Shown here: in pieces, positions 1 through 64,000 of the stretch
Layout of the letters: each line of letters begins with the position of its first letter
How positions within the stretch are numbered: the stretch's first letter is position 1
NCBI GenBank assembly: GCA_030637405.1
Contig: DAOWGP010000034.1
Coordinates: 1,358-65,357, forward strand
Direction of reading: 5' to 3'
DNA from: Candidatus Omnitrophota bacterium
GTDB taxonomy: Bacteria; Omnitrophota; Gorgyraeia; Zapsychrales; Zapsychraceae
Length of the DNA stretch: 64,000 nt
The notes under the pieces: generated by a model
Told to the model about the DNA's origin: nothing
Databases searched by the model: none
What the model saw: the letters and a program-made list of their open reading frames with translations, nothing else
Translations under genes and position numbers: made by a program

Positions 1-228
1 TTTACATTTGTAACGACAGTTTCGATCGCCTTCCCAAGACATATGAAGAATGTCACGGATGGGAACACACTTAAAAATCCGCCCATTCTTCGTTTTATGC
101 ATCCCAAAACGTGTCTTGTAAATTGCACAGTAATATTTGCCTTTGCTTGTTTCCAATAAACTATCCCGCAGCAAGCTACAAGGAATTCTTTCGATTAAAT
201 GTTCACAAGGGTCATCTTCAGGAATACC

Positions 229-260
229 GCAGCATGACCCGCAGCATGACCCGCAGCATT
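229..260. repeat. 12-nt tandem repeat gcagcatgaccc, about 2.7 copies
   Basis: Direct reading: gcagcatgaccc at 229-240 and 241-252, partial third copy 253-260. On the minus strand it encodes GHAA-GHAA within a 52-aa small ORF. Confidence 0.8.
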
Positions 261-437
261 GGCATAGCTTTTCCCATTTTTCAAGTCGCATTTCCTGCGA
301 TTGACGATATTTTCCTCTTCAGAATAGTCGGATTTTAAGCCCATATATTTCAACAATTTACAGCAGATTCGTGGTAAAAAATCCGGTTTTACACAAAAAA
401 ACTCTTCTCAGGAAACCTACCCTAAAGAAGAGAAAAT

Positions 438-615
438 AAGCCGATAAAGGAGGATGTCTCCCTCACCGCACTTCGGCAACTCAGCCACCATTTCGCCATC
501 AACCGTTCTTATGTCTTAGGTGCCCAATGCGCCTCTAAGGGCCTTTTAGGTGTCAGACAATTTAGGTCTGTAGTTTTGTGCCCCCAGGTTTCCCTGGGTT
601 TACCTTTATCGGCTT
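438..615. other. Candidate structured RNA or MITE-like element: a perfect 13-bp closing helix enclosing several internal hairpins
   Basis: aagccgataaagg (438-450) is the exact reverse complement of cctttatcggctt (603-615). Internal hairpins include cccagg-tttc-cctggg, cagac-aatttag-gtctg and cttagg...cctaag. The region is non-coding on both strands, downstream of trpF. Confidence 0.35.
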
Positions 616-670
616 ACTGTAAGGATACCATATTTCTCAACGACTTTCAAGGGACTAAAGTCGTTTCCTA

Positions 671-1291
671 TCAAGGGCTTACAAGATTTACAGAATCAAA
701 GAAGCTCCTGATCAAACGTGGATTTTTGATCCCTGGAGACTTTTCCACTCCGCTTGAAACATCGATAGCAAAGGGTTTCGCTGCAGCTAAAGCCTCTTGA
801 ACATTCTGCGGATTTAGGCCTCCAGACAATATAACGGGTTTCTCGATCTTATGTTCTTTAAGAATATCCCAATTAAATACCTTGCCTGTTCCACCAGAAA
901 CTCCCTCTTCATAGGTATCAAACAAGTACGCGTCCACTTTATATTTCTTTATGACATCAACTGGGAAATAATCCCCAATACGAAATGCCTTGATAACCTT
1001 AAAATCCGTAAACCGTTTGCAATAGACGGCTTTTTCCTCTCCATGAAACTGGACCGTACGAATACGGGTAAATTTACAGATGTCCCGGACAGCCCGATCG
1101 GATTGATCAACAAACACGCCAACCGGTGTCACAAAAGGCGGCAAGGCTTCAATGATCTTCCTCACGCGGCTCGGAGAGACATACCTCGGACTTTTTTTAG
1201 AAAAAACAAATCCTAGCGCCCAAGCCCCATAATAAACCGCTTTTAGAGCATCCTCACTGTTCGTTATTCCACACACTTTAACTCTGACCAT
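671..1291 (-). CDS. trpF: Phosphoribosylanthranilate isomerase
   Basis: N-terminal MVRVKVCGIT is the PRAI signature; about 200 aa; sits in a trp gene run. Confidence 0.9.
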   Translation of the reverse strand: MVRVKVCGITNSEDALKAVYYGAWALGFVFSKKSPRYVSPSRVRKIIEALPPFVTPVGVFVDQSDRAVRDICKFTRIRTVQFHGEEKAVYCKRFTDFKVIKAFRIGDYFPVDVIKKYKVDAYLFDTYEEGVSGGTGKVFNWDILKEHKIEKPVILSGGLNPQNVQEALAAAKPFAIDVSSGVEKSPGIKNPRLIRSFFDSVNLVSP

Positions 1292-2063
1292 AGAGAACTC
1301 TCCTTATTTTCTTACCAATATCTTCTTCCCGCATAAACGTTTCCCCAATAAGCACGCCATGGGCTCCAATCTTTCTTAACGCCTTAACTTCTGAATGTTT
1401 TTTAAATCCACTTTCCCCGACAATAACTTTTCCTTTAGGGATCTTCGGAATGATACGCGCGCAGGTTTGCATATCGACAACAAAGGCATGCAGATCACGA
1501 TTATTCACACCGATGATCTCTGCCCCGGCATCACAAGCCCTTTTAAGCTCATTTTCGTTATGAACCTCAACCAGGCAATCAAGGCCCAGAGAATGCGCTG
1601 TATCGATCAACTCCTTAAGCCTGAGATCATCTAATATACCCACAATCAATAAAACGGCATTCGCTCCATTGACAAGGGCTTCATAGATCTGGCCGTCATT
1701 AATAAAAAAGTCCTTAGCCAGGACCGGAATGTTAACAACCTCGCTGATTTGTTTTACAAATTTCGGCTTCCCAAGAAAATATTTATCCTCGGTCAGAACC
1801 GAAATAGCCGCCGCATTATTTTCCGCGTAGATCTTGGCGATCGCTACCGGGTCAAAGTTTTCGCGAATCAGACCTTTTGAAGGCGAAGCCTTTTTGACCT
1901 CAGCAATCAGCTTGATCTGTCCCGGCCCGGCGATCCTGTCCCGGAATAAATGCGGGCGCGCACATTCTTTAGCCTTCCATTTGAGTGAAAAATAAAAATC
2001 CTTTTTCTCTTTAATTAGGGCCTGCTTGTAATTCAAAATGTTTGTTAAAAAAGCTTCTGTCAT
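1278..2063 (-). CDS. trpC: Indole-3-glycerol phosphate synthase
   Basis: IAEVKKASPSKG and ISVLTEDKYFLG motifs; 261 aa; adjacent to trpD and trpF. Confidence 0.9.
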   Translation of the reverse strand: MTEAFLTNILNYKQALIKEKKDFYFSLKWKAKECARPHLFRDRIAGPGQIKLIAEVKKASPSKGLIRENFDPVAIAKIYAENNAAAISVLTEDKYFLGKPKFVKQISEVVNIPVLAKDFFINDGQIYEALVNGANAVLLIVGILDDLRLKELIDTAHSLGLDCLVEVHNENELKRACDAGAEIIGVNNRDLHAFVVDMQTCARIIPKIPKGKVIVGESGFKKHSEVKALRKIGAHGVLIGETFMREEDIGKKIRRVLYGQS

Positions 2064-2073
2064 TAAATTGCCC

Positions 2074-3093
2074 TTAAAATCTTTGTGTAAACTGTTTTAA
2101 TTCGTTAAGTTTATCCAGTGCTTTAGCCGAATCGATCGTCGCCTTGGCCATATCCATCCCTTGCGAAATACTCGTAACTTTTTCTGCGACATAAAGCGCA
2201 TAGGCGGCATTCAAGAGAACAATATCCATCTTTGGCCCGGCTTTACCGATCAATATCTCCTCACAGATACGGACATTTGTCTCTAGACCACCACCTTCTA
2301 GATCGTGCGGTTTCGCGATGCTTATTCCTAGCTCCTCCGGTGAGATGTCGTAGGAAATAACCTCATTCCCGTCATATTCACTGATAAATGTTTTGTCGGT
2401 TATCGTGATCTCGTCTAAACCATCACTGCCATGAACAACCATTGCGCGTTTTAACCCTAAATTTTTAAGCACGTGGGCCATCGGCTCAACGAGATCCCGG
2501 CTATAAACACCCAGAATCTGATGTGTCGCGCGAGCCGGATTTGTCAGCGGTCCCAAAATGTTAAAGATCGTCTCCACGCCAAGCTTTTTCCGGATTGGAG
2601 CCACATTTTTCATCGCTGGATGAAGCTTTTGGGCGAATAAAAAAGCAATTCCAACCTCATCAAGGCAAGCGCTTAAATGCGCTTGCTCAACATTTAAATT
2701 AACTCCGAGGGCCTCCAAAACATCCGCGCTTCCACATTTACTGGAAACCGAACGGTTCCCATGTTTTGCGACAGCAACACCAGCTCCCGCAACAACAAGT
2801 GCGGTTACCGTTGAAATATTGAAAGTGTTTTTCTTATCACCGCCGGTCCCGCATGTATCTAAGACATCTTCGTGCTTTGTTTCAATACCCACTACAAACT
2901 TGCGCATGATCTTGGCCGCTCCGGTAATTTCGTCTACCGTCGGCCCTTTTTCTCTAAGCGCCAGCAAGAAACCTGAAATATCCTCCTCAGGGGATTCACC
3001 CGACATGATCTCATGCATAATTTCTTCGATCTCATTTTGGGTTAAATTTTCCTTTTTTTGCAATTTCTGGATACATGTTTTCATAATAATCAA
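2074..3093 (-). CDS. trpD: Anthranilate phosphoribosyltransferase
   Basis: GTGGDKKNTFNISTV glycine-rich PRPP loop; 339 aa. Confidence 0.9.
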   Translation of the reverse strand: MIIMKTCIQKLQKKENLTQNEIEEIMHEIMSGESPEEDISGFLLALREKGPTVDEITGAAKIMRKFVVGIETKHEDVLDTCGTGGDKKNTFNISTVTALVVAGAGVAVAKHGNRSVSSKCGSADVLEALGVNLNVEQAHLSACLDEVGIAFLFAQKLHPAMKNVAPIRKKLGVETIFNILGPLTNPARATHQILGVYSRDLVEPMAHVLKNLGLKRAMVVHGSDGLDEITITDKTFISEYDGNEVISYDISPEELGISIAKPHDLEGGGLETNVRICEEILIGKAGPKMDIVLLNAAYALYVAEKVTSISQGMDMAKATIDSAKALDKLNELKQFTQRF

Positions 3094-3123
3094 TCACCCT
3101 ATCCTGTCCCTACATGATGTTTC

Positions 3124-3693
3124 CTATGTTTTCATTGTTAAAAAATTCTTTAGAATTTTCTTTCCCTCTTTTGTCAATATTGATTCAGGATGGAATTGAA
3201 CACCCCAAAGCGGAAAATCTTTGTGCCTAAGAGCCATGATCTCGCCATCGCTTGTGCGCGCAGTTATTTCGAAACACTTAGGCATGGTTTTCTTTTCAAT
3301 CACTAATGAATGATAACGTGTCGCTTCAAACGGGTTTTCAATTGCTTTAAAGATATCTTTGCCGTTATGACGGATCATCGATGTTTTTCCATGCATTAAT
3401 TTCTTAGCCCGTATGATTTTTCCGCCATACGCATACCCGATACATTGATGCCCTAAGCAAACCCCGAGGATCGGAATTATTCCGGCAAATTCACGAATAA
3501 GATCAACAGAAATCCCCGCGCTTTCGGGGCGACCGGGCCCGGGAGAAATAACGATTTGCTTAGGCCGCATGCGCTTGATCTGTGCCAGCGTTAATTCATC
3601 ATTGCGGCACACCTTCAAATCGACTCCGAGTTCTCCGAAATATTGAACAAGGTTATACGTAAACGAATCATAATTATCGATCATAAGGATCAT
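3124..3693 (-). CDS. trpG: Anthranilate synthase component II (glutamine amidotransferase)
   Basis: [18 protein letters not shown] start, class I GATase with catalytic Cys (GVCLGHQ) and HPES; ends with a TAG stop. Confidence 0.88.
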
Positions 3694-3751
3694 TTGTTTT
3701 TTCTCTGCTTCTTTCTTCTCCGCATCTTTGCTTCTTCTCTATTTCCTCTCT

Positions 3752-5014
3752 TTACTCTTCTTCTCTATATACCTTCGCCCCCAGGATTGTCAGCTTTTCA
3801 TCCAAAGATTCATAGCCGCGCTCTAAGTGATACATGCGATGGATCTCTGTCCTTCCTTTAGCCGCCAAGCCGGCAATGATCAAGGCCGCCGAAGCCCGCA
3901 GATCAGAAGCCATAACCGGAGCTCCATAAAGTTTTTTAATGCCCTGGACAATCGCATTAGATCCGTCGCGCCGGATATCCGCCCCCATCCGGTTTAATTC
4001 AGCAATATGCATAAACCGGTCGGGATAAACTTTATCGGTGATAACACTGACGCCTTGTGTGACCGCCATAAAAGCCATGAATTGCGCTTGCAGATCTGTC
4101 GGAAACCCGGGATAGGGATGCGTAGTAATTCCGATCGGCTTGATAGATTTTCTTGGCTTAACTTTTATAAGGCCTTCTTCATCGGTCACTTTAACGCCGG
4201 CCTGGTTGAGCTTATCGACAAGTACCATCAAATGTGAATAGCAACCATTGCGCAAAGAAATCGAACTTTTAGTCGCCGCGGCCATTAAAATATACGTGCC
4301 GGCCTCAATGCGGTCGGGTATAATTTTAAACGACGCTCCGCGAAGCTTTTTAACACCTGTCACCGTCAAACAATGACTACCTTTGCCCTTTATTTTTGCG
4401 CCCATCGCGACAAGAAAATGTGTAAGATTCTCTATCTCCGGTTCGCAAGCGGCTGATTCGATGATCGTCGTCCCCTTAGCGAGTGTTGCCGCCATTAAAA
4501 TATTGGCAGTCGCTAAAACGGATGAGCCGAACATTCCCCCCAAATAAATATGATTCCCTCGAAGGTGCCGGGCGTGCGCCGTCACATAACCATTAGCAAT
4601 CTCAATCCTTGCCCCCAACGCTTTGAGCCCCTTAAGATGCAGATCAACAGGACGGATACCAATAATACATCCGCCGGGTAATGACACTTTTGCTTTTTTT
4701 AATTTTGCAAGAAGAGGACCTAAAACACAGAACGACCCGCGCATCGTTGAAACCAACTTATAGTCGGCAACATGATTTAATTTACCTTTAGCTGAAATCG
4801 TAGCTTTGCTTCCCGCAACCTCAACGGTCTTTCCTAAAGATTCTAAAAGTGCTGTCATCGTTTTTGTGTCTCGCAATTGAGGCACATTACGCAAAACACA
4901 AGGCTCATCGGTCAACAGAGTCGCGGCCATAATCGGCAAAGCGGCATTTTTTGATCCGCTGATTGTTACCTCGCCTTTTAAGGGCATCTCACCTTCAATA
5001 ATTAATTTTTCCAT
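3752..5014 (-). CDS. murA: UDP-N-acetylglucosamine 1-carboxyvinyltransferase
   Basis: Typical MurA N-terminus (KLIIEG...GEVTISGSKNAALPIMAA), 420 aa. Confidence 0.92.
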   Translation of the reverse strand: MEKLIIEGEMPLKGEVTISGSKNAALPIMAATLLTDEPCVLRNVPQLRDTKTMTALLESLGKTVEVAGSKATISAKGKLNHVADYKLVSTMRGSFCVLGPLLAKLKKAKVSLPGGCIIGIRPVDLHLKGLKALGARIEIANGYVTAHARHLRGNHIYLGGMFGSSVLATANILMAATLAKGTTIIESAACEPEIENLTHFLVAMGAKIKGKGSHCLTVTGVKKLRGASFKIIPDRIEAGTYILMAAATKSSISLRNGCYSHLMVLVDKLNQAGVKVTDEEGLIKVKPRKSIKPIGITTHPYPGFPTDLQAQFMAFMAVTQGVSVITDKVYPDRFMHIAELNRMGADIRRDGSNAIVQGIKKLYGAPVMASDLRASAALIIAGLAAKGRTEIHRMYHLERGYESLDEKLTILGAKVYREEE

Positions 5015-5865
5015 TGCGCATCCATCCGGGCTATAACGACCCGCTTGGTCCCCACATAATCTTTATAAAAATGGATAACCGCATATCGCGGATACCGGGC
5101 AAAAATAGATTCAATAGCGTCGTGCTGGCCGTCACCAATTTCCATGATAAGAAAGCCTTTAGGATCTAATATTTGCCAACCATATTCGATGATCGTCCGG
5201 TAAAATCGTAAACCATCCTCGCCGCCATCTAAGGCAATCCGTGGTTCCCTGCGGACATCTTCAGGCAATTCATGAATGAGTCCTGCTGGAATATAGGGCG
5301 GATTAGAAACAATAACATCGAACATTTTTCCTGAATGCGCGCTATCTTTGAGATACGCCAGCATATCCCGACACGAAAATTGAATTTTCTGCTCAACATA
5401 ATTGGCGCTGGCATTTTCCTTCGCTAAGGCGAGCGCGTCATCACTGATATCTAAAGCTGTTATTGTTATGTTAACAATATTTTTTAAAAGAGCGATCGTA
5501 ATATTTCCGGATCCAACGCCGAGATCCAACACGTTGAGTGTTTTTTCTTCCCGCATTGATTTAATCTTTTCAATAGCCAGATCAACTAAGATCTCCGTCT
5601 CGGGACGTGGAATAAGCGCACGTTGATCAACCGAAAGCGCTGTACCCATAAAATCACATTGACCTAAAATATATTGTAAGGGCTCACCCTCGGCCCGCCT
5701 GGCTTTCATCAGATCACACTTAAGTTTCTGGGAAGAAGTCAGATATCCTTTATTTAACGCGAGATCAACGCGCCGGCAATCAAGTATAGAGGTCAGCATT
5801 AAATCATTTTCAGTCATTGGCCTGCTCCTGCGCATCCGCGTGATTGAGGGCTTCAGCGATCTCAT
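5002..5865 (-). CDS. prmC: Release factor glutamine N5-methyltransferase
   Basis: NPPY motif (VSNPPYIP), SAM-binding LDLGVGSG, directly downstream of prfA. The true start is probably the internal Met at about 5817. Confidence 0.88.
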   Translation of the reverse strand: MRSLKPSITRMRRSRPMTENDLMLTSILDCRRVDLALNKGYLTSSQKLKCDLMKARRAEGEPLQYILGQCDFMGTALSVDQRALIPRPETEILVDLAIEKIKSMREEKTLNVLDLGVGSGNITIALLKNIVNITITALDISDDALALAKENASANYVEQKIQFSCRDMLAYLKDSAHSGKMFDVIVSNPPYIPAGLIHELPEDVRREPRIALDGGEDGLRFYRTIIEYGWQILDPKGFLIMEIGDGQHDAIESIFARYPRYAVIHFYKDYVGTKRVVIARMDAQWKN

Positions 5866-6874
5866 CGAGGCTTCCGTCCATCACATCCATCAGCCGATGC
5901 GTTGTAAATCCGATGCGATGGTCTGTTACGCGACGATCAGGATAATTGTAGGTGCGGATCTTCTCGCTACGGTCACCCGAACCGACTTTAAGTTTTCGGT
6001 CCTGGGATTCTTTATCAGACCGCTCGCTCTGGATCTTATCCATTAAACGCGCCCGTAAAACACGCATCGCTTTATGCTTGTTCTTCAATTGTGAACGCTC
6101 ATCCTGACAAATAACGACAAGACCTGAAGGCAAGTGGGTAATGCGCACAGCCGAATCCGTCGTATTAACGCTTTGCCCTCCCGGGCCGGAAGAACGGAAA
6201 ATATCGATCTTCAAGTCCTTGGGGTCAATATTGATATCCACTTCTTCGGGCTCAAATAAAATAGCTACGGTCGCAGCAGAAGTATGTATGCGCCCTGAAG
6301 CCTCTGTTTCGGGAACACGCTGAACACGATGAGCGCCGCTTTCCCATTTTAGATGCTTCTCCGCACCTTTGCCGCTTACGCTGAAAATAATTTCCTTAAA
6401 GCCGCCGGTTTCCGACGCATTACTGCTAATGGCCTCAGCCGTCCATCCTTTTTGATCAGCATATTTTGTATACATCCTATACAAATCTGCCGCAAACAAG
6501 CTTGCCTCTTGCCCGCCGGTACCAGCCCGAATCTCAATGATCAGGTCGCGGTCTCTTTCCTGCTTCTTTGGATTGGTCAGATCATTAAGGTGATCTGAGA
6601 GACCCATCTTCTTTTCCTTTAGATCTGCCAGCTCAACTTTTGCCAATGCTTCAAACTCCTCGTCATGCTTTTCCTTAAGAAGCATTTCGGTTTCCTGGAT
6701 CTGTCCAACAATTTCTTTCAAGGATCGAAACGTTGTTACGACCAGCGTGATACCGGAATATTCTTTGGCCAATTTCGCGTATTGGCTTTGATCGGAGATC
6801 ATTTGAGGATCAGCAAGAAGCTGCTCTAATTCAGCATACCGCTCTTCGATTTTTTCGTACTTCTCCAATGCCAT
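5810..6874 (-). CDS. prfA: Peptide chain release factor 1
   Basis: GGQ motif (SGPGGQSVNTTDSAVRITHLPSG); 354 aa; paired with prmC. Confidence 0.9.
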   Translation of the reverse strand: MALEKYEKIEERYAELEQLLADPQMISDQSQYAKLAKEYSGITLVVTTFRSLKEIVGQIQETEMLLKEKHDEEFEALAKVELADLKEKKMGLSDHLNDLTNPKKQERDRDLIIEIRAGTGGQEASLFAADLYRMYTKYADQKGWTAEAISSNASETGGFKEIIFSVSGKGAEKHLKWESGAHRVQRVPETEASGRIHTSAATVAILFEPEEVDINIDPKDLKIDIFRSSGPGGQSVNTTDSAVRITHLPSGLVVICQDERSQLKNKHKAMRVLRARLMDKIQSERSDKESQDRKLKVGSGDRSEKIRTYNYPDRRVTDHRIGFTTHRLMDVMDGSLDEIAEALNHADAQEQAND

Positions 6875-6876
6875 AT

Positions 6877-7080
6877 TTACGTATTCTTTTTGTAACGTTT
6901 CTTGAAGCGTTCAATACGTCCCGCCATATCCACGAATTTCTTGTCTCCCGTGAAAAATGGATGACATTTGGAGCAGATCTCCACACGGATATTCTTTTTT
7001 GTCGACCGTGTATGGATCACCTCCCCGCAGGCGCAGGTGATTGTCGTCTCTTCATACTCTGGGTGAATCTTTGGTTTCAT
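6877..7080 (-). CDS. rpmE: 50S ribosomal protein L31 (zinc-ribbon C+ form)
   Basis: MKPKIHPEY start, CxxC...CxxC, 67 aa. Confidence 0.92.
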
Positions 7081-7171
7081 CTTTACTAACTCCCGTCATT
7101 TTCATCATTTACCATTAAGGTGAAATGACGAGGCTCGTACCCTATCGCGTAATAAGGGTGGGTACGGCCTT

Positions 7172-8545
7172 TTACATTTTATTGAGATTATCTAAGAACT
7201 CAGCGTTTGTTTTGTACTTTCCAACTTTATCGATCAGCAATTCCATTGCTTCGGCTGAATTGAGATCGTGCACGGCTTTGCGCAAAAGCCAAATGCGCTG
7301 CAAGTCATCTTCCGGAATCAATTTCTCTTCATGGCGCGTATTGGACCGTTTGATGTCGATCGCCGGATAAATCCTTCTCTGGAACAAGTTGCGGTCCAAC
7401 TGCAATTCCATATTACCCGTCCCCTTAAACTCCTCAAAAATAACTTCATCCATACGGCTTCCTGTTTCAATGAGCGATGTCGCGATAACCGTTAAACTGC
7501 CGCCCTCTTCAACAGCGCGCGCCGCGCCGAAAAACCTCTTCGGCTTGTGCAGCGCATTTGAGTCTACTCCACCGGAAAGGATTTTCCCGCTATGCGGAAC
7601 AACCGTGTTATAGGCCCGCGCCAAACGCGTGATACTGTCTAAAAGAATAACAACATCACGTTTATGCTCAACAAGCCGTTTTGCTTTTTCAAGCACCATT
7701 TCAGCGATCTGAACGTGACGCTCGGCCGGCTCATCAAAAGTGGAGGAGATCACCTCTCCCTTGACACTTCGCTGCATGTCCGTGACTTCTTCGGGGCGCT
7801 CATCGATCAATAGAACCATCAGAATAACATCCGGCTGATTCTGCATGATGGAATTAGCGACCTTTTGCATGAGCACCGTCTTGCCGCTATACGGCGGCGC
7901 AACTATCAATGCCCTTTGCCCCTTTCCTAACGGAGTCAGTAAATCCATGATCCGCATGGAAATTTCTTTCGGCCCGGACTCTAAAATGATCCGGTCCTTC
8001 GGATACAACGGCGTTAAATTATCAAAAAAGATCTTTTCTTTGCAGTTTTCCGGATTCTCAAAATTCACCGCCTCCACTTTGAGAAGCGCAAAATATTTCT
8101 CTCCTTCTTTCGGAGGGCGGATGTGACCGCCAACGCTATCGCCGGTCTTCAGATCAAACCGGCGGATCTGTGAAGGGGAAACATAGATATCATCAGGACA
8201 CGGCAGATAATTATAATTCACACTTCTTAAAAAGCCAAATCCTTCTGAGAGGATCTCCAGCGTCCCTTCACCAAACATCAAACCCTGCTTTTCGGCTTGA
8301 GCCTGAAGGATCTTGAAAATAAGATCCTGCTTGCGAATACCGCTTATGCCATTGACCCCCATTCCCTTGGCAAATTTCGACAGCTCGGACACCTTGCTAT
8401 CCTTAAGCTTGGTAATATCCATATAATTTTCTTTGTCGGGCTTGACATCTTTTTTTACAGCAGCCTTTTCCCTGCTTTGCGCTGTCTTTTCCATTGCCTT
8501 GCCCCCTCCGGTTGCTTTACTTTCTTTTATCATAGTTTTTCCCAT
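7172..8545 (-). CDS. rho: Transcription termination factor Rho
   Basis: RNA-binding N-domain, Walker A PPYSGKT, conserved C-terminal ATPase region. It carries a roughly 40-aa basic N-terminal extension; the true start may be the internal Met near 8422. Confidence 0.92.
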
Positions 8546-9153
8546 ATCTGTTTCACCTGTTTTATAGTTTGTTTTAATGTTCCATCGTTATCTATGATCA
8601 TATCCGCTAAACGGATTTTTTTTCGCAGGGGCATTTGCGCCTTTATGCGACGCTGTGCCTCTGACTTTGTTATTCTCAATAATTTTGTTGCCCGCGAGAT
8701 CCTGTTTGTCCTGCTCGCTTTCACTACAATCGAGATATCAACATCCCGGTCCAACTTCGCCTCAAACAAAAGCGGCACATCCAAAACAATGACCGTTTTG
8801 GGCTTGCGGCTTTTGTATGCCTTGATCTTCGCAAGTAGTGATCCGCGCACTTCAGGATGAACAATCTTCTCAAGCTTGCGCAATTGTCTTGAATTGTGAA
8901 ATACCTGTTTCGCGATTCTTTTCCGGTCAATCTTCCCCGCCGTTAAAACGTCTTTTCCAAAAGCTTTAACGATCCGCCCGAAACAAACACTGCCAGGGCG
9001 CATTAGCTGGTGGGCTATTGCATCCGCATCCAATACCTTTGCTCCCAGATCAGCAAACATCCCCGCAACCGTTGATTTTCCGGACCCTAAACTTCCCGTC
9101 AATCCGATCACGTGCGCCTTGGCAGTATCGGAAAACTTATTGCTTCTTGACAT
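8530..9153 (-). CDS. coaE: Dephospho-CoA kinase
   Basis: [15 protein letters not shown]-loop at the N-terminus; about 200 aa. Confidence 0.88.
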
Positions 9154-10546
9154 TATTATAAACTTCCTGATAAACGCGCGCGGACTTCTCCCAGGAAAAG
9201 TCGCGACGAAGCGCGTTGCCCCTTAAACGGTGGAACTCTTTATCATTGCTAAAAACCTTCACCGCCTTCTGCACGATCTTCAAGAATCCGGCATTCGAAT
9301 AATCCGTAAAAACAAAACCATTACCGTCTTTGTTTAAAAGGCCAAATGGTTTGACAGTATCGGCCAAACCGCCTGTTTTAAAAACAACTGGTATCGTGCC
9401 ATAATATAAACTGATCATCTGGCTTAACCCGCAAGGTTCGAATTGTGACGGCATCAAAAATAGATCGCTCCCCGCATAAATCTGATGGCCCAAGGGTTCG
9501 TTAAAATCAAAGCGAACCGCGATGTTCTCCGAATAAAGAGCCGCCGCTTGTTTCAATTTTTCCTGGTAGTGTCCATTACCCAGCCCCAGAAAAACCATCT
9601 GCACGTCCATCTTAACCAAGTCTTTGATCGTATCGATGACCAAATCAAGTCCTTTTTGATGGGATAATCGTCCGACAAAACCAAAAAGCGGAACATCATC
9701 ACGCGCATCCAGATAAAGCTCTTTTTGCAGCTGCATTTTATTGGTGAGTTTTGCATCACTAAAGTCATCTGCAGAATATTTCGCCGCGATAAAACTATCT
9801 GTTCGCGGATTCCAGACATCGTGATCCAATCCATTAAGAATCCCGATAACTCCGTCATAACGCTCGCTAAGAACACCTTCAAGCCCGCAACCAAATTGTT
9901 TCGTTTGGATTTCCTGGGCATATTGCGGGCTGACCGTTGTCACTTTATCGCTATACGTAATGCCCGCTTTGAGCAAATTGACTTGATCATAAAACTCAAA
10001 ACTCTGCGCGGCAAAGGAACTTTCCACGCCAAGCTTCGGGTATTGTTCTTTTGGAAATGCCCCTTGAAAAGCCAGATTGTGAATCGTCATGACGGTTTTT
10101 GTCTGAGCATAAAACGCGTCGTCCTTGTATTTTTCCTTCATGTAAACAGGAATTAAAGCCGTCTGCCAATCATGACAATGAACAATATCCGGCTGAAAAT
10201 CTATTTGCTTCAATAACTGAAGAACTTGGTCGCAGTAAAATCCAAATCTCTCGATATTATCCGGATAATCTCCAGCCGCATCACCGTAGAGATCTTCTCG
10301 GTCAAAATATTGTTCATGCTCGATAAAGTAAACTTGAATGTTACGCCCAAGTTTTGTCCTCGATACGATTTCGGTAACTTGTTCCATCGCGCATCCGGCC
10401 TGACCAACGCAACGATAGCCGGGCAGGACAATGGCCACCTCAATGCCGATCTTCTTCAGCGCGATCGGCAGCGAGCCGCACACGTCGGCTAAACCGCCTG
10501 TTTTCGCAAAGGGAAAAACTTCTGATGCGCAAAAAACAACTTTCAT
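9137..10546 (-). CDS. glgA: Glycogen (starch) synthase, ADP-glucose type
   Basis: MKVVFCASEVFPFAKTGGLADV start with the KTGGL motif; 469 aa GT5. Confidence 0.9.
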   Translation of the reverse strand: MKVVFCASEVFPFAKTGGLADVCGSLPIALKKIGIEVAIVLPGYRCVGQAGCAMEQVTEIVSRTKLGRNIQVYFIEHEQYFDREDLYGDAAGDYPDNIERFGFYCDQVLQLLKQIDFQPDIVHCHDWQTALIPVYMKEKYKDDAFYAQTKTVMTIHNLAFQGAFPKEQYPKLGVESSFAAQSFEFYDQVNLLKAGITYSDKVTTVSPQYAQEIQTKQFGCGLEGVLSERYDGVIGILNGLDHDVWNPRTDSFIAAKYSADDFSDAKLTNKMQLQKELYLDARDDVPLFGFVGRLSHQKGLDLVIDTIKDLVKMDVQMVFLGLGNGHYQEKLKQAAALYSENIAVRFDFNEPLGHQIYAGSDLFLMPSQFEPCGLSQMISLYYGTIPVVFKTGGLADTVKPFGLLNKDGNGFVFTDYSNAGFLKIVQKAVKVFSNDKEFHRLRGNALRRDFSWEKSARVYQEVYNNVKKQ

Positions 10547-10703
10547 CTTCTTTCTGGATGCTCCTTCATCCGCCTTCGCTGAATTGCTTTCGCGTTCAGC
10601 TTCGTCGGATTATTCCGCCAGAAAGGTTTCGGCGGATGAACCCGACGAAGTCAAACACGTTAAGTATTTGACGAAGACGGGTCATTAAACTAATGCTACA
10701 GCT

Positions 10704-13310
10704 TTAGCTGTAGAGCTTCATCTCTAACCAATTTTTCCCGACCTTCACACTTACTGTAACCGGCACGTTTAAGTCAACCGCATGCTCCATTTGGTAACGA
10801 ATAAGATCGATCGTCTCTGCCTCGTCGCCTTTTGTCGTCTCAAAAACCAATTCATCATGGACCGTGCTGATCATCTTTGTGCTTAAGTTTCGCTTATCGA
10901 TTTCCTTCTGTATATTGATCATCGCCAGCTTTATGAGATCGGCAGCAGACCCCTGAACGGGGGTGTTGATCGCCTGGCGCCGCGCAAACTGCTTCATGGC
11001 TCCGTTTTGACTATTGATCTCCGGAATGTACCTGCGGCGGTTTAATAATGTCAGTACGAACCCTTGTTTTTCACAATTTTTTATTTCACCATCCATGAAT
11101 TTCTTAACAGCCGGATACCGCTTAAAATACCGGTCAATAAATTCTTGCGCCTCGTGCTGCGGCACCTTCAGATCATTGGCCAAACCAAAAGCGCTCATTC
11201 CATAAATGATCCCGAAATTGACGCGCTTGGCGGAATTACGCATTTTCGGCGTTACATCTTTCTCATCAACTTCAAAGATCAAGGAAGCCGTAAAATCATG
11301 GATATCCTCACCTTGCTTAAAAGCCTTGATCAAATTCTCATCTCCTGAGAGATGCGCAAGAATACGCAATTCAATCTGCGAATAATCCGCCGCGATCATG
11401 ATCAGATCTTTCTTCGACGGAATGATCGCCTTGCGGATCTGCCTGCCTAATTCCGTACGGATAGGAATGTTTTGCAGGTTCGGCTGACTTGAACTCAAGC
11501 GCCCTGTTTCAGTCCCGGTTTGATTGAACTGCGCATGCAGCCGCCCTGTTTGCGCGTTGACCAATTTCGGCAAAGCGTCGATATAGGTCGATTTCAACTT
11601 CGCCAGCTGCCGGTATTCTAATATCAATGACGGGAACGCGTGATCCTCGGCAAGGATCGTTAACACGGATTCGTTCGTTGAAAACCCCGTCTTTGTCCTC
11701 TTGATCACCGGCAGCTTCAATTTCTCAAATAAAATATGGCTTAATTGCTTGGGTGAGTTGAGATTAAACTCTTCCCCAGCCATCGCATATAGCGTTGCTG
11801 TTAATTCCCCGATCTTTGTCGCGCAATCCTTTGATAATTTTTTTAAAAGCGCCAGGTCCAAATTGACGCCATTTTCTTCAATCGTGTAAAGAACACGCGC
11901 TAAAGGCATCTCGATATCGTCAAAAAGCGCCATAAGCGATTTGTCTTTAAGCTCCTTGACCAATAACGGATATAAACGCCCTATAACCCGCGCTTCATTA
12001 GCCGCTTTCGATTCCTCACCGATCGAGCTCTTCAGATAGCTCCAAGCCAAATTACTTAAATCGTAAAAGGCTTGGGACGGCCCCAGCAAGTATCCGGCCA
12101 GCATCACATCAAAGGCCTTTCCTTCAATATTGATATTCTGTTTCGCGAGCGATTTAAGCTTTTCCTTGATGTCATAGGTGACTTTTAAAATTCTTGCATT
12201 TTCAAAGACCGGCTTAAGTGACGCGATCGCGTCTTTACTGACCGCGTAAACATCATTTTTGCTGACCGCGATAAAAATCACCTGACCGCTAAACAATCCG
12301 CCATCCTCGTCACCGTCGACAGTAAAAGCAAATTCTTTCGCGTCTTGAATTTGCTTCACGAGGCTTTTCGCGTCTTTAGCGCCCTTTACAGCACAAACGG
12401 TAACATTACCACTAGCTTCTCTTGAATCGAATTCCTCGGCAAGTTTCCGGAATTCAAGGTCCCGGAACATCGCAAACAACCGGCCGTTATCCGGTGCTTG
12501 GACTTTGAGCTGCTCTAAACCATATTCAACAGGAACGGACGTCTCCAGAACAGCCAACTCTTTACTAAAAAGAGCCTCTTCCTGCTGTTCAATGATCAGT
12601 TTTCCCTTAGCCGTCGGGTTTTTGAGCTTTTCAAAATGTTCTAAGATATTCTCAAGATCCCCAAATTCATTGATTAACCGCGAGGCATTCACCTTGCCGA
12701 TTCCCTTTACACCGGGAATATTATCCGACGCGTCTCCCGCTAAACCGATAAAATCGATCATATGTTTCGGATCAAAACCCAATTTGCTTTTGATTTCTTC
12801 CGAATTAAGAATAGCTTCACTTTTACTGCCGAAAAACTTTATATTTTTACCCGCAAGCTGATACATATCCTTATCATCGCTGACAATAACAACATCCAAA
12901 TCTTTACTTACGCATTTCTTAGTAATGGTTGCAATAATATCGTCGGCCTCAAACCCTCCGAGCTCAAAAACAGGGATATTGAACGCCCGTATGATATCCT
13001 TGATAACAGGAATCTGGCTTCTTAAATCATCCGGCATCGACGGCCGATGAACCTTGTATTCAGCGAACTTCTCCTGCCTGCGTGTTTTTTCTTTCGAATC
13101 AAAACACACCGCCATATAATCAGGCTGATGCCCTTTAAGGATATTCCGGATAATACGTATAAATCCGTAAATCGCGTTGGTCGGCTCCCCCTTACTTGTC
13201 GCTAAAGATTTTATAGCGAAAAAGCACCGGTAACATAGGGCATGTCCATCAATGAGAAACAACTTATGCTTAACCATGAGGGAAATCTTTATCTCTACTT
13301 CGAATGACAA
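10704..13310 (-). CDS. polA: DNA polymerase I
   Basis: 5'-3' exonuclease N-terminus (LIDGHALCYRCFFA), family A polymerase motifs (DYSQIELR, QGSAADL); 868 aa. Confidence 0.93.
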   Translation of the reverse strand: MSFEVEIKISLMVKHKLFLIDGHALCYRCFFAIKSLATSKGEPTNAIYGFIRIIRNILKGHQPDYMAVCFDSKEKTRRQEKFAEYKVHRPSMPDDLRSQIPVIKDIIRAFNIPVFELGGFEADDIIATITKKCVSKDLDVVIVSDDKDMYQLAGKNIKFFGSKSEAILNSEEIKSKLGFDPKHMIDFIGLAGDASDNIPGVKGIGKVNASRLINEFGDLENILEHFEKLKNPTAKGKLIIEQQEEALFSKELAVLETSVPVEYGLEQLKVQAPDNGRLFAMFRDLEFRKLAEEFDSREASGNVTVCAVKGAKDAKSLVKQIQDAKEFAFTVDGDEDGGLFSGQVIFIAVSKNDVYAVSKDAIASLKPVFENARILKVTYDIKEKLKSLAKQNINIEGKAFDVMLAGYLLGPSQAFYDLSNLAWSYLKSSIGEESKAANEARVIGRLYPLLVKELKDKSLMALFDDIEMPLARVLYTIEENGVNLDLALLKKLSKDCATKIGELTATLYAMAGEEFNLNSPKQLSHILFEKLKLPVIKRTKTGFSTNESVLTILAEDHAFPSLILEYRQLAKLKSTYIDALPKLVNAQTGRLHAQFNQTGTETGRLSSSQPNLQNIPIRTELGRQIRKAIIPSKKDLIMIAADYSQIELRILAHLSGDENLIKAFKQGEDIHDFTASLIFEVDEKDVTPKMRNSAKRVNFGIIYGMSAFGLANDLKVPQHEAQEFIDRYFKRYPAVKKFMDGEIKNCEKQGFVLTLLNRRRYIPEINSQNGAMKQFARRQAINTPVQGSAADLIKLAMINIQKEIDKRNLSTKMISTVHDELVFETTKGDEAETIDLIRYQMEHAVDLNVPVTVSVKVGKNWLEMKLYS

Positions 13311-13502
13311 AAAAGTGGTCGCGAATATGAAATCTTTTGGAAATGTGGGATTCTTTTAAGTCTCTGTTATTGAGTAAAAGTCCATTCTCGTGATATTATT
13401 TTCACACTCGAGGATAAGAAAACATCCGAGAGTGCGGAAAATCACTTCGGCAACCCTCCGGGTACTGTTTCGTGGTCGCCGAAGCCGATTTTCTCGGCAA
13501 AA

Positions 13503-14384
13503 TTACCGTTCATATTGCGGAGAAATCAAAATGGGTTCTTCTGGAATCGTGGTGAGCATCTTCTGAATCTCGTGTCGTGCGGAGAGGGTATCACCCGTCT
13601 CTAACCTCCTGATTGCTTGTTCTGACTGCTCCTTTACATTTATCTTTAATATTTCCAACAAAGTTTTTTTGCGCGCTTCAATGGCCTTTGAATTCTTCGG
13701 TGACAAATGCAGTACCTGGTCGTACTCGCTAAGCGCTTCTTTATATTTCTTCTCTTCGAAAAGGTCATTTCCTCTTCGATAGTGCTCCTGCCCCCGATTG
13801 ACCCGTTGATGAAATTCCGCGAGAGCCTTTGCCTCTAACTCTTTGTTTAACAAGTTCGCCTCAATCGCCATAGCCCATTGTCTGTACTGGGGATCGATCT
13901 TGACAAGCTCATCTTTCGCTTTTCGTGCCCATGGATCCATTGAGTTGCCAAGCTCATAGCGTAGCTTAAAATACTTTGCCGCTTTTTTCTTCTTGCCGAA
14001 CCTTTGATAGAAATAGGCCAGATTATTGTAGGGTGGTAAATAATTCCGATCGGTCTCAATGGCCCTAAGATAAAACTGCTCCGCCCTTCCATACCGGTCA
14101 ATTTCTTCATAAAGAACGCCCATGTCATTGAGAAGTACCGCATTTTGCATTCCCAATGAGGTCGCCTTCGTATAATAGGATAAGGCTTCGTTTAAATTAC
14201 CCTTTTGCTGTTCCTCATAGCCTAAAGCACGATATTCTTCAGCGATATTTTCTTTAATGCCTGCGGAAGCAATTGTATGAAAGGTAACGCAAGAAATGAA
14301 AAAAAGAAGAGCAAGGATACTTCGAAAAGCCTTATTTGATCCTTTATTTAGATTAAGCATAATATATGTTCTTTGTTTTAGCAA
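13503..14384 (-). CDS. TPR-repeat protein with N-terminal signal or anchor
   Basis: Hydrophobic N-terminus followed by TPR-like repeats (ALSYYTKATSL, AEQFYLRAIETD). Confidence 0.6.
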   Translation of the reverse strand: MLKQRTYIMLNLNKGSNKAFRSILALLFFISCVTFHTIASAGIKENIAEEYRALGYEEQQKGNLNEALSYYTKATSLGMQNAVLLNDMGVLYEEIDRYGRAEQFYLRAIETDRNYLPPYNNLAYFYQRFGKKKKAAKYFKLRYELGNSMDPWARKAKDELVKIDPQYRQWAMAIEANLLNKELEAKALAEFHQRVNRGQEHYRRGNDLFEEKKYKEALSEYDQVLHLSPKNSKAIEARKKTLLEILKINVKEQSEQAIRRLETGDTLSARHEIQKMLTTIPEEPILISPQYER

Positions 14385-14526
14385 GGAAATTTTTCCGTAG
14401 CCTTCTTTATCCTATATAGTACATGATAACTCTTTAATTATCAATGAGTTCTGTAGAAACATTTTCATCACTCACTTCACCGGCATAGCATTCGTCTTCA
14501 CCGCTATTCGTAGGGCTTTGTTCCTC

Positions 14527-15690
14527 CTAAGCACAATCAAAAAGAACTTTTTTTTGAATATTTTCGAGAAGCGCGTCCCTTTCATCCTCCTTGTTGACTA
14601 AAACAGCGCCAACAAGACAATTATCTTGTATATACAGCCCCTTGTATGTACCGGAATCTTGGTCAAAAGCATGGTTTACCGTAACCCCCTCGCCATCTAT
14701 GCGACCCAAAACCGTTAGTACAAACCCTTCGATATTCTGGCTCAAGGTACATAACGGCATTGTGAAGGTCCTCTCTTGACCGCTAATGACTGCCGCAACC
14801 GTTTCTCCTTGCTCTTCAAGCACCGAAAGTGGCGTTACAGGTTCAAAACCGCTCAACTGACACGCTTGATCAACAGCAAATACATCATCAGACCCTGCTT
14901 TAAATTCAGCGTTAACTTCAATTTTCTGGGTTACCTTAATTGAGGAACCGGAAAATAACCGCAAATCTTCATCGGTTTCGACAAAAAGAATAACTTCGGC
15001 GGAAAAAACTTTTCCAGATTGAAGCCGGACTGCCTTGGCATCCTTATCCCCTAATATTTCCGATATCATATTATCCCGTATTACGCGCAATCCTTTTTCT
15101 TCAAGCTTGCTTATCAGCCACTCAACCATCTCTGTCTCAAAGCTCGCGGTTAAAAAGCTGTCCTCAGACGACACAAGAATAACTTCTTTTTCCCGCTTGA
15201 TAAAACTAAGCGCAGCTTCAAAGCCCGAAAAACTGTTTGACTGAATGACCACCGTTTTAACAACCGGCAGGGCATTAACGATCTTGTCGATATCGTTAAG
15301 CTTTTTATACCCGTAAACATTTTCTTTGTTCGTTCCTTTGATATCAGGATATCTGTTTTCCGGTGTATCCGTCACAATAAGAACGTCATACTCAAATTGC
15401 TGTTTGTCTTCCGTAAAAACTCTTTTGCGTTTAAAATTAACGCGGGATATTTTTTGATCAAGAATAATATTGACATTGTGTTGATCATAAAAATCCTTCG
15501 ACCGGTAAAAGACGTTCTCGGGGGTTATTTCTTTAGAAATAAAAGACGCGAAAGCATCACGCCTATATGGATAATGCCCGTCAAGGGCAATGATCGTGAT
15601 CTCACTTTCCCGATCATTGCGGCGGACTTCTTCGATTACTTTTGCGCCGGCAGCCGAGCTGCCTAAAATAATGATTCGTTTCATACTCAC
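14527..15690 (-). CDS. FAD-dependent pyridine nucleotide-disulfide oxidoreductase-like protein with a degenerate second dinucleotide motif
   Basis: N-terminal Rossmann IIILGSSAAGAKV; overall layout resembles NADH oxidase / nitrite reductase-like Pyr_redox_2, but no clear GxGxxG in the central NAD region and no redox Cys pair seen. Confidence 0.5.
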   Translation of the reverse strand: MSMKRIIILGSSAAGAKVIEEVRRNDRESEITIIALDGHYPYRRDAFASFISKEITPENVFYRSKDFYDQHNVNIILDQKISRVNFKRKRVFTEDKQQFEYDVLIVTDTPENRYPDIKGTNKENVYGYKKLNDIDKIVNALPVVKTVVIQSNSFSGFEAALSFIKREKEVILVSSEDSFLTASFETEMVEWLISKLEEKGLRVIRDNMISEILGDKDAKAVRLQSGKVFSAEVILFVETDEDLRLFSGSSIKVTQKIEVNAEFKAGSDDVFAVDQACQLSGFEPVTPLSVLEEQGETVAAVISGQERTFTMPLCTLSQNIEGFVLTVLGRIDGEGVTVNHAFDQDSGTYKGLYIQDNCLVGAVLVNKEDERDALLENIQKKVLFDCA

Positions 15691-16562
15691 TACTTTCCTT
15701 TTTTCTTCATTTGAGCTTTAAAGGCTTCTATGCCGTTGCGCATTAACATGATAACCGTAACCGGGCCGACACCGCCTGGCACCGGCGTTATAAAAGCCGC
15801 TTTTTTACATGCGGCATCAAACTCGACATCGCCAACGATTTTATCGTTAACCTGATTGATCCCAACATCAATGACAACCGCGCCTTCCTTGATCCAATCA
15901 CCTTTGATGACCGATGGTTTGCCGACAGCCACCACAATGATATCCGCGCGGCGGACATGTTCTTGCAGCCGTCCGGCTTCACTGGTCGCAATATGGCAAA
16001 CTGTTACGGTCGCAAACTGTTCGAGTAAAAGAAGACTCAACGGTTTACCGACGATCACACTGTGGCCAACGATCACGGCTTCCTTCCCGTAAAGATCAAT
16101 ACCGGTCGATTTAATATGCTCCATCACCGACGCCGGGGTACAGGGAATGATCTTCGTCTCTCCGACAAGCATCTTTCCGATATTCGTTACATTGATCCCC
16201 TCGAGATCTTTATCGGTATCCACATATTGAGCAATATCACCATATTCAATATGCTTGGGAATCGGCTTATGGATCATAATGCCGTTAACGGATTCATCCG
16301 CGTTGAGCCGCTTGATACATTCACTAAAATCTTGCCGAGAAACATCTTCCGGCAGAGTTTCCAGTTCGTATTGAATGCCGATATATTCAGCCGCTTTTTT
16401 CTGCGATTTGGCATAGGCACAGGCGCCATGGTTGTCCCCAACCATCACATTCACTAAACGCGGAACAAAACCTATCTCTTTTTTTAAGACCTCGACTTCA
16501 TTCTTCAAGGCGTTTTTAAGGTCCCGGGCAAGTAATTTACCGTCTAAAATCTTCACGCTCAC
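15690..16562 (-). CDS. folD: Bifunctional methylene-THF dehydrogenase / methenyl-THF cyclohydrolase
   Basis: ILDGK start, about 290 aa, conserved GxSxxxGxP region (GHSVIVGKP). Confidence 0.9.
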   Translation of the reverse strand: MSVKILDGKLLARDLKNALKNEVEVLKKEIGFVPRLVNVMVGDNHGACAYAKSQKKAAEYIGIQYELETLPEDVSRQDFSECIKRLNADESVNGIMIHKPIPKHIEYGDIAQYVDTDKDLEGINVTNIGKMLVGETKIIPCTPASVMEHIKSTGIDLYGKEAVIVGHSVIVGKPLSLLLLEQFATVTVCHIATSEAGRLQEHVRRADIIVVAVGKPSVIKGDWIKEGAVVIDVGINQVNDKIVGDVEFDAACKKAAFITPVPGGVGPVTVIMLMRNGIEAFKAQMKKKGK

Positions 16563-17044
16563 GTGTTAACTCCCACATTGATATGTGCCGAATTAAACGC
16601 GGCTAAAAACATTTCGGAAGCGACTTCGATATCACTTATTAAATACGGATTGCCTTCTTTGACCAGATATGGCGCTAATTGCACGCCCTTGTAACAGAGC
16701 CGGCATACTTCACGCGGAACCCTTGCCGCATCCCGCAACGCCTTCTTCCTAATTTGAACTGATGATTTGCGCGTTTTCACGACACCGAGATACGCCCGGA
16801 CATCCAAATCAACAAGCTCCAAAAGACGCTTACGGATCTGCTCGCTTTGCTTTAATATGGAACAAATCTTATTTTGAACTCTCTTGGATTGACTTCCGTC
16901 TTTAGAATAGTTCGCGACCATTGAAAGAAGCGCCGCTCCAGTTGCCGCCGTCAACGCCGCTGCCGAGCCTCCGCCGGGAACCGGTGTTCCTTTCGACAAA
17001 ACATCGAGATATTCGCAAAGCGTATGATTCTTATATTTCTTCAT
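16559..17044 (-). CDS. Cyclodeaminase/cyclohydrolase family protein (FTCD_C-like, FchA-like)
   Basis: PVPGGGSAAALTAATGAALLSMV glycine-rich motif typical of the formiminotransferase-cyclodeaminase C-domain family; 161 aa; translationally coupled to folD. Confidence 0.7.
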   Translation of the reverse strand: MKKYKNHTLCEYLDVLSKGTPVPGGGSAAALTAATGAALLSMVANYSKDGSQSKRVQNKICSILKQSEQIRKRLLELVDLDVRAYLGVVKTRKSSVQIRKKALRDAARVPREVCRLCYKGVQLAPYLVKEGNPYLISDIEVASEMFLAAFNSAHINVGVNT

Positions 17045-17178
17045 GAAAGTTTTTGGGATTGCTAAATCAGGAGGTTCGCATCCACCGCTGACGCTCTATT
17101 TTGTTATCATAACTCAAAGGCTTCGTATTTTCAATAACTACCTATGGTTTTTCAAAACGAAAACCGCCATTATGATCT

Positions 17179-17547
17179 TTAGTTTGCCTCAAACGCGTTC
17201 TTGATAATCTCAACCTGCGGGTCTTCTTCGTCCCCGAGAATAACTGAAACCACATCAAAGCGCACGTTTGCCTCTTCCCTTCCCTGGCTTTTAAGATAAC
17301 TCAATGCCACAAAGATGATTTTGCGCTGCTTCGCCTTTGTTACCGATTCAAACGGCGAACCAAAAGCATCCGTTTTACGGGTCTTCACCTCGATAAAACA
17401 GATCGTGTCGCCATCTTTGGCTACAATATCGATCTCGCCTAATTTATTGCGGAAGTTTCGCTCTAAAACGTGATAACCTTGCCGCTCTAAAAAAGCAATA
17501 GCGGCGTCCTCGCCAATTTGGCCTAATTGTATTTTCTGAATTGTCAT
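17179..17547 (-). CDS. yraN: YraN family (UPF0102) predicted endonuclease
   Basis: GEDAAIAFLERQGYHVLERNFR...GEIDIVA...FIEVKTR; 122 aa; classic position after rnhB. Confidence 0.85.
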   Translation of the reverse strand: MTIQKIQLGQIGEDAAIAFLERQGYHVLERNFRNKLGEIDIVAKDGDTICFIEVKTRKTDAFGSPFESVTKAKQRKIIFVALSYLKSQGREEANVRFDVVSVILGDEEDPQVEIIKNAFEAN

Positions 17548-18173
17548 TGGGAATGTTTATAACTTCTTCGATGGATCAGTGAAAGCCCATGCGTGCTGAT
17601 AGCCTCTTTATGCCGCGGCGTAGGATAGCCTTTATGCTTCTTAAATCCGTATTGGGGATAGATCAAATCATAAACATTTAAAATGCGGTCGCGGGTCACT
17701 TTGGCAACGATCGATGCGCACGCGATCGATAAAACATAACTATCCCCACCAACAACCGTACGATAGGCATAGGGTAAATCCGTCCTGAATAAATTACCGT
17801 CGATAAGAAGACAAACATTCTGGTAAAATTCATTACCCCCATCTTCAGCGGCCGCGAACTGGGCAATGGCATTCTCGATGGCATTGGTCATTGCCAAAAA
17901 GGTGGCTTCGAGAATATTGCCCCGGTCAATAACCGACTCGCTGACAATGCCGACGCCGACATGAGCATTTTCATAAATTTCATAAAATGCCTTTTCACGC
18001 TGCCGCACTGAGATTGTTTTAGAATCACCTATCTTGGATTGGAATTGGTCGCTTTTTAAAGCAACCGCCGATGCCACAACGGGACCAGCTAAAGGCCCCC
18101 GACCGGCTTCATCAACACCAATGATCAGATTAAAGCCTTCGGCCTTAACTTCGTTTTCGTAATCTGAGTTCAC
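17544..18173 (-). CDS. rnhB: Ribonuclease HII
   Basis: IIGVDEAGRGPLAGPVV motif; 209 aa. Confidence 0.92.
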   Translation of the reverse strand: MNSDYENEVKAEGFNLIIGVDEAGRGPLAGPVVASAVALKSDQFQSKIGDSKTISVRQREKAFYEIYENAHVGVGIVSESVIDRGNILEATFLAMTNAIENAIAQFAAAEDGGNEFYQNVCLLIDGNLFRTDLPYAYRTVVGGDSYVLSIACASIVAKVTRDRILNVYDLIYPQYGFKKHKGYPTPRHKEAISTHGLSLIHRRSYKHSQ

Positions 18174-18184
18174 AATAAGCGGGA

Positions 18185-18547
18185 TTATTTGGTTTGACGT
18201 CTTTTGACACGAGCCGCCTTGCCAACGCGGTCTCGCAGGTAGTAAAGTTTAGCCCTGTTGACAACCCCTTTGCTGGTCACTTTAAGACTTTCGATAACAG
18301 GCGAATGTAAGGGAAATACCCTTTCGACACCTTCTCCAAAAGAGATCTTGCGCACCGTGAACGTCGCTTTAATGCCTCTTCCAGTCTTTCGAATAACCGT
18401 TCCTTCAAAAGGGTGCAGCCGAACCTTATCAGCTTCCTGCACTTTCACTTTCATCTTAACAGTATCGCCAACATGAAATTCGGGGATATCTTTACGGACA
18501 TACTTACTGTCAATCTGCTTGATTCTTTCACCAACATTTGTTGCCAT
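18185..18547 (-). CDS. rplS: 50S ribosomal protein L19
   Basis: [15 protein letters not shown]...[10 protein letters not shown]; 120 aa. Confidence 0.93.
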
Positions 18548-18623
18548 AACACTAGCTCCTTGTCTGCTTCACAAGAACATAACCAAAAGACATTTGAGGT
18601 CTTTTAGGATTAGATCTTATTAA

Positions 18624-19304
18624 TTATTTATTCTTATTAATGAGATCGGGACGGTTTTTCTTCGTCCGGATGCGAGATTGTTCTTTTCGCCACTTATTTA
18701 TGGCGCTATGATTCCCAGATAATAGCACATTTGGTATTGTCTTGCCACGAAAATTTGCGGGACGTGTATATTGCGGATAATCGAGCAAATTGTTCTCAAA
18801 GGACTCATCCGTAAGAGATTCGGCCGTCCCCAAGACCCCTGGCAAAAGACGCACAACACAATCGATCAGGACCATGGCCGGAAGCTCGCCTCCCGTTAAC
18901 ACATAATCCCCGATCGATAAGCGCTCACCGATCACCAGGTCATGCAGGCGGTCATCCACCCCCTCATAATGACCGCAAATGAGGATCAAGTTCCGCTCCT
19001 TGGCATATTTTTTTACAACCGGCTGCCGGAGGGGTTTTCCCGTAGGGCATAACAAAACCACTTTGGCCTTGCGGCGCCCCTTGATTTTTTTGACCGCATC
19101 ATAGATCGGTTTAGGCATCATCACCATACCCGGGCCTCCGCCAAACGGGCGGTCATCAACCTTTTTGTGTTTATCTTTGGTATATTTGCGCAGATCATGA
19201 ATATGGATAGATACCTTTTTCTTCGCCTGCGCGCGCTTGACGATCGATTCATTAAGAACGGGAACGAACATTTCGGGGAAAATTGTAATGACATCGATGC
19301 GCAC
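18624..19304 (-). CDS. trmD: tRNA (guanine37-N1)-methyltransferase
   Basis: MRIDVITIFPEMF start; 226 aa; upstream of rplS. Confidence 0.92.
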   Translation of the reverse strand: MRIDVITIFPEMFVPVLNESIVKRAQAKKKVSIHIHDLRKYTKDKHKKVDDRPFGGGPGMVMMPKPIYDAVKKIKGRRKAKVVLLCPTGKPLRQPVVKKYAKERNLILICGHYEGVDDRLHDLVIGERLSIGDYVLTGGELPAMVLIDCVVRLLPGVLGTAESLTDESFENNLLDYPQYTRPANFRGKTIPNVLLSGNHSAINKWRKEQSRIRTKKNRPDLINKNK

Positions 19305-19316
19305 TTCACACTCCTC

Positions 19317-20465
19317 TCAAACAATGCTTGGTTCCAATTCTGATTTGTAGTTTTGTAAAAATTCCTTCTGAAACTCCTGATAACGGTCTTCGGCAATAGC
19401 CTCACGAATTTGCCTCATTAAATTAACATAGAAATACACGTTGTGAAAAGTAATAAGCTTCAGCCCCAGGATCTCATTGCTGTTCAGTAAATGGCGAATG
19501 TAACTGCGTGTATATTTCTTGCAAACACGGCACTCGCATGTCTTATCAATGGGTCCGAAATCCTTGGTATGCGTCGCGTTGCGCACAACGATGCGTCCTG
19601 CACGCGTGAATGCCGAACCATGACGACCGTAGCGCGTCGGTATGCATGTGTCGAACATATCAATTCCTTCACCGACCGCCTTGACAATTTGGTCCGGCAG
19701 GCCGATACCCATAAAGTACCGCGGCTTCTCCTCGGGCAAAAGCGGCATGACCCAATCGAGAGTCTCAAACATAACCGGTACCGGCTCGCCGACGCTCACC
19801 CCGCCGATCGCGTAACCGTCAAAGGCGATATCCATAAGTTCTCGCGCCGATTGCTCGCGCAAGTCTCGATACGTCGCGCCCTGAACAATGCCAAATTGAA
19901 ATTGATCGCCTTCCTTTTTTCGTGTCTTTAAGAAATATTCGCGGGACTGTCTGGCCCAAACGGTCGTGCGCTTGACCGATCTTTCGGCCTGCTCGCGGTC
20001 GCAGGGATACGGCGCGCATTCATCCAAAGGCATCATGATATCCGAACCGAGTACTCTTTGGATATCAACAACCTTTTCCGGCGTGAAGAATTGAACCGAA
20101 CCGTCATAATGCGATTGGAATTGGACACCTCCGTCAGTAAGCTTACGCAGTTTGGCAAGACTGAATACTTGATACCCACCGCTATCGGTCAAGATCGGCC
20201 CATCCCAGCTCATGAACTTATGCAAGCCGCCAGCCTCACCGATCACATCAAGCCCGGGACGCAGAAAAAGGTGATACGTATTCGACAAAACAATCTGCGT
20301 GTCAAATTCAAGTAAACTTTCAAACGAGAGCGTCTTGACCGTTCCGTTGGTCCCGACCGGCATAAAGAATGGCGAATCAATCACCCCATGGGCCGTCGTA
20401 AGTTTCCCTATCCGCGCTTTTGTATTTTTTTCTTGTTTTAATAATTCAAACATCTTTTTAATCAA
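19317..20465 (-). CDS. tgt: Queuine tRNA-ribosyltransferase
   Basis: GKLTTAHGVIDSPFFMPVGT and the zinc site CxCxxC...H (CECRVCKKY); 382 aa. Confidence 0.92.
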   Translation of the reverse strand: MIKKMFELLKQEKNTKARIGKLTTAHGVIDSPFFMPVGTNGTVKTLSFESLLEFDTQIVLSNTYHLFLRPGLDVIGEAGGLHKFMSWDGPILTDSGGYQVFSLAKLRKLTDGGVQFQSHYDGSVQFFTPEKVVDIQRVLGSDIMMPLDECAPYPCDREQAERSVKRTTVWARQSREYFLKTRKKEGDQFQFGIVQGATYRDLREQSARELMDIAFDGYAIGGVSVGEPVPVMFETLDWVMPLLPEEKPRYFMGIGLPDQIVKAVGEGIDMFDTCIPTRYGRHGSAFTRAGRIVVRNATHTKDFGPIDKTCECRVCKKYTRSYIRHLLNSNEILGLKLITFHNVYFYVNLMRQIREAIAEDRYQEFQKEFLQNYKSELEPSIV

Positions 20466-20612
20466 GTGAACGTCTAAAATAAAACCATACCCAATTAGCT
20501 GAAATGAATTCCCAGTCTTCTGGTCCTAATTGATTGAGTTTTTTGGTTGTTTTTTCCGCTCCGCCCCAAATAAAAACACATTTATACTCAAATTTTGTCA
20601 TTGTGCATTCTC

Positions 20613-20837
20613 TCATTTATTATACTTACAGAATTTAGACCCCTTTATCCCCGATAATATTAAGATAATGCCGACAATAATGGCCAAAATCTGGATCAAC
20701 CCGAAAACAGCCTCTCCCATAATTCCTGTCAGCAATCCCAAAGCAAGAACAATGATCCCGATAAACAAACAGCAATTGCATTTCTGTTTCTTGTTTTCAT
20801 CAGTCATGTTGCCCTCCCTTTTATTCCGACCGCACAA
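20613..20837 (-). CDS. Small hypothetical membrane protein (start probably the internal Met, about 63 aa)
   Basis: Two hydrophobic helices and a CNCC motif; no recognisable family; in an intergenic gap between VOC and tgt. Confidence 0.35.
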   Translation of the reverse strand: MCGRNKREGNMTDENKKQKCNCCLFIGIIVLALGLLTGIMGEAVFGLIQILAIIVGIILILSGIKGSKFCKYNK

Positions 20838-20865
20838 GGTCAGTTTAGGTTAAACAGACTACAAA

Positions 20866-21234
20866 TTACTCAGGCTTATGGCAAACAACTTCAATATTAT
20901 GCCCATCCGGGTCAAAGACAAATGCCGCGTAATAATCAGCATGGTAATTTTCTCTGATGCCCGGCGCTCCGTTATCTTTGCCACCGGCGGCAATAGCCGC
21001 TTCATAAAAACTGTCGACTTCCCTCCGGTTATCCGCGGCAAACGCGATGTGCGTCGGCTGCTGGACACCGCGGCCCACTCCAAACCAGAATTCCGGTTTG
21101 CCGCCCTTGCCAAAACCCGACCATCCCTCAAACTCCATAGCTTCTTCAACTCCTAATGGAGCCAGTGCTTTTGAATAAAAATCTTTACTTTGCGCGTGAT
21201 CCGAAACAGCTAATCCAATGTGATCAATAATCAT
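20866..21234 (-). CDS. VOC (glyoxalase/bleomycin resistance/dioxygenase) family protein
   Basis: MIIDHIGLAVSD start, 122 aa, C-terminal HIEVV-type metal-ligand context. Confidence 0.75.
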   Translation of the reverse strand: MIIDHIGLAVSDHAQSKDFYSKALAPLGVEEAMEFEGWSGFGKGGKPEFWFGVGRGVQQPTHIAFAADNRREVDSFYEAAIAAGGKDNGAPGIRENYHADYYAAFVFDPDGHNIEVVCHKPE

Positions 21235-21280
21235 TTTTCACCTCCATTTCTCTATTCCTTCACATTAAAACTTAACACAA

Positions 21281-21760
21281 TTATCGATACGGCTCAAGAG
21301 CCTTTAAAAGATCGGGATTGATAAACCCGAGCTTCTTAGCCTTATCACAATATTCAACGGCCAATTTATATTGCTTTTTTTGCCAGTAAGAAATGGCCAA
21401 ATTACTATAGGCGCGCGCGTACGAAGGGTCTGTTTCAATCGCTTTTTTATAAAATGCTATAGCCTTTTCGTATCGGCCTGAACCATATTTAACAATGCCC
21501 ATGTTGTTATAGGCTTCCGCGTTGTCCGGATTAAGAACTACCGCACGCTCATAGACCTCCATGGCATCTTCAGATCTTCCGACGTCATGGTAGGCAACGC
21601 CAAGATTATTATGGGCCATAGAATGTTTCGGCGTAATTTCTACGGCTTTCTCGTAAAGAGCAATAGCCTCTTGTATTTTTCCGCTCTCATAATATATCAG
21701 GCCGAGGTTAGTATAGACATCCGAATACTCCGGATCAAGTTCAATCGCTTTTTTGTAGAG
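21281..21760 (-). CDS. TPR-repeat segment in the same frame as, and contiguous with, the upstream TMTC-like gene. It is separated from it only by one TAG (probable C-terminal part of a disrupted or read-through gene).
   Basis: Translation immediately after the TAG reads LYKKAIELDPEYSDVYTNLGLIYYESGKIQEAIALYEKAVEITPKHSMAHNNLGVAY..., textbook TPR units continuing the repeat phase of the upstream ORF. Confidence 0.6.
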   Translation of the reverse strand, partial: LYKKAIELDPEYSDVYTNLGLIYYESGKIQEAIALYEKAVEITPKHSMAHNNLGVAYHDVGRSEDAMEVYERAVVLNPDNAEAYNNMGIVKYGSGRYEKAIAFYKKAIETDPSYARAYSNLAISYWQKKQYKLAVEYCDKAKKLGFINPDLLKALEPYR

Positions 21761-23050
21761 CTAACTCGCCTCGGTAGTTTTTCCCTGGTTGTGATATTGG
21801 TTGCCAAGATTAAAATGTACCCGCGCGCTGTCCGCCGAGTGCTTCAGGGTCAATCGGTACAAACTTATCGAATCTCTCCAATAAGCATTCTGCTTAAATG
21901 TGAGTATCGAATAAAAACCAATCGGTAATGCCGCAAGAACAATGCTCAATACTTGAAATGGCCTTCTTTCATAGAGAAGAATGAATCCTTTAGCCGCGAT
22001 TAAAAATATTCCAATCGACGGAATATAAAGCCAATGTTCAGCCATGTAGGCATTAAGCGGATAAAGATTTGAACTTGGAAGTAAAGCCAGAACAAACCAC
22101 AGGACAGAGAAAAAAATAATTCCATAGCCCTCTTTCTTCCTGACTGAAAAAACATAAGCCAACACGAAAAATAATATGACCGCTCCGGCGATGGCTCGTT
22201 GGTCGTTAAAGGCAAAAGTCCCGTTACCGTATTCCATATGCAGATTAAAAGGTGCCATCAAAAGCCGTGTGTAATTCAACAGCGCCACGAAAAACCCGGG
22301 AACCCTTTGTATAAACGTCGTTGGAAAAGTCTCAGATAATAACGACTTTAACAACGTGCATCGTAAGACAATATAGATGAGGCTGAGGCTCGCGATCGGC
22401 AGAAATTGTTTGAACTTAAACCGTACCTTGAAGCTGTAATGATACAGGATCAGGAGAAGAGGCAAAATCAAGCTGTTTTCCCTTGATAAAAGGGACAAAA
22501 TATAACTCGCGCATGCAAGCAGCAGAAACGAAAACCGCTCTGCGCGCAGATATTTGATATAGAATATAAAACAAAGAGGCAGAAAAAGCGCCGTCAATGA
22601 ATCCGCACGTCCCGAAATATAGCTGACCACTTCGGTGCGCGCCGGATGCGCAACGAACAAAAGGCCGGCCAAAAGAGCCATCAACCAGTTGTCATAAAAA
22701 AGGATGGCCAGCCAAAAGACCGCCAGCGCGGCAAAAACATGAAAAACAACATTGCTGAGATGATATCCCCGAACATCAAGTTTCCAAAGCGAATAATCCA
22801 TCATGTAGGTGATCATCTGCGATGGACGGAAAAAATTGTATTTTTTTCCAATACCGACGCCAAACTTGGCTCCTGCATCGGGGGTAAACATCCTTGGGAG
22901 ATTAGACCAATCACGGATATAGGTATTATCCCTCACTAAAACATTATCGTCCCAAAGAAATTCGCCATTGAGGGAATTGCTGTAAACCATAAATCCAAGT
23001 AGGATTATTAAAACCGTACTGATAATTATGTTCGTTCTTTTTCTAAGCAT
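21761..23050 (-). CDS. Polytopic membrane glycosyltransferase-like protein (PMT/TMTC-like, GT39/DUF1736-type) with C-terminal TPRs, terminated by an in-frame TAG
   Basis: N-terminal WDDN motif in the first loop, about 10 predicted TM helices, then TPRs (VHFNLGNQYHNQGKTTEAS-stop). Confidence 0.65.
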   Translation of the reverse strand: MLRKRTNIIISTVLIILLGFMVYSNSLNGEFLWDDNVLVRDNTYIRDWSNLPRMFTPDAGAKFGVGIGKKYNFFRPSQMITYMMDYSLWKLDVRGYHLSNVVFHVFAALAVFWLAILFYDNWLMALLAGLLFVAHPARTEVVSYISGRADSLTALFLPLCFIFYIKYLRAERFSFLLLACASYILSLLSRENSLILPLLLILYHYSFKVRFKFKQFLPIASLSLIYIVLRCTLLKSLLSETFPTTFIQRVPGFFVALLNYTRLLMAPFNLHMEYGNGTFAFNDQRAIAGAVILFFVLAYVFSVRKKEGYGIIFFSVLWFVLALLPSSNLYPLNAYMAEHWLYIPSIGIFLIAAKGFILLYERRPFQVLSIVLAALPIGFYSILTFKQNAYWRDSISLYRLTLKHSADSARVHFNLGNQYHNQGKTTEAS

Positions 23051-23100
23051 AAATTCAATCCAGGCTCGTTAATGAACCCAAACAGACCCCGGGGGTCTGT

Positions 23101-23682
23101 TTAAGGTGATTTAGACTTCTCATACGTTCCCATCAGAACCGCTTCGGCAATAATATGCCCTTCCATTGCCGCTTCAACTTCTGCCTTTGTCGGATTGCCC
23201 ATTTCCTCTAAAGTTGTATCAAGCGCATACAATTTATGAAAATAGCGGTGCCGCCCAATAGGCGGGCACGGTCCACCATAGCCGGTTCTCTGCCAATCAT
23301 TGAGGCCGTCTCTTGCCCCGATGGGAATATCCTTTGATGTTGCGCCTTCCGGAAACCCAGTTGTGTCCGGTGGAATGTTATAAACAACCCAATGGATCCA
23401 TATCATTTTTGGAGCCGCGGGGTCCGGCGCATCCGGATCGTCAACGATCAGAACCAGGCTAACCGCATTTTCAGGCACACCTTCCCATTCTAAAGACGGC
23501 GCGATATCTTCCCCCTGGCAGGTATATTTTAACGGAATTTCCCCTTCGTGAACAAAAGCATTGGATTTAATTGAAAACAGCATATTCCCCTCCTTTGTAA
23601 AACCTAATCGGGTAGACATAAAAATTAAACAGCCGATTGCAAGCCCTGTTATGGTCCAGAAATAATTTTCGTATTTTTTCAT
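23101..23682 (-). CDS. YbhB/YbcL-type phosphatidylethanolamine-binding protein (PEBP) with N-terminal signal or anchor
   Basis: DPDAP...HW...GYGGPCPP...HRYFHKLYALD signature motifs. Confidence 0.85.
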   Translation of the reverse strand: MKKYENYFWTITGLAIGCLIFMSTRLGFTKEGNMLFSIKSNAFVHEGEIPLKYTCQGEDIAPSLEWEGVPENAVSLVLIVDDPDAPDPAAPKMIWIHWVVYNIPPDTTGFPEGATSKDIPIGARDGLNDWQRTGYGGPCPPIGRHRYFHKLYALDTTLEEMGNPTKAEVEAAMEGHIIAEAVLMGTYEKSKSP

Positions 23683-23706
23683 AGCCCCTCTTTCTTTCCA
23701 ATTTTC

Positions 23707-24732
23707 TTAAATAATAAGCATCGCGTCGCCATAGCTGAAAAACCGGTATTTTTCTTTCACCGCTTCCCTGTATGCCCGAGCCATCAAATCTTTTGTTCCA
23801 AACGCGTATATTAACATTAAAAGCGTACTCAAAGGGAGATGAAAATTCGTCAGCAGAATATCAACCATTTGAAACTGAAAACCCGGGTAAATAAAAATAT
23901 CCGTGCTTCCCCGTAAAGCCGGGCGGGCGGCCGATCCTGCTTTCGCAACCGTTTCAAGGACCCGGCAGCTTGTGGTTCCAACCGCAACGACTTTCCGGTC
24001 CTTTGTCTTCGCGCCTCGAATCGCGCTCAATGTTTTGCTTGTTAGCGAATAATCCTCAACATGCATTTTATGCTTTGTGACATCCTCTTCTTCAACTGGC
24101 TTGAAAGTCGCGTAATTAATATGCAACGTCACTTTCTCAATGGCGTGACCATCTTTTTCAATACTTTTCAATAATCGGTTCGTGAAATGCAAGCCGGCTG
24201 TCGGCGAGGCCACCGATCCGGACTTTTGCGCATAAACCGTCTGATAATATTTTCGGTCAGCCGCACGATCCGGACGCTTGATATACGGTGGAAGCGGAAT
24301 ATGGCCGATTTTCTCCAATTGTTTCGAAATGTTTTTTTTATTAAACTTGACGATCCTGTTTTCCCAATCCTTGATCTTTGCGACAAGGTCTCCACCGTTA
24401 AAAACGATCCGGTCTTCATTTCTCAAACGCCGCAACGGGCGCAACAATGTCTTATACGAGTACCCATCGGATAGCCTCTTAAGCAGGAACACCTCGACCT
24501 TCCCACCGCTGCGTTCCCTCTTACCTAAAAGACGCGCAGGAACAACCCTGCTGTCATTAAGCACAATGCAGGAATTCTTAGGCAGATATTTTCTAATATT
24601 TGAAAAAGAATCGTGGATAATCCTCTTGCGATTCCGGTCAATCACCATTAATCGCGCTTGATCCCGCCGGTGAAGCGGATGCTGCGCAATCAAATTCCGC
24701 GGTAAGTTGTAATTAAAATCCTCTAGATTCAT
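23707..24732 (-). CDS. queA: S-adenosylmethionine:tRNA ribosyltransferase-isomerase
   Basis: DFNYNLPRNLIAQHPL start; 341 aa. Confidence 0.9.
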   Translation of the reverse strand: MNLEDFNYNLPRNLIAQHPLHRRDQARLMVIDRNRKRIIHDSFSNIRKYLPKNSCIVLNDSRVVPARLLGKRERSGGKVEVFLLKRLSDGYSYKTLLRPLRRLRNEDRIVFNGGDLVAKIKDWENRIVKFNKKNISKQLEKIGHIPLPPYIKRPDRAADRKYYQTVYAQKSGSVASPTAGLHFTNRLLKSIEKDGHAIEKVTLHINYATFKPVEEEDVTKHKMHVEDYSLTSKTLSAIRGAKTKDRKVVAVGTTSCRVLETVAKAGSAARPALRGSTDIFIYPGFQFQMVDILLTNFHLPLSTLLMLIYAFGTKDLMARAYREAVKEKYRFFSYGDAMLII

Positions 24733-25940
24733 AATTCGGATATCTTAATAATCTTCGCTCCCGGATAATAGTATTCCAATATCCTTTTATATTCATAGCG
24801 TTTTTTTGCCATCTGATACACACCCCACTGGCACATCCCGACGCCATGCCCCCATCCGCGGCCGTTGACATCAAAATAATATCCTTTCATTTCAATATTA
24901 TAATAATTGCTTTTGAGCACATTCGGTCCGACAATATCGCGGAATTTTATTCCCGAAATGGTCGTTTCTTTTCCGTCACGCGTTTTTATTCTTAGATTTT
25001 TGATGCGACCGCTCTTCGTGCGGTCAAACACGGCAATTTCTTTGATCAGTCCCAGCTTAAATCCATTCGCGTTAAGTTTCTCCTGGACATCTTTAGAACG
25101 GAAATTCTTTTTCCACCGGTAATTGGGCATCCCCTTGCAAAACCCACATTGAACACCTTTTAACGGCGGAAGATCATTCTTCCATAATTCAGCTACATCT
25201 TCTGTATGACCACCGCAATTCGAATGAAAATAGGCAGGTAAAACTTTACCTTGATAAGAAAGAATCTGCCCGCGCGTGCGGTTTGCTGCAATATTCGTCC
25301 GATGCCGTTCGGCACTGCGTCCACCATAAACCTGTGAATAAATACCGCTCGTCACATCATACTCTTGCCCTTTTTTCTCGCTTATTTGGTAAAGCGCGTA
25401 TGTGCGTGTCGCAACAGCCTGGGCTTTAATCGCATTCATCGGCCAGCGGTGTGGAACTTCATGATATAAAACCCCTTTGACATAAGATTCCAAATCAAGG
25501 GTGTTAACAACAAGAATTTTGTCCTTTTCGGTAAGAATAATATCTATCTGATCCCGGTATCGCCGTTTTCTTCCCTTGTGATATATCGCCGCATCCCTTT
25601 TGGTAATAATACGTAATCGGCGGACACCATATTCTTTTCTGCCAATTCGAATCCCCCCCTGCTTAACCGTAACAGCACAGCGCTTCAGGCGCTTCCCGCC
25701 ATCCACATCTCCATTCGTTACCGGATCAATAATCTTGTATTTTCCCCGAATGGAGAAATCAAAGCCTTTTTCATTCTGCAGCACAGCCACACGAACCATA
25801 TCGCCTCGGCTGGAGACTTCCGAAAAAGAAATGCTGTTGACTGCAAAAGCATAAAGGCATACCGCAATAAGGAAATATCGGATTATTTTTGGTTCCATAG
25901 AAGAAATATGAGGCTTATAACAGCACTGATTAAAAGACAT
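24729..25940 (-). CDS. SpoIID/LytB domain protein (peptidoglycan lytic transglycosylase / amidase-enhancer family)
   Basis: Signal/TM N-terminus; C-terminal GWGHGVGMCQWG motif typical of the SpoIID/LytB domain. Confidence 0.75.
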   Translation of the reverse strand: MSFNQCCYKPHISSMEPKIIRYFLIAVCLYAFAVNSISFSEVSSRGDMVRVAVLQNEKGFDFSIRGKYKIIDPVTNGDVDGGKRLKRCAVTVKQGGIRIGRKEYGVRRLRIITKRDAAIYHKGRKRRYRDQIDIILTEKDKILVVNTLDLESYVKGVLYHEVPHRWPMNAIKAQAVATRTYALYQISEKKGQEYDVTSGIYSQVYGGRSAERHRTNIAANRTRGQILSYQGKVLPAYFHSNCGGHTEDVAELWKNDLPPLKGVQCGFCKGMPNYRWKKNFRSKDVQEKLNANGFKLGLIKEIAVFDRTKSGRIKNLRIKTRDGKETTISGIKFRDIVGPNVLKSNYYNIEMKGYYFDVNGRGWGHGVGMCQWGVYQMAKKRYEYKRILEYYYPGAKIIKISEL

Positions 25941-26098
25941 GTTGTAATCGGGATATACAGCGTAAAATTTTCCCTTTTGATCAGGATATCACCGGGTAAC
26001 CGTCCTATTCCGGGAATCCTTCCGAACATATGAAGGCATAGACCGGTTATGATTAAAGCAATACCGACGATAATAAGTGCTTTTGAAATATCTGTCAT
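25883..26098 (-). CDS. Small membrane protein with a GRLPGDI motif (DUF2905-like), start taken at the internal Met
   Basis: Two TM helices flanking RLPGDI; I recall this family as often lying next to ruvB, but I cannot confirm that here. Confidence 0.5.
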   Translation of the reverse strand: MTDISKALIIVGIALIITGLCLHMFGRIPGIGRLPGDILIKRENFTLYIPITTCLLISAVISLIFLLWNQK

Positions 26099-26102
26099 GT
26101 TA

Positions 26103-27131
26103 TTATGATTTCTGAGGTAAATCAGGACAGGAAGCACCCTTAATGTGCTTGATGGAAACATCTGTAAGTTCTCGACCGCGGGGCGTTCGCTTCAAGAATC
26201 CGATCTTTAAAAGATACGGCTCAATGACATCGACAAGCGTATCAACTTCTTCATTTAAGGTCGCCGCAAGCGTTTCAATGCCAACCGGACCTCCCCTGTA
26301 ATTGTCGTGTATAACCCCCAACAATTTTCGGTCGATATCATCCAACCCGCTTTGATCGATACGAAGCGTCTGCATTGCCTCGCCAACAATTTTCTCGGTG
26401 ATCTCACTATTAAGGGTCTTGACTTGCACATAATCCCTTACGCGGCGAAGAAGCCGGTTAGCAATCCGCGGGGTCCCGCGCGCCCGCCGGGATATCTCGA
26501 CAGCCGAAGACTGATCAATGATAACATTCAACTTTTTTGCCGAGCGCATCACAATTTCGGCCAGTTCTTCGGGCGCGTAAAATTCCAAATGATAAAATAT
26601 GCCGAAACGGTCTCGCAAAGGCGAGGACAACAGCCCGCTGCGTGTCGTTGCCCCGATCAATGTAAAAGGCTTCAAATTAAAATTGATCGTCTTAGCATAA
26701 GGCCCCTTATCAACTGTAAAATCGATCTTAAAGTTCTCCATGGCCGGATACAGGAACTCTTCAACAACTTTTGATAAACGGTGGATCTCATCGATAAAAA
26801 GAATATCGCCAACTTCAAGGTTCGTAAGGATACCAATGAGGTCCCCGGCGCGATCAATCGCAGGACCTGAAGTTACGGTGATCCGTGCTCCCATTTCATG
26901 GGCCACGATGTTCGCAAGCGATGTCTTTCCAAGCCCGGGCGGCCCGGAAAAAAGCATATGTTCAATTGGCTCTGCGCGCTGTTTCGCCGCCTGAATAGAA
27001 ACCTGAAGATTATTGATCACATCATTCTGCCCGACAAACTCGCTCACACAGGACGGGCGTAATGACAAACTATAGACTTGATCTTCATCCGTTTCCTGAT
27101 TAAATACGATTTTCCTCTTTTCGTCCATCAC
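26103..27131 (-). CDS. ruvB: Holliday junction branch migration ATPase RuvB
   Basis: Walker A GPPGLGKTSLA, sensor motifs; 342 aa. Confidence 0.93.
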   Translation of the reverse strand: MMDEKRKIVFNQETDEDQVYSLSLRPSCVSEFVGQNDVINNLQVSIQAAKQRAEPIEHMLFSGPPGLGKTSLANIVAHEMGARITVTSGPAIDRAGDLIGILTNLEVGDILFIDEIHRLSKVVEEFLYPAMENFKIDFTVDKGPYAKTINFNLKPFTLIGATTRSGLLSSPLRDRFGIFYHLEFYAPEELAEIVMRSAKKLNVIIDQSSAVEISRRARGTPRIANRLLRRVRDYVQVKTLNSEITEKIVGEAMQTLRIDQSGLDDIDRKLLGVIHDNYRGGPVGIETLAATLNEEVDTLVDVIEPYLLKIGFLKRTPRGRELTDVSIKHIKGASCPDLPQKS

Positions 27132-27137
27132 GATTTC

Positions 27138-27905
27138 CTATGATTGCCTACCAGCATCTTCGGCAGTATCAATCGGCACCATATTGTCCTTATTACGCAA
27201 TATCTCGATATCTTCAAACGTCCGTTTTTGTACCGCCTCAATCTCCTTTAAACGGATAAGCTCAAGGATCGCCAAAAAAGTAACAACCATCTCAATCTTA
27301 CTTCTTGCCTTTCGAAACAGCTGGCTCAGCGAAACTTTCGATTCATCAAGCAGGCGGTGTAAAATATCATGGATTTTCTGCTCGACGGTGTATTCTTCAG
27401 CGATGATCTCATGAATGATCTCCTCGGGAACCTTGTTAAGGGCATCAGACAGAGCGTTAATCAGATCGAAAAGACTGGCTTCAAAAAAGATCTCTTTCGC
27501 GTCTTCCCTGAGCTGATTCTTGACCTCCTCGTCAACAGTCCGCGAAAAGAAATCTTTGCGCTTAAGCTCCTTCTCTTTCAGGGCATCCGCGATTTCCTTG
27601 AACTTTTTATATTCCTGAAGCCGGCGGACCAGCTCATCACGCGGGTCTTCCTCCTCGTCCTCCTCTTCCATCGGATCCGGCGGAAGAAGCATTCTTGACT
27701 TGATCTGCATAAGTGTTGCGGCCATCACAAGAAAATCACCGACAATATCCAGATCCAACATCTCCATCATCTTGATATATTCCATGTATTGCTTGGTAAT
27801 CTCGGCGATCGGAATGTCGCTGATATCAATGTCATTCTTCTTAATCAGATAAAGTAGCAGATCTAAAGGCCCTTCAAAGATGTCTAATTTGAGTTTATAT
27901 CCCAT
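27138..27905 (-). CDS. scpA: Segregation and condensation protein A
   Basis: FEGPLDLLLYLIKKNDIDISDIPIAEIT N-terminal signature. Confidence 0.85.
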   Translation of the reverse strand: MGYKLKLDIFEGPLDLLLYLIKKNDIDISDIPIAEITKQYMEYIKMMEMLDLDIVGDFLVMAATLMQIKSRMLLPPDPMEEEDEEEDPRDELVRRLQEYKKFKEIADALKEKELKRKDFFSRTVDEEVKNQLREDAKEIFFEASLFDLINALSDALNKVPEEIIHEIIAEEYTVEQKIHDILHRLLDESKVSLSQLFRKARSKIEMVVTFLAILELIRLKEIEAVQKRTFEDIEILRNKDNMVPIDTAEDAGRQS

Positions 27906-28120
27906 AACATTCCTGTCTAATTATTAAAAACACCAAATCCCAAATGACAAAAAACAAATAATTCCGAAATCACAAATTCAAAATACCAAATTCTCATCTA
28001 TAAACAAGCTGTTTTGGTCATTGAGATTTGGTTGTTGGAATTTATTTGTCACTTGACGCTTGTTTTTTGGAATTTAAATTTCACGATTCATGCTGTTTTA
28101 TTTAGATACATATGGTTTTG

Positions 28121-29098
28121 TTAAAATATGACCTCTTTAATTTCAGCAATCGTTTTCTTAGCGATTACTTGTGCTTTCTTACGCCCTTCCTCCAGAATAT
28201 CTTGAATGCGGCCTTTATCTTTTTCAAGCTCAGAACGTCTCGCGCGTATGGGCGCTAAATAATCAATTAATATATCCGCTAATATCATCTTGCAATCTGT
28301 GCATCCTTTTTGCGCTTTTGTGCACCATTCGTGAACTTCATTTTTCTTTTCAGGCGCGAACACCTCATAATAACTACAGACATTACATTTATTCGGATGC
28401 CCGGGGTCGGCCAGCTTGATCCTCTTTGGATCCGTGAACATATTCTTTGCTTTTTTCTTTATTTCTTTCTCAGGGTCACTGAGATTGATCGCATTTTGAT
28501 AGCTTTTGCTCATCTTGCGCCCGTCAAGACCCAAAAGGCGCGGTGTTTTTGTTAAAATAGCCTCACAATCCGCGAAGAAATTCGTTTTGTAGATATGATT
28601 GAACCGCCGAGAAATCTCGCGCGTTAATTCGATGTGCGGCAACTGGTCTTCACCGATCGGCACAGCATTGGCCCTGTATAACATAATATCCGCCGCCTGA
28701 AGAACAGGATATCCAAGAAACCCGTAAGTTTGCAGATCTCTCGTTTTAATCTCGCGCAATTGTTCTTTATAGGTAGGATTGCGCTCCAGCCACCCCAAAG
28801 GAGTTATGCAGGAGAATATCATCTGAAGCTCTAAGTGCTCGGGAACATGGGATTGAACAAAAATAATTGATTTTTCCGGGTCAATCCCGTAGGCAATCCA
28901 ATCGATCGCCATATCCACGATATTTTCCTGGATTTCCTTGCTCTGCGCGTACTCCCCCATAAGCGCATGCCAATCAACAATCCCAAAAATGCAGTTGTAA
29001 TTATTTTGAAGTTCGAGCCAATTATTCAACGCGCCTACCAGGTGTCCAAGGTGCAGCTTTCCGGTCGGACGCATTGCAGAGAAAACTATTCTTTTCAT
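28121..29098 (-). CDS. trpS: Tryptophanyl-tRNA synthetase
   Basis: HLGH-type motif (PTGKLHLGHLVG) and KMSKS; 325 aa. Confidence 0.93.
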   Translation of the reverse strand: MKRIVFSAMRPTGKLHLGHLVGALNNWLELQNNYNCIFGIVDWHALMGEYAQSKEIQENIVDMAIDWIAYGIDPEKSIIFVQSHVPEHLELQMIFSCITPLGWLERNPTYKEQLREIKTRDLQTYGFLGYPVLQAADIMLYRANAVPIGEDQLPHIELTREISRRFNHIYKTNFFADCEAILTKTPRLLGLDGRKMSKSYQNAINLSDPEKEIKKKAKNMFTDPKRIKLADPGHPNKCNVCSYYEVFAPEKKNEVHEWCTKAQKGCTDCKMILADILIDYLAPIRARRSELEKDKGRIQDILEEGRKKAQVIAKKTIAEIKEVIF

Positions 29099-31566
29099 AA
29101 TGTCTGGACGATCGATTCTACTTCATAGGCTTCAATAATATCGCCTTGTTTATATTTATCAAAGCCATTTATTGTAACACCGCACTCCATCCCTTCCGAA
29201 ACATCCTTCACGTCATCTTTGAACCGCTTAAGCGACCCAATAGCCCCCGAGAAAATAATTTCCCCATCGCGGATAATATCCGCCTTGGCCTTCCGGTGAA
29301 CTTTTCCTTTTTGAACATAGCACCCTGCCACAATACCCTGCTTTGAAAGCTTGAATACTTCTCGAATTTCGATGCGGCTTAAGAAGTTTTTCTTGATCTT
29401 CGCTTCCAGAAGGCCTTCAAGCGCTTTTTTCATATCGTTAACCGCATCATAAATGATCCGGTATTCGCGGACATCGACAAGTTCTTTCTCGATCTCTTCT
29501 TTAGCTCTTAGATCAACTCCAACGTGAAAAGCAATAACGATCGCATTAGAAGCAACCGCCAAAAGCACATCTGAAGCGTTGACATCTCCAACAGCCGAAT
29601 GAATAAATTTTACTTTCACCTTATCACTCGGGATCTTTTCCAAAGAATCCTTCAGCGCCTCGAGTGATCCCTGGACATCAGTTTTTAAGATAACATTGAG
29701 CTCTTTAATGGCGCCTTCTTGCAATTGCGAATGCAGGTCCTCAAGCGTGATTCTGGGTGTAGCCCGTAATTTCTTATTCTTGATCTGGTCCTGACGTCTT
29801 TGCGTTATTTCTCTGGCCTGCTTTTCATCTTCAACAGCATAAAATAATTCACCGGCCTCCGGCACATTGGAAAGCCCAAGCATTTCTACCGGCATTGAAG
29901 GCCCGGCTCCTTTGATCAAACAGCCATGATCATCGAACATTGCGCGGATCTTCCCGTAAAACGGCCCTAAGACAACGATATCCCCTTCGTTGAGGGTTCC
30001 GCTTTGAATGATCAATGTTGTCACAGCGCCCTTGCCGTGACTTAAATGGGCTTCAACAACTATCCCTGATGCTTTCTTCTGGTCATTCGCCTTCAGTTCA
30101 AGCATTTCAGCCTCGAGAAGGATCAATTCAAGTAATTCGTCAACACCCTCACCGGTCACACCAGAAACCCCAGCAACAACTGTTTTACCACCCCAATCCT
30201 CAGACATTAGATCATGCTCTGAAAGTTGCTTTTTCACACGGTCCGAATCAGCATTTTTCTTATCCATTTTTGTTAAGGCCACAACAATAGGAACCTCAGC
30301 CGCGCGGGCATGATCGATCGCCTCCATAGTCTGGGGCATAAGCCCCTCATCGGCGGCAACAACCAAAACAACAATATCCGTAATATGCGCGCCTCGGGCA
30401 CGCATTGCGGTAAAAGCTTCGTGTCCCGGCGTATCAAGAAATGTAATACGTCCCTTTGGAACAGAAACCGAATAGGCTCCCATATGCTGCGTAATCCCGC
30501 CGTGCTCTCCGTCAGCAACCTTGCTTTTACGTATTTGATCTAAAAGCGTTGTCTTTCCATGATCAACGTGTCCCATAAAAGTAACTACGGGAGCTCTGGC
30601 CTTCAAAAGGCTTTCATCTTCCTCTTCTTTCTTATGGGTTTCAATAAGCTGCTGCTCTTGGGTTCGGATCTTCGCTAAATTAAAGCCAAAATCCTGCACA
30701 ATACGGCTAACAATATCCGCATCAAGAGCTTGATTGATATGACAAAAAGCTCCCATCTTCATCAAGTGCTTAAGCAAAACACTTGGCTTCTTCTGGAGTT
30801 TAACACTGAGATCTTTAACTGTAATCGGAACTTGAATTTCGATATCAGGCAAAGATTCATCACGTGAAACTTCTTTTACCGCTTCAGTAACAACTGGAGC
30901 TTCCTGCTCGGCTATCCCCGGAATACCATTTGAAGAAAGAGATGCTTTAACGTCATCTTTCTTTTCTGAAACAGCAGAAGTTCCCGTTTCACTTTTTGCC
31001 GCTAGAGAAGGTTTTTTGCGTTTTCGAGCCAGAGGTTTAAGCGTAATAACCGGCGATTTACTGATCTTCGGATGCGGTTTGAAAATATCCTTGCTAGACA
31101 CCCTTTTTACGATTGTTTTCTTCTTTACAGTTGTTCCTTTTTCTGTTGTTCTTACAGGTTTTGAAACAACTTTTTTCGTCTTGGGTTTACCTTTTACCTC
31201 TTTATCTTCAACAGCCTTTTTCTTCGTTTCTGCCGCCTTCTTTGTCTTCATCGCTGAAACCGGCTTTGCCTTGACAGACTTTTTTGTCGTTGCCGTTTTT
31301 TTCGCAACCTTCTTCTTTGCCTCACCTGTCATTTTTTTCTTTGTTTTCTTCGCAGATGCCTCTGCTTCGGCAGGCTTACCTACCGTTGTTCCTTTTTTTT
31401 GGGGCGTTTCTTTTTTACTTGTCTTGAGCTCGCTTTTGATAACAGAAACAACTGCCGCGCTAAGAACCTGCTCGCTATCCTTCGCTTTAAGTTTTAGAGA
31501 CCGTAATGCTTTAAGAACGGCATCACTGGTTATATTAAGATCTTTTGCTAGTTCTGATACTTTCAT
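29095..31566 (-). CDS. infB: Translation initiation factor IF-2
   Basis: Low-complexity K/A/T-rich N-domain; G domain [21 protein letters not shown]. Confidence 0.95.
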
Positions 31567-31572
31567 AAATTC

Positions 31573-32745
31573 CTATCCTTTAAGTAATGCTTTTGCCTCT
31601 TTGATCATCTTTTTGACTTTCACCTTACCAAAACCCTTTATTTGGATTAAATCATCCACACTGGCTTCAGCGATCTTCTCCAGCATATCGAACCCTGCTT
31701 CGGTCAATTGGGCGATAGCCTTCTCTCCAACACCGGAAAGATCAGCAATAGAAACTTCTTCCTCAGATTCTTCATCAGGCACTTCCTCTTCCTGAAGCTC
31801 TTTCCATTGTTCAAACGAGAATAAATTCAATTCCCATTCGACCAATTGGCTGGCTAAACGCACATTTTGCCCATGTTTGCCGATCGCCAAAGATAGCTGA
31901 TCATCGGCAACAATGATATTGGCTTTTTTATCATCATAATCAAGCTGGATCTGTGATATTTCGGCCGGAGAAAGCGCCGCTTGAATGTATTCTTTAATAT
32001 CCGATGCAAAACGGACAATATCAATCTTCTCTCCTTGAAGTTCTGAGACGATATTCTTAACGCGGGAACCACGCATTCCGACACATGCCCCCACGCAATC
32101 CACTTTTTCATCTTTTGAATAAACAGCGATCTTTGTCCTCTCGCCGACATCCCTGGAAATCGCCTTGATCTCAACGATCCCCTCAAAGATCTCAGGAACT
32201 TCTAATTGGAACAGACGTTTTATAAAATTAGGATGGGCTCTTGATAACATGATTTGTGGACCTCGATTTTCGCGCCGCACATCTAAAACATAAGCCCGAA
32301 TACGGTCTCCCTGCCGAAATTCTTCTTTTGAAGACTGTTCCTTTTTGGGAATATAAGCTTCAGTCTTTCCAAGGTCAACAATGATACTTCCCTTCTCGAA
32401 GCGATAAACGGCTCCGCTGATGATTTCTCCAATCCTTTCTTGATATTCACTAAACACAACATCTTTCTCGGCCTCGCGGATTCGCTGAATAACAACTTGC
32501 TTGGCCGTTTGGGCTGCGATACGCCCAAATTCACTCGAGCGGATCTCCTCATTGCCGGCATACGCAGTCAGCTTTCCAGTCTTGGTATCCAAAACAGCAC
32601 GGATATCTTCCTCTTTATCAACCGTCCATAACTTCCTGGCAGCCGATGCAACCGCCGCCTCAACAGCCTCTATGAGAATTTCTTTTTTGATGCCCTTATC
32701 ACGCTCCAACTGTTCGAGAATTCCTAATAATTCAACGCTTTCCAT
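31573..32745 (-). CDS. nusA: Transcription termination/antitermination factor NusA
   Basis: N-terminal domain, S1 and KH domains; 390 aa; between rimP and infB. Confidence 0.92.
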   Translation of the reverse strand: MESVELLGILEQLERDKGIKKEILIEAVEAAVASAARKLWTVDKEEDIRAVLDTKTGKLTAYAGNEEIRSSEFGRIAAQTAKQVVIQRIREAEKDVVFSEYQERIGEIISGAVYRFEKGSIIVDLGKTEAYIPKKEQSSKEEFRQGDRIRAYVLDVRRENRGPQIMLSRAHPNFIKRLFQLEVPEIFEGIVEIKAISRDVGERTKIAVYSKDEKVDCVGACVGMRGSRVKNIVSELQGEKIDIVRFASDIKEYIQAALSPAEISQIQLDYDDKKANIIVADDQLSLAIGKHGQNVRLASQLVEWELNLFSFEQWKELQEEEVPDEESEEEVSIADLSGVGEKAIAQLTEAGFDMLEKIAEASVDDLIQIKGFGKVKVKKMIKEAKALLKG

Positions 32746-32766
32746 AACCTCTTCCTTCCTTTATTT

Positions 32767-33222
32767 CTATTCGATCACCTGCACCGCTTTAGAAATAGAC
32801 CCTAACGGTACTGTGATGGTTTTATCGTTCGTTTTAATCAAAATTTTATCTTCATTCACTTCAACCACCTCGCCAAGATGCTCGACCTTTCCCTCAAGCG
32901 CATCCAAAAGATGAAACCTTACTTCCCGCCCTAATACCCGCAAAAAATCCTTTGATGTTTTAAGCGCCCTGTCCAATCCTGGAGACGATACTTCAACAAC
33001 ATAATTTCCGTCAAACCATTGCCTTTTTTCTATTTCACGATCAACTTTTTTGTTAATGAACGTGCATTCGCCAATAGTAATCCCACCAGGCCGGTCCGCA
33101 GCAATATCGATCACAACAGTATTCCCACGCTGCTTCACGTTTAATTCAACAATCTCTGCGGATAACTCTTCAATATATGGCATTATAAGAGCTTCAATCT
33201 GTTCTGTCAATTTATCCTGCAT
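32767..33222 (-). CDS. rimP: Ribosome maturation factor RimP
   Basis: 151 aa, conserved position upstream of nusA; VVEVSSPGLDRAL-like motif. Confidence 0.85.
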   Translation of the reverse strand: MQDKLTEQIEALIMPYIEELSAEIVELNVKQRGNTVVIDIAADRPGGITIGECTFINKKVDREIEKRQWFDGNYVVEVSSPGLDRALKTSKDFLRVLGREVRFHLLDALEGKVEHLGEVVEVNEDKILIKTNDKTITVPLGSISKAVQVIE

Positions 33223-34487
33223 ACCGATCCTGTCATCTCTGAGACTTTTTTCTTCACCTGGCCCTTTTCGGCCAGTATCACTTCGTTAGTCTCGCGGTCC
33301 TTGATCTCAACTTTACCCTCAGCAAGATTCCGCTTGCCAATCGTTATCCGGACCGGGATACCGATGAGATCAGCGTCATTGAACTTCCTTCCCGCCGTTT
33401 CTTCCCGGTCATCAACGAGGACCTCCAGGCCCTGCGCCGTTAAGTCCGCATAATACCGATCTGTAAGATCCTTGATTTCCTTATCCTCCTTGGATCCTTG
33501 TATCGGCAAGATCTCCACATCAAAAGGAGCGACCTGACGCGGCCATATAATCCCTTTATCATCATTATGCTTTTCAATGATCGCCGCAATCACCCGGCTA
33601 ACACCAATCCCATAACATCCCATAATGATCGGCTTCTGTTTTCCATCCTCATCAAGGAATTGCGCCCCTTGAGCCTGGCTATATTTCGTTCCCAATTGAA
33701 AGATGTGGCCTAATTCAATGGCGACCTGCGCTGTGAGATTTCCCTTTTTACATTTCGGACACGGTTTACCCTCCGCATTTTCTTCGCTCGCGCCCGCTTG
33801 AAAGCCACATGCGCTACAACTCACGACCGTATCTTCACCGATAGAAGCCGGGACCATAAATTCATGTGACACATCTCCGCCCATCGCCCCGGAATCAGCC
33901 TCTAAAATAACGGTTTTTAAACCACACCGCTGAAAAACATTTTTGTATGCCCCGTACATCAAGTCATAATTTTTCGCAAGCCCCTTCTTATCACGGTCAA
34001 AACTATACGCATCCTTCATAATAAATTCACAGGCCCGAACAATACCGAAACGTGCGCGTAATTCATCGCGGAATTTCGTTTGTATCTGATAGAGAACAAC
34101 CGGAAGCTGACGGTAAGACTGGATAAAATCTTTAACTAAATTCGTGATCACTTCTTCATGGGTCGGGCCTAAACACATTGGACGCTTACGATTATCTTCA
34201 AACTTGATCATAACATCCGCTAACACTTCATCACGCCCGGTTTGTTTCCAGAGATCAATCGGATGCAAGCATGGCAGAAAAAGTTCATTGGCGCCGATGG
34301 CATTCATTTCTTCACGGATTATGTCCTCGATACGTTTAAGAACTCTTAAACCCAGCGGAAGGTATGAATAAACACCCGAAGTAAGCATGTGCACCAGTCC
34401 CGCACGTAACAAAAGTTGGTGGCTGACCGCTTCTGTCCCAATTGGCGTTTCTTTGAGTGTCGGTATAAAATAATTTGACCATTTCAT
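33207..34487 (-). CDS. proS: Prolyl-tRNA synthetase, bacterial-type catalytic core, with a Cys4 insert in place of the INS editing domain
   Basis: Bacterial ProS N-terminus, class II motifs 2 and 3 (FRDE...EFIMKDAYSF; GCYGIGVSR). Only 426 aa, and CSACG...CPKC lies between motifs 2 and 3. Confidence 0.88.
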   Translation of the reverse strand: MKWSNYFIPTLKETPIGTEAVSHQLLLRAGLVHMLTSGVYSYLPLGLRVLKRIEDIIREEMNAIGANELFLPCLHPIDLWKQTGRDEVLADVMIKFEDNRKRPMCLGPTHEEVITNLVKDFIQSYRQLPVVLYQIQTKFRDELRARFGIVRACEFIMKDAYSFDRDKKGLAKNYDLMYGAYKNVFQRCGLKTVILEADSGAMGGDVSHEFMVPASIGEDTVVSCSACGFQAGASEENAEGKPCPKCKKGNLTAQVAIELGHIFQLGTKYSQAQGAQFLDEDGKQKPIIMGCYGIGVSRVIAAIIEKHNDDKGIIWPRQVAPFDVEILPIQGSKEDKEIKDLTDRYYADLTAQGLEVLVDDREETAGRKFNDADLIGIPVRITIGKRNLAEGKVEIKDRETNEVILAEKGQVKKKVSEMTGSVCRIN

Positions 34488-34499
34488 ATCGATAATATC

Positions 34500-35768
34500 C
34501 TATTCATTAAAAAATCCCTCTGGCAATTTAACCATGCGTTTGTGGAATTTTTGCATGCAGGAAGGCTGTTTCTTATCCATAACCCATTCTCCAAGAATTT
34601 CACCCGCCTCGCTCATCCCGCTTTGCTTAAACTGAAAGATGTCATTTATAACAATCTTGTCAGTCGCATTGTCAAAATAGACATCGGAAACAGCTGTCAC
34701 GCGACGAACTCCGTCCATAAATAATTCCACGTGGACAATAAGATCAATTGATTTTGCAATAATCTTCTGGATTTCAAGAGTCTCAAGCTGAATGCCGGTC
34801 ATCAGCATGATCGTAAGCATACGGTTAAAACAATCTTCTGTCGTCTCCGAGTGAACAATCGCCAATGAACCGCTATGCCCGCTGCTAATAGACTGAATCA
34901 GATCGAGCAATTCCTCACCACGAATTTCACCGATAATGACACGGTCTGGACGCATTCGCAGAGAATTGACAAAAAGCTCCCGCATTGAAATTTCCCCTTT
35001 CCCTTCGATATTTGCGGGTTTCGATGCCAGACTAACCACATGGTCCTGAACCAAACGTAATTCGGGGGTATCTTCAATTGTAATAATACGCTCATGAGAA
35101 GGAATGTGGCGTGAAAACACATTGAGCAGCGTTGTTTTACCTGCACCTGTTGAACCGCAAAAAATAACGTTACATTTTACTTTCATCGCCGCAATCAGCA
35201 AAGTCGCGATCTTTTTATCAAGCGTTTTCAGTCCCAACAGATCATCCACGGCTGCAATCTCGTCACTAAATTTTCGAATCGTCATAATCGGCCCCATTAG
35301 CGAGCAAGGCGGAAGAATAATATTAACCCGCGCTCCATCTTCTAATGAAAAATCGACATAAGGCGAAGATTCATCGACGCGTTTATTTGATCCGGATCCG
35401 GCTAGGATTTTCTGAACAGTATGAAAAAGTTCAGGATTGCTCTCAAACTTTATATCCGATTTGTAGATGCGTCCTTCACGTTGTATATAAACTTGTTTGG
35501 CCCCGTTGACCATAATTTCTGAAATGGTGGGGTCCTCCATGAGAGGCCGCAGAGGCCCCATGCTTATCGCCGCGCTGACAAGCGTGCGGATAATTTCACT
35601 GCGCTCCTCAAGATCTAATTGAACATGATGCCTGTAACAGAAATCAGAAATAGATTGATTGACAAAATTTCTTAACTGATCTTCGTTCATGGTATCTTTA
35701 ACTTTAAGGAAATCCGTTTCCTTAATAAGATACCGGTTCATCCTCTCTCTTAAATCTTCTTCGCTCAT
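34500..35768 (-). CDS. CpaF/TadA-like (type II/IV secretion family) ATPase, orphan
   Basis: Walker A FCGSTGAGKTTLLN, IEDTPEL, His box; 422 aa. No other Tad/pilus genes in this window. Confidence 0.8.
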   Translation of the reverse strand: MSEEDLRERMNRYLIKETDFLKVKDTMNEDQLRNFVNQSISDFCYRHHVQLDLEERSEIIRTLVSAAISMGPLRPLMEDPTISEIMVNGAKQVYIQREGRIYKSDIKFESNPELFHTVQKILAGSGSNKRVDESSPYVDFSLEDGARVNIILPPCSLMGPIMTIRKFSDEIAAVDDLLGLKTLDKKIATLLIAAMKVKCNVIFCGSTGAGKTTLLNVFSRHIPSHERIITIEDTPELRLVQDHVVSLASKPANIEGKGEISMRELFVNSLRMRPDRVIIGEIRGEELLDLIQSISSGHSGSLAIVHSETTEDCFNRMLTIMLMTGIQLETLEIQKIIAKSIDLIVHVELFMDGVRRVTAVSDVYFDNATDKIVINDIFQFKQSGMSEAGEILGEWVMDKKQPSCMQKFHKRMVKLPEGFFNE

Positions 35769-35807
35769 TTTAGGCCTGCCTTATTATAGGTTAAAATAGA
35801 GACTCGT

Positions 35808-37202
35808 TTACGGGAACATTTTTCTAACTTGAGTAAACCAACCGCTAATGTTATCAATCCAACCAAAACGCGAGAAATCACTGTAAAACACAAACAGCGC
35901 GAGCAAAATGATCAAGCCAAATCCCAAACGGGCAATGTATTCATCAATTTTTGGGGGCAATGGCTTTCCTCTTACTTTCTCGATGCCAAATAAAAAAAGA
36001 TGGCCTCCATCCAAAGGGATTACCGGCAATAAATTGAAAATGGCAAGACTGGCGCTGATCACACCAAGGATAAATAGCAAATGCGATACCCCCTCTTGTG
36101 CCGCACCTTTAACGATATAAAATATTCCGACGGGACCTGTTACAGATTCGCGCGCTGATTTTGACCCAATGACCATCTGATACAGAGACTCGTAAGTTAA
36201 CTGTGTAATGTACACTAACTCTTCACCGGAGTGAACAAGTGAAGCCCAAATTCCAAATTTGTATAGGTCAAGTTCCTGTTGCGGTCCAATACCAATTTTA
36301 CGAATCTTAACTGTCTGCCCATTCTCATCAGTATGCTCATCAATCCTCGGCTTAATAGCCTTTACTAGAATTTGGCCATCACGCACAAGCTTCAATACAA
36401 TCTGTTTTCCTGTCGAATCTGCAACCGCCCCTTTTATATCCGTCCAACTTGTAATTTCTTGATTATCAATTTCAATGATTCTGTCACCGCCTTGTAATCC
36501 CGCGTTTTCTGCAGGAAATTCCTCAACAAGCCCGCCAATAACGTTCGACATATTGTCTATGCCTAAATCACGAATCATTCTAGGCCGCCCAACCAAATTA
36601 GGTTTTTCCGTTATCTCCGGAATAACAGTCAATGTTGTCTCTTTTCCATCACGCAAAACTGTTATTTCAACTCTTTTCGGATTCTCCCCTTCGAGCTTCC
36701 ATTGAAGGTTTAGCCATCCGTGAACTTCTCTGGAGTCAACGGCAATAATTTTATCACCAGCCCGTAAACCGGCCACTTGAGCCGGCCCGCCATCAACGAG
36801 TTCGGCGATCGTTGTTGATTGTCCCGGATAGCCGATCATAAAAACAAAAATGAAACTGATATACGCCAGGAGGAAATTAACAACTGGGCCATTTAAAACG
36901 ACTAGCGATCGATGCCCAATCGGTTTTGAATAAAATTCTCCAGAGGTGCCTTTACACTCCATGCGATCATCCCCTGCCATTTTGACATACCCACCCAGAG
37001 GAATCGCATTGATCATATAGGTTGTTCCATTATAGACCTTGGAAAAAAGCGTGGGACCAAAGCCTAATGCAAATCGCTTGACATCAACACCAAGACGTTT
37101 AGCTGTAATAAAATGTCCCCACTCGTGAACTATGATGAGTACACTTAAAACAGCGACGAATACAACAACACTTTGAATATTTGAAACAACACTTCCGATC
37201 AT
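35808..37202 (-). CDS. rseP: RIP zinc metalloprotease RseP (site-2 protease)
   Basis: HEWGHFITAKR (HExxH), PDZ domains, C-terminal LDGG motif (IPLDGGHL). Confidence 0.92.
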   Translation of the reverse strand: MIGSVVSNIQSVVVFVAVLSVLIIVHEWGHFITAKRLGVDVKRFALGFGPTLFSKVYNGTTYMINAIPLGGYVKMAGDDRMECKGTSGEFYSKPIGHRSLVVLNGPVVNFLLAYISFIFVFMIGYPGQSTTIAELVDGGPAQVAGLRAGDKIIAVDSREVHGWLNLQWKLEGENPKRVEITVLRDGKETTLTVIPEITEKPNLVGRPRMIRDLGIDNMSNVIGGLVEEFPAENAGLQGGDRIIEIDNQEITSWTDIKGAVADSTGKQIVLKLVRDGQILVKAIKPRIDEHTDENGQTVKIRKIGIGPQQELDLYKFGIWASLVHSGEELVYITQLTYESLYQMVIGSKSARESVTGPVGIFYIVKGAAQEGVSHLLFILGVISASLAIFNLLPVIPLDGGHLFLFGIEKVRGKPLPPKIDEYIARLGFGLIILLALFVFYSDFSRFGWIDNISGWFTQVRKMFP

Positions 37203-37207
37203 AATCT

Positions 37208-38362
37208 TTACCTAAAAATGAGCCTTTCCGTTTCCTGCCGGGTCCATTGATCCGTCTCTAATATTTTCTTAAGCGTTGGGTTCTTTATTGTTCTATGCCG
37301 AAGGACAATTTTCTCAACAATCCGGTAAATATCTGAAAACTTGATTTTCTTGTTGAGAAAAGCATCGACGGCTACTTCGTCAGCCGCGTTCAATACACTC
37401 GGCAATGTTCCTCCTCGGCGTCCAACGTGGATCGATAAGGCTAAAGCGGGAAACTTATTTGTATCCGGCTTCTTGAAATTAAACTGTCCTAATTCAAAGA
37501 AATTCGTCGGCTTTAGCCCTGATTCCAATCTCTCCGGATAAGTCAGCGCATATTGGATCGGCAAACGCATGTCCGTTATGCTCAACTGGGCGATAATCGA
37601 ACCGTCTTTGAACTCTGCCATCGAGTGAATGATCGCCTCGGGATGAACAACAACTTGGATCTGGTCTATCGAGAGCTGAAATAAGACTTTCGTTTCGATA
37701 ATTTCAAACCCCTTATTCATCAGCATGGCAGAATCAACCGTGATCTTCTTTCCCATCTTCCAACGCGGATGATTGAGAATCTGATTGACAGACAGATGAT
37801 CAAATCGCGACTTCGGCACATCCAATAAAGCCCCGCCTGAAGCCGTTAAGTGGATCTTTTTAAGTTCACCGCGGTTTCTGCCTTCTAAACATTGAAAGAT
37901 CGCGCTTTGCTCGCTATCAACAGGAATAATCGTCGCTTTATGCCGCTTCGCTTCGCTGATAAGAATATCCCCGGCAATCACCAGAGCTTCTTTGTTAGCC
38001 GGAGCAACTGTTTTTCCAGCACGTATCGCGCTTAAAAATGGACCTAAAGCAGCGCTCCCGCGCATAGCAATAACAACAATATCAACACATTTTAACGCAA
38101 CAAGGCTTTCAAGGTCTTCTTCGACATTTAGAATGCGCGTCTGGCGCGCTCCTAGATGTTTCTTAAGGTATTCGACACCCTTTGTGCTGACGGCAACATG
38201 CGTTGGAGAAAATTTTCTGATCTGCCGTTCAAGCAGCTTAAAGTTATTATACGCTGTCAATCCAACAACTTTAAATTTGTTTGAAAAGCGCTCAATAACT
38301 TTTAAAGTGCTGATCCCAATTGACCCCGTTGATCCGAGGATAACAACTTTTTTAAGCCCCAT
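37208..38362 (-). CDS. dxr: 1-deoxy-D-xylulose 5-phosphate reductoisomerase
   Basis: VVILGSTGSIGISTL N-terminal NADPH motif; 384 aa. Confidence 0.93.
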   Translation of the reverse strand: MGLKKVVILGSTGSIGISTLKVIERFSNKFKVVGLTAYNNFKLLERQIRKFSPTHVAVSTKGVEYLKKHLGARQTRILNVEEDLESLVALKCVDIVVIAMRGSAALGPFLSAIRAGKTVAPANKEALVIAGDILISEAKRHKATIIPVDSEQSAIFQCLEGRNRGELKKIHLTASGGALLDVPKSRFDHLSVNQILNHPRWKMGKKITVDSAMLMNKGFEIIETKVLFQLSIDQIQVVVHPEAIIHSMAEFKDGSIIAQLSITDMRLPIQYALTYPERLESGLKPTNFFELGQFNFKKPDTNKFPALALSIHVGRRGGTLPSVLNAADEVAVDAFLNKKIKFSDIYRIVEKIVLRHRTIKNPTLKKILETDQWTRQETERLIFR

Positions 38363-38365
38363 TTT

Positions 38366-39184
38366 TTATTGCATTAAAACCTGTGCCATATAAAAATAAA
38401 ACGCCGGTGCAGAAAACAAAAGACTGTCGATCGCATCTAAAACACCGCCTAAGGCCGGTAATAATTTTCCTGAGTCTTTAACATTACAATCACGTTTAAT
38501 GAGAGATTCGGACATGTCACCCAGTTGCCCGATCCCGCCAAAAAAGAGACCGATTAAGACGACGTGAGTAAGAGAGAAATTGATTTCAGCCGGGAGCAAA
38601 GACCGTGCAAGTATTGCCGCGACAGCGCTGAAAATAAAACTCCCGATACTCCCTTCAATTGTTTTATTTGGGCTGACTCGCGGTAACAAGGGGTGTTTTC
38701 CAATCTTGCTGCCGACCAATAACGCGCCCATATCCCCGCATTTTGTGATCAAAAGAATGAAACCAAGGAGCTTGATACCCTCTACACCGGGAAGAAGAAC
38801 CCTAATCTTAAGTAAGAAGCTAAAGAACCATGAGACATACAGAACACCGAAAAGTGTTGTTGAAATTCCAACAATCGCGTTGGTATTATCTCTGCGGTTT
38901 AATTGTAGAATAAAGATCAAAAGAAGAACTAGGACGATGAAAAGCAGTTCCCATCTTTTTGTCGGCTCAAACTGGAAAAAAATCGATAAAGGAATCAATA
39001 CCCCTAATATGATTCCGGTATAACTATAGATCGGAATGCCTTTTTTCTTGATCAAATAAAAGAATTCATAAAGCCCGCCAATCGTTAAAGCCAAAATAAC
39101 TAAAATACACACCCATTGGTTCAATACGGCAAAAAGACTTAACAAGATCATAATTATTGAACTTACCAATCGATCCTTACTCAT
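38366..39184 (-). CDS. cdsA: Phosphatidate cytidylyltransferase
   Basis: Polytopic membrane protein with a variant C-terminal CTP-transferase signature (SLIKRDCNVKDSGKLLP...DAIDS); conserved position. Confidence 0.8.
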   Translation of the reverse strand: MSKDRLVSSIIMILLSLFAVLNQWVCILVILALTIGGLYEFFYLIKKKGIPIYSYTGIILGVLIPLSIFFQFEPTKRWELLFIVLVLLLIFILQLNRRDNTNAIVGISTTLFGVLYVSWFFSFLLKIRVLLPGVEGIKLLGFILLITKCGDMGALLVGSKIGKHPLLPRVSPNKTIEGSIGSFIFSAVAAILARSLLPAEINFSLTHVVLIGLFFGGIGQLGDMSESLIKRDCNVKDSGKLLPALGGVLDAIDSLLFSAPAFYFYMAQVLMQ

Positions 39185-39185
39185 T

Positions 39186-39920
39186 CTATTGTTCCTCTGT
39201 AACTAGTTTTCCGAAACGTCTTTCCCGTTTTTGATAATCAAGAATCGCTTTTTTGAATTCTTCTGTATTAAAATCCGGCCAGAGTTTTTTTGTAAAATAA
39301 AATTCCGCATAAGACAGCTGCCATAAAAGAAAATTGCTGATCCGCTGCTCACCAGAAGTTCGAATTAAAAGGTCCGGATCAGGCAGCCCGTTTGTATAAA
39401 GGGACTGGCTTATCGTATCCTCACAAATATCCTCGATATTTAATTGTCCCGATTGAACTGACTTAGCAATGCTTTTAACCGCGTTAATGATCTCGACACG
39501 CGCCCCGTAATTAAACGCTAAATTGACAATCAATCCTGTATTATTTTTTGTTTCATCAATAACTTTCGCGATCGTTTCAAAAAGAGTTTTTGGAACCCTT
39601 TGTTTTTGACCGATCATTCTCAGCTGAATATTATCATTCTTTAACTTCTGGAGTTTCTTATCAAGAACTGCCGTGAGTATATTCATAATAAGTGATACTT
39701 CATTTTCTGGCCGGTCCCAATTCTCAGTTGAGAACGTAAAAAGAGTGACCACTTCAATGCCGATTTCCTGCGCCGCATCAATGATCTCTTCAACGCGCCG
39801 GACACCTTCAATGTGGCCCTTGGCTCTTGGAAGTGATTGCCCCTCTGCCCAACGGCCGTTACCATCCATGATAATGGCAACATGCCTTGGTATTATTGTT
39901 TTATCGATTTGCTCTGACAT
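39186..39920 (-). CDS. uppS: Undecaprenyl pyrophosphate synthase
   Basis: PRHVAIIMDGNGRWA motif; 244 aa. Confidence 0.93.
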   Translation of the reverse strand: MSEQIDKTIIPRHVAIIMDGNGRWAEGQSLPRAKGHIEGVRRVEEIIDAAQEIGIEVVTLFTFSTENWDRPENEVSLIMNILTAVLDKKLQKLKNDNIQLRMIGQKQRVPKTLFETIAKVIDETKNNTGLIVNLAFNYGARVEIINAVKSIAKSVQSGQLNIEDICEDTISQSLYTNGLPDPDLLIRTSGEQRISNFLLWQLSYAEFYFTKKLWPDFNTEEFKKAILDYQKRERRFGKLVTEEQ

Positions 39921-39940
39921 AACTATCGGATTCGCCCCTA

Positions 39941-39973
39941 TGTAAATAAAATGGGGGATTACCCATCCCCCAT
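39941..39973 (-). terminator. Rho-independent terminator-like hairpin downstream of the 40075-40419 gene
   Basis: On the minus strand: atggggga-tgggta-atcccccat (8-bp G-rich stem), followed immediately by ttttattta. Confidence 0.55.
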
Positions 39974-40074
39974 TCGAAAATCATCCAAACCATAAAAGCG
40001 CATTTCTTAATTCATCACATTAATTCCTATTTTCCTCTACAAAGAAAACTAGGGTAGAGCGTTTGAACTAAAAA

Positions 40075-40419
40075 TTACATCGGCAATACAAGCGTTTGCA
40101 ATTCCTTGATCTTTTTATCAAGATTCTCTTTAATTTCTACAGCTTTATCTAAACGGGTTTTCAGATCATTATTATATGCCTTGGTTTTCTCAAGAAACCC
40201 TTCGATTTGACCAATTTTATCCTGAGCTCTTTTCAACTCAGCTTTTAACGAGATGACTTTCACCTTAGATTTCTGAAAATTTTCTTCAGAAACCAAACGT
40301 TTATAACGTTCGCCATTTAGCTGCTCCTGCACATAACTCGCATCTTGACTATAACGTATGGCTAAGCCACAACTTAAAACAAGCAACACAATCACGAATC
40401 CGATTAATACAGTTCTCAT
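40075..40419 (-). CDS. Coiled-coil lipoprotein, hypothetical
   Basis: Signal peptide with lipobox VLSC, remainder predicted coiled-coil. Confidence 0.55.
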   Translation of the reverse strand: MRTVLIGFVIVLLVLSCGLAIRYSQDASYVQEQLNGERYKRLVSEENFQKSKVKVISLKAELKRAQDKIGQIEGFLEKTKAYNNDLKTRLDKAVEIKENLDKKIKELQTLVLPM

Positions 40420-40460
40420 TTTTACTTACCCTCGATAATAAGGTTATTAATAGATGAGCC

Positions 40461-41072
40461 CTACCTGCCTTCAGCCATAGTCTTAGGCAAAATAACGATC
40501 TCAACACGACGGTTTTCCTGTTTCCCTGCTTTAGTCGCATTCGACGCAACAGGACGGAATTCACCATATCCAGTTGCCGACAAACGTTTCGGATCGATTC
40601 CTTCCTTGTCCTCAAGATGATGCACAACGCTTAACGCCCTGGCCGCTGATAATTCCCAATTTGATTTCCAACCGGAAACTTTGATCGGCACATTATCCGT
40701 GTGCCCCTCGATCCCGACATTCAGATCAGAAACGGTCGTTTTCAAAACAGAAGCAACTTTATCCAATTTGCTCAATGAATCGGTACGAAGATCAGCTTTT
40801 CCGGAAGCAAACAGAACTTCGGACACAAAAGTGATAACCAAACCCTTTTCAAACATATCAACCTGCACTTCATTATCATCAATTTCAGAACTTAAACGGG
40901 ATTCTAGTTCCGCTTTTGCCCGCTCCAGATCGGTCAATTGACTCTTTAATTTGGAAATTTTTTCAACATCAGAACGTCTGCCTTTTTGAAATATCAAAGT
41001 GCACCCGCTTAAGGCAACGCTTATGATAACAACCAACAACAATGAAAGGAAATTCGAAAAATATTGGTTCAT
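40461..41072 (-). CDS. OmpA/MotB-domain lipoprotein with a coiled-coil linker
   Basis: Lipobox ALSGC; C-terminal OmpA-like peptidoglycan-binding domain (GHTDN...ELSAARA...ENRRVEIVI). Confidence 0.8.
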   Translation of the reverse strand: MNQYFSNFLSLLLVVIISVALSGCTLIFQKGRRSDVEKISKLKSQLTDLERAKAELESRLSSEIDDNEVQVDMFEKGLVITFVSEVLFASGKADLRTDSLSKLDKVASVLKTTVSDLNVGIEGHTDNVPIKVSGWKSNWELSAARALSVVHHLEDKEGIDPKRLSATGYGEFRPVASNATKAGKQENRRVEIVILPKTMAEGR

Positions 41073-41168
41073 GCTCTCTCCTCCTTTTAGAATAACTCAC
41101 AGTATCATAGGCAGAATTTAAAGTCAAGAAATTTATACCAACTTAATGCCCTGCAATAAGATAGGTTC

Positions 41169-42440
41169 CTAACGAATAATAATTTCATCCCGCTTTGTTC
41201 CTATCGAAATGTACTTGACCCCAACTTTTAGAAGCTGTTCAAGGCGTTTGATATACTTTCGTGCATTTTTAGGAAGATGGCGATAGGAACGTACCCCGCT
41301 GGTTGGCCGCATCCACCCATCCATTTCCTCATAAATCGGCTTTGCCTGGCTTAAAATCTCAAAATCCGTAGGAAAATCTTTATAAACCTTTCCTCGATAT
41401 CGATAACTCGTACATATCTTTATTTTTTTCAGGCCATCAAGAACATCCAGCTTCATAATCGCAAGATCAGAAATTCCGTTAACAATAACAGCATATCTAA
41501 CAAGGACGCTATCAAACCAGCCGCAACGACGCGGCCGCCCTGTCGTTGCCCCAAACTCATTGCCTTTTGTTCGGATTTCCTCCATGAGGCACGTTGAAAA
41601 TTCTGTCGGGAATGGTCCTTCGCCAACACGTGTCGTATAGGCTTTTACACACGCAATAGCTTTGTCAATTTTTGTCGGCGCGACACCGCTGCCTACGCAA
41701 ACACCGCCAACAATCGAGTTTGATGATGTCACGAAAGGATATGTTCCAAAATCAATATCCAGAAAAGTTCCTTGGGCCCCTTCAAAAAGAATTGACTTCT
41801 TTTTATCAATAGTCCTGTTAAGATACAGCATCGTATCACATATATACGGTGCCAGTTTTTTTCCATACGCGAAATATTCTTTATAAATACCTTCAAAAGA
41901 ATAAGCTTTATGATTAAAAACTTTCTGGAAGACTTCGTTCTTTTCTCTAAGATTATCTTCCAATTTCGCCTTGAGGATTCGGGGATTAAGCAGATCAACC
42001 ATCCGGATACCACAGCGGGTCACCTTATCGGCATAACATGGGCCAATTCCCCGTCCTGTTGTTCCAATTTTATTTTTTCGCTTTGTTTCACGCAATCCAT
42101 CGAGAACGCGATGATAGGGCATGACAACATGGCAGCGGTCGGAAATTTTTAACCGACTAGCAGGAACTTTCAGCCCCCTTTTCTCCAAGGCCTTGATCTC
42201 CTCAAGTAACGCGAGCGGGTCAACAACGACCCCATTGCCTATCACGCACACCTTTCCTTTATGCAAGATTGCCGAAGGAAGCAAGTGAAAGATATACTCT
42301 TTATTTCCGACAACAACGGTATGGCCAGCATTATTCCCGCCTTGATATCTAACCGTTACATCGGTATCCCTGGAAATAATATCAATAAGCTTTCCTTTAC
42401 CTTCATCGCCCCATTGAGCACCCATAACAACAAGGTTCAT
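41169..42440 (-). CDS. purA: Adenylosuccinate synthetase
   Basis: VVMGAQWGDEGKGKLIDI P-loop; 423 aa. Confidence 0.93.
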   Translation of the reverse strand: MNLVVMGAQWGDEGKGKLIDIISRDTDVTVRYQGGNNAGHTVVVGNKEYIFHLLPSAILHKGKVCVIGNGVVVDPLALLEEIKALEKRGLKVPASRLKISDRCHVVMPYHRVLDGLRETKRKNKIGTTGRGIGPCYADKVTRCGIRMVDLLNPRILKAKLEDNLREKNEVFQKVFNHKAYSFEGIYKEYFAYGKKLAPYICDTMLYLNRTIDKKKSILFEGAQGTFLDIDFGTYPFVTSSNSIVGGVCVGSGVAPTKIDKAIACVKAYTTRVGEGPFPTEFSTCLMEEIRTKGNEFGATTGRPRRCGWFDSVLVRYAVIVNGISDLAIMKLDVLDGLKKIKICTSYRYRGKVYKDFPTDFEILSQAKPIYEEMDGWMRPTSGVRSYRHLPKNARKYIKRLEQLLKVGVKYISIGTKRDEIIIR

Positions 42441-42541
42441 TAGATTCCTCTCTCTTAAGTGTAATCAAACTAACCTTTTGCGATCATACACAATATGTTA
42501 GTTCTCATCGTTTTACAATAATTCTTAATTTTCCTAAACAA

Positions 42542-43324
42542 TCACCTTGCAAGAAAATACCCCAATCCGATACCAACCGATAAAAACAAAGCGGCTGATA
42601 TCCCTTTGTAATACAGAATCATTTTCATCTTTTTTCTTGCTCGGCCTAAAAAAAGAATCACAATCCAAGCAGTGATTAAAGGCAAGTTCGCCGTAACACT
42701 ATAATAAAAAAAAGATAAAAACACAAACTTCGCGTTACCACCACTCATTAAATATGAATGAACAATAAAAATGTACTCGTCCTGAGGATATATCGAGCTG
42801 CACAAAGTTACGATAAAGCCGCTGCCCATGGCGAAGAGAATAAATCTTACAAAAATAAAAAATTTCTTTACTTTACCCGCTGGTTTTTCATCGCTGAGGG
42901 TTTCAAAAAAAGCCGGTACCTTGTACTTGAACCGTCCTGTATCAAAATATTTTTCGTATTGCCATCTATCACTAATATTTAAAAAGCCGAGAACAAGAAA
43001 AACTGCCGCAAGCAGAAAGTAAAGAATGCGAAGAGTGTGCATAACCACCGGGGTGGCAATAATATAGTCAAAAAATCCGGCTGCCAACCCAAAATGTGTT
43101 AACCCGGAGAACAGGATGAAAAGCAGGCCTAACCAAAAAACACGCTTTTGGGTGTATCCGACAAGCGAAAGATACATGATAAGGATCAGGGCCGATGCTA
43201 ACCCGCAAGGGTTGATACTGTCGCCAATACCAGCCGTGAAGGCTGGAAATAACGCAAACGAAGGGTATTGTTTTAAATTGTAACGATCCATGTAATTACT
43301 TAGACCTTCAGGAGTTTTATGCAT
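42542..43324 (-). CDS. Polytopic membrane protein, hypothetical; weak resemblance to CcdA/DsbD-type thiol-disulfide transporters
   Basis: About 7 TM helices; Cys in TM1 (SINPCGLASAL) and a second TM Cys (TLCSSIYP). Family not recognised with confidence. Confidence 0.4.
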   Translation of the reverse strand: MHKTPEGLSNYMDRYNLKQYPSFALFPAFTAGIGDSINPCGLASALILIMYLSLVGYTQKRVFWLGLLFILFSGLTHFGLAAGFFDYIIATPVVMHTLRILYFLLAAVFLVLGFLNISDRWQYEKYFDTGRFKYKVPAFFETLSDEKPAGKVKKFFIFVRFILFAMGSGFIVTLCSSIYPQDEYIFIVHSYLMSGGNAKFVFLSFFYYSVTANLPLITAWIVILFLGRARKKMKMILYYKGISAALFLSVGIGLGYFLAR

Positions 43325-43345
43325 AAAACATCAACACTATTCGGC

Positions 43346-44287
43346 TTAACCACGTCCTAACAAAGCATTACGTACATTTTCCGCGATTTCAATAGCAACG
43401 CTTACTTTGGCTTCAGAAGTTGCAGCTCCCAAGTGAGGCGTAACAATACAATTATCATGCTTCAACAAAGGTGAATCCTTCGATAGCGGTTCCTGTTCAA
43501 AAACGTCAAGCGCGCATCCCGCGATTTTTCCTTCTTCCAAAGCTTTCGTTAATGCCCTCTCATTAATGATCCCTCCCCGCGCACAATTGATTACCCGGGC
43601 TGTCTTTTTCATCAAACTAAATTCTTCATCTGAGATAAGGTTTTTCGTCTCCTCACTCTTAGGTGCATGTATTGTTATATAATCCGATTGCGTGAGCAAT
43701 TCTTTCAATCCAGTCATCGTAACATCTCTTAGGCCGACAGCTTCGATGGAAAGCAACGGATCATAGGCCAAGACATCCATGCCGAAAGCCTTGGCAAATT
43801 TCGCGACCGTCGAGCCAATACGGCCGAATCCAATGACCCCTAATGTCTTTTCATGAAGTTCAACGCCGCGGAATTTCAACCGGTCCCACTTTCCGGTTTT
43901 CAGAGAAGCGCATGCTTGGGGAATATTGCGCGATAATGCCAAGATCATGCTCATCGTATGCTCAGCCGTTGAGGTCGTGTTCCCCGAAGGCGTATTGATG
44001 GTAACAATACCTTTTTTTGCCGCCGCTTTCAGGTCAACGTTGTCTAACCCGACACCGGCACGGCCGATCACTTTAAGCTGGTCTGCCGCATCAAGAATAT
44101 CCGCAGTAACTTTTGTCCCACTGCGGATAATCAAAGCATGATAGTCTTTAATGATTGACTTTAACTCTTCCGGAGGCAATCCGAAGCTGCAATCCACTTC
44201 AAAATTTTTAACCGCTTTTAATATATTGATCCCCTCATCGGCAAGTTTGTCGCTTATTAAAATTCTCATCGGTATTCCATAATTCAA
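43346..44287 (-). CDS. D-isomer-specific 2-hydroxyacid dehydrogenase family (PGDH/SerA-like, no ACT domain)
   Basis: NAD-binding GFGRIGSTVA, catalytic R/E/H region; 313 aa. Confidence 0.8.
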   Translation of the reverse strand: MNYGIPMRILISDKLADEGINILKAVKNFEVDCSFGLPPEELKSIIKDYHALIIRSGTKVTADILDAADQLKVIGRAGVGLDNVDLKAAAKKGIVTINTPSGNTTSTAEHTMSMILALSRNIPQACASLKTGKWDRLKFRGVELHEKTLGVIGFGRIGSTVAKFAKAFGMDVLAYDPLLSIEAVGLRDVTMTGLKELLTQSDYITIHAPKSEETKNLISDEEFSLMKKTARVINCARGGIINERALTKALEEGKIAGCALDVFEQEPLSKDSPLLKHDNCIVTPHLGAATSEAKVSVAIEIAENVRNALLGRG

Positions 44288-44534
44288 TATTTAAAACTAA
44301 ACGCCTAAACACTGGATTTGTTATACAGCGCTTAGAGTTTCTTTGGTATAGAACATATTACAGCCTCGCAATGACCTCGCTCAGATTCTCTTAAAATTGT
44401 GGGGTGCGGTGATGAATAATCGACCGGCCGAGAACCGCGCATATTTCCGGCGGTATTTGTGTCGAACCGGGTGTGAGCAGTAAATTCTCTCTCATTTCTT
44501 TTATATTTTTCCAGACCAAATAGGAATAGGCCTA

Positions 44535-45146
44535 TTATTTCTTACCTTTGCCTGAGTGGATGATCACTTCATCGACAAGGCCATACTCTTTAGCCTCCTC
44601 AGCGGACATGAAATAATCGCGATCACAATCAGCTTGCACCTTTTCAAAATTCTGCTCGCTGTGATCAGCCAATATTTTCGTTAATTCTTCCTTCATGCGG
44701 AGGATTTCCTGAGCTTGAATGGAAATATCACTCGCGCTTCCCTGAACACCGCCCCACGGCTGATGGATCATAATCCGTGAATACGGCAGCGCGAAACGTT
44801 TGCCCTTTGCTCCGGCCGCTAGCAACAGCGATCCCATACTTGCCGCTTGGCCAATGCAATACGTACACACATCCGGTTTTACAAATTGCATCGTGTCATA
44901 GATCGCCAATCCGGCTGTTACGGCTCCCCCCGGAGAATTGATATAGATATTGATATCCTTATTGGCATCTTCGCTCTGAAGGAAAAGTAATTGAGCGATG
45001 ATAAGATTGGCGACCGTGTCATCAATCGCAGTTCCAATAAAAATAATTCTATCCTTCAAAAGACGGGAATAAATATCATAAGCCCTCTCACCTTGGCCGC
45101 TTTTTTCGACAACCATCGGTACTAATACTTGAGATTTCGGTTTCAT
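44535..45146 (-). CDS. clpP: ATP-dependent Clp protease proteolytic subunit
   Basis: [17 protein letters not shown]...[11 protein letters not shown] (active-site Ser), His/Asp; 203 aa. Confidence 0.93.
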
Positions 45147-45147
45147 A

Positions 45148-46062
45148 TTATTTAGCCTCCTCCCACTTTGCCTCTTTTAATAAAAGTTCCATAGTCTTAG
45201 CCGGTAAATTTCCGCCTTCTTTAACTTCGATATTCTCGACCTGAGCGATTTTGTCGAGAATCAAATACACTTTAACATCACGCTCCACAGGATTACGCAA
45301 CTCCTTGCGCATTTCCTCTTCTTTCTTATTCATCTCTTCCGCCGAAAGGCCTTGGTCTTTTACCCTCTTTTTTTCTTCTTCAATCCGGTGCTCGATCTGC
45401 TTGCGCACCAATGTTTGCGGAACGGCCAATTTTGCCTTCTTTAAAAGATTTTCGATAATCTGATTTTCAATGTCAAAACGGTTTTGCCGGTCCTTATCTA
45501 ATTCTAGCTGCCGTGAAAGGGATTTCTTGAATTCCGCCAAATTTGGATATCCCAGGCCATGTGCAAAGGCATCATCAATCTCAGCACTTTTATCCTTCCC
45601 TTGCCCCTGCTTGAAATATTCCAATGTTTTATTTATTTCCTCATCGGTCACTTCCGAGCTTTTTCGTGTAACCTTAATCCCCTTGTAATGATCGATCTTG
45701 ACCTCAGGCTTAATGTCTAATTTGGCCGTAAAGGTAATCATTCCGTTTTTGAAATTAACATTTTCAATTTCCGGCATGTCAATAGGCGCCAGCTTCTCCC
45801 GCATAACCCCTTCATGATACACTTCCGGAATAAGCTTCTGAAAAACCTCATCCTGCGCATGTTTGCTATGTTGCGCCTCTAGGATATGCCGAGGCACTTT
45901 CCCCGTACGAAAACCTTTCACTTTAACGATCTTCCCCAGCTCTTTATAAACTTCATCAAATTTTTTCGAAACCCGTTCTTTCGAAATTTCAAATTTCAGT
46001 TCGCGTTTCACCGCATCAACTTTTTTAACTTCAACTTTCATTTCTTTTATGACTCCCTTCAT
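45148..46062 (-). CDS. tig: Trigger factor lacking the central FKBP-type PPIase domain
   Basis: GFRTGKVP ribosome-binding signature; only 304 aa. After the N-domain the sequence continues directly into a charged helical C-domain-like region; immediately upstream of clpP. Confidence 0.8.
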
Positions 46063-46088
46063 TGTGTCTATTATATCGACCTAAAACC

Positions 46089-46811
46089 CTACATTTTAAA
46101 GCGCTCGCCCAAGTAAATCTTTTTCGCCTCCGGATCATTGATCAAGTCTTCTGCGGTTCCCGAAATCAAGATCCTTCCCTCAGCGATCAAATAAGCCCTA
46201 TCGGTAATAGCTAATGTTTCACGGACATTGTGATCGGTCAAAAGAATACCCAATCCTCTCGCCTTTAAATCTTTAATGATTTCCTGCGCTTCGGCGACAA
46301 CAATCGGGTCGATCCCGGAGAAAGGCTCGTCAAGAAGAAGAAATGAAGGATTTGTGACCAAGGCTCGTGTGATCTCCAATCGGCGCCGCTCGCCACCGGA
46401 TAATGTATAAGCCTTGCTCCTTGCCAAATGCGCGATATTGAGCTCTTCCAGCAATGATTCCAGGCGGCGCTTGCGCTCGCGGGGGCTGATATCCAGCGTT
46501 TCTAAAATTGCCATGATATTTTCTTCAACCGTTAAAGTCCGGAAAATCGACGCCTCTTGCGCAAGATATCCCATTCCCAAACGGCAGCGGGCATGAATGG
46601 ATTTTTTTGTAATATTTTCCTGGTCAAAGAAGATCTGCCCGGCATTAGCTTTGATAATACCTACGGTCATGTAAAAGGTTGTCGTTTTTCCCGCGCCGTT
46701 GGGTCCCAACAATCCAACAATTTCTGAACGGCCAACACTGATACTAAGCCCATCAACGACACGCCGATGTCCATATGTCTTGACTAAGTTTTTAGTTTCC
46801 AGAAGCTGCAA
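46089..46811 (-). CDS. lptB: LPS export ABC transporter ATP-binding protein
   Basis: Walker A GPNGAGKTTT, LSGGERRR signature; 240 aa; next to lptA-like and kds genes. Confidence 0.88.
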   Translation of the reverse strand: MQLLETKNLVKTYGHRRVVDGLSISVGRSEIVGLLGPNGAGKTTTFYMTVGIIKANAGQIFFDQENITKKSIHARCRLGMGYLAQEASIFRTLTVEENIMAILETLDISPRERKRRLESLLEELNIAHLARSKAYTLSGGERRRLEITRALVTNPSFLLLDEPFSGIDPIVVAEAQEIIKDLKARGLGILLTDHNVRETLAITDRAYLIAEGRILISGTAEDLINDPEAKKIYLGERFKM

Positions 46812-47625
46812 AAAGACTTCCCCCCTCAGTTAATAAAATTAATTTCGGGCTTCCTGATAAAGTCAGTTTTTGATCGACGGCATCATAAACCGCTTTTTTC
46901 GCAAAGCTCTTATTTTCTCCTTTTTCAATTTCAACATTTCCTAAGCAGACCATTTTTTTTATGCCGGTCATTTCTTTATCAAAATAAATTTCCATGCGAT
47001 CAGCTTTCAATGTTTGATCTTCTTGAACAGCTACAACATTATCTTCAAACATCGCTACAGATTCCGCCTGGTTAATAATCATAGGCCCGTCAGATGTGAT
47101 CGTAATCGTTTGACTTTCTTCTTTTTTTTCAGGATCTGTTTCGATCATAACGGTGACATCTTTCCGAATCTCAGCTGTCTTTAATCCCGGGCGGGCCTTC
47201 ATGCCCGTGCCAGTAGCCATCATCCGCTCATCGGTAATCACCACATCATCTTCTGTCGTAACTAAATCCTCCATTCTGTTCCAGTCCAATGAATCGGTCA
47301 TAAGCTGTTTACCATCTTCACTTGTGACCACAACATCGTCTTCCAAATGCATTTTTCCGCTGATCTGATCAACAGTTCCTGTTTTTGCTGTCACATTCAT
47401 TTTTTGATCACCGAAAGTGTTGGCATCAACATTCGAGAGGATTATTTCACTGCCCACTATGTCGGCAGTGTCACCATTAACATTCCATGCCTTTTCACCG
47501 CTATCATCGTACCCCTGCAGATTGAACCCCTGAAATTTTTGTTCGGGATCCTCAGCGGAAAGCCATCCCGCGCTTAGCAAAAACGTTAACCCAAAAATGA
47601 TGAAGATTTTTATTTTATGCCTCAT
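46792..47625 (-). CDS. lptA: OstA/LptA-family periplasmic LPS transport protein (long form, 277 aa)
   Basis: Cleavable signal peptide, beta-rich repetitive OstA-like sequence; position between kdsC and lptB. Confidence 0.65.
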   Translation of the reverse strand: MRHKIKIFIIFGLTFLLSAGWLSAEDPEQKFQGFNLQGYDDSGEKAWNVNGDTADIVGSEIILSNVDANTFGDQKMNVTAKTGTVDQISGKMHLEDDVVVTSEDGKQLMTDSLDWNRMEDLVTTEDDVVITDERMMATGTGMKARPGLKTAEIRKDVTVMIETDPEKKEESQTITITSDGPMIINQAESVAMFEDNVVAVQEDQTLKADRMEIYFDKEMTGIKKMVCLGNVEIEKGENKSFAKKAVYDAVDQKLTLSGSPKLILLTEGGSLFAASGN

Positions 47626-48142
47626 ATTTTCTCAAGATTGCAGGCCATTTTTTCTGCGTTTTTAAAATGAGTTCAATAACCTCTCTTACCGCACCGCATC
47701 CGCCTTTGCGTTTTGTAATATAGTCCGCCTTTTTTTTGACCTCGCTGACCGCATTGACAACAGCAACAGAAAAACCCACTTTTGTCAGAACCTCGATATC
47801 CGGAAGATCATCACCCATAAAACAAACCTGTGCGTCGCGAAGTTTGAAGTCCCGTAACAATTTTTGATAGACGGCGGTTTTTGGATACGCATCCTGACAA
47901 ACCGCATTAACTTTTAAATCTTTCGCCCGTGCCGTAACCGCGCCGGCTGACCGCGCTGATAAAATAGCCGTTTTAAGGCCCGCTCGCTGAAAAAGAACGA
48001 TCCCGAAGCCATCCTGGACATTGAACACCTTTATTTCCTTACCCTTTTCATCAAGGATAATATCACCCTTTGTAAGCACGCCATCAACATCAAGGATAAG
48101 AAGCTTAACTTTTTTAATTTTTTCTTTTAATCGCGTTTTCAT
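47615..48142 (-). CDS. kdsC: KDO 8-phosphate phosphatase
   Basis: HAD motif LLILDVDGVLT; 175 aa. Confidence 0.88.
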   Translation of the reverse strand: MKTRLKEKIKKVKLLILDVDGVLTKGDIILDEKGKEIKVFNVQDGFGIVLFQRAGLKTAILSARSAGAVTARAKDLKVNAVCQDAYPKTAVYQKLLRDFKLRDAQVCFMGDDLPDIEVLTKVGFSVAVVNAVSEVKKKADYITKRKGGCGAVREVIELILKTQKKWPAILRKYEA

Positions 48143-49098
48143 ACTAACCCTGCCTTTAGGAGATCCTGGACATCTAAGAGCCCCATGAGTTTACCTTTTC
48201 TATCGACAACCGGCAGCTCGTCAATCTTTTTATCTTGTAAGATCTGAAGAGCTTCCACAGCTAATTTATCTTTCGAAATCGTTGTGGGATTTTTGGTCAT
48301 AACCTCAAAGATTTTACGCTCCAGAAGCTTCCGATCCGTCTCAAGATGCCGCCGCAAATCGCCATCCGTAAAAATACCGACAAATTTCCCCTTTCCGTTT
48401 AAAACACACGCCGAACCGCATCGCGCCTGGGTGATCGCCAGCAAAACATCTTTGACGGCCATTCCCTCCTTAACCTTTGGATATTGAGCGCCGCGCCGCA
48501 TAATATCCTCAACTTTTAACAAGAGCCTGCGCCCCAGCGAGCCTCCGGGATGATAAAAGGCAAAGTTTTCCCTTTTGAATTCCCGCCGGACAATAAGACA
48601 AGCGGCAAGCGCGTCTCCCATGACAAGTGTTGCCGTCGTTGAAGCCATCGGCGCTAACCCCAACGGGCACCCTTCCTTCTTTACCGAGACATCCAGAACA
48701 ATATCGCTGTACTGCGCAAGAGTCGATTTTTGATTTCCGGTGAGCGCAATAATCTTCGATTTGATCTTTTTAACCAAAGGCAATAACCTTTTGATTTCAT
48801 CTGTCTCCCCGCTGCTCGAGATAACGATAACAACATCGTTTCTGGTCACTTGCCCCAAATCGCCATGGACCGCCTCGGCACTATGCATCCACAGGCTCGG
48901 CGTGCCTGTTGAAGACAGGGTTGCTGCAATTTTGCGCCCAATGATCCCTGTTTTTCCCATGCCGGTAACGATCACACGCCCTTTACACTTAGCAATAACA
49001 TCAACGGCCTTTGAAAAACGCCCGTCAATTCTTTTCGCCAAATCCTTGATGGCCTGCGCTTCGGTCCGAATAACTTCTATTGCTTTTTTAAGCGGCAT
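48139..49098 (-). CDS. kdsD: Arabinose-5-phosphate isomerase (SIS + CBS)
   Basis: SIS domain (VISSSGETDE) and tandem CBS; 319 aa. Confidence 0.88.
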   Translation of the reverse strand: MPLKKAIEVIRTEAQAIKDLAKRIDGRFSKAVDVIAKCKGRVIVTGMGKTGIIGRKIAATLSSTGTPSLWMHSAEAVHGDLGQVTRNDVVIVISSSGETDEIKRLLPLVKKIKSKIIALTGNQKSTLAQYSDIVLDVSVKKEGCPLGLAPMASTTATLVMGDALAACLIVRREFKRENFAFYHPGGSLGRRLLLKVEDIMRRGAQYPKVKEGMAVKDVLLAITQARCGSACVLNGKGKFVGIFTDGDLRRHLETDRKLLERKIFEVMTKNPTTISKDKLAVEALQILQDKKIDELPVVDRKGKLMGLLDVQDLLKAGLV

Positions 49099-49116
49099 AA
49101 ACGCTCCAGATGATCT

Positions 49117-49938
49117 TTATCGTTTAACAATTTTATCAATCGCCTTTAAATCAATGAGTAATTTTTCCAGCTTGTTGAGCTCTAGCATATTCGGCCCATC
49201 CGATAAAGCTTTTTTGGGATTGGGATGGACTTCCATGAATAAACCATCGCATCCAGCGGCAATGCCGCAACGCGATAATAGAGGAATGAATTCGCTATTG
49301 CCCCCGGAAACAGTTCCTAACCCTCCCGGTTGCTGGACACTGTGCGTCGCATCAAAAACAACCGGATATCCCGTCTTGCCCATGATCGCAAGAGAACGGA
49401 AATCCGTCACCAAATTGTTATAACCAAAACTTGTTCCGCGCTCGGTAAGAAGGATCTTTTTGTCGCCGGCATGCTCAATCTTCTTTATAGCCTGTTTGAT
49501 ATCAGCAGGAGCAAGAAATTGCCCTTTTTTGATATTAACGACCCGTTTTGTCTTTCCGGCAGCAATCAAAAGGTCCGTCTGCCGGCAGAGAAAAGCCGGA
49601 ATTTGCAATATGTCTAAAACTTTTGCGGCCTCGTCCACTTCCAAAACAGAATGAATATCGCTTAAGACCGGAACCTTAACTGTTTCTCTGATCTCTTTTA
49701 AAATTTCTAAACCGCGGCGTATTCCCGGCCCACGGAAAGAATTAACCGACGTTCGATTAGCTTTATCATAACTGGCTTTAAAAATAAACGGGACTTTAAG
49801 CTTAGACGTGATCCTTTTAATCGCCATAGCCGTTTTCAACGCTAGCTCTCTGCTCTCGATAACACACGGACCCGCGATAAGCACGAACGGCGTCTTTCCC
49901 CCCATTTTAATTTTTCCGATATTAACCGTTTTTCCCAT
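49117..49938 (-). CDS. kdsA: 2-dehydro-3-deoxyphosphooctonate aldolase (KDO-8-P synthase)
   Basis: FVLIAGPCVIES start; 273 aa. Confidence 0.9.
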   Translation of the reverse strand: MGKTVNIGKIKMGGKTPFVLIAGPCVIESRELALKTAMAIKRITSKLKVPFIFKASYDKANRTSVNSFRGPGIRRGLEILKEIRETVKVPVLSDIHSVLEVDEAAKVLDILQIPAFLCRQTDLLIAAGKTKRVVNIKKGQFLAPADIKQAIKKIEHAGDKKILLTERGTSFGYNNLVTDFRSLAIMGKTGYPVVFDATHSVQQPGGLGTVSGGNSEFIPLLSRCGIAAGCDGLFMEVHPNPKKALSDGPNMLELNKLEKLLIDLKAIDKIVKR

Positions 49939-49959
49939 TATGGCTCTACCCTCGCACTC

Positions 49960-50682
49960 TTATGATAATAATTTCTCAACACGGGCCAGATCTTCCTGCG
50001 TATCAACACCAATTGTTTCAATATCCGTCACAACCGTTTTGATCTTGTATCCGAATTCCAACGCTCTGAGCTGTTCCAATTGTTCGCATTTTTCTAAATG
50101 TGACTTCGGTAAACTTTTGTAAGAGAGAAGAAAATCTCGTCGGTAAGAATAGATCCCTAAATGCTTATAGTAGATCACTTCATCCTCATCATCACGATTG
50201 TAGGGAATAACAGACCTGGAAAAATAAAGCGCGTTCATCTCACCGTCAACAACAACCTTAACCACATTCGGGTCTTTCAATTCTTTTTTTGTCGTCACTA
50301 CTTTGATAGCCGTTCCCATCGAGCACGACGGATCTTCCACAAGAGTCGCAGCTAAAGCATCAACAACCGCATGATCAATCAAGGGTTCATCGCCCTGAAT
50401 ATTAACGATAATATCACCATCTATCGATTCAATCGCTTCAGCGATGCGGTCCGTTCCGGAAGCGTGATCTTTAGATGTTAGAACTGTTTTGGCTCCGAAT
50501 TGCTCAGCGACCACAATGACGCGGTCATCATCGCACGCAATGATCAAATCATTTAATAATTCACTTTTCTTTGAACGCTCCCAGACATGTTGGATCATCG
50601 GCTTGCCGTTAATCAACGCTAAAACTTTACCCTCAAACCGTGTCGATGCCCATCGGGCTGGTATGACACCAATGATCTTCAT
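49960..50682 (-). CDS. kdsB: 3-deoxy-manno-octulosonate cytidylyltransferase
   Basis: MKIIGVIPAR...STRFEGK; 240 aa. Confidence 0.9.
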   Translation of the reverse strand: MKIIGVIPARWASTRFEGKVLALINGKPMIQHVWERSKKSELLNDLIIACDDDRVIVVAEQFGAKTVLTSKDHASGTDRIAEAIESIDGDIIVNIQGDEPLIDHAVVDALAATLVEDPSCSMGTAIKVVTTKKELKDPNVVKVVVDGEMNALYFSRSVIPYNRDDEDEVIYYKHLGIYSYRRDFLLSYKSLPKSHLEKCEQLEQLRALEFGYKIKTVVTDIETIGVDTQEDLARVEKLLS

Positions 50683-50683
50683 T

Positions 50684-51703
50684 TTAATAATCCTTTATCG
50701 CTCTTGAAAGTTCTTCTTTGCTGACCGCAACGGCACCCATTTTCCCGACAACGATTCCAGCGGCGAAATTCGCGATCTGTGCCGCCTGACGTTTGGTCGC
50801 TCCCGCCGTAAGACTTAAAGTAAACGCTGAAATAACCGCATCCCCAGCGCCGGAGACATCATAAACTTCCTGCGCTTTCGTTTTAATCGAAACCGGCTTC
50901 TTCCCTTTTTCGAACAACCGCATACCATGTTCCCCGAGAGTAATAAGCAAGGCATCCAAACCCAAATAGCGCAGCAATTCCTTTCCGGCTAAATTGATAT
51001 CTTTATTTCCCTTGAGTTTGTCGCTATGGATTTCGAGCTGTTCGGATGACTTGGACGTGATCTTGATATTGCGTATCGCATTTTCGGCTTCTTTAAGATT
51101 CGGGGTTATTGCAGTCACATTGCGGTAATAACTAAAATGTTCAACTTTTGGATCAACACTAATGATCTTTTTTTTCGCTAAAGCCTGCACGCGCACAAAA
51201 TTCACAAGGTCGGGAGTAATTAAACCTTTTCCATAGTCCGATATAATGACAGCGTCGAATGTGTTGATATTACTTTTGATGAAATTGCAGATCTTTTGTC
51301 TGACTTCTTTATCTCCGGAGTTGTTTATCTTCTCCCGGTCAATACGAACAACTTGCTGGCCTTGGGCTACGACCCGGGTTTTGCATATCGTCGGTAATCT
51401 TTTATCAATAAATAACCCGCGTATCGCAACCCCTTCTTTCCTAAGCTGCCGCTTAAGGATATGTCCTTCCGGATCATTACCGATCCTCCCGATAAGCGTA
51501 ACCTTGGCACCCAAACCGCGCAGGTTATGGGCCACATTCGCTGCGCCACCAGGGGTATAAAATGATTCTTTTTCTAAAACAACCGGCACTGGAGCCTCAG
51601 GAGAAATTCGCGAAACACTTCCCTGGATATACTGATCCAATATGACATCCCCGATCACAAGAATATTTTTTCTGCCAAATTTTAAAAAAATATATTCGTA
51701 CAT
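50684..51703 (-). CDS. hldE: D-glycero-beta-D-manno-heptose-7-phosphate kinase (RfaE/HldE domain I only, PfkB family)
   Basis: ILVIGDVILDQYIQG...PGGAANVA N-terminus and C-terminal GAGD motif; 339 aa; no adenylyltransferase domain attached. Confidence 0.82.
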   Translation of the reverse strand: MYEYIFLKFGRKNILVIGDVILDQYIQGSVSRISPEAPVPVVLEKESFYTPGGAANVAHNLRGLGAKVTLIGRIGNDPEGHILKRQLRKEGVAIRGLFIDKRLPTICKTRVVAQGQQVVRIDREKINNSGDKEVRQKICNFIKSNINTFDAVIISDYGKGLITPDLVNFVRVQALAKKKIISVDPKVEHFSYYRNVTAITPNLKEAENAIRNIKITSKSSEQLEIHSDKLKGNKDINLAGKELLRYLGLDALLITLGEHGMRLFEKGKKPVSIKTKAQEVYDVSGAGDAVISAFTLSLTAGATKRQAAQIANFAAGIVVGKMGAVAVSKEELSRAIKDY

Positions 51704-51800
51704 GCCTATTTGTTCAGGCTTATAATCCTTTAGTTAATGATATATTTATGATAATAATAGTATTATGTTAGGGTTTGTTCCAAGTGAAACGAAGCTGATT

Positions 51801-52847
51801 CTAACACAGTTTAAATAGGGAGTCAACAGCTTCTAAAACAGCTTTTGCCGGAACAAGTTCCAAATATTTTATGTCCCTGGGTTGGGCTTTTTTAAAGGAA
51901 ATACCGCTGCTTCGCACGGGTAATACGCTAACAACCCTTGATTTTTCGCCAAGAGGCCCCCAGCGCTCAGGATTAATACCCGCTTGATTTCGCGTAAAGA
52001 TCGAAATAACAGGCGTTCCGACCCCCGCAGCCACATGAACGGGACCGGAGTCATTGGAGACAAGAAGATCGCATCCCATCAAAAGACCTGCCAATTGACC
52101 GACGCTTGTTTTACCCGCAAGATTAACCGCTTCATTCTTCGATAAAGAGATGATTCTTTTTGCGATACTATCGGTATCTGAAGCCCCAATTATGACAATT
52201 TTCGCTTGATACTGCTCGATAAGAGCATCGGCCAATTCTGCAAAGCGATTTTCCGGCCACCTTTTCGCCGGATCACTTGCCCCTGGATGAAAAGCAATAA
52301 GCCGGTCATTTTCTGAAATATTATGCTCACGGCGGAATTGATCAACCCAGCACAGCGCATCTTCCTTGACAGGAAGATCAAGATCGACATCAGCGCATTC
52401 AATCCCAATTTTCTTTAAGACATCAAGGCAGTATTGTGCCTCGTGCTTTTCTCCCTTGTGACGCACATCTGTAATGGGCCGGTTCAGCAAAAATCCAAAT
52501 TTGCTATTCTTATAACCGATCCGGACCGGAATTCCTGATAAGAAACACGTTAAATTTGTCCTCTTTTTTGTATGCAGCACAAAAGCGCAATCAAACTTCT
52601 CTTTTCGAATAGATCTGATCAGCTGTATGAACCCGCGTAATCCTTTATGTTCGCCATCCCGATCATCAACAAGAACTTTATCGAGGCAAATATTTCCATC
52701 GACAAGATCACGCGTAGCCAGAGCCACAAGAATAGCGATCTTGGAATTTGGATAAGCTTCCCGAAGAGCTTTGATCGCCGGTGTCGTTAAGACAACATCA
52801 CCAATGCGATCGGTACGAACTATGAGGATATTTTTGTAATCAGTCAT
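51801..52847 (-). CDS. GT9 ADP-heptose:LPS heptosyltransferase
   Basis: ILIVRTDRIGDVVLTTPA N-terminal GT9 signature; 348 aa. Confidence 0.82.
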   Translation of the reverse strand: MTDYKNILIVRTDRIGDVVLTTPAIKALREAYPNSKIAILVALATRDLVDGNICLDKVLVDDRDGEHKGLRGFIQLIRSIRKEKFDCAFVLHTKKRTNLTCFLSGIPVRIGYKNSKFGFLLNRPITDVRHKGEKHEAQYCLDVLKKIGIECADVDLDLPVKEDALCWVDQFRREHNISENDRLIAFHPGASDPAKRWPENRFAELADALIEQYQAKIVIIGASDTDSIAKRIISLSKNEAVNLAGKTSVGQLAGLLMGCDLLVSNDSGPVHVAAGVGTPVISIFTRNQAGINPERWGPLGEKSRVVSVLPVRSSGISFKKAQPRDIKYLELVPAKAVLEAVDSLFKLC

Positions 52848-52871
52848 CGTTTTACTGGAATCGCGGTGACA

Positions 52872-53849
52872 TCAACGAATAAAATGATCCATCGCGCCAA
52901 GAACATCTTCCGTGGATATCGCCTGCATACATGTATGCTTGTAAGCATTTTTCGGCTCCCGGCAAGCTGGACAATCAAAACCCTTTTTGATCATGTGACT
53001 GCGCGTTCCCCAAGGCCCATATTTTTGAGGTTCCGTCGGGCCAAAAAGAGCCAAGACCGGAACATTTAGATAACTCGCTAAATGCATTGGCGCACTGTCA
53101 TTAACAATAGTAAAAAAACAATGCCTGAACAGCTCGGCAAGCTGGACAAGGCTAGTACGTCCGCAGAGATTCAGAGATCCAGACTCCATCAACTTATCGA
53201 TCCTCCTAACAACATTTCGATCTTTTTCATCCCCGACAAAAACAATCTTGACATTATGATCCGCGATCAACCGGTCACAAACATAAGCAAACTTCTCTTC
53301 ACTCCATTGCTTCGAAGAATCCGCCGCTCCAGGAGCTATGACAACATACTTTTGTCCGATTCCAATTTTCGTATTGATAAATTCTTTGATATGGTTTTTA
53401 TCCGGATCAGGAATAAATAAGGCTCTGGCCGCAATTGCTTCTACCTCAAAATCATAAACCGAGCTCAATCGGCTAAGGTGTTTGTCACGCATATGCACAT
53501 TTGACGCCTTATCGACACGGCAAGAGGTCCGGTATCGTGGAGCGATTATAAACGGAATAGCTGTATTGCGCAGATCAACAACAAGGTCGAAATACTGTCT
53601 GCGCAGTTCCAAAACCCATGATAATGTCTTTAAGGGTAACTGATGCTTATCAAACACATAAATGTTATCCAAATGAGGATTGCCGCAAAAAAGCGATTCG
53701 GCTTTAGGCCCGATGACAACGGAAAGTCCTGCCGAGGGAAAGTCCCGCTTTAAAATATCGATGACAGGAAATGTTAGAATCACATCCCCGATATTGGTTA
53801 GTGAGACAACAAGAATTTTATTGATCTTTGATCTGTCTAACAATTTCAA
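52872..53849 (-). CDS. GT9 heptosyltransferase paralog
   Basis: ILVVSLTNIGDVILTFP; 325 aa. Confidence 0.82.
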   Translation of the reverse strand: MKLLDRSKINKILVVSLTNIGDVILTFPVIDILKRDFPSAGLSVVIGPKAESLFCGNPHLDNIYVFDKHQLPLKTLSWVLELRRQYFDLVVDLRNTAIPFIIAPRYRTSCRVDKASNVHMRDKHLSRLSSVYDFEVEAIAARALFIPDPDKNHIKEFINTKIGIGQKYVVIAPGAADSSKQWSEEKFAYVCDRLIADHNVKIVFVGDEKDRNVVRRIDKLMESGSLNLCGRTSLVQLAELFRHCFFTIVNDSAPMHLASYLNVPVLALFGPTEPQKYGPWGTRSHMIKKGFDCPACREPKNAYKHTCMQAISTEDVLGAMDHFIR

Positions 53850-54834
53850 GAACCTCCCCCGCTGTAATGGATTGCATGCAAATATTATCCGGACACATCA
53901 AGTGATAACACGGCTCCCGATTACACCCGACATCATACTGAATGATATGCGCCCGCCCGGAGCCCCTTGGCCCGGTAATCTCAGGCCGCGTCGGGCCAAA
54001 TAGCCCAATGACCTCGCTTCCGACACTATTAGCGATATGAAGCGGCCCTGAATCGCCAGAAATAACCAGGTTTGCCTTCTTCATTAACACCATGAGTTGC
54101 TTCAAATTTGTTTCCCCAGTGAAATTGATGGCTTCGCTAAACGCGAGGCTATTAATTTTTTTAACCAAAGAAATATCTTTATTCGCCCCTGAAATAATAA
54201 TTTTTGCGTTGAAGTTTCCAAGAAGGCCAGAAATTAAGCGCGAAAAACTCTCGGAAGGCCAACGCTTTAAATCCCAATTACCGCCGGGATTAACAATAAT
54301 GACATAATCATCTTCGCAAACCCCTTTCGAACTTAAAATCTGTTTAACATCTTCTTCAGCGTCCGGTGACACTTCTAATTGACATCGACGGTCGTTGATC
54401 GTTACGCCGTATGATTCGAGAATATTTAAATAGTAGTCACAGCGATGAACCTGGTCATCCAAAGGTTCCACTTCATGTGTTAAAAACCGTCCGCGCCCTT
54501 TCGCGTCATATCCTACTCTTTGGGGAATTCCCGCAAAATAGACCAAAAGCGCTCGTGTCAATGAGCGGTGCAGTAAAAATGCGACATCAAAATGCCGTCG
54601 ACGTAAACTCCAAACTAATCCCAGCTTCGCAAAAGGGTTCCAATGGCGGCCTTTTTCATCATAAACAATAATCTCATCGATATAAGGAATGCTCTCGAGC
54701 ACTTCCTTGACTCTCGGCAATGCCAAACAACTGATATGGACTTGCGGATAAGCTTCCTTGAGCGCCTTAAAGATCGGAGACGAAAAAATAACATCGCCAA
54801 GCCAGTTAACATTAACGACCAGAATCCGTTTCAT
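53818..54834 (-). CDS. GT9 heptosyltransferase paralog
   Basis: ILVVNVNWLGDVIFSSP; 338 aa. Confidence 0.82.
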   Translation of the reverse strand: MKRILVVNVNWLGDVIFSSPIFKALKEAYPQVHISCLALPRVKEVLESIPYIDEIIVYDEKGRHWNPFAKLGLVWSLRRRHFDVAFLLHRSLTRALLVYFAGIPQRVGYDAKGRGRFLTHEVEPLDDQVHRCDYYLNILESYGVTINDRRCQLEVSPDAEEDVKQILSSKGVCEDDYVIIVNPGGNWDLKRWPSESFSRLISGLLGNFNAKIIISGANKDISLVKKINSLAFSEAINFTGETNLKQLMVLMKKANLVISGDSGPLHIANSVGSEVIGLFGPTRPEITGPRGSGRAHIIQYDVGCNREPCYHLMCPDNICMQSITAGEVLEIVRQIKDQ

Positions 54835-55934
54835 GAGTGTTTTTTCACGAGATGCTGATAGAGTTGAATGACTTTATCAGTCATTTTATCTGCCAAAAAA
54901 GTCTTCTTGATAAATTCCCGCCCAGCCATTCCGATTTCCTTCAAACGCTCCGGGTCCTGCAAAAGTTTGACGATAGCATCCGCCAGTTCACTGCTGTTTT
55001 CCGGTTCAACTAAAACACCGGTTTTCCCGTCTTCAATAAGGCTTGGTATTCCTCCGACGCGGGAAGCAACAACCGGCAACCCTGCTGCTTGCGCCTCCAT
55101 AATCGAAAGGCCCAGCCCTTCCTGCCGTGAAGGCATGGCAAAAATATCAAAAAGCGATAGCATTTCATATGTATTATTTACGATCGAAAAGAACCGGACA
55201 TGATCGCCTAAGTTCAGGCTCTGGACTTTTTCCCGCAAAACATTTTCCATTTTCCCCTCACCGACAAGTAATAATATGGCATTGGGAATATACGGCACAA
55301 CTTTATTCATAGCCTCAATAAGAATATCCTGCCCTTTAACATCGGATAACCTTGCCACAATACCGACGACCGGTTCATCCCCTAAATGAAATCGCGCGCG
55401 ACGCTCTTTCTTTCGGGCTCCATCGATCAAATCAAATTCGTTAAAATCGATCCCGCTCGCGATAAGAGAAACCTTTTCACGCGCAACTCTAAAGTCATGC
55501 CTTAAATGCCATTCAACAGCTTCACTGATCGCGATAACGACATCCCCCCAACACGGCACCAACCTCCGCGATAAGCGAGTTTTAAAAAAACCGTGACATG
55601 TCGAGACAAAAGGCTTTCCGGTCAGTCTCTTAAGCAACGCCCCCATAACTTGCGTAATCCTGGTCTGCGCATGAACAAGGTCAATTTTATTTTCCCGGAT
55701 GTATCGCGACAACGGAAACAGGGCAAAATAAATTCTCGGATCAAGCTCTGATTTCGTGCGGATATTTAACGTCAGAAGTTTCGCCCCAATAGACAGGAAC
55801 TCCTTCTCCATATTTCCGCCGCTGGTCACAATATGGACTTGGTGTCCTCGACAGATCAGCCCTTTGGTCATCGTAAATAAATAGCTGGTAATGCCTCCGG
55901 AATTTAAATGGGTTGATAGAAAGAGAATATTCAC
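54831..55934 (-). CDS. GT4 (RfaG/WaaG-like) glycosyltransferase
   Basis: GT-B fold with N-terminal GGITSY and C-terminal E-x7-E region (PSRQEGLGLSIMEAQAAGLPVV); 367 aa. Confidence 0.82.
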   Translation of the reverse strand: MNILFLSTHLNSGGITSYLFTMTKGLICRGHQVHIVTSGGNMEKEFLSIGAKLLTLNIRTKSELDPRIYFALFPLSRYIRENKIDLVHAQTRITQVMGALLKRLTGKPFVSTCHGFFKTRLSRRLVPCWGDVVIAISEAVEWHLRHDFRVAREKVSLIASGIDFNEFDLIDGARKKERRARFHLGDEPVVGIVARLSDVKGQDILIEAMNKVVPYIPNAILLLVGEGKMENVLREKVQSLNLGDHVRFFSIVNNTYEMLSLFDIFAMPSRQEGLGLSIMEAQAAGLPVVASRVGGIPSLIEDGKTGVLVEPENSSELADAIVKLLQDPERLKEIGMAGREFIKKTFLADKMTDKVIQLYQHLVKKHS

Positions 55935-58057
55935 GAATGCTCCTCGATTAATGACTTGATCTCGCGCGCGACTTCATCAGGATGGATATCTTTCATGCAG
56001 GCGTGTGTTAAGATCCGGCACCGTGAGCTGTAACACGGCGCGCACGCCAATTTCTTCTCGAGAACAATAATCTTTTTCGCGGGCGGAATGTGCCGTCGGG
56101 AATCTGTTGGGCCGAAAAAGGCCACTACCGGGACCTGCATGGCTGCGGCAACATGCAAAGGCGCTGAATCCGGGGTCACAAAAACTTTGCACTTCTTTAT
56201 GAGCGCCGCGAGTTGCAGGATATTGGTTTTCCCGACAAAGTTTGCCGGTTTAGACTTTGTCATCGATAAAAAATGCTGGGCCAACGGCTTATCTTTTTCT
56301 ATTCCAGTAATGATAACCCGAATATTCTTCGCCGAAAGCATATCGCAAAGACGAGCCATATATTCAACAGGCCAATTCTTTGTCTGCCATTTTGCCGAAG
56401 CCGCGATATTGATCCCGACAATATCCGGATTATTCCCCAACCACTCCGAGTCCAGCAGCCTTTGGACATACTGCTTATTATCCGGCGAAGGCCAAAGTTC
56501 AAGAAACGCATTACCGTTATAATGAATACCGAGATTCTCAAGAACCTGAAACTGATGGGCAACGGGAGGCATGTCTTTGCGCGTATCTTTCACGGGATGT
56601 GATAAAAGGCTCCCCCACTTTCCATTGTCATACCCGTAACTTTCCCTGCCGAAACTTAAAAAAGAAAGTAAATGGCTCTTGCGGTTATTTTGAAAATCAA
56701 TGACCACGTCAAAACGGTATTTCCTGAGTTTCTTTGAAAGCTTCAACACTCCAAGCCATCCGCGGTCCTTATCCTTAACATCGTAGACAATGATTCCGTC
56801 CAAATAGGGGCAATTGTGCAAAATCCTCATCGACTCTTTCCCAACCAGACAATGGATCCTCGCGCGTGGAAACTTTTTCCGGATAGCCTTTAAAGAGGCC
56901 GTAACTAAAACAACATCCCCCATGGACCCGATTTTAATAACGAGAACGTTCATTGATCTTAAAAGATCTTCATAAACCTTGATCGTACTTGAAGCCATAT
57001 GCTCAAGCGTAAAATTATTCCCGAGCTTTTCTTTCGCGCAAGAAACCAGACGGGTTGCCAAGCCCCGGTCATTGGCAATACGTATAACCGCATTGGCCAT
57101 AGCCTCCGTATCCTTTGGCAAAACAAGCAATCCTGTTTTTTCATCATCAATGATATCAACAACCCCTCCGACTTTTGTCGCGACTACCGGCACGTCCGAT
57201 GCCTGTGCCTCTAAGATCACGCGCCCAAAAGCTTCTTGCGTAACGGTTGATAAGACGAGGATATCTGTCTTTGCTAGAATTTGAGGAATATCCCGCCGGT
57301 TACCGAGGAATTCAACATGGCTTTCAATCCCCAGACGGCGCGCCAGCAGCTCTAAGTCCTGCTTATTCGAAGCCTTTTTAGCCGGCGCATCTCCAACAAT
57401 CAAAATATTGGCATAGGGAACGGTCCGTATTACTTTCGCCATCGCCTTAAGAAAGAATGAATGCCCCTTGAGCACTGTTATCCGTCCTATGATCGCGATC
57501 GTGCATCGAGATTTTCCGCCAAAAGAATCCCTTCGAACTTTGAACTTTTCCAGGTCGACGCTCCTGGGAATACAGCGAATACCGCGCGGTAAAACATTGA
57601 AACGGTCGATCATGTGCCTGCCGATGACCTTGCTAGGAACAATCACCAGCTTTGACCAGCCCATGACTTGGCTAAAAATACGATTCTTGTAATGACCGTG
57701 ACACGTCGTAATAAAAACTGCTTTTGTTTTACGGCAGGCAAAATAGGCGATCCATGCCGGAACACGCGACCGGGCGTGAACAATATCAATTTTCTCCCGA
57801 CGGATAACATCGCGCAAAGCTTTAACATTCTCAAGCATTGTCCACAATGACTTTTTATGGACTGGGAGAGAATAATGGCACGCCCCCAGAGACTCTAGCC
57901 CGGGAACAAGCTCTCCTCCATTAGAAACAACAACGGCCTTGTGACCGTGCTGGACCAAATATTTGGCAAAATCAACCGTGCCGGTCTCAACCCCACCGAC
58001 ATTGAGTTCTGGAATGACCTGTAATATGTTCATAGTAAACCCGTAAGGACAGCACAC
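55931..58057 (-). CDS. Bifunctional fusion: N-terminal GT4 glycosyltransferase + C-terminal GT9 heptosyltransferase
   Basis: Residues 1 to about 365 are GT4-like (GGVETG..., EAFGRVILEAQASDVPVV). From about 366 a GT9 module begins (MNVLVIKIGSMGDVVLVTA). 708 aa. Confidence 0.78.
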   Translation of the reverse strand: MCCPYGFTMNILQVIPELNVGGVETGTVDFAKYLVQHGHKAVVVSNGGELVPGLESLGACHYSLPVHKKSLWTMLENVKALRDVIRREKIDIVHARSRVPAWIAYFACRKTKAVFITTCHGHYKNRIFSQVMGWSKLVIVPSKVIGRHMIDRFNVLPRGIRCIPRSVDLEKFKVRRDSFGGKSRCTIAIIGRITVLKGHSFFLKAMAKVIRTVPYANILIVGDAPAKKASNKQDLELLARRLGIESHVEFLGNRRDIPQILAKTDILVLSTVTQEAFGRVILEAQASDVPVVATKVGGVVDIIDDEKTGLLVLPKDTEAMANAVIRIANDRGLATRLVSCAKEKLGNNFTLEHMASSTIKVYEDLLRSMNVLVIKIGSMGDVVLVTASLKAIRKKFPRARIHCLVGKESMRILHNCPYLDGIIVYDVKDKDRGWLGVLKLSKKLRKYRFDVVIDFQNNRKSHLLSFLSFGRESYGYDNGKWGSLLSHPVKDTRKDMPPVAHQFQVLENLGIHYNGNAFLELWPSPDNKQYVQRLLDSEWLGNNPDIVGINIAASAKWQTKNWPVEYMARLCDMLSAKNIRVIITGIEKDKPLAQHFLSMTKSKPANFVGKTNILQLAALIKKCKVFVTPDSAPLHVAAAMQVPVVAFFGPTDSRRHIPPAKKIIVLEKKLACAPCYSSRCRILTHACMKDIHPDEVAREIKSLIEEHS

Positions 58058-58102
58058 TGTGCTGTCCTTACAAATGATCCGTAACGGCCCGAATTCAATT
58101 GA

Positions 58103-60103
58103 CTAGATAACTTTCCTTACCGCCTCAAGAATGATTTCATCATCATTAATTTGTTTCGTTTGAATTTTACCTTTGGCAACATCGTAGATGGACTGGCCGA
58201 GATGATTGACATCCGAAGAAAGAACAAAACCTTGCGCATTAAGCCGTTCGGTAAAAGCCCGATGCTTATTCTCACCTTTTAAAACTTTCGCTATCAACAG
58301 CGGCGAGAAAACGATTGTATTCTTCCCCGAACTGGCCGCTTCCGAGACCATGGAAAGGCTGTCTCCCGACACCACAACAATATCCGAAAGCCCGAGGATG
58401 CCACCAACAGCCTCCGAAACATTTTCGCGATTGGCCAATATGAGAAGCGGGCAATTGGGATGTTTTTTAAATTCCTTAAAGAGAAGTTGCTCGATACATT
58501 GCGGTGTCCTGCGTGACGTCGTTATTAAGATATCCATATTGATCTCGGTCAAAACCTCCTTGATCTGTCGGATCAATATTTTGATTTGCCGCTCGCTTAA
58601 ATACACAGTTTTGCCGTCGCCACCAATAAAAAGACCGATCTTCGCCCTGAGATTATCTTTCAAATGAGAGTACCTTAAAAGCAAGGCCTGTGATTGATCC
58701 TTAAGATATCCCGACATAACCAAATTAGGCGACGCATATGTAATCGCAAAAAGATTCTTTCCCTTTTTTCTTTTTGGTTCGTCATGCTGAGGCAAAACAA
58801 CCAAATCAAAGCGCCCATAATCCAATAGACCAGGCTTGAGGATCACAATACTTTTCGCGTTACTATCGCGCGACAAAAGATTATTGATCCCGGCAATCGA
58901 TGACCCGCAAGAAATGATGAAGTTCGCTTTCATCGTCGTAACCCGCACAAAGGATTCTGCCGTTAGGAACCATTTTAAACATTCAAGCCTGCCCTGATAA
59001 ACAAACGGATGTGACAGCACACTCAGAACAGAAAACAAGCGCGCCTTAAACCGGCTCTGAAAGACAATCAGAACAATCTGTATTGTTGCTTTGATCGCGC
59101 GCTCTGCCAGCGCTTTTTCGGTCATTTGGGCAAGGCATTGAGACTGACGCAGATGGCCCGTCTTCCCATCGCTGAGGATTGAAATATTCGCCTCATTGGA
59201 ATACTTCCATATCTTATAAAACCACATGTATTCCGATGGATACGTGTAAATATAATGCTCCATGAGTTTTGTGACCCTCTTCAAATTCGAGATCACATCA
59301 GCTTCCATATCTCCGGTATTCTCAAGTTCAAAAGGCTCATGAATAATCATTTTGTGCCGCGACCCGCCCTGGCGAATAATCGCGGAAAAACAGATAGGAA
59401 CACCTAATTTAAGCCCCATACGTATGGCGCCGACAGACATTGTCGCCTGACGGCCTAAGAACGGCACTAACACGCCATCACGGCCGCCCTGATCAACAAC
59501 CATGCCGATAACTTCGTTATTTTTCAGGCTCCGGACAAAATCACGAGTCCCGCTCCCCCTCGACAAAACAACCGAACCGCCGCAGGCCCGGTAAGAATTC
59601 AATAGATCATCGAGCCGCGAATGTCTCTTCTGAGACTTAACAAAAATGTTGTACGGATAACCCAACATGACGCATGACAAGCTTGCCAATTCCCAGCTAC
59701 CAAAATGCATCGCTAATATGATCGTCCCCTTACCTTTCTTCAGTGATTCCGTAACATGTTCTTTCCCTTCAACGGTAACAATCTTGTCAAACTTGGCCGG
59801 CGTCAACAAGGGCATGCGGAATAATTCGATCAGATTCTGCCCGTAATTCTTAAATAATTCCTTGGTAATTTGTTTGATTTCGTTGGGAGATTTTAAATGC
59901 GCGAAGGCGATCTTCAGATTCGAATAAGCTCTTGACTTATGCTTGATATCGAAATAATAAGCGAACATCCCTATCCCTTTGCCGATCCCCAAGGCAATGC
60001 TCACCGGAAGGCAGCGGATAAGAAATCCGAAAGCGCGCACACTACAATATACGATAGATTCTTTCAAGAAAGGCGTCCTCTCCATTAACAATTGAAATTT
60101 CAA
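58103..60103 (-). CDS. Fusion of a lipid A late acyltransferase-like domain (LpxL/HtrB family) with a C-terminal GT-B-like domain resembling ELM1/DUF1022
   Basis: N-terminal 300 aa carry the HFGSWE HX4D/E acyltransferase motif. The C-terminal 350 aa carry a Rossmann-like GT-B C-terminal signature (VVVSGDSLSMVSEAASSGK). 666 aa. Confidence 0.6.
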   Translation of the reverse strand: MKFQLLMERTPFLKESIVYCSVRAFGFLIRCLPVSIALGIGKGIGMFAYYFDIKHKSRAYSNLKIAFAHLKSPNEIKQITKELFKNYGQNLIELFRMPLLTPAKFDKIVTVEGKEHVTESLKKGKGTIILAMHFGSWELASLSCVMLGYPYNIFVKSQKRHSRLDDLLNSYRACGGSVVLSRGSGTRDFVRSLKNNEVIGMVVDQGGRDGVLVPFLGRQATMSVGAIRMGLKLGVPICFSAIIRQGGSRHKMIIHEPFELENTGDMEADVISNLKRVTKLMEHYIYTYPSEYMWFYKIWKYSNEANISILSDGKTGHLRQSQCLAQMTEKALAERAIKATIQIVLIVFQSRFKARLFSVLSVLSHPFVYQGRLECLKWFLTAESFVRVTTMKANFIISCGSSIAGINNLLSRDSNAKSIVILKPGLLDYGRFDLVVLPQHDEPKRKKGKNLFAITYASPNLVMSGYLKDQSQALLLRYSHLKDNLRAKIGLFIGGDGKTVYLSERQIKILIRQIKEVLTEINMDILITTSRRTPQCIEQLLFKEFKKHPNCPLLILANRENVSEAVGGILGLSDIVVVSGDSLSMVSEAASSGKNTIVFSPLLIAKVLKGENKHRAFTERLNAQGFVLSSDVNHLGQSIYDVAKGKIQTKQINDDEIILEAVRKVI

Positions 60104-61100
60104 TCTTCAAGGCTAAAACACGGATATCATCCGGGACCATATTCATAAAGGGTTTTAATTTGACCGCATCCTTCTCTGTTGTCACAATCATTTTAATTTC
60201 CTGCCTTTGACATAACTCAACGATGCTCCCGATATCTTCGGCACAATAAGTATGATGATCCATAAACGCAAAATGTCCACCAATATCTGCCTCTAATTCG
60301 GCCAAGGTTTTGGTGAATGAATCGGGAGATCCGATACCGCAGACCGCGCAGATTTTCAGCCCTAGGGCAGACAATGTCTGAAATTCGGCCCCAGATCGCA
60401 GATCCGAGAATCCAACCGGTTTATGGATCGACTCGACGATCAAAGCTTTCGGATTAACCATATTTAGATCAGTTTTTATTTCCGCCAGGCGCTTTCGGCC
60501 GAGATTTATTTTCGTTAAAACAAATATATCCGCCCGTGACAAAGTTTTTTTGGGCTCTCTTAAAATTCCCCGCGGCAACACATGGCCGTTCCCCCACGGA
60601 TTCGTCGCATCAATAGCGACAATATCAAGATCGCGTAATAACCGCCAATGTTGAAATCCATCATCTAGCAGAAAGACATCAACTGTGTTCTTTTTCAAAA
60701 ACATTTTGGCATTTTCCACCCGACCGGCTCCGGCAAGAACCGGAATATCTAATTTCGCTCTCTGCATTGCAGCTTCATCACTGCTTTGACCTCGGTTTGG
60801 CTTTTTCTTCGCCATATATCCGCGCATGAGAATAACCGGCTGAGAACCTTTTTCTTTTAAGGCCTGAGTTATAAATCCGACGAGGGGCGTTTTTCCAACA
60901 CCGCCTACAGTAAGGTTGCCGACACTAATAACAGGACGGGGAAGCTGATATTGTTTAAATAGGCCGATTTTGTACAAAATCCGTCTCAGGGCAATAAGAA
61001 AGGTGTAAATCCATGAAAGAACCCATAAAACCATTTTGACAACAGAAACAGCCCCGCCACTCACCTGGTCCGTTGCAATTAAATATAAAAACTGCTTCAT
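60042..61100 (-). CDS. lpxK: Tetraacyldisaccharide 4'-kinase
   Basis: P-loop ISVGNLTVGGVGKTP; 352 aa. Confidence 0.9.
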   Translation of the reverse strand: MKQFLYLIATDQVSGGAVSVVKMVLWVLSWIYTFLIALRRILYKIGLFKQYQLPRPVISVGNLTVGGVGKTPLVGFITQALKEKGSQPVILMRGYMAKKKPNRGQSSDEAAMQRAKLDIPVLAGAGRVENAKMFLKKNTVDVFLLDDGFQHWRLLRDLDIVAIDATNPWGNGHVLPRGILREPKKTLSRADIFVLTKINLGRKRLAEIKTDLNMVNPKALIVESIHKPVGFSDLRSGAEFQTLSALGLKICAVCGIGSPDSFTKTLAELEADIGGHFAFMDHHTYCAEDIGSIVELCQRQEIKMIVTTEKDAVKLKPFMNMVPDDIRVLALKIEISIVNGEDAFLERIYRIL

Positions 61101-61147
61101 AATTAAGAATTACCGTTCATGCTGCGGACAACACACATACGCGTTGC

Positions 61148-62419
61148 CTACATGTTTTCATAACCTAACAATTGCCGAATTTCTTTAATTGTTTTTAAAG
61201 TCGCTCCCTGATGGTTTTCGACTGTTTGTTGCGCTGCCTTACCGATCGCCCGAGCTTTTTCAGGGTTCGAAAGAAGTTTCCGCATTTCTTCTAATAGTTC
61301 TCTGGGATCGTCGACCTGGACCAATCCCTCTGATTTTAAAAAGATCGCCACCACATCCTTAAAATTTTGCGTCATCGGCCCAACAATGGTAGGTTTACCC
61401 AGGCAAGCCGATTCTATCATATTTTGTCCGCCGCCAACAGTAAGCGTTTTTCCTATAAAAACGATTTTTGCCAAACTGTAAAGATTACGGAGATGCCCGA
61501 TCGTATCAACGACCACAATAGACTTTGTGTCTCCCTTATGATCTTTTATTTCTGAAAATCGGATGGGATGGTACCCTTGCTTTTCAACAATACCGATAAC
61601 AAAATCGGCCCTTTCAATATGGCGTGGAGCAATAACTAAACGCAATCCGGGAAATCCCGCGATCAATGCATGGTACGCATTGATTAAAATGTCTTCTTCA
61701 CCCGGATGCGTGCTTCCGGCAATGAGAAGGTCTTCATCCTCGCCAAAACCTAAATCTTCTTTCTTTATTTCTGCCGCTCCCGGAACATTATCAAACTTTA
61801 AATTTCCAACAATACGCACTTTTTCCGGAGCCGCACCCAATCGCTCAATACGATCAGCATCCAGCGGGCTCTGCATACAGAATATGTCGACACAAGCCAG
61901 AACGCGTTTCGTCAAAACACGAACACGGTTGTACCCTCGATAGGCCTTATCGGAAATGCGCCCATTGATCTGGATAACCGGAACAGACGCCTTATGAAGA
62001 GCCGAATAGAGATTAGGCCAAATCTCCGTCTCTGTTGAAATATAAATCGCGGGTTTAATCGTTGTAATAAATTTCCGGACGGTCCAGCTGAAATCCAGTG
62101 GCGCATAAATAACAAGGCAATCGCCGCCTAGTTGTTCTTGAGCAAGCTGATTTCCGGTTTTTGTAACGGTTGAGCAAATAATCGTGTGCTGCGGGAACTC
62201 TTTTTTCAATTTCCGGATAAGATCCGTGATGGCTAATACTTCACCGACACTAACGGCATGAATCCAGATGCATTTTTGCGCTTCATTTCTCCCGGCAAGC
62301 ACAGACCCCAAACATCCAAACCGCGTCTTAAATCCCGGATGCCATTTTCCAAGAATGACTAAATAGGGAAAATAGAGGATCGCCAAAAAAACAAATACGA
62401 TATCGTACATAATCGACAT
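61148..62419 (-). CDS. waaA: 3-deoxy-D-manno-octulosonic acid transferase
   Basis: IWIHAVSVGE signature near the N-terminus; 423 aa. Confidence 0.9.
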   Translation of the reverse strand: MSIMYDIVFVFLAILYFPYLVILGKWHPGFKTRFGCLGSVLAGRNEAQKCIWIHAVSVGEVLAITDLIRKLKKEFPQHTIICSTVTKTGNQLAQEQLGGDCLVIYAPLDFSWTVRKFITTIKPAIYISTETEIWPNLYSALHKASVPVIQINGRISDKAYRGYNRVRVLTKRVLACVDIFCMQSPLDADRIERLGAAPEKVRIVGNLKFDNVPGAAEIKKEDLGFGEDEDLLIAGSTHPGEEDILINAYHALIAGFPGLRLVIAPRHIERADFVIGIVEKQGYHPIRFSEIKDHKGDTKSIVVVDTIGHLRNLYSLAKIVFIGKTLTVGGGQNMIESACLGKPTIVGPMTQNFKDVVAIFLKSEGLVQVDDPRELLEEMRKLLSNPEKARAIGKAAQQTVENHQGATLKTIKEIRQLLGYENM

Positions 62420-62492
62420 AAGGTTATATTCTTAAGCGTGGGCATTTCATAATAAAAAACGAGTTGCGGGCGACAAGCCGCGAACAATGAAT

Positions 62493-63353
62493 CTACGCTC
62501 TCGGATGAGCTTTATTGTAGACCGCTTTTAGACGATCCGTTGTCACATGCGTATATATTTGGGTCGTCGAAAGATTAACATGCCCTAACAGCTCCTGAAC
62601 CGAACGCAGATCAGCCCCGCGGTTCAGCAAATGCGTCGCAAATGAATGCCGCACGACATGCGGCGAAACATTCGCAGTCATACCCACCGTCATGATGTGT
62701 TTATTAACAATGTTGCGCACGCTCCTATCAGAAAGCCGCGTTCCGTTCTTATTTAGAAATAACGTGTTCGATTTCTGTTTTCTGTCTTTAAGATAATTAC
62801 GAATGGCGTCGAGCGCCTTATCCCCAATGGGGATCAGCCGCTCCTTCTTTCCCTTTCCGGAAACTTTCGTGATATTGCCGATCAAGTCCACGTTATTGAT
62901 ATTTAAGCCGACAAGTTCGCTGACGCGCATTCCCGTGCTGTAGAGAGTTTCAAGAATCGCCCTATCTCTTTTTCCTGAAATTTTCTCAAGCGATGGCGCT
63001 TCGATAAGTTTGGCCATTTCATCCTCGCTTAAGAATTTCGGAAGCATCTTGTCGAGTTTCGGCGACATTAATAAAACGGCCGGATTTTCGCAAATAAACC
63101 CTTCACGATGAAGAAATTTAAAAAAACTTCTTAATGAAGATAGCTTTCTGGTAAGGGTACGCGGACGATAGTGTTTTGCGCGCAACCGCGCAAGGAATCT
63201 CCGCAGGAAAAGATAATCGACCTTTTCAACAGGAGTTTGGCCAATAAATTGAAGAAAATCCTCTAAATCAATGCGGTAATTGAGAATCGTATGCGGAGAG
63301 TAATTCTTTTCGATCTCCAGGTAAGAAATGAATTTATCAAGATAGCGGTTCAT
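62493..63353 (-). CDS. xerC: Tyrosine recombinase XerC/XerD family
   Basis: N-terminal SAM-like domain (SPHTILNYRIDLEDFL); catalytic R...HxxR...Y (HVVRHSFATHLL, LGHVNLSTTQIYTHV). Confidence 0.88.
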   Translation of the reverse strand: MNRYLDKFISYLEIEKNYSPHTILNYRIDLEDFLQFIGQTPVEKVDYLFLRRFLARLRAKHYRPRTLTRKLSSLRSFFKFLHREGFICENPAVLLMSPKLDKMLPKFLSEDEMAKLIEAPSLEKISGKRDRAILETLYSTGMRVSELVGLNINNVDLIGNITKVSGKGKKERLIPIGDKALDAIRNYLKDRKQKSNTLFLNKNGTRLSDRSVRNIVNKHIMTVGMTANVSPHVVRHSFATHLLNRGADLRSVQELLGHVNLSTTQIYTHVTTDRLKAVYNKAHPRA

Positions 63354-63415
63354 AATCGGTAAATAGTGAATGGTAAATCATTAATAGCAGATTATCGTGC
63401 AGGCGATTTTCTTGA

Positions 63416-63706
63416 TCAATCAATTTTTCTTGATATTTGCTTATAAATATCTTTTCGATGGCCAATCGTTAATATTATCACAAGGATTTCTTTATGGAAA
63501 ACTCGATATATAATCCTGTAGTCTCCAGAGCGATATGATAAGAAACCTTTTAATTCTCTAGTAAGATGCTTACCTATTTCCGAATTTTCCGCGATCCGCC
63601 CGATGGATTCTTTAATTTGACGTTTTTTCTTTAAGGAGAGCTTATCAATATCTTTCTTTGCTTCTTTTGTATAGACAATTTTAAACATCTTTAAAGACAT
63701 CCTCAT
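63416..63706 (-). CDS. Type II toxin, ParE/RelE family
   Basis: 96 aa, basic, C-terminal YRIIYRV...ILVIILTIGHRKDIY pattern; overlaps the upstream antitoxin gene. Confidence 0.8.
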   Translation of the reverse strand: MRMSLKMFKIVYTKEAKKDIDKLSLKKKRQIKESIGRIAENSEIGKHLTRELKGFLSYRSGDYRIIYRVFHKEILVIILTIGHRKDIYKQISRKID

Positions 63707-63932
63707 GAGAATATAAATCGCCGTTTTTAATATCCTCTTCCGCCCTTAAAATCGCCTGTAACATTTTTTGATCCGCTTTAATCTCTAATGTTTCCAGTTC
63801 TTCCGGAGAAAGCAAAACCGCTTCCGGTTTCCCATTTCTTGTTATAATTAAATGCTTTTCCACATTCGAAATTTTTTTAATCAATTCAGGAAGTTTTCCT
63901 CTCACCTCTGATATTGACATAATATAATCCAT
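63681..63932 (-). CDS. Type II antitoxin, Phd/YefM family (start refined to the ATG 7 nt after a GGAGGTGA SD)
   Basis: VRGKLPELIKKISNVEKHLIITRNGKPEAVLLSPEELETLE is the Phd/YefM fold signature; antitoxin precedes and overlaps the toxin. Confidence 0.82.
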   Translation of the reverse strand: MDYIMSISEVRGKLPELIKKISNVEKHLIITRNGKPEAVLLSPEELETLEIKADQKMLQAILRAEEDIKNGDLYSHEDVFKDV

Positions 63933-63953
63933 TTTTTTCACCTCCATCTAAAG

Positions 63954-63971
63954 TGTACAATATTTTGTACA
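63954..63971 (-). promoter_or_regulatory. Palindromic operator-like site upstream of the antitoxin gene
   Basis: tgtacaa-tatt-ttgtaca is a perfect 7-bp inverted repeat, 7 nt upstream of the SD. This is the typical position for autoregulation by the TA complex. Confidence 0.5.
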
Positions 63972-64000
63972 ACCTTACAAGACTTTTTATTTGTAAATAA

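Follow-up and report, generated by a model that had tools for sequence, protein, structure and literature searches.

Class I cyclic-di-GMP riboswitches (c-di-GMP-I or GEMM-I; Rfam family RF01051) have their type examples in Vc2 and Vc1 of Vibrio cholerae. These RNAs are built from helices P1, P2 and P3, pair a GAAA tetraloop on P2 with a receptor in P3, hold the two helices together by an inter-helix C:G pair and touch the ligand through a G, an A and a C, which in Vc2 are G20, A47 and C92 (PMC4744006). For the expression platform, the closest point of reference is Bc1 of Bacillus thuringiensis, a GEMM-I riboswitch in which 28 bp separate two terminators and c-di-GMP affects the first but not the second (PMC11218506).

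Here we describe an element at positions 438-615 of a 64-kb stretch of Candidatus Omnitrophota DNA, hereafter the window. The element shares with Vc2 and Vc1 the P1-P2-P3 architecture, the P2 tetraloop and P3 receptor, the G, A and C contacts and the inter-helix C:G pair, and, as in the type examples of the family, its place is a 5' leader that reads in the same direction as the genes after it. It differs from them in carrying a conserved extension, 58-75 nt long among its homologues, at the tip of P3 instead of a short loop, in a very short P1 (3-4 pairs) combined with a long anti-aptamer helix that starts from the extreme 5' end, in its host, Candidatus Omnitrophota, and in the genes that follow it, a Cys-cluster ORF and a DAHP synthase within a trp cluster. 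We conclude, with a probability of about 75% for the two parts taken jointly, that the element is a class I c-di-GMP riboswitch on the minus strand and that the 13-bp helix joining its ends is a competing structure.

Identification of the aptamer

A scan of both strands against Rfam matched RF01051 on the minus strand at 614..472, scoring 66.4 bits (gathering score 35; E = 9e-11), and this was the sole family match at the gathering threshold across the 64-kb window. The alignment covers the full model (positions 1-87) and matches all conserved GEMM-I positions. A preliminary description, made from the letters alone, had called the element an unclassified structured RNA or a MITE-like element while listing a riboswitch-like leader among the options. 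That last option was the correct one; the RNA belongs to a well-known family, and the earlier flag of an unclassified structured RNA or MITE has been removed. The riboswitch is thus a further member of a known family, and its RF01051 match would be detected by standard annotation with any Rfam scan. Neither strand of the region is coding, as first described, and no substantial ORF lies over it; a 246-nt stretch containing the element folds better than all 200 of its shuffles (z = -3.3).

The aptamer, delimited by the RF01051 match and by covariation, occupies 471..614 of the minus strand, on which all features described below also lie. Alignment to the model places P1 at 612-610 with 475-474 and 471, P2 at 604-578 with its GAAA tetraloop at 592-589, and P3 at 575-478. 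The conserved parts in this alignment are AAAG of J1/2, the P2 tetraloop, the CUAA...AUG receptor columns of P3 and the 3' UGCCGAA. CUAA (565-562) and AUG fall in the receptor columns of RF01051, where the tetraloop is predicted to dock. The equivalents of the Vc2 contacts G20, A47 and C92 are G604, A577 and C476, and these three positions are invariant in the 13 sequences compared, as is the universally conserved inter-helix C:G pair, formed here by C580 with the bulged GG at 486-485. From these residues we infer that c-di-GMP is the ligand and that it would be bound selectively.

The homologue set comprises 13 distinct sequences after removal of duplicates, which fall into three lineages and derive from Candidatus Omnitrophota MAGs or metagenome contigs. 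A pattern scan for sequences with both the GEMM-I core and the block CCUAAAAG of the insertion yielded 9 metagenome loci and 8 loci in species-representative genomes. Six of the 8 genome matches belong to Candidatus Omnitrophota, and the remaining two, one from a Clostridia MAG and one from Niallia, are GEMM-I RNAs of the ordinary kind. The homologues score 61.6-66 bits with RF01051. In the 13-sequence alignment (A2) the aptamer helices amount to 33 pairs with 99.3% of cells paired, and double-sided changes affect six pairs, of which P3a has three, P3b two and P2 one (A:U to G:C). This covariation was matched by none of 500 shuffles, and slid controls were paired in 24-47% of cells; with 13 sequences from three lineages, the power of such a comparison is limited for the variable helices and nil for invariant ones, among them the short P1.

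The same alignment bears on three internal hairpins that had been described within the element. One of them, cccagg/cctggg, is P2 itself, the helix with the A:U to G:C change. The other two, cagac/gtctg and cttagg/cctaag, do not survive the comparison, being found in neither lineage 2 nor lineage 3 and clashing with the covarying P3a/P3b and with P3d.

Related classes were weighed against RF01051. In a permissive scan the lowest E-value went to RF03167 (c-di-GMP-I-GGC), with 58.3 bits, just under its gathering score of 59. RF03167 and the c-AMP-GMP riboswitches (GEMM-Ib) share their clan and overall fold with the window element; however, at the A47 position, directly behind the P2 closing pair, the RF03167 consensus is G and that of RF01051 is A, whereas the window has A577, and the RF03167 match line is blank at the consensus G. 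As the residue is A rather than G and the score lies below the gathering score, the GGC variant was not assigned. RF03167 also scores the ordinary Niallia GEMM-I, with an A at the A47 position, above threshold, so that a match to this family is not diagnostic. On our own reading of the two consensus lines, 'GGC' would name positions 20, 47 and 92. The c-AMP-GMP sensors of GEMM-Ib reportedly have an A at the G20 position, and the invariant G604 speaks against this class. A resemblance to lysine-riboswitch boxes noted earlier proved spurious: Rfam scans returned no lysine riboswitch match on either strand, even at E <= 10.

The P3-tip extension

The 4-nt loop that closes P3 in the Rfam model is replaced by a clade-specific extension (498..555), which is 58-75 nt long in 13/13 homologues and accounts for 60 extra nucleotides in the window. 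According to the alignment it consists of an internal loop, an ACC/GGU pairing (551-549 with 504-502), a GCCC/GGGC pairing (542-539 with 525-522) and a variable cap. The block ACCUAAAAGGCCC (551-539), which spans the 5' strands of both pairings, is 100% conserved across the 13 homologues. Because ACC/GGU and GCCC/GGGC are invariant, covariation neither supports nor contradicts either of them, and the nearest compensatory changes are the two in P3b (560-556 with 497-493), just below the extension. An alternative pairing within the extension, GUCU:AGAC in lineage 1 and UCCAAU:AUUGGA in lineage 2, was not adopted since it conflicts with the covarying P3b. Going by the structure of Vc2, we take the extension to be placed distal to the tetraloop receptor, far from the binding pocket.

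A GEMM-I RNA in a Clostridia MAG (locus L021) also has an insertion at the same site of the model, of 40 nt versus 60 in the window. The sequence of that insertion is unrelated, whereas the Omnitrophota insertion contains invariant blocks common to three lineages. P3-tip insertions are therefore not unique to the Omnitrophota clade, and it is the conserved sequence that is clade-specific.

Genomic context

Read along the riboswitch strand, the genes follow the order trpG-trpD-trpC-trpF, riboswitch, small Cys-cluster ORF and AroF/G/H-type DAHP synthase. The element lies just 3' of trpF (671-1291, minus strand), whose product is identical to MCK5014629.1 from a Candidatus Omnitrophica MAG. The small Cys-cluster ORF (1..344, minus strand) has its body from ATG 291 and runs off the window, and an out-of-frame N-terminal remnant of it starts at ATG 344. 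Contigs of the same species carry the locus beyond the left edge of the window; the ORF encodes 103 aa in full (contig L001), and the DAHP synthase comes after it, just past the edge. The small protein has no Pfam match and only a weak NCBIfam match, to the YcgN family (E ~0.01). An indexed search returned three homologues at 54-65% identity (BLASTP), two of which are encoded after trpF, while the third is on a 709-nt contig without room for upstream genes. Wherever the upstream sequence of these homologues is covered, the riboswitch is found between trpF and the small ORF.

Gene order varies among the lineages. In lineage 1, to which the window belongs, the riboswitch is followed by the Cys-cluster ORF and the DAHP synthase; in lineage 2 by an RsmE-like methyltransferase and a DAHP synthase; and in lineage 3 by a 107-aa ORF, an M20 peptidase and, at a greater distance, an ORF resembling the beta chain of tryptophan synthase. 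Paired Cys motifs in the 107-aa ORF, which has no Pfam match, suggest a zinc ribbon, and the N-terminus of the later ORF reads like that of TrpB. Across all lineages the element keeps its position and orientation upstream of co-directional genes. The window itself has the layout of a cis-regulatory RNA: a 5' leader with a promoter, alternative helices and a terminator, followed by ORFs on the same strand.

A trp cluster with a DAHP synthase is an atypical context for c-di-GMP regulons, and a regulated unit that includes DAHP synthase would be an unusual c-di-GMP target. A crude regular-expression scan of the long ORFs in the window found no GGDEF, EAL or HD-GYP motifs. The finding points to c-di-GMP signalling by riboswitch in the uncultured phylum Candidatus Omnitrophota, for which a limited full-text search of the literature found no paper on riboswitches or on c-di-GMP riboswitch signalling. 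Three features go beyond what is ordinary for the family: the P3 extension common to three Omnitrophota lineages, the anti-aptamer helix at the 5' end and the position in an aromatic-amino-acid cluster upstream of DAHP synthase. They raise the speculative prospect, which as a whole we regard as improbable, of an Omnitrophota-specific GEMM-I subclass, defined by the invariant P3 extension (ACCUAAAAGGCCC...GGGCA...GGU) and seated in the aromatic-amino-acid cluster, in which c-di-GMP would gate DAHP synthase and thus entry into the shikimate pathway, or in which the ligand specificity would have changed.

The inverted repeat as a probable anti-aptamer helix

The two arms of the inverted repeat, aagccgataaagg at 438-450 and cctttatcggctt at 603-615, pair perfectly, as first described, and a repeat search extends the match to a perfect 14 nt (437-450 / 603-616) with 152 nt between the arms. 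By chance, 64 kb should contain about 0.3 perfect inverted repeats with arms of 13 nt or more inside a span of 300 nt (64000 x 300 / 4^13), and the window holds three non-palindromic repeats of that class, so that the repeat alone is only mildly unusual. Judged by its conservation, it is the 3' arm that puts the repeat beyond chance. CUUUAUCGGCU stands at the same place in 13/13 homologues, from three lineages whose platforms otherwise differ, and the chance of this 11-mer occurring in a 160-nt stretch is estimated at ~4e-5 per sequence. Across the homologues 97.4% of the cells of the helix are paired; as the 3' arm was located in each homologue by a regular expression, the evidence lies in its presence in 13/13 and not in that percentage.

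The 5' arm (element A, 603..616) contains the 5' strand of P1 (GCCG, 613-610), the J1/2 segment AUAAAG with the ligand-contacting G604, and G603 as the first base of P2; counted from window position 615, it makes up nucleotides 1-13 of the RNA. The 3' arm (element C, or 'a double prime', 437..450) reads CCUUUAUCGGCUU(A), is directly followed by a U-rich run, and starts (450-438) 21 nt past the 3' end of the aptamer. Since the 5' arm holds one strand of P1, the ligand-contacting junction and the first base of P2, the helix between the two arms (A:C, -20.9 kcal/mol) and the binding-competent fold are mutually exclusive. The 13-bp helix is accordingly an alternative, anti-aptamer helix of the expression platform. 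It is not the closing stem of a multi-stem junction, as had been thought: one arm is aptamer core and the other lies outside the aptamer. Being aptamer core, the 5' arm is unable to covary. As an example of an anti-aptamer helix the leader is clear-cut, with one strand drawn from the extreme 5' end of the transcript, and it would suit studies of co-transcriptional strand displacement.

Promoter, hairpin H1 and terminator T2

A consensus scan places a promoter of the sigma-70 type at 622..650, with the -35 box TTGAAA at 650-645, a 17-nt spacer and the extended -10 box TGgTATCCT at 630-622. The layout TTGNNA-17-TGnTATNNT and its distance to GCCGAU are kept in all homologues with upstream sequence, in three lineages. 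Transcription is predicted to begin at about A615, with which the 5' arm opens, give or take one or two nucleotides.

Between the aptamer and the 3' arm lies a purine run (element B, CGGUGAGGGAG, 468-458), which together with a 5-nt loop, ACAUC, and CUCCUUUAUCG (452-442) makes up the hairpin H1 (B:C, 442..468). H1 has an energy of -14 to -15 kcal/mol and was flagged as terminator-like by the terminator scan. Its 3' strand overlaps the first 9 nt of the 3' arm, and H1 and A:C therefore exclude each other. Among six distinct lineage-1 sequences, 98.5% of H1 cells are paired, with one-sided changes only (G:U/A:U and U:A/U:G). Lineage 3 and the homologue L012 have hairpins of other sequence, whose lower stem likewise uses the start of the 3' arm.

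Further downstream, a pyrimidine run (element D, CUCUUCUUUAGGG, 432-420) and element E (UCCUGAGAAGAG), the latter followed by U7, pair as the intrinsic terminator T2 (D:E, 395..432). Its stem, CUCUUCUU-U-AGGG / UCCU-GAGAAGAG (432-402), precedes the U7 tract at 401-395 and has 12 bp and -13.7 kcal/mol in MFE folds. T2 does not appear in the list of the terminator scan, presumably owing to the bulge in its stem. In the six distinct lineage-1 sequences, 97% of its cells are paired, three pairs are changed on both sides and a U7-U9 tract is always present. In lineage 2 no U-tract terminator was found, and a consensus scan found no second promoter between T2 and the small ORF.

This platform resembles that of Bc1 in that the GEMM-I aptamer is followed by two terminator-like structures, here ~30-40 nt apart, of which only the first is coupled to the aptamer while the second appears intact, in the window in both modelled states (PMC11218506). 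The direction of coupling differs: c-di-GMP unfolds the first terminator of Bc1, whereas in the window ligand binding should favour H1 by freeing C. The sequences of the two platforms are unrelated.

A model for control by c-di-GMP

We tentatively favour a model, to which we give slightly less than even odds, in which c-di-GMP causes termination and the riboswitch acts as an OFF switch. Strand A, the first 13 nt of the RNA, would either go into the binding pocket, supplying its part of P1, J1/2 and the base of P2, or pair with C (450-438) and so destroy the pocket. When c-di-GMP is bound, A would be locked in the aptamer, C would pair locally with B (468-458) to give H1, and T2 (432-402 plus U7) would form and stop transcription before the Cys-cluster ORF and the DAHP synthase. 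In the ligand-free RNA, A would invade H1 from an unpaired GCUU toehold to make A:C, and the released UGAGGGAGA (465-457) would pair with the 5' strand of T2, UCUUCUUUA (431-423), allowing some polymerases to read through. Termination by the ligand is preferred as the direction of control because B becomes available only once A has captured C, as it would in the ligand-free state.

The energies leave room for such a switch. By nearest-neighbour estimates the aptamer with H1 amounts to -42.7 kcal/mol and A:C with P2 and P3 to -47.8 kcal/mol, a gap of ~5 kcal/mol. GEMM-I aptamers bind c-di-GMP with reported affinities in the nM-pM range, so that ligand binding could reverse the order of the two states. 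The B:D pairing (UGAGGGAGA with UCUUCUUUA) has 9 bp, three of them G:U, and -11 to -12 kcal/mol. With C blocked it enters the MFE structure at intermediate transcript lengths, and T2 becomes the MFE structure once E is transcribed. As long as only nested structures are modelled, T2 is present whether the aptamer is imposed as a constraint or the RNA folds freely to its MFE, so that nested thermodynamics does not explain regulation. Neither inspection by eye nor constrained folding revealed a nested antiterminator, the only candidate being B:D, which forms a pseudoknot with A:C. As B:D is weaker than T2, it would need to act kinetically. A geometric estimate with linkers of 6 nt and 4 nt suggests that its coexistence with A:C is sterically possible. 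Lineage 3 lends the OFF model mild support: its terminator has another 5' strand, AUCCCUUA (CCCUU), which appears again to be complementary to GAGGG freed from the H1 hairpin of that lineage.

Alternative explanations

The U-rich run that directly follows the 3' arm in 13/13 sequences makes A:C resemble a long-range terminator and hints at the opposite logic. If A:C and the run after it (CGGC-UUAUUUUCU) were themselves an intrinsic terminator, with the whole aptamer as its 'loop', ligand-free transcripts would stop at ~432-425, and c-di-GMP would turn expression on by locking A, with H1 serving as an antiterminator that holds C and T2 as a second, largely constitutive terminator. By our own count, every one of the 13 sequences, across the three lineages, has CGGCU(U) at the end of the 3' arm and at least 5 U among the 8 nt that come next. 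Three lineage-2 loci (L015-L017) have neither a local hairpin competing for the 3' arm nor another U-tract terminator, so that for lineage 2 no simple model of termination other than such an ON switch is left, and Bc1 provides a precedent for a dual-terminator GEMM-I platform whose second terminator seems constitutive (PMC11218506). We nevertheless consider an ON switch rather unlikely. The lineage-1 H1 is local, with a loop of 5 nt, and should form before the long-range helix, which would have to win kinetically; the GCUU toehold would leave the polymerase only after the U-run had been transcribed; and T2, with its 12 bp, U7 and covarying stem, would stop ligand-bound transcripts as well, leaving the lineage of the window without an expressing state. 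The consensus scan detected no further promoter ahead of the ORF. The probability that remains beyond the OFF and ON switches is spread over an always-terminated small RNA, effects on stability and logic specific to individual lineages.

Such a small RNA, a stand-alone c-di-GMP-binding transcript of ~190-220 nt that ends at either the U-run or T2, acting, for example, as a ligand sponge or in trans and exerting no control in cis, would fit a strong, conserved terminator that forms in both modelled states. This reading is pure inference, however, and we judge it very unlikely, given that lineage 2 lacks such a terminator, that no promoter-like site lies between T2 and the ORF, and that all lineages keep the element directly upstream of co-directional genes, in the same orientation. 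About as improbable, in our view, is a GEMM-I-derived aptamer that senses something else, be it another cyclic dinucleotide or a metabolite related to aromatic amino acids, with a contribution from the P3 extension. The idea draws on the fully conserved ACCUAAAAGGCCC block and on the gene neighbourhood, which in all lineages is an aromatic-amino-acid cluster, with the RNA following trpC-trpF, preceding DAHP synthase or close to trpB, and not one for motility, adhesion or GGDEF/EAL proteins. Yet neither the three contact positions nor the inter-helix C:G pair departs from the canonical residues or varies among the sequences, and the extension presumably lies far from the pocket. The immediate downstream gene, moreover, differs by lineage (Cys-cluster ORF, RsmE-like, zinc-ribbon-like), and the trp context may therefore be inherited synteny.

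Finally, a perfect 14-nt terminal inverted repeat around ~150 nt could in principle mark a MITE-like element, or be an incidental repeat with no RNA function, as the preliminary description had allowed. The chance of either is close to nil. A blastn search of 380-660 against the 64-kb window found only the query itself and its own arms, so that the element is present there as a single copy; it has a strong Rfam match and covarying RNA helices; and it occupies the same syntenic position, with its own conserved promoter and terminator, in relatives that share just 54-65% identity in the adjacent small protein. One of the two arms of the repeat, moreover, is the functional core of the aptamer.

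Leaders in related lineages

The leaders of lineage 2, which precede an RsmE-like gene (L015, ~2600-2880, minus strand; also L012, L016 and L017), carry a perfect hairpin of approximately 13-17 bp, without a U tract, that directly abuts the 3' arm, the strand that can pair with the 5' strand of the c-di-GMP-I aptamer. The 3' strand of this hairpin (GCGAAUAAAGAAAAGCC) is similar to the 5' strand of the aptamer itself. Additional hairpins follow downstream, and because the last of them pairs a Shine-Dalgarno-like GGGAGG ahead of the RsmE-like gene, the arrangement suggests control by translation rather than termination.

Within lineage 1, that of the window, contig L014 (~466-560) retains the aptamer, the local hairpin H1, the 3' arm and the pyrimidine run D that forms the 5' strand of the intrinsic terminator T2. 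The terminator's 3' half is missing and the downstream sequence is unrelated, which could mean that the locus was rearranged or that this short contig is chimeric.

Sequence flanking the riboswitch

Immediately 3' of the trpF stop codon, on the minus strand, lies a hairpin (AACGACUUU...AAAGUCGUU, 639-665) that lacks a U tract and shares nucleotides with the riboswitch promoter's -35 box. Transcription of the trp operon may read through into the riboswitch.

On the other side, between T2 and the start of the small Cys-cluster ORF (~352-388, minus strand), the blocks AAAACCGG and CGAAUCUGYYGUAA / AUUUAUCGUAA are found again in several lineage-1 leaders, and no promoter-like site was detected in this interval. 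In one relative, L007, an extra ORF of 167 amino acids (1437-1940), for which no Pfam match was found, separates the riboswitch terminator from the small Cys-cluster ORF.

The small Cys-cluster ORF

The N-terminal part of this ORF (ATG at 344, MGLKSDYSEEEN...; 289-344, minus strand) lies in a different reading frame from the conserved body, which has its own ATG at 291 and begins MRLEKWEKLC..., whereas the homologues P0001, P0002 and L013 each have one uninterrupted ORF. The window's species appears to be short of one A in GAGGAAAAUAU, and the contigs of that species spanning this position (L001, L003-L005) show the same apparent shortage. The break could be a real frameshift or an error made systematically in assembly; alternatively, translation may begin at the internal start.

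Further into the ORF, a 12-nt tandem repeat (TGCTGCGGGTCA, approximately 2.6 copies; 227-258, minus strand) produces the CCGS repeats of the protein. A single gap of 12 nt distinguishes L003 and L004, contigs of the same species, from the window. We take it to fall in this repeat, at which L001 has an assembly gap. The change in length leaves the reading frame intact.

Other inverted repeats

Elsewhere in the window, two further perfect inverted repeats occur at 58043-58071 (14 bp, 1-nt spacer) and at 7290-7302 / 7548-7560 (13 bp, with 245 nt between the arms).

Follow-up and report, generated by a model that had tools for sequence, protein, structure and literature searches.

We translated the minus strand of positions 21281-23050 of a 64-kb window, by which we mean the whole stretch of DNA that was analysed, and obtained 429 codons up to a first stop and, in the same frame, another 159 codons up to a second one. 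The premature stop is a TAG (21763→21761 on the minus strand, so that the plus strand reads CTA at 21761-21763). The features of the locus are as follows.

23050→21764, minus strand: upstream ORF of 429 codons, defined by the reading frame and its translation
Residues ~1-390 of the 429-codon ORF: predicted 11-TM GT-C-fold glycosyltransferase domain with the DD motif D34/D35
Remainder of the 429-codon ORF, after the GT-C domain: linker, helix A of TPR1 and the beginning of helix B
21761..21763, minus strand: premature in-frame TAG in place of one helix-B residue of TPR1
21284..21760, minus strand: in-frame continuation of 159 codons, with the remainder of TPR1, four more TPRs and a conserved C-terminal capping helix (...LLKALEPYR)
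21283→21281, minus strand: TAA, the ancestral stop of the full-length 589-residue gene
21284..21619, minus strand: 112-codon ORF from the first ATG/GTG/TTG past the TAG, called by Prodigal in ENA assemblies

The protein sequence that flanks the premature TAG reads ...NLGNQYHNQGKTTEAS before the stop and LYKKAIELDPEYSDVYTNLG... after it. When the two parts, with the stop between them, are aligned to the next repeat (...NLGLIYYESGKIQEAIALYEKAVEITP), the TAG occupies a single helix-B position of TPR1. The tail beyond it encodes at least four TPRs (TPR_1 E = 6e-42). These observations bear out the initial annotation of this DNA, which had described a single in-frame TAG at 21761-21763 that replaces one residue within a TPR helix and is followed by no more stops for 480 nt. 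An open tail of 159 codons that aligns with homologues up to its final ...LLKALEPYR is not what chance would be expected to leave, and on sequence grounds we take the 429-codon ORF and the continuation at 21284..21760 to be one ancestral gene, with the continuation as its 3' portion.

TAG serves as a normal stop in this DNA. The 58 long ORFs of the window (≥120 aa, non-overlapping set) end in TAA (28), TAG (16) or TGA (14), and most of the TAG-terminated ORFs are followed by the next gene within 1-100 nt. For four TAG-terminated proteins, TrpG/PabA, FolD, ScpA and UppS, the match to the NCBIfam model extends to its last positions. The initial annotation had cited the end of trpG as a genuine TAG stop and had argued on that basis against genome-wide TAG reassignment; TrpG indeed stops at its model end, and with 15 other TAG gene ends, four of them checked against family models, the argument holds and reassignment is rejected for the window. 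Long in-frame extensions past other stops, which we also considered, are simply the next gene in the same frame. ARAGORN found no tRNA genes in the 64-kb window, hence no pyrrolysine or suppressor tRNA there. The base at position +4 after the other 15 TAG stops is G (9), A (4) or T (2), and C follows only the premature TAG (1 of 16). C at +4 is a weak termination context among E. coli termination signals.

Several further properties of the window were noted. The strand bias is unusually complete, with all 58 long ORFs encoded by the minus strand, and the GC skew of the plus strand is negative throughout the 64 kb (-0.12 to -0.21) with no switch. The sole Rfam match in the window is a c-di-GMP-I riboswitch aptamer (RF01051) at 472-614 on the minus strand (66.4 bits, E = 9e-11). 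Two small ORFs at 20458-20837 (minus strand), between tgt and a VOC gene, have no family assignment and are also called in L001, one of the two additional contigs described below; their products are 52 aa and 74 aa long, the 74-aa protein being Cys-rich (…KCNCC…) and having one TM segment. Apparent gene-free gaps at 39921-40460 and 60104-61147 proved to be artefacts of the ORF filter.

To place the membrane enzyme, we combined profile searches, structure prediction and motif comparison. Pfam and NCBIfam offered no usable match for the TM domain of the window protein, with PMT_2 (PF13231) and DUF1736 absent even at E ≤ 10, and an HMM profile of the TM domain gave 0 matches against PDB sequences. 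PMT_2 (PF13231) was matched by four of 11 close homologues (best E = 7e-7), the window protein itself being unmatched, while DUF1736 was matched at E ≤ 1 by none of the 11 homologues and not by the window protein. An AlphaFold2 model of the 429 residues (pLDDT 90, pTM 0.91) was then compared with the PDB using Foldseek. The top ~32 matches were all GT-C glycosyltransferases (probability ~1.0), with ArnT (5f15) best (E = 3e-4), followed by STT3/PglB/AglB, Pmt4, DPY19, ALG9 and Emb/Aft, at query-normalised TM-scores of ~0.45-0.54 and sequence identities of 10-16%. The 429-residue part contains eleven hydrophobic segments and has a K/R-rich N-terminus, which together place the C-terminal TPRs outside the cytoplasm; the TPR domain that follows TM11 should thus be periplasmic.

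In TMTC1-4 the C-terminal TPRs are likewise non-cytoplasmic, the DD motif in the first extracytoplasmic loop is strictly conserved and catalytic, and the motifs M1-M7 are given as DD, SHKSYRP, RxD, KE(T/Q)xxT, DW, ..., ERxxY (PMC7801869). We inspected the invariant and near-invariant columns of 42 aligned family members against the motifs quoted in that study, and five of the seven TMTC motifs have candidate counterparts in the family, in columns that are invariant or nearly so.

DD, first loop: D34 D35
YRP: F74-R75-P76 in the window protein, YRP in the family consensus
RxD: R148-A-D150
KE..: R190-E191
ERxxY: E338-H-W-L-Y342

The WDDN loop motif singled out in the initial annotation is present as FLWDDNVLV, and D34 and D35 within it are invariant in all 42 members. 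The description of the gene as a multi-TM, TMTC/PMT-like glycosyltransferase with TPRs therefore matches in fold, topology and motifs, though the DUF1736 and PMT_2 models give the window protein no match. On the predicted structure and the conserved motifs, the gene is assigned to the GT-C class, and, because no DUF1736 match was obtained, we call it TMTC-like in fold, topology and motifs and not a demonstrated member of the TMTC family. A literature search on Omnitrophota TPR glycosyltransferases found nothing relevant.

To determine the ancestral state of the locus, we used the joined 589-residue sequence as a database query, which returned 1,461 matches, and considered the best 120 of them. 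All 120 are TM+TPR fusions of 543-853 aa except the window's own 429-aa product (P0001) and P0088, a fragment truncated by the end of its contig; their usual name is 'tetratricopeptide repeat protein [Candidatus Omnitrophota]'. Since no TPR-less members occur among these best 120 of 1,461 homologues, the comparison suggests that the enzyme cannot do without its TPR domain and would be impaired by the truncation. The closest full-length relative (P0002, 599 aa) is uninterrupted, with 65% identity over 99% coverage, and its locus shares with the window the order SpoIID, QueA, PEBP-family protein and then this gene.

At the column of the stop, this syntenic orthologue carries CCG (Pro). In a first alignment, 15 of 15 homologues continue through the column (with P, A, T, D, I, S or L) and reach the C-terminus ...LLKALEPYR, ending at the PYR motif or 1-7 residues beyond it. 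Of 160 family loci fetched from genome and metagenome collections, 158 show a sense codon at this column within one HSP that covers the site, and the two that have a stop are same-species contigs only (L001 and L002). The residues found there include A (58 loci), E (17), S (15), P (12), T (8), K (8), D (7), Q (4), L (3) and Y (1). As E, S, K, Q, L and Y, all one mutational step from TAG, occur in the column, one substitution in an intermediate that was itself tolerated suffices to create the stop. Scans of genome and metagenome contigs for a closer relative yielded nothing above ~53% identity, so that the ancestral codon is only bracketed, by the CCG of the 65% orthologue. The initial annotation had proposed a comparison of orthologues at the TAG, and the codon proves to be a sense codon in the syntenic orthologue and nearly throughout the family; orthologues that end at the same place and have a separate downstream start, which it had named as the sign of two genuine genes, were looked for and not found. 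Judged by these comparisons, the interruption is derived and not ancestral, and the two parts were ancestrally one gene.

The TM+TPR family is heavily paralogous in Omnitrophota. Adjacent copies occur on single contigs in several cases (loci L004-L160), and one MAG, JAFGHF01 Zod_Metabat.1437, holds at least seven copies (L009, L013, L024, L026, L029, L038 and L045). A second, independent interrupted copy was found on MHHC01000025.1 (Omnitrophica WOR_2 RIFCSPLOWO2_12_FULL_51_24; L081 = L139, match 1897-3489), with its in-frame stop at a different position, in the TM domain at query residue 96. This copy sets a rough background of ~1 interrupted copy in 150.

The downstream part has retained the same level of conservation as the upstream part, with identities of 65% to P0002 and 73% to P0088, and no secondary stops or frameshifts are present in its 159 codons. 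Because the tail is free of such lesions and has kept its family-level conservation, the mutation looks recent. In a three-taxon relative-rate count, changes unique to the window stood to those unique to P0088 as 12:22 upstream of the TAG and as 20:13 beyond it (Fisher p = 0.051), at most a faint, borderline hint of relaxed constraint downstream of the stop.

A 90%-identity cluster of the 429-aa product contains two more members, both from ENA assemblies, and we fetched the corresponding contigs. L001 (sample SAMN18200492, 4,796 bp) has 2 substitutions relative to the window (22495 and 21162), and L002 (sample SAMN18200497, 2,905 bp) is identical to the window; both carry the TAG at the same codon. 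The cold-seep samples were each sequenced as one Illumina HiSeq X Ten library and assembled separately with MEGAHIT, and the MAG genes were called with Prodigal (PMC9357000), which explains the deposition of the 429-aa piece as a protein. The assemblies of the window, L001 and L002 all come from one study and one sequencing platform, and the window may share reads with L002. The substitution at 22495 (L001 position 965; T in the window and C in L001 on the coding strand) is non-synonymous; in an already interrupted gene, it replaces Ser185 by Pro, five positions ahead of the conserved R190-E191 motif. The substitution at 21162 lies within the downstream glyoxalase/VOC gene.

These contigs bear directly on whether the TAG is a consensus error from sequencing or assembly that hides a sense codon of the true genome. 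MAG consensus sequences can carry errors, all the data derive from a single Illumina study, and the scanned contigs offer no closer relative for comparison. The same TAG is nevertheless present in two contigs assembled independently from two different libraries, one of which (L001) differs from the window elsewhere, making a random consensus error very unlikely. The site itself (GCGAGTTAGCTCTAC) is neither a homopolymer nor a repeat, and every assembly would have had to acquire the very same erroneous substitution, so we regard an artefact as very improbable. Programmed read-through or recoding, by a suppressor or Pyl tRNA or driven by context, would instead yield both a TPR-less and a full-length isoform, and it would account for a downstream frame that is fully intact and conserved and for the C that follows this TAG, unlike the other 15 TAG stops of the window. 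The stop is not conserved, however, with a sense codon in the syntenic orthologue and in nearly all family loci. We also found no stable or unusual RNA structure in 126 nt around and after the TAG when compared with shuffled controls (MFE -25.7 kcal/mol versus a shuffle mean of -25.5, z = -0.06), and a read-through-stimulating structure is rejected on this basis. Together with the absence of any tRNA gene in the 64 kb and the use of TAG to end ordinary genes of the window, these results leave programmed read-through with very little probability, and the odd +4 base is equally expected from a random nonsense mutation. We give similarly little credence to the related idea of a maintained leaky stop, in which a fraction of ribosomes would read through TAG-C to supply TPR-less and full-length enzymes side by side; were it true, it would be a rare example of functional stop-codon read-through in bacteria, here adjusting which substrates a membrane glycosyltransferase is directed to. 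At most trace near-cognate read-through is plausible, given the weak TAG-C context.

Alternatively, the locus could represent a genuine split into a functional 429-aa GT-C enzyme and a separate 112-aa TPR protein, translated from the ATG at 21619 and acting together with it. Prodigal calls both ORFs in the ENA assemblies, and both parts are still open and conserved. The ATG at 21619 is, however, the first ATG, GTG or TTG past the TAG and lies 141 nt downstream, inside a TPR (MAHNNLGVAY...), with no SD-like match in the 22 nt upstream of it, whereas an SD match of at least 4 nt is present at 40 of the 58 gene starts of the window. The 112-aa product has neither a signal peptide nor a TM segment that could anchor it, yet the domain from which it derives should be periplasmic, so that a two-gene split is topologically implausible. 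Re-initiation at this ATG is rejected on the same two grounds, the missing SD sequence and a product that would be cytoplasmic. Moreover, no relative shows such a split, the best 120 homologues include no TPR-less enzyme, and the exact 112-aa sequence is absent from the protein collection searched. The 112-codon ORF is thus probably not an independent gene, and a functional split appears highly unlikely.

Most probably, one member of a large Omnitrophota paralogue family has been truncated here by a nonsense mutation that is recent and specific to the lineage. The ancestral single gene would have encoded an 11-TM GT-C glycosyltransferase domain followed by a periplasmic TPR domain, the putative site of acceptor-substrate binding if TMTC and PMT enzymes are a guide. 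A sense codon of TPR1 helix B would then have mutated to TAG in this lineage, and ribosomes would stop there to release a membrane protein of 429 residues, with the catalytic TM domain complete and ~4.5 TPRs and the C-terminal cap missing. The mutation is real and occurs in the population of two or more sediment samples, perhaps alongside a sense allele. The gene is probably a recent pseudogene or else an allele that is truncated and likely crippled. We infer loss or impairment of function, while partial function is conceivable with the catalytic domain left whole. The initial annotation had left three options standing, and they can now be ranked: a nonsense mutation fits everything seen, whereas a sequencing error is disfavoured by the TAG in two more assemblies and programmed read-through by an unconserved stop that is accompanied by no RNA structure.

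As such, the interruption is an ordinary event, one more lineage-specific nonsense mutation in a multi-copy family. For annotation, the ORFs of 429 aa and 112 aa that Prodigal calls are best joined and marked as a single disrupted gene. Of wider use, the heavily expanded Omnitrophota 'tetratricopeptide repeat proteins' of this family are TMTC-like GT-C glycosyltransferases with predicted periplasmic TPRs. Their membrane domain has no curated model: no Pfam or NCBIfam model detects it reliably, and the proteins are annotated merely by their repeats.

The locus resembles ordinary bacterial nonsense pseudogenes in having a single premature stop, an otherwise intact frame, an intact orthologue, a lineage-specific stop and no recoding signals. 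Nothing notable sets it apart from them beyond an intact catalytic domain and the recurrence of the stop in two or more samples. With respect to the enzyme, the predicted architecture is that of the eukaryotic TMTC1-4 proteins, O-mannosyltransferases of the GT-C/PMT clan, which have the same N-terminal 11-TM GT-C domain and C-terminal non-cytoplasmic TPRs. The similarity extends to the segment LLFVAHPARTE of the window protein, which resembles LLFAVHPIHT of human TMTC3 (quoted in PMC7801869). Unlike the TMTCs, all of which match DUF1736, the window protein and the 11 homologues give no match to it, and unlike TMTC1-4 the gene is bacterial (Omnitrophota), has only ~5 TPRs and, in this copy, is interrupted by a stop. 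Among solved GT-C structures, the predicted TM domain comes closest to those of ArnT, PglB/STT3 and PMT, but the soluble domain here is composed of TPRs, in contrast to the MIR or periplasmic α/β domains of those enzymes.

Follow-up and report, generated by a model that had tools for sequence, protein, structure and literature searches.

A CpaF-like ATPase held between rseP and proS in Velamenicoccia and its possible role as a motor acting in trans

CpaF-type motors drive assembly of the Tad (type IVc) pilus by turning an inner-membrane platform of the PilC/TadB/TadC type. Omnitrophota, widespread bacteria of ultra-small size, probably live as predators or parasites, a lifestyle in which their machines for attachment and secretion are believed to have a central part. 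The roles of the arginine fingers and of the catalytic residues in CpaF have been described, and the protein has three such fingers, of which two belong to the NTD (R217 and R223) and the third, R347, is interchain (PMC11300603; PMC12019362). Loop 8 and the extended pore loop are predicted by an AlphaFold3 model to contact the T2SSF domains of the platform (PMC12019362). In Omnitrophota a type of locus with the order PPIase-RcpC-secretin-TadZ::CpaF-ATPase2 has been described 5' of giant genes (West-Roberts et al., 2023). Published surveys, including that of Seymour et al., scored Tad by TadB, TadC, RcpA, TadZ, and Flp and left the ATPase aside, and our literature search for Omnitrophota and CpaF found no paper linking the two.

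The window analyzed here, i.e., the whole stretch of 64 kb, originates from a Candidatus Omnitrophota MAG of the order Zapsychrales and contains a 422-aa ORF with an ATG start that matched the T2SSE model of Pfam (PF00437) with 159 bits (E 1.3e-46). The earlier note on this DNA had described a secretion-family ATPase of this length between rseP and proS, tightly packed and hosted by a widely conserved block from uppS to infB, and each of these points was borne out. The genes uppS, cdsA, dxr, rseP, proS, rimP, and nusA were named by Pfam and NCBIfam models (rseP by TIGR00054 with 307 bits and proS by PRK09194 with 591 bits), while infB and trpS were assigned from Pfam matches of the called genes. 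The gap to proS was measured as the 12 nt given in that note and the gap to rseP as 39 nt, and no terminator-like site was found in the latter. The ATPase gene ends with the stop codon TAG (34500-34502), which is part of TAGGAT, a sequence resembling a Shine-Dalgarno site for proS; this overlap points to translational coupling of the two genes. The features are collected in Table 1.

Table 1. Position of the ATPase gene, its neighbors and its sequence elements in the window.
Feature	Coordinates	Strand	Description	Source
Block uppS-cdsA-dxr-rseP-S1-proS-rimP-nusA-infB-trpS	28121..39920	-	All on one strand, gaps of -16 to +39 nt	
proS	33207..34487	-	Downstream neighbor, 426 aa, without INS editing domain	Pfam/NCBIfam
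Spacer, S1 ATPase to proS	34488..34499	-	12 nt	
S1 ATPase gene	34500..35768	-	CpaF-like, T2SSE family; three-helix bundle, NTD, and catalytic domain	
His box	34851..34883	-	SGHSGSLAIVH, aa 296-306; S1 signatures NTGH to SSGH and T380 to Ile304	
Interchain arginine finger and Walker B	34917..34961	-	LRMRPDRVIIGEIRG, aa 270-284; R271 (= R347), Walker B E281 and R283 (= E357, R359)	
Extended pore loop	34986..35027	-	ASKPANIEGKGEIS, aa 248-261; equivalents of E331 and G334 kept, R326 to K250	
Asp box	35058..35081	-	TIEDTPEL, aa 230-237; E232 = CpaF E312	
Walker A	35130..35156	-	GSTGAGKTT, aa 205-213	
NTD finger motif	35328..35354	-	DFSLEDGAR, aa 139-147; equivalents of D215 and R223 kept, R217 to Ser141	
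Loop 8 equivalent	35361..35399	-	GSGSNKRVDESSP, aa 124-136; predicted platform-contact element	
N-terminal three-helix bundle	35559..35768	-	aa 1-70	AF2 model; Foldseek full-length alignment to CpaF
Spacer, rseP to S1 ATPase	35769..35807	-	39 nt; AAGGCAGG 5' of the ATG	
rseP	35808..37202	-	Upstream neighbor, 464 aa, two PDZ domains	Pfam/NCBIfam

The remaining genes of the window were housekeeping and LPS genes only. When TadB, TadC, TadZ, CpaB, a secretin, and proteins encoded in Tad-like loci of Omnitrophota were compared with the window by tblastn, the ATPase itself was the sole match, and a search of all frames for prepilin, Flp, and class III signal motifs gave none. The window is therefore, as the earlier note had it, devoid of recognizable pilin, TadB/C, CpaE, and secretin genes.

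The closest solved relatives of the ATPase were CpaF structures 8RKD and 9E24, which aligned to aa 38-394 with an E value of 4e-80 in a phmmer search of PDB sequences. The AF2 model (pLDDT 77) consists of a three-helix bundle with helices at aa 3-17, 29-47, and 53-69, an NTD and a catalytic domain; confidence was low at aa 231-260, a stretch that takes in most of the pore loop. The top Foldseek matches were again CpaF (8RJF, 8RKD, and 9E24; E about 1e-33, TM 0.6-0.7) over 412-425 columns. This agrees with the CpaF/TadA-like identity proposed earlier, and the Walker A and IEDTPEL motifs on which that proposal drew are present (Table 1). No curated NCBIfam family cut-off was reached. The best NCBIfam model, TIGR03819 for the TadA family, gave 263 bits against a cut-off of 373, but CpaFs from Tad loci, at 336-341 bits, likewise remained under this cut-off, which makes the model a poor test of CpaF membership. 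A non-secretion ATPase family had been named as the alternative placement. We rejected it, as only models of the T2SSE type matched strongly and the matches to ABC and AAA models were marginal P-loop matches.

The order uppS-cdsA-dxr-rseP-(ispG)-ATPase-proS-rimP-nusA-infB, with ispG in some cases, was found in at least 23 other loci, so the rseP-X-proS arrangement is conserved in relatives. Identity of the ATPase across these loci ranged from 79% down to 41%, with some at 41-49%, and its divergence was similar in rate to that of dxr and uppS from the same loci. Among the matches listed, proS directly followed the ATPase gene in all 21 related loci that extend beyond the end of that gene, in most of them after a short spacer. 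A scan of metagenomes with a profile of the clade, here termed S1, yielded at least two new S1 loci and, for use as a control, a large number of canonical Tad loci. Neighbor-joining trees separated S1 from other homologues with bootstrap values of 68% and 90% in two datasets, and the window's ATPase has both the position before proS and the signature residues of the clade. Counted over loci with traceable taxonomy, S1 occurs in at least three orders, all in the class Velamenicoccia.

A Tad component within 5 kb was found for none of 15 S1 loci compared to 71 of 74 other CpaF homologues among the matches listed, where the control homologues had at least 3 kb of sequence on either side. The suggestion that an orphan gene of this kind is unusual was thereby confirmed. 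The earlier note had also called the gene inserted. The part of this claim that stands is that the ATPase lies within the block. However, the recurrence of the same gene order across loci indicates that S1 is not a local insertion, and judged from gene order and sequence comparison S1 is a fixed, vertically inherited member of the block in at least three Velamenicoccia orders. Its placement inside a housekeeping operon is an old, conserved trait, and S1 is a new, Omnitrophota-specific branch of the CpaF family.

A recent insertion, the cargo of a mobile element or a functionless, decaying remnant is accordingly scarcely credible, as the conservation data contradict such an origin. What speaks for it is that the block is not known to contain this gene in other phyla; in Bacillus subtilis, for example, the established order is uppS-cdsA-dxr-rasP-proS. 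GC content at 34-36 kb is also slightly low (0.416-0.426) but falls inside the range of the window (0.39-0.49). The frame is intact, more than 120 homologues of equal length share 65-89% identity with the ATPase, its position is constant across orders, and neither repeats nor an integrase or tRNA gene was found near it. Recent insertion or horizontal transfer was thus ruled out by conserved synteny, ordinary composition, and the lack of mobile-element genes and tRNAs.

The residues of the catalytic machinery were found highly conserved in the clade. The Walker A lysine, the Asp-box glutamate, the Walker B glutamate and arginine (the Walker B motif of the window's ATPase being RVIIGEIRG, aa 276-284) and both His-box histidines were kept in 21 of 21 S1 sequences, as were two of the arginine fingers, R223 of the NTD and R347 between chains. 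The same holds for the pore-loop residues E331 and G334, mostly within NIEGKGEI, which is also the pore-loop sequence in the window. In loop 8 the clade consensus conserves [KR]RxDE; the window's ATPase reads GSNKRVDESSP where CpaF has G-R-R-x-D, and it carries a two-residue insertion specific to Zapsychrales. Since the roles of both loops come from the AlphaFold3 model (PMC12019362), a platform contact of S1 is a prediction by extension. Arg stands at the position of R217 in all 56 canonical CpaFs but in none of the 21 S1 sequences, which have S, C, or M there. Together with a change of T380 to I or V, of NTGH to (S/C/N)SGH, and of R424 to L or Q this loss makes up the S1 signature, and the four sites are invariant in the 56 canonical CpaFs. 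The changes at R217, T380, and R424 imply that the catalytic cycle or the partner may differ from that of canonical CpaF.

We consider it the best explanation, with a probability of roughly 0.45, that S1 is an active motor working in trans, probably as an auxiliary, on a platform encoded elsewhere. Its conserved residues and fold suggest a catalytically competent CpaF-type motor that would form hexamers. It would have become fixed directly 5' of proS in the ancestor of at least three Velamenicoccia orders and presumably descended vertically since. Co-transcription with proS and translational coupling to it are probable, which would give S1 expression at a housekeeping level. Its working partner is probably not the product of a neighboring gene; S1 may instead dock in trans on a Tad/T2SS-like platform encoded elsewhere, most likely as an extra or specialized motor beside the TadZ::CpaF of that locus, by analogy to the unlinked PilT and PilU of type IVa pili.

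The link to a Tad-like machine comes from a second Omnitrophota family, S3, which appears to be the sister of S1 (79% bootstrap for S1 and S3 together, a moderate value from trees computed by neighbor-joining only). S3 genes were found either within Tad/T2SS-like loci or just 5' of thrS. The family includes the small ATPase2 located directly after TadZ::CpaF in loci with the order PPIase-RcpC-secretin-TadZ::CpaF-ATPase2-pilin-like genes, and ATPase2 shares the loss of R217 with S1 and carries T380V. TadZ::CpaF itself is a large conserved family. All sampled Omnitrophota Tad-like loci were found to have their own TadZ::CpaF of about 722 aa (eight loci: L058, L063, L066, L070, L085, L173, and L174; L001-type, none), and four of the eight also have a second ATPase. 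As a point against the preferred reading, no recognizable T2SSF gene was found beside the ATPases of the Tad-like loci examined. ORFs of 439, 481, and 526 aa adjoining these ATPases gave no T2SSF match, and at most one TM-like segment was seen in each of the two checked for it (439 and 481 aa). Altogether, Omnitrophota hold a small set of CpaF-derived motors, comprising the TadZ::CpaF fusion, a short second ATPase from the same Tad/T2SS-like locus and two orphan branches in essential-gene operons.

These loci also bear on the possibility, considered in the earlier note, that S1 is a relocated sole motor, i.e., that a Tad or type IV filament locus elsewhere lacks an ATPase and has S1 as its only one. 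The intact catalytic residues and predicted platform-contact loops of S1 fit such a role, and of the 116 Velamenicoccia species surveyed by Seymour et al., 74 were reported to have TadB/C and RcpA, with TadA outside that analysis. Among the 80 GTDB loci listed, no S1-bearing genome had a canonical CpaF locus, a weak point since canonical Omnitrophota CpaFs score near the cut-off of that list. However, as the eight sampled loci each have their own TadZ::CpaF and four a second ATPase, an ATPase-less Tad locus elsewhere is not favored. S1 (locus L036) and a Tad ATPase pair (locus L058) even occur within the same order and family, 4484-171, and S1 has substitutions where working Tad motors show no variation. 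We therefore regard a relocated sole motor as clearly improbable. By NCBI accession blocks no overlap of S1, S3, and TadZ::CpaF in one genome was found, which weighs against the preferred reading of a motor in trans; the closest pair belongs to two assemblies. As a separate observation, a CpaF KO call exists for genome 231, one of three genomes whose KO tables from Seymour et al. were considered; this call may simply correspond to the ATPase pair of L058.

S1 may alternatively have kept the CpaF engine and acquired a new partner in a membrane or cytoplasmic process other than pilus assembly, such as export linked to the giant surface proteins, DNA uptake or envelope remodeling. We find this rather unlikely. 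The long evolutionary separation of S1 from all type IV filament genes and the clade-wide change at four CpaF-invariant sites, the loss of R217 among them, agree with a new function, as does the TadA-type model, on which S1 scored lowest of the CpaF-like proteins tested (263 versus 336-341 bits). Yet the two loops with a predicted grip on the T2SSF platform rank with the best-conserved parts of S1, its closest relatives S3 and ATPase2 sit in Tad-like loci, and the conserved neighbors point to no alternative partner.

The neighbors themselves might hint at a different link. Besides the S1 genes before proS, a second paralogue, S2, was found between proS and rimP in four loci, and S3 directly preceded thrS-infC-rpmI-rplT in four of five sampled contexts with spacers of -20 to +6 nt. 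In a Nitrospirota MAG, moreover, a canonical orphan CpaF-like gene was located after lysS. This pattern could be accounted for by a genuine functional or regulatory tie of the ATPase to operons for class IIa aminoacyl-tRNA synthetases and translation, as opposed to hitch-hiking, but we consider such a tie most unlikely. The pattern was noticed post hoc, S1 and S2 may not be independent, and one S3 context was without thrS. The genomes are also compact and largely single-stranded, so that any gene is bound to have housekeeping neighbors, and insertions into the leaders of synthetase genes may simply do little harm. We know of no mechanism that joins the CpaF-like ATPase family to synthetases. 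A farther-reaching version, in which S1, S2, and S3 are hard-wired into these operons and work without a conventional pilus machine, for example with an export or attachment motor tied to translational capacity or with a new synthetase- or tRNA-related function in these host-dependent nanobacteria, we hold to be very unlikely.

If S1 is a dedicated second motor acting in trans, Tad-type systems, otherwise believed to rely on a single bifunctional motor, would have a counterpart of PilT. If S1 has a new partner, a pilus motor would have been reused. In Omnitrophota genomes, the automatic annotation 'CpaF family protein' should not be taken to indicate a Tad pilus.

Compared to known systems, S1 most resembles CpaF/TadA of Caulobacter crescentus (8RKD, 8RJF, and 9E24), its best match in sequence and fold, with the same three-part architecture. 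Like CpaF it keeps Walker A and B, the Asp and His boxes, D215, R223, R347, loop 8, and the pore-loop residues. Unlike CpaF it has no nearby tadZ/cpaE, tadB, tadC, rcpC/cpaB, or secretin gene, and it differs by the loss of the R217 finger, T380, R424, and NTGH and by the absence of a long disordered N-terminal extension. ATPase2 and S3, which are specific to Omnitrophota, resemble S1 at two sites, where R217 is lost and T380 is replaced by V or I, and some S3 genes are orphans directly before a class IIa synthetase gene. They differ from S1 in their length of about 355 aa, in lacking the three-helix bundle, in a divergent pore loop and loop 8, in retaining R424, and in genomic position.

FlaI, archaeal GspE, and VirB11 come from the same superfamily as S1 and have its fold of NTD and catalytic domain, but S1 scored far weaker on the FlaI and VirB11 models and remained under their cut-offs (NF058587, 173 versus 550 bits; TIGR02788, 196 versus 250 bits), and likewise for TrbB (TIGR02782, 154 versus 305 bits). 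PilT, like S1, is not known to have an arginine at the position equivalent to R217 (DFS-type motif). S1 is nevertheless not a PilT or PilU protein, with 48 bits against a cut-off of 319 on TIGR01420, no AIRNLIRE-like motif, and Foldseek E values of about 1e-9 compared to 1e-33 for CpaF. The likeness to PilT and PilU of type IVa pili is one of use, these being second motors, often unlinked, that act in trans on the same platform.

A 422-aa ATPase with a T2SSE domain was found between rseP and proS, as the earlier note had described, and the Walker A and Asp-box motifs quoted there are present. The surrounding uppS-cdsA-dxr-rseP and proS-rimP-nusA-infB block also held: uppS, cdsA, dxr, rseP, proS, rimP and nusA were identified by Pfam and NCBIfam models, and infB and trpS were assigned from Pfam matches of the called genes. 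All ten genes from uppS to trpS are on the minus strand, with the spacing (nt) uppS-1-cdsA-3-dxr-5-rseP-39-ATPase-12-proS-(-16)-rimP-21-nusA-6-infB-(-4)-trpS, which bears out the 12-nt gap to proS. No terminator-like site was found in either spacer flanking the ATPase gene, and the TAGGAT just 5' of the proS start contains the ATPase stop codon TAG. Because of the short, terminator-free spacers and the TAG within TAGGAT, the ATPase is likely to be co-transcribed and translationally coupled with proS. The operon context is weakened as an argument by the window being one co-oriented stretch with very short spacers (likely genes among the long ORFs of positions 1-64000 are all on the minus strand, and the GC skew stays below zero over its whole length). 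Promoter-like matches were not more frequent than in shuffled sequence.

Features of the window and of comparison loci (L-numbers)
Feature	Location	Strand	Remarks
ATPase ORF (clade S1)	34500..35768	-	422 aa; T2SSE PF00437, 159 bits
Walker A GSTGAGKTT	aa 205-213		S1 ATPase of window
Asp box TIEDTPEL	aa 230-237		S1 ATPase of window
Walker B RVIIGEIRG	aa 276-284		S1 ATPase of window
His box SGHSGSLAIVH	aa 296-306		S1 ATPase of window
Sigma-70 consensus TTGACA-17 nt-TATAAT	33182-33210	-	12/12; 3' end of proS
ProRS	33207-34487	-	426 aa
RseP	35808-37202	-	464 aa; two PDZ domains
Protein with TPR-like C-terminal end	21761-23050	-	429 aa
Conserved ORF	40075-40419	-	114 aa; no Pfam match
Conserved ORF	42542-43324	-	260 aa; no Pfam match
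XerC-like integrase	62493-63353		within region 62493-64000
S1 loci, Zapsychrales group	L007-L012, L028, L088		57-79% identical to window ATPase; preceded by rseP
S1 loci, other orders	L013, L014, L015, L017, L021, L025, L030, L036, L042, L046, L077, L079, L084, L087		40-49% identical to window ATPase
S2 paralogue	L021:8341-9597; L025:8529-9758; L030:8530-9759; L077:8527-9792		between proS and rimP
Orphan S3 upstream of thrS	L139:1449-2525; L167:10001-11071; L171:10001-11074; L172:10001-11074		near dnaA
Tad/T2SS-like loci with small-ORF cluster	L173:7801-15876; L063:8447-12404
Canonical-type CpaF, Nitrospirota MAG	L081:3942-7272		no Tad neighbours

The perfect sigma-70 match lies within the predicted rimP start and may be the promoter of rimP-nusA-infB, in which case the true start of rimP is possibly further downstream. 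ProRS is short and matched by the bacterial models in two stretches, and the INS editing domain is therefore missing; this form (about 414-439 aa) is common to all related loci. RseP is about 355-363 aa in other orders (L013-L087). The 114-aa ORF is located just upstream of uppS after an OmpA-like gene, and this pair is kept in Zapsychrales loci.

The gene had been regarded as inserted locally, but this did not stand. When genes of the window were searched against a synteny sample of 80 loci from species-representative genomes, 21 of these showed the order uppS-cdsA-dxr-rseP-[ispG]-ATPase-proS-rimP-nusA-infB-trpS, and the metagenome scan gave at least two more. Conservation of the rseP-ATPase-proS arrangement in relatives was true for the Zapsychrales group, whereas loci of other orders carry ispG (GcpE) between rseP and the ATPase gene. 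One locus (L068) is truncated upstream of the ATPase. The 64-kb window itself has no ispG anywhere. In most lineages a short spacer separates the ATPase gene from proS; where the two genes seem to overlap in related loci, this is an artefact of over-long ORF calls. An identical protein is present on contigs of Candidatus Omnitrophota MAG GCA_023136835.1 (MCK5013709.1, "CpaF family protein"). Database searching gave more than 120 proteins with 65-89% identity, nearly all of 420-437 aa, and every named organism among these listed homologues is an Omnitrophota. The closest GTDB species-level relative is RIFCSPHIGHO2_02_FULL_52_10 (L007), of class Velamenicoccia (GTDB Koll11), order Zapsychrales, family Zapsychraceae (Seymour et al., 2023, Table S1). 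All S1 loci traceable in the table of Seymour et al. (2023) belong to this class, namely to the orders Zapsychrales (Zapsychraceae, Fredricksoniimonadaceae), Duberdicusellales (Duberdicusellaceae, family 4484-171) and Gygaellales (Profunditerraquicolaceae). Five loci (L028, L008, L030, L046, L014) are labeled "Elusimicrobia", "uncultured Planctomycetales" or "bacterium" at NCBI, yet have the Omnitrophota-specific synteny; L028 is an Omnitrophota (Fredricksoniimonadaceae) according to Seymour et al.

In sequence divergence the ATPase roughly keeps pace with its operon neighbours: identities to L007 were 79% for the ATPase, 79% for proS, 68% for dxr and 74% for uppS, and those to L077 were 41% for the ATPase, 59% for proS, 48% for dxr and 44% for rseP. 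That the gene is a recent insertion or dead is contradicted by this conservation and is hardly credible.

Assignment to the CpaF/TadA-like type was confirmed. Among solved structures the closest in sequence are those of CpaF (8RKD, 8RJF, 9E24; E 4e-80, aa 38-394), and Foldseek placed CpaF first (E about 1e-33, 412-425 aligned columns), followed by FlaI, archaeal GspE, VirB11 and PilT. The AlphaFold2 model (34 homologues; mean pLDDT 77, pTM 0.62) has N-terminal helices at aa 3-17, 29-47 and 53-69, then the NTD and catalytic domain, with low confidence only at aa 231-260, pore loop included. No curated NCBIfam model reached its cut-off; the best, TIGR03819 (TadA-type), scored 263 bits where 373 are required, compared to 336-341 bits for CpaFs of Tad loci. 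In distance-based neighbour-joining trees (100 bootstraps) S1 was monophyletic with a support of 68% (86 sequences) or 90% (73 sequences, more paralogues), and its Zapsychrales subgroup had 100% in the 86-sequence tree.

Residues were mapped on Caulobacter crescentus CpaF, with roles taken from its structures and an AlphaFold3 motor-platform model (PMC11300603, PMC12019362). K287, E312, E357, R359 and H382 are kept in 21/21 S1 sequences, as are D215, the NTD finger R223, the interchain finger R347 and, in the extended pore loop (mostly NIEGKGEI), E331 and G334. The S1 consensus also retains loop 8 as [KR]RxDE; the AlphaFold3 model predicts that this loop and the pore loop make contact with T2SSF domains of the platform proteins (PMC12019362). 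S1 is best read as an active CpaF-type motor, whose catalytic engine and surfaces that should grip a PilC/TadB/TadC-type platform have stayed under purifying selection across orders, which argues for a still platform-dependent role. Every one of the 21 S1 sequences departs from 56 canonical CpaFs of many phyla at four sites that are invariant in the latter: R217, an NTD arginine finger, is replaced by S, C or M (Ser141 in the window protein), His-box T380 by I or V, NTGH by (S/C/N)SGH, and R424 by L or Q. R326 is Lys in most. The lost finger and the other signature changes would fit a motor that has acquired a new partner or process, which we consider a possible but rather doubtful explanation.

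Canonical CpaF genes are found in the order RcpC/CpaB-TadZ/CpaE-CpaF-TadB-TadC, often with a secretin (gene families clustered across the 80 loci). Among loci of both collections flanked on either side by 3 kb or more, 71 of 74 other CpaF homologues had a Tad component no further than 5 kb away (TadB or TadC in 64), compared to none of 15 S1 loci for either measure; the orphan state is indeed unusual. That the 64 kb hold no pilus or secretion partner was likewise upheld: tblastn with TadB, TadC, TadZ, CpaB, secretin and Omnitrophota Tad-like-locus proteins matched the ATPase alone, and all frames were free of prepilin, Flp and class III signal motifs. The remaining genes have housekeeping and LPS functions only, and the window has no tRNA gene. 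The 429-aa protein is hydrophobic-looking with a TPR-like C-terminal end and no confident Pfam match, and its gene coincides with an AT-skew outlier (+0.27 at 22-23 kb). GC falls to 0.348 in the last kilobase; this end, with the integrase, may lie at the boundary of mobile or variable DNA, and the matching region of the related contig L006 also has a Phd/YefM-ParE toxin-antitoxin pair.

Tad-like loci of Omnitrophota (L063, L066, L070, L085, L173, L174) have the order RcpC-secretin-TadZ::CpaF, with a Rotamase-type PPIase upstream of RcpC in the three where that gene was annotated (L063, L173, L174). The fusion ATPase (about 722 aa) is itself a large conserved family. A second ATPase of about 355 aa directly follows it in L063, L173, L174 (truncated) and L058, a short contig with the ATPase pair only, and downstream in L173 lie about ten small ORFs whose N-termini are of the K-A-Q-S-x-x-E-Y type. 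No T2SSF platform gene was recognisable beside the ATPases of the Tad-like loci examined; two adjoining ORFs (439 and 481 aa) lack Pfam matches and show no more than one TM-like segment each. This locus type matches the "type II secretion-like" locus described upstream of Omnitrophota giant genes (West-Roberts et al.). The short second ATPases of L058, L063 and L173 are nested within a second orphan family, S3 (over 120 homologues, about 357 aa long and without the three-helix bundle, all Omnitrophota where named), with a bootstrap of 83%; S1 and S3 group with 79% (neighbour-joining), and both have lost R217 and carry V or I at T380. These nearest relatives, which can be second ATPases in a Tad/T2SS-like locus, are the only functional anchor for S1. 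It is unlikely that S1 is the relocated sole motor of such a system, since the sampled Tad-like loci own their ATPases and family 4484-171 has both S1 (L036) and a Tad-like locus (L058).

In four of five contexts sampled, orphan S3 genes lie in the order coaC-tRNA(Cys, Leu, Val)-S3-thrS-infC-rpmI-rplT-pheST, with S3-thrS spacers of -20 to +6 nt; the fifth has a TPR protein downstream instead of thrS. In four S1 loci proS is flanked by two CpaF-like ATPases, as the paralogue S2 follows it; S2 has the canonical residues at the sites that set S1 apart, and His at the interchain finger R347 in 4/4. In L081 the CpaF gene lies 557 nt after a lysyl-tRNA synthetase gene, another orphan near a class II synthetase, which may be chance. 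Repeated adjacency to proS and thrS could reflect a genuine connection with operons for class IIa synthetases or translation, but it was noticed after the fact and we find such a connection very unlikely.

CpaF-like ATPases and Omnitrophota Tad systems were already known; published surveys of the latter left the ATPase side out of their analysis (Seymour et al.), and a full-text literature search for Omnitrophota together with CpaF gave nothing relevant. New is a clade-specific orphan CpaF branch that is fixed in an essential-gene operon and has lost one arginine finger. We favour, with a probability of about 0.45, that S1 would work in trans on a platform encoded elsewhere, probably as an auxiliary motor, because its engine and platform surfaces are conserved and its relatives can be second ATPases in Tad-like loci. 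None of the loci compared came from a genome found to have both S1 and a Tad-like locus. The place in the proS operon would then provide steady expression rather than a function shared with the neighbours. PilT and PilU, to whose family S1 does not belong, offer a precedent for such use of a motor in trans; their genes commonly lie apart from those for pilus assembly.
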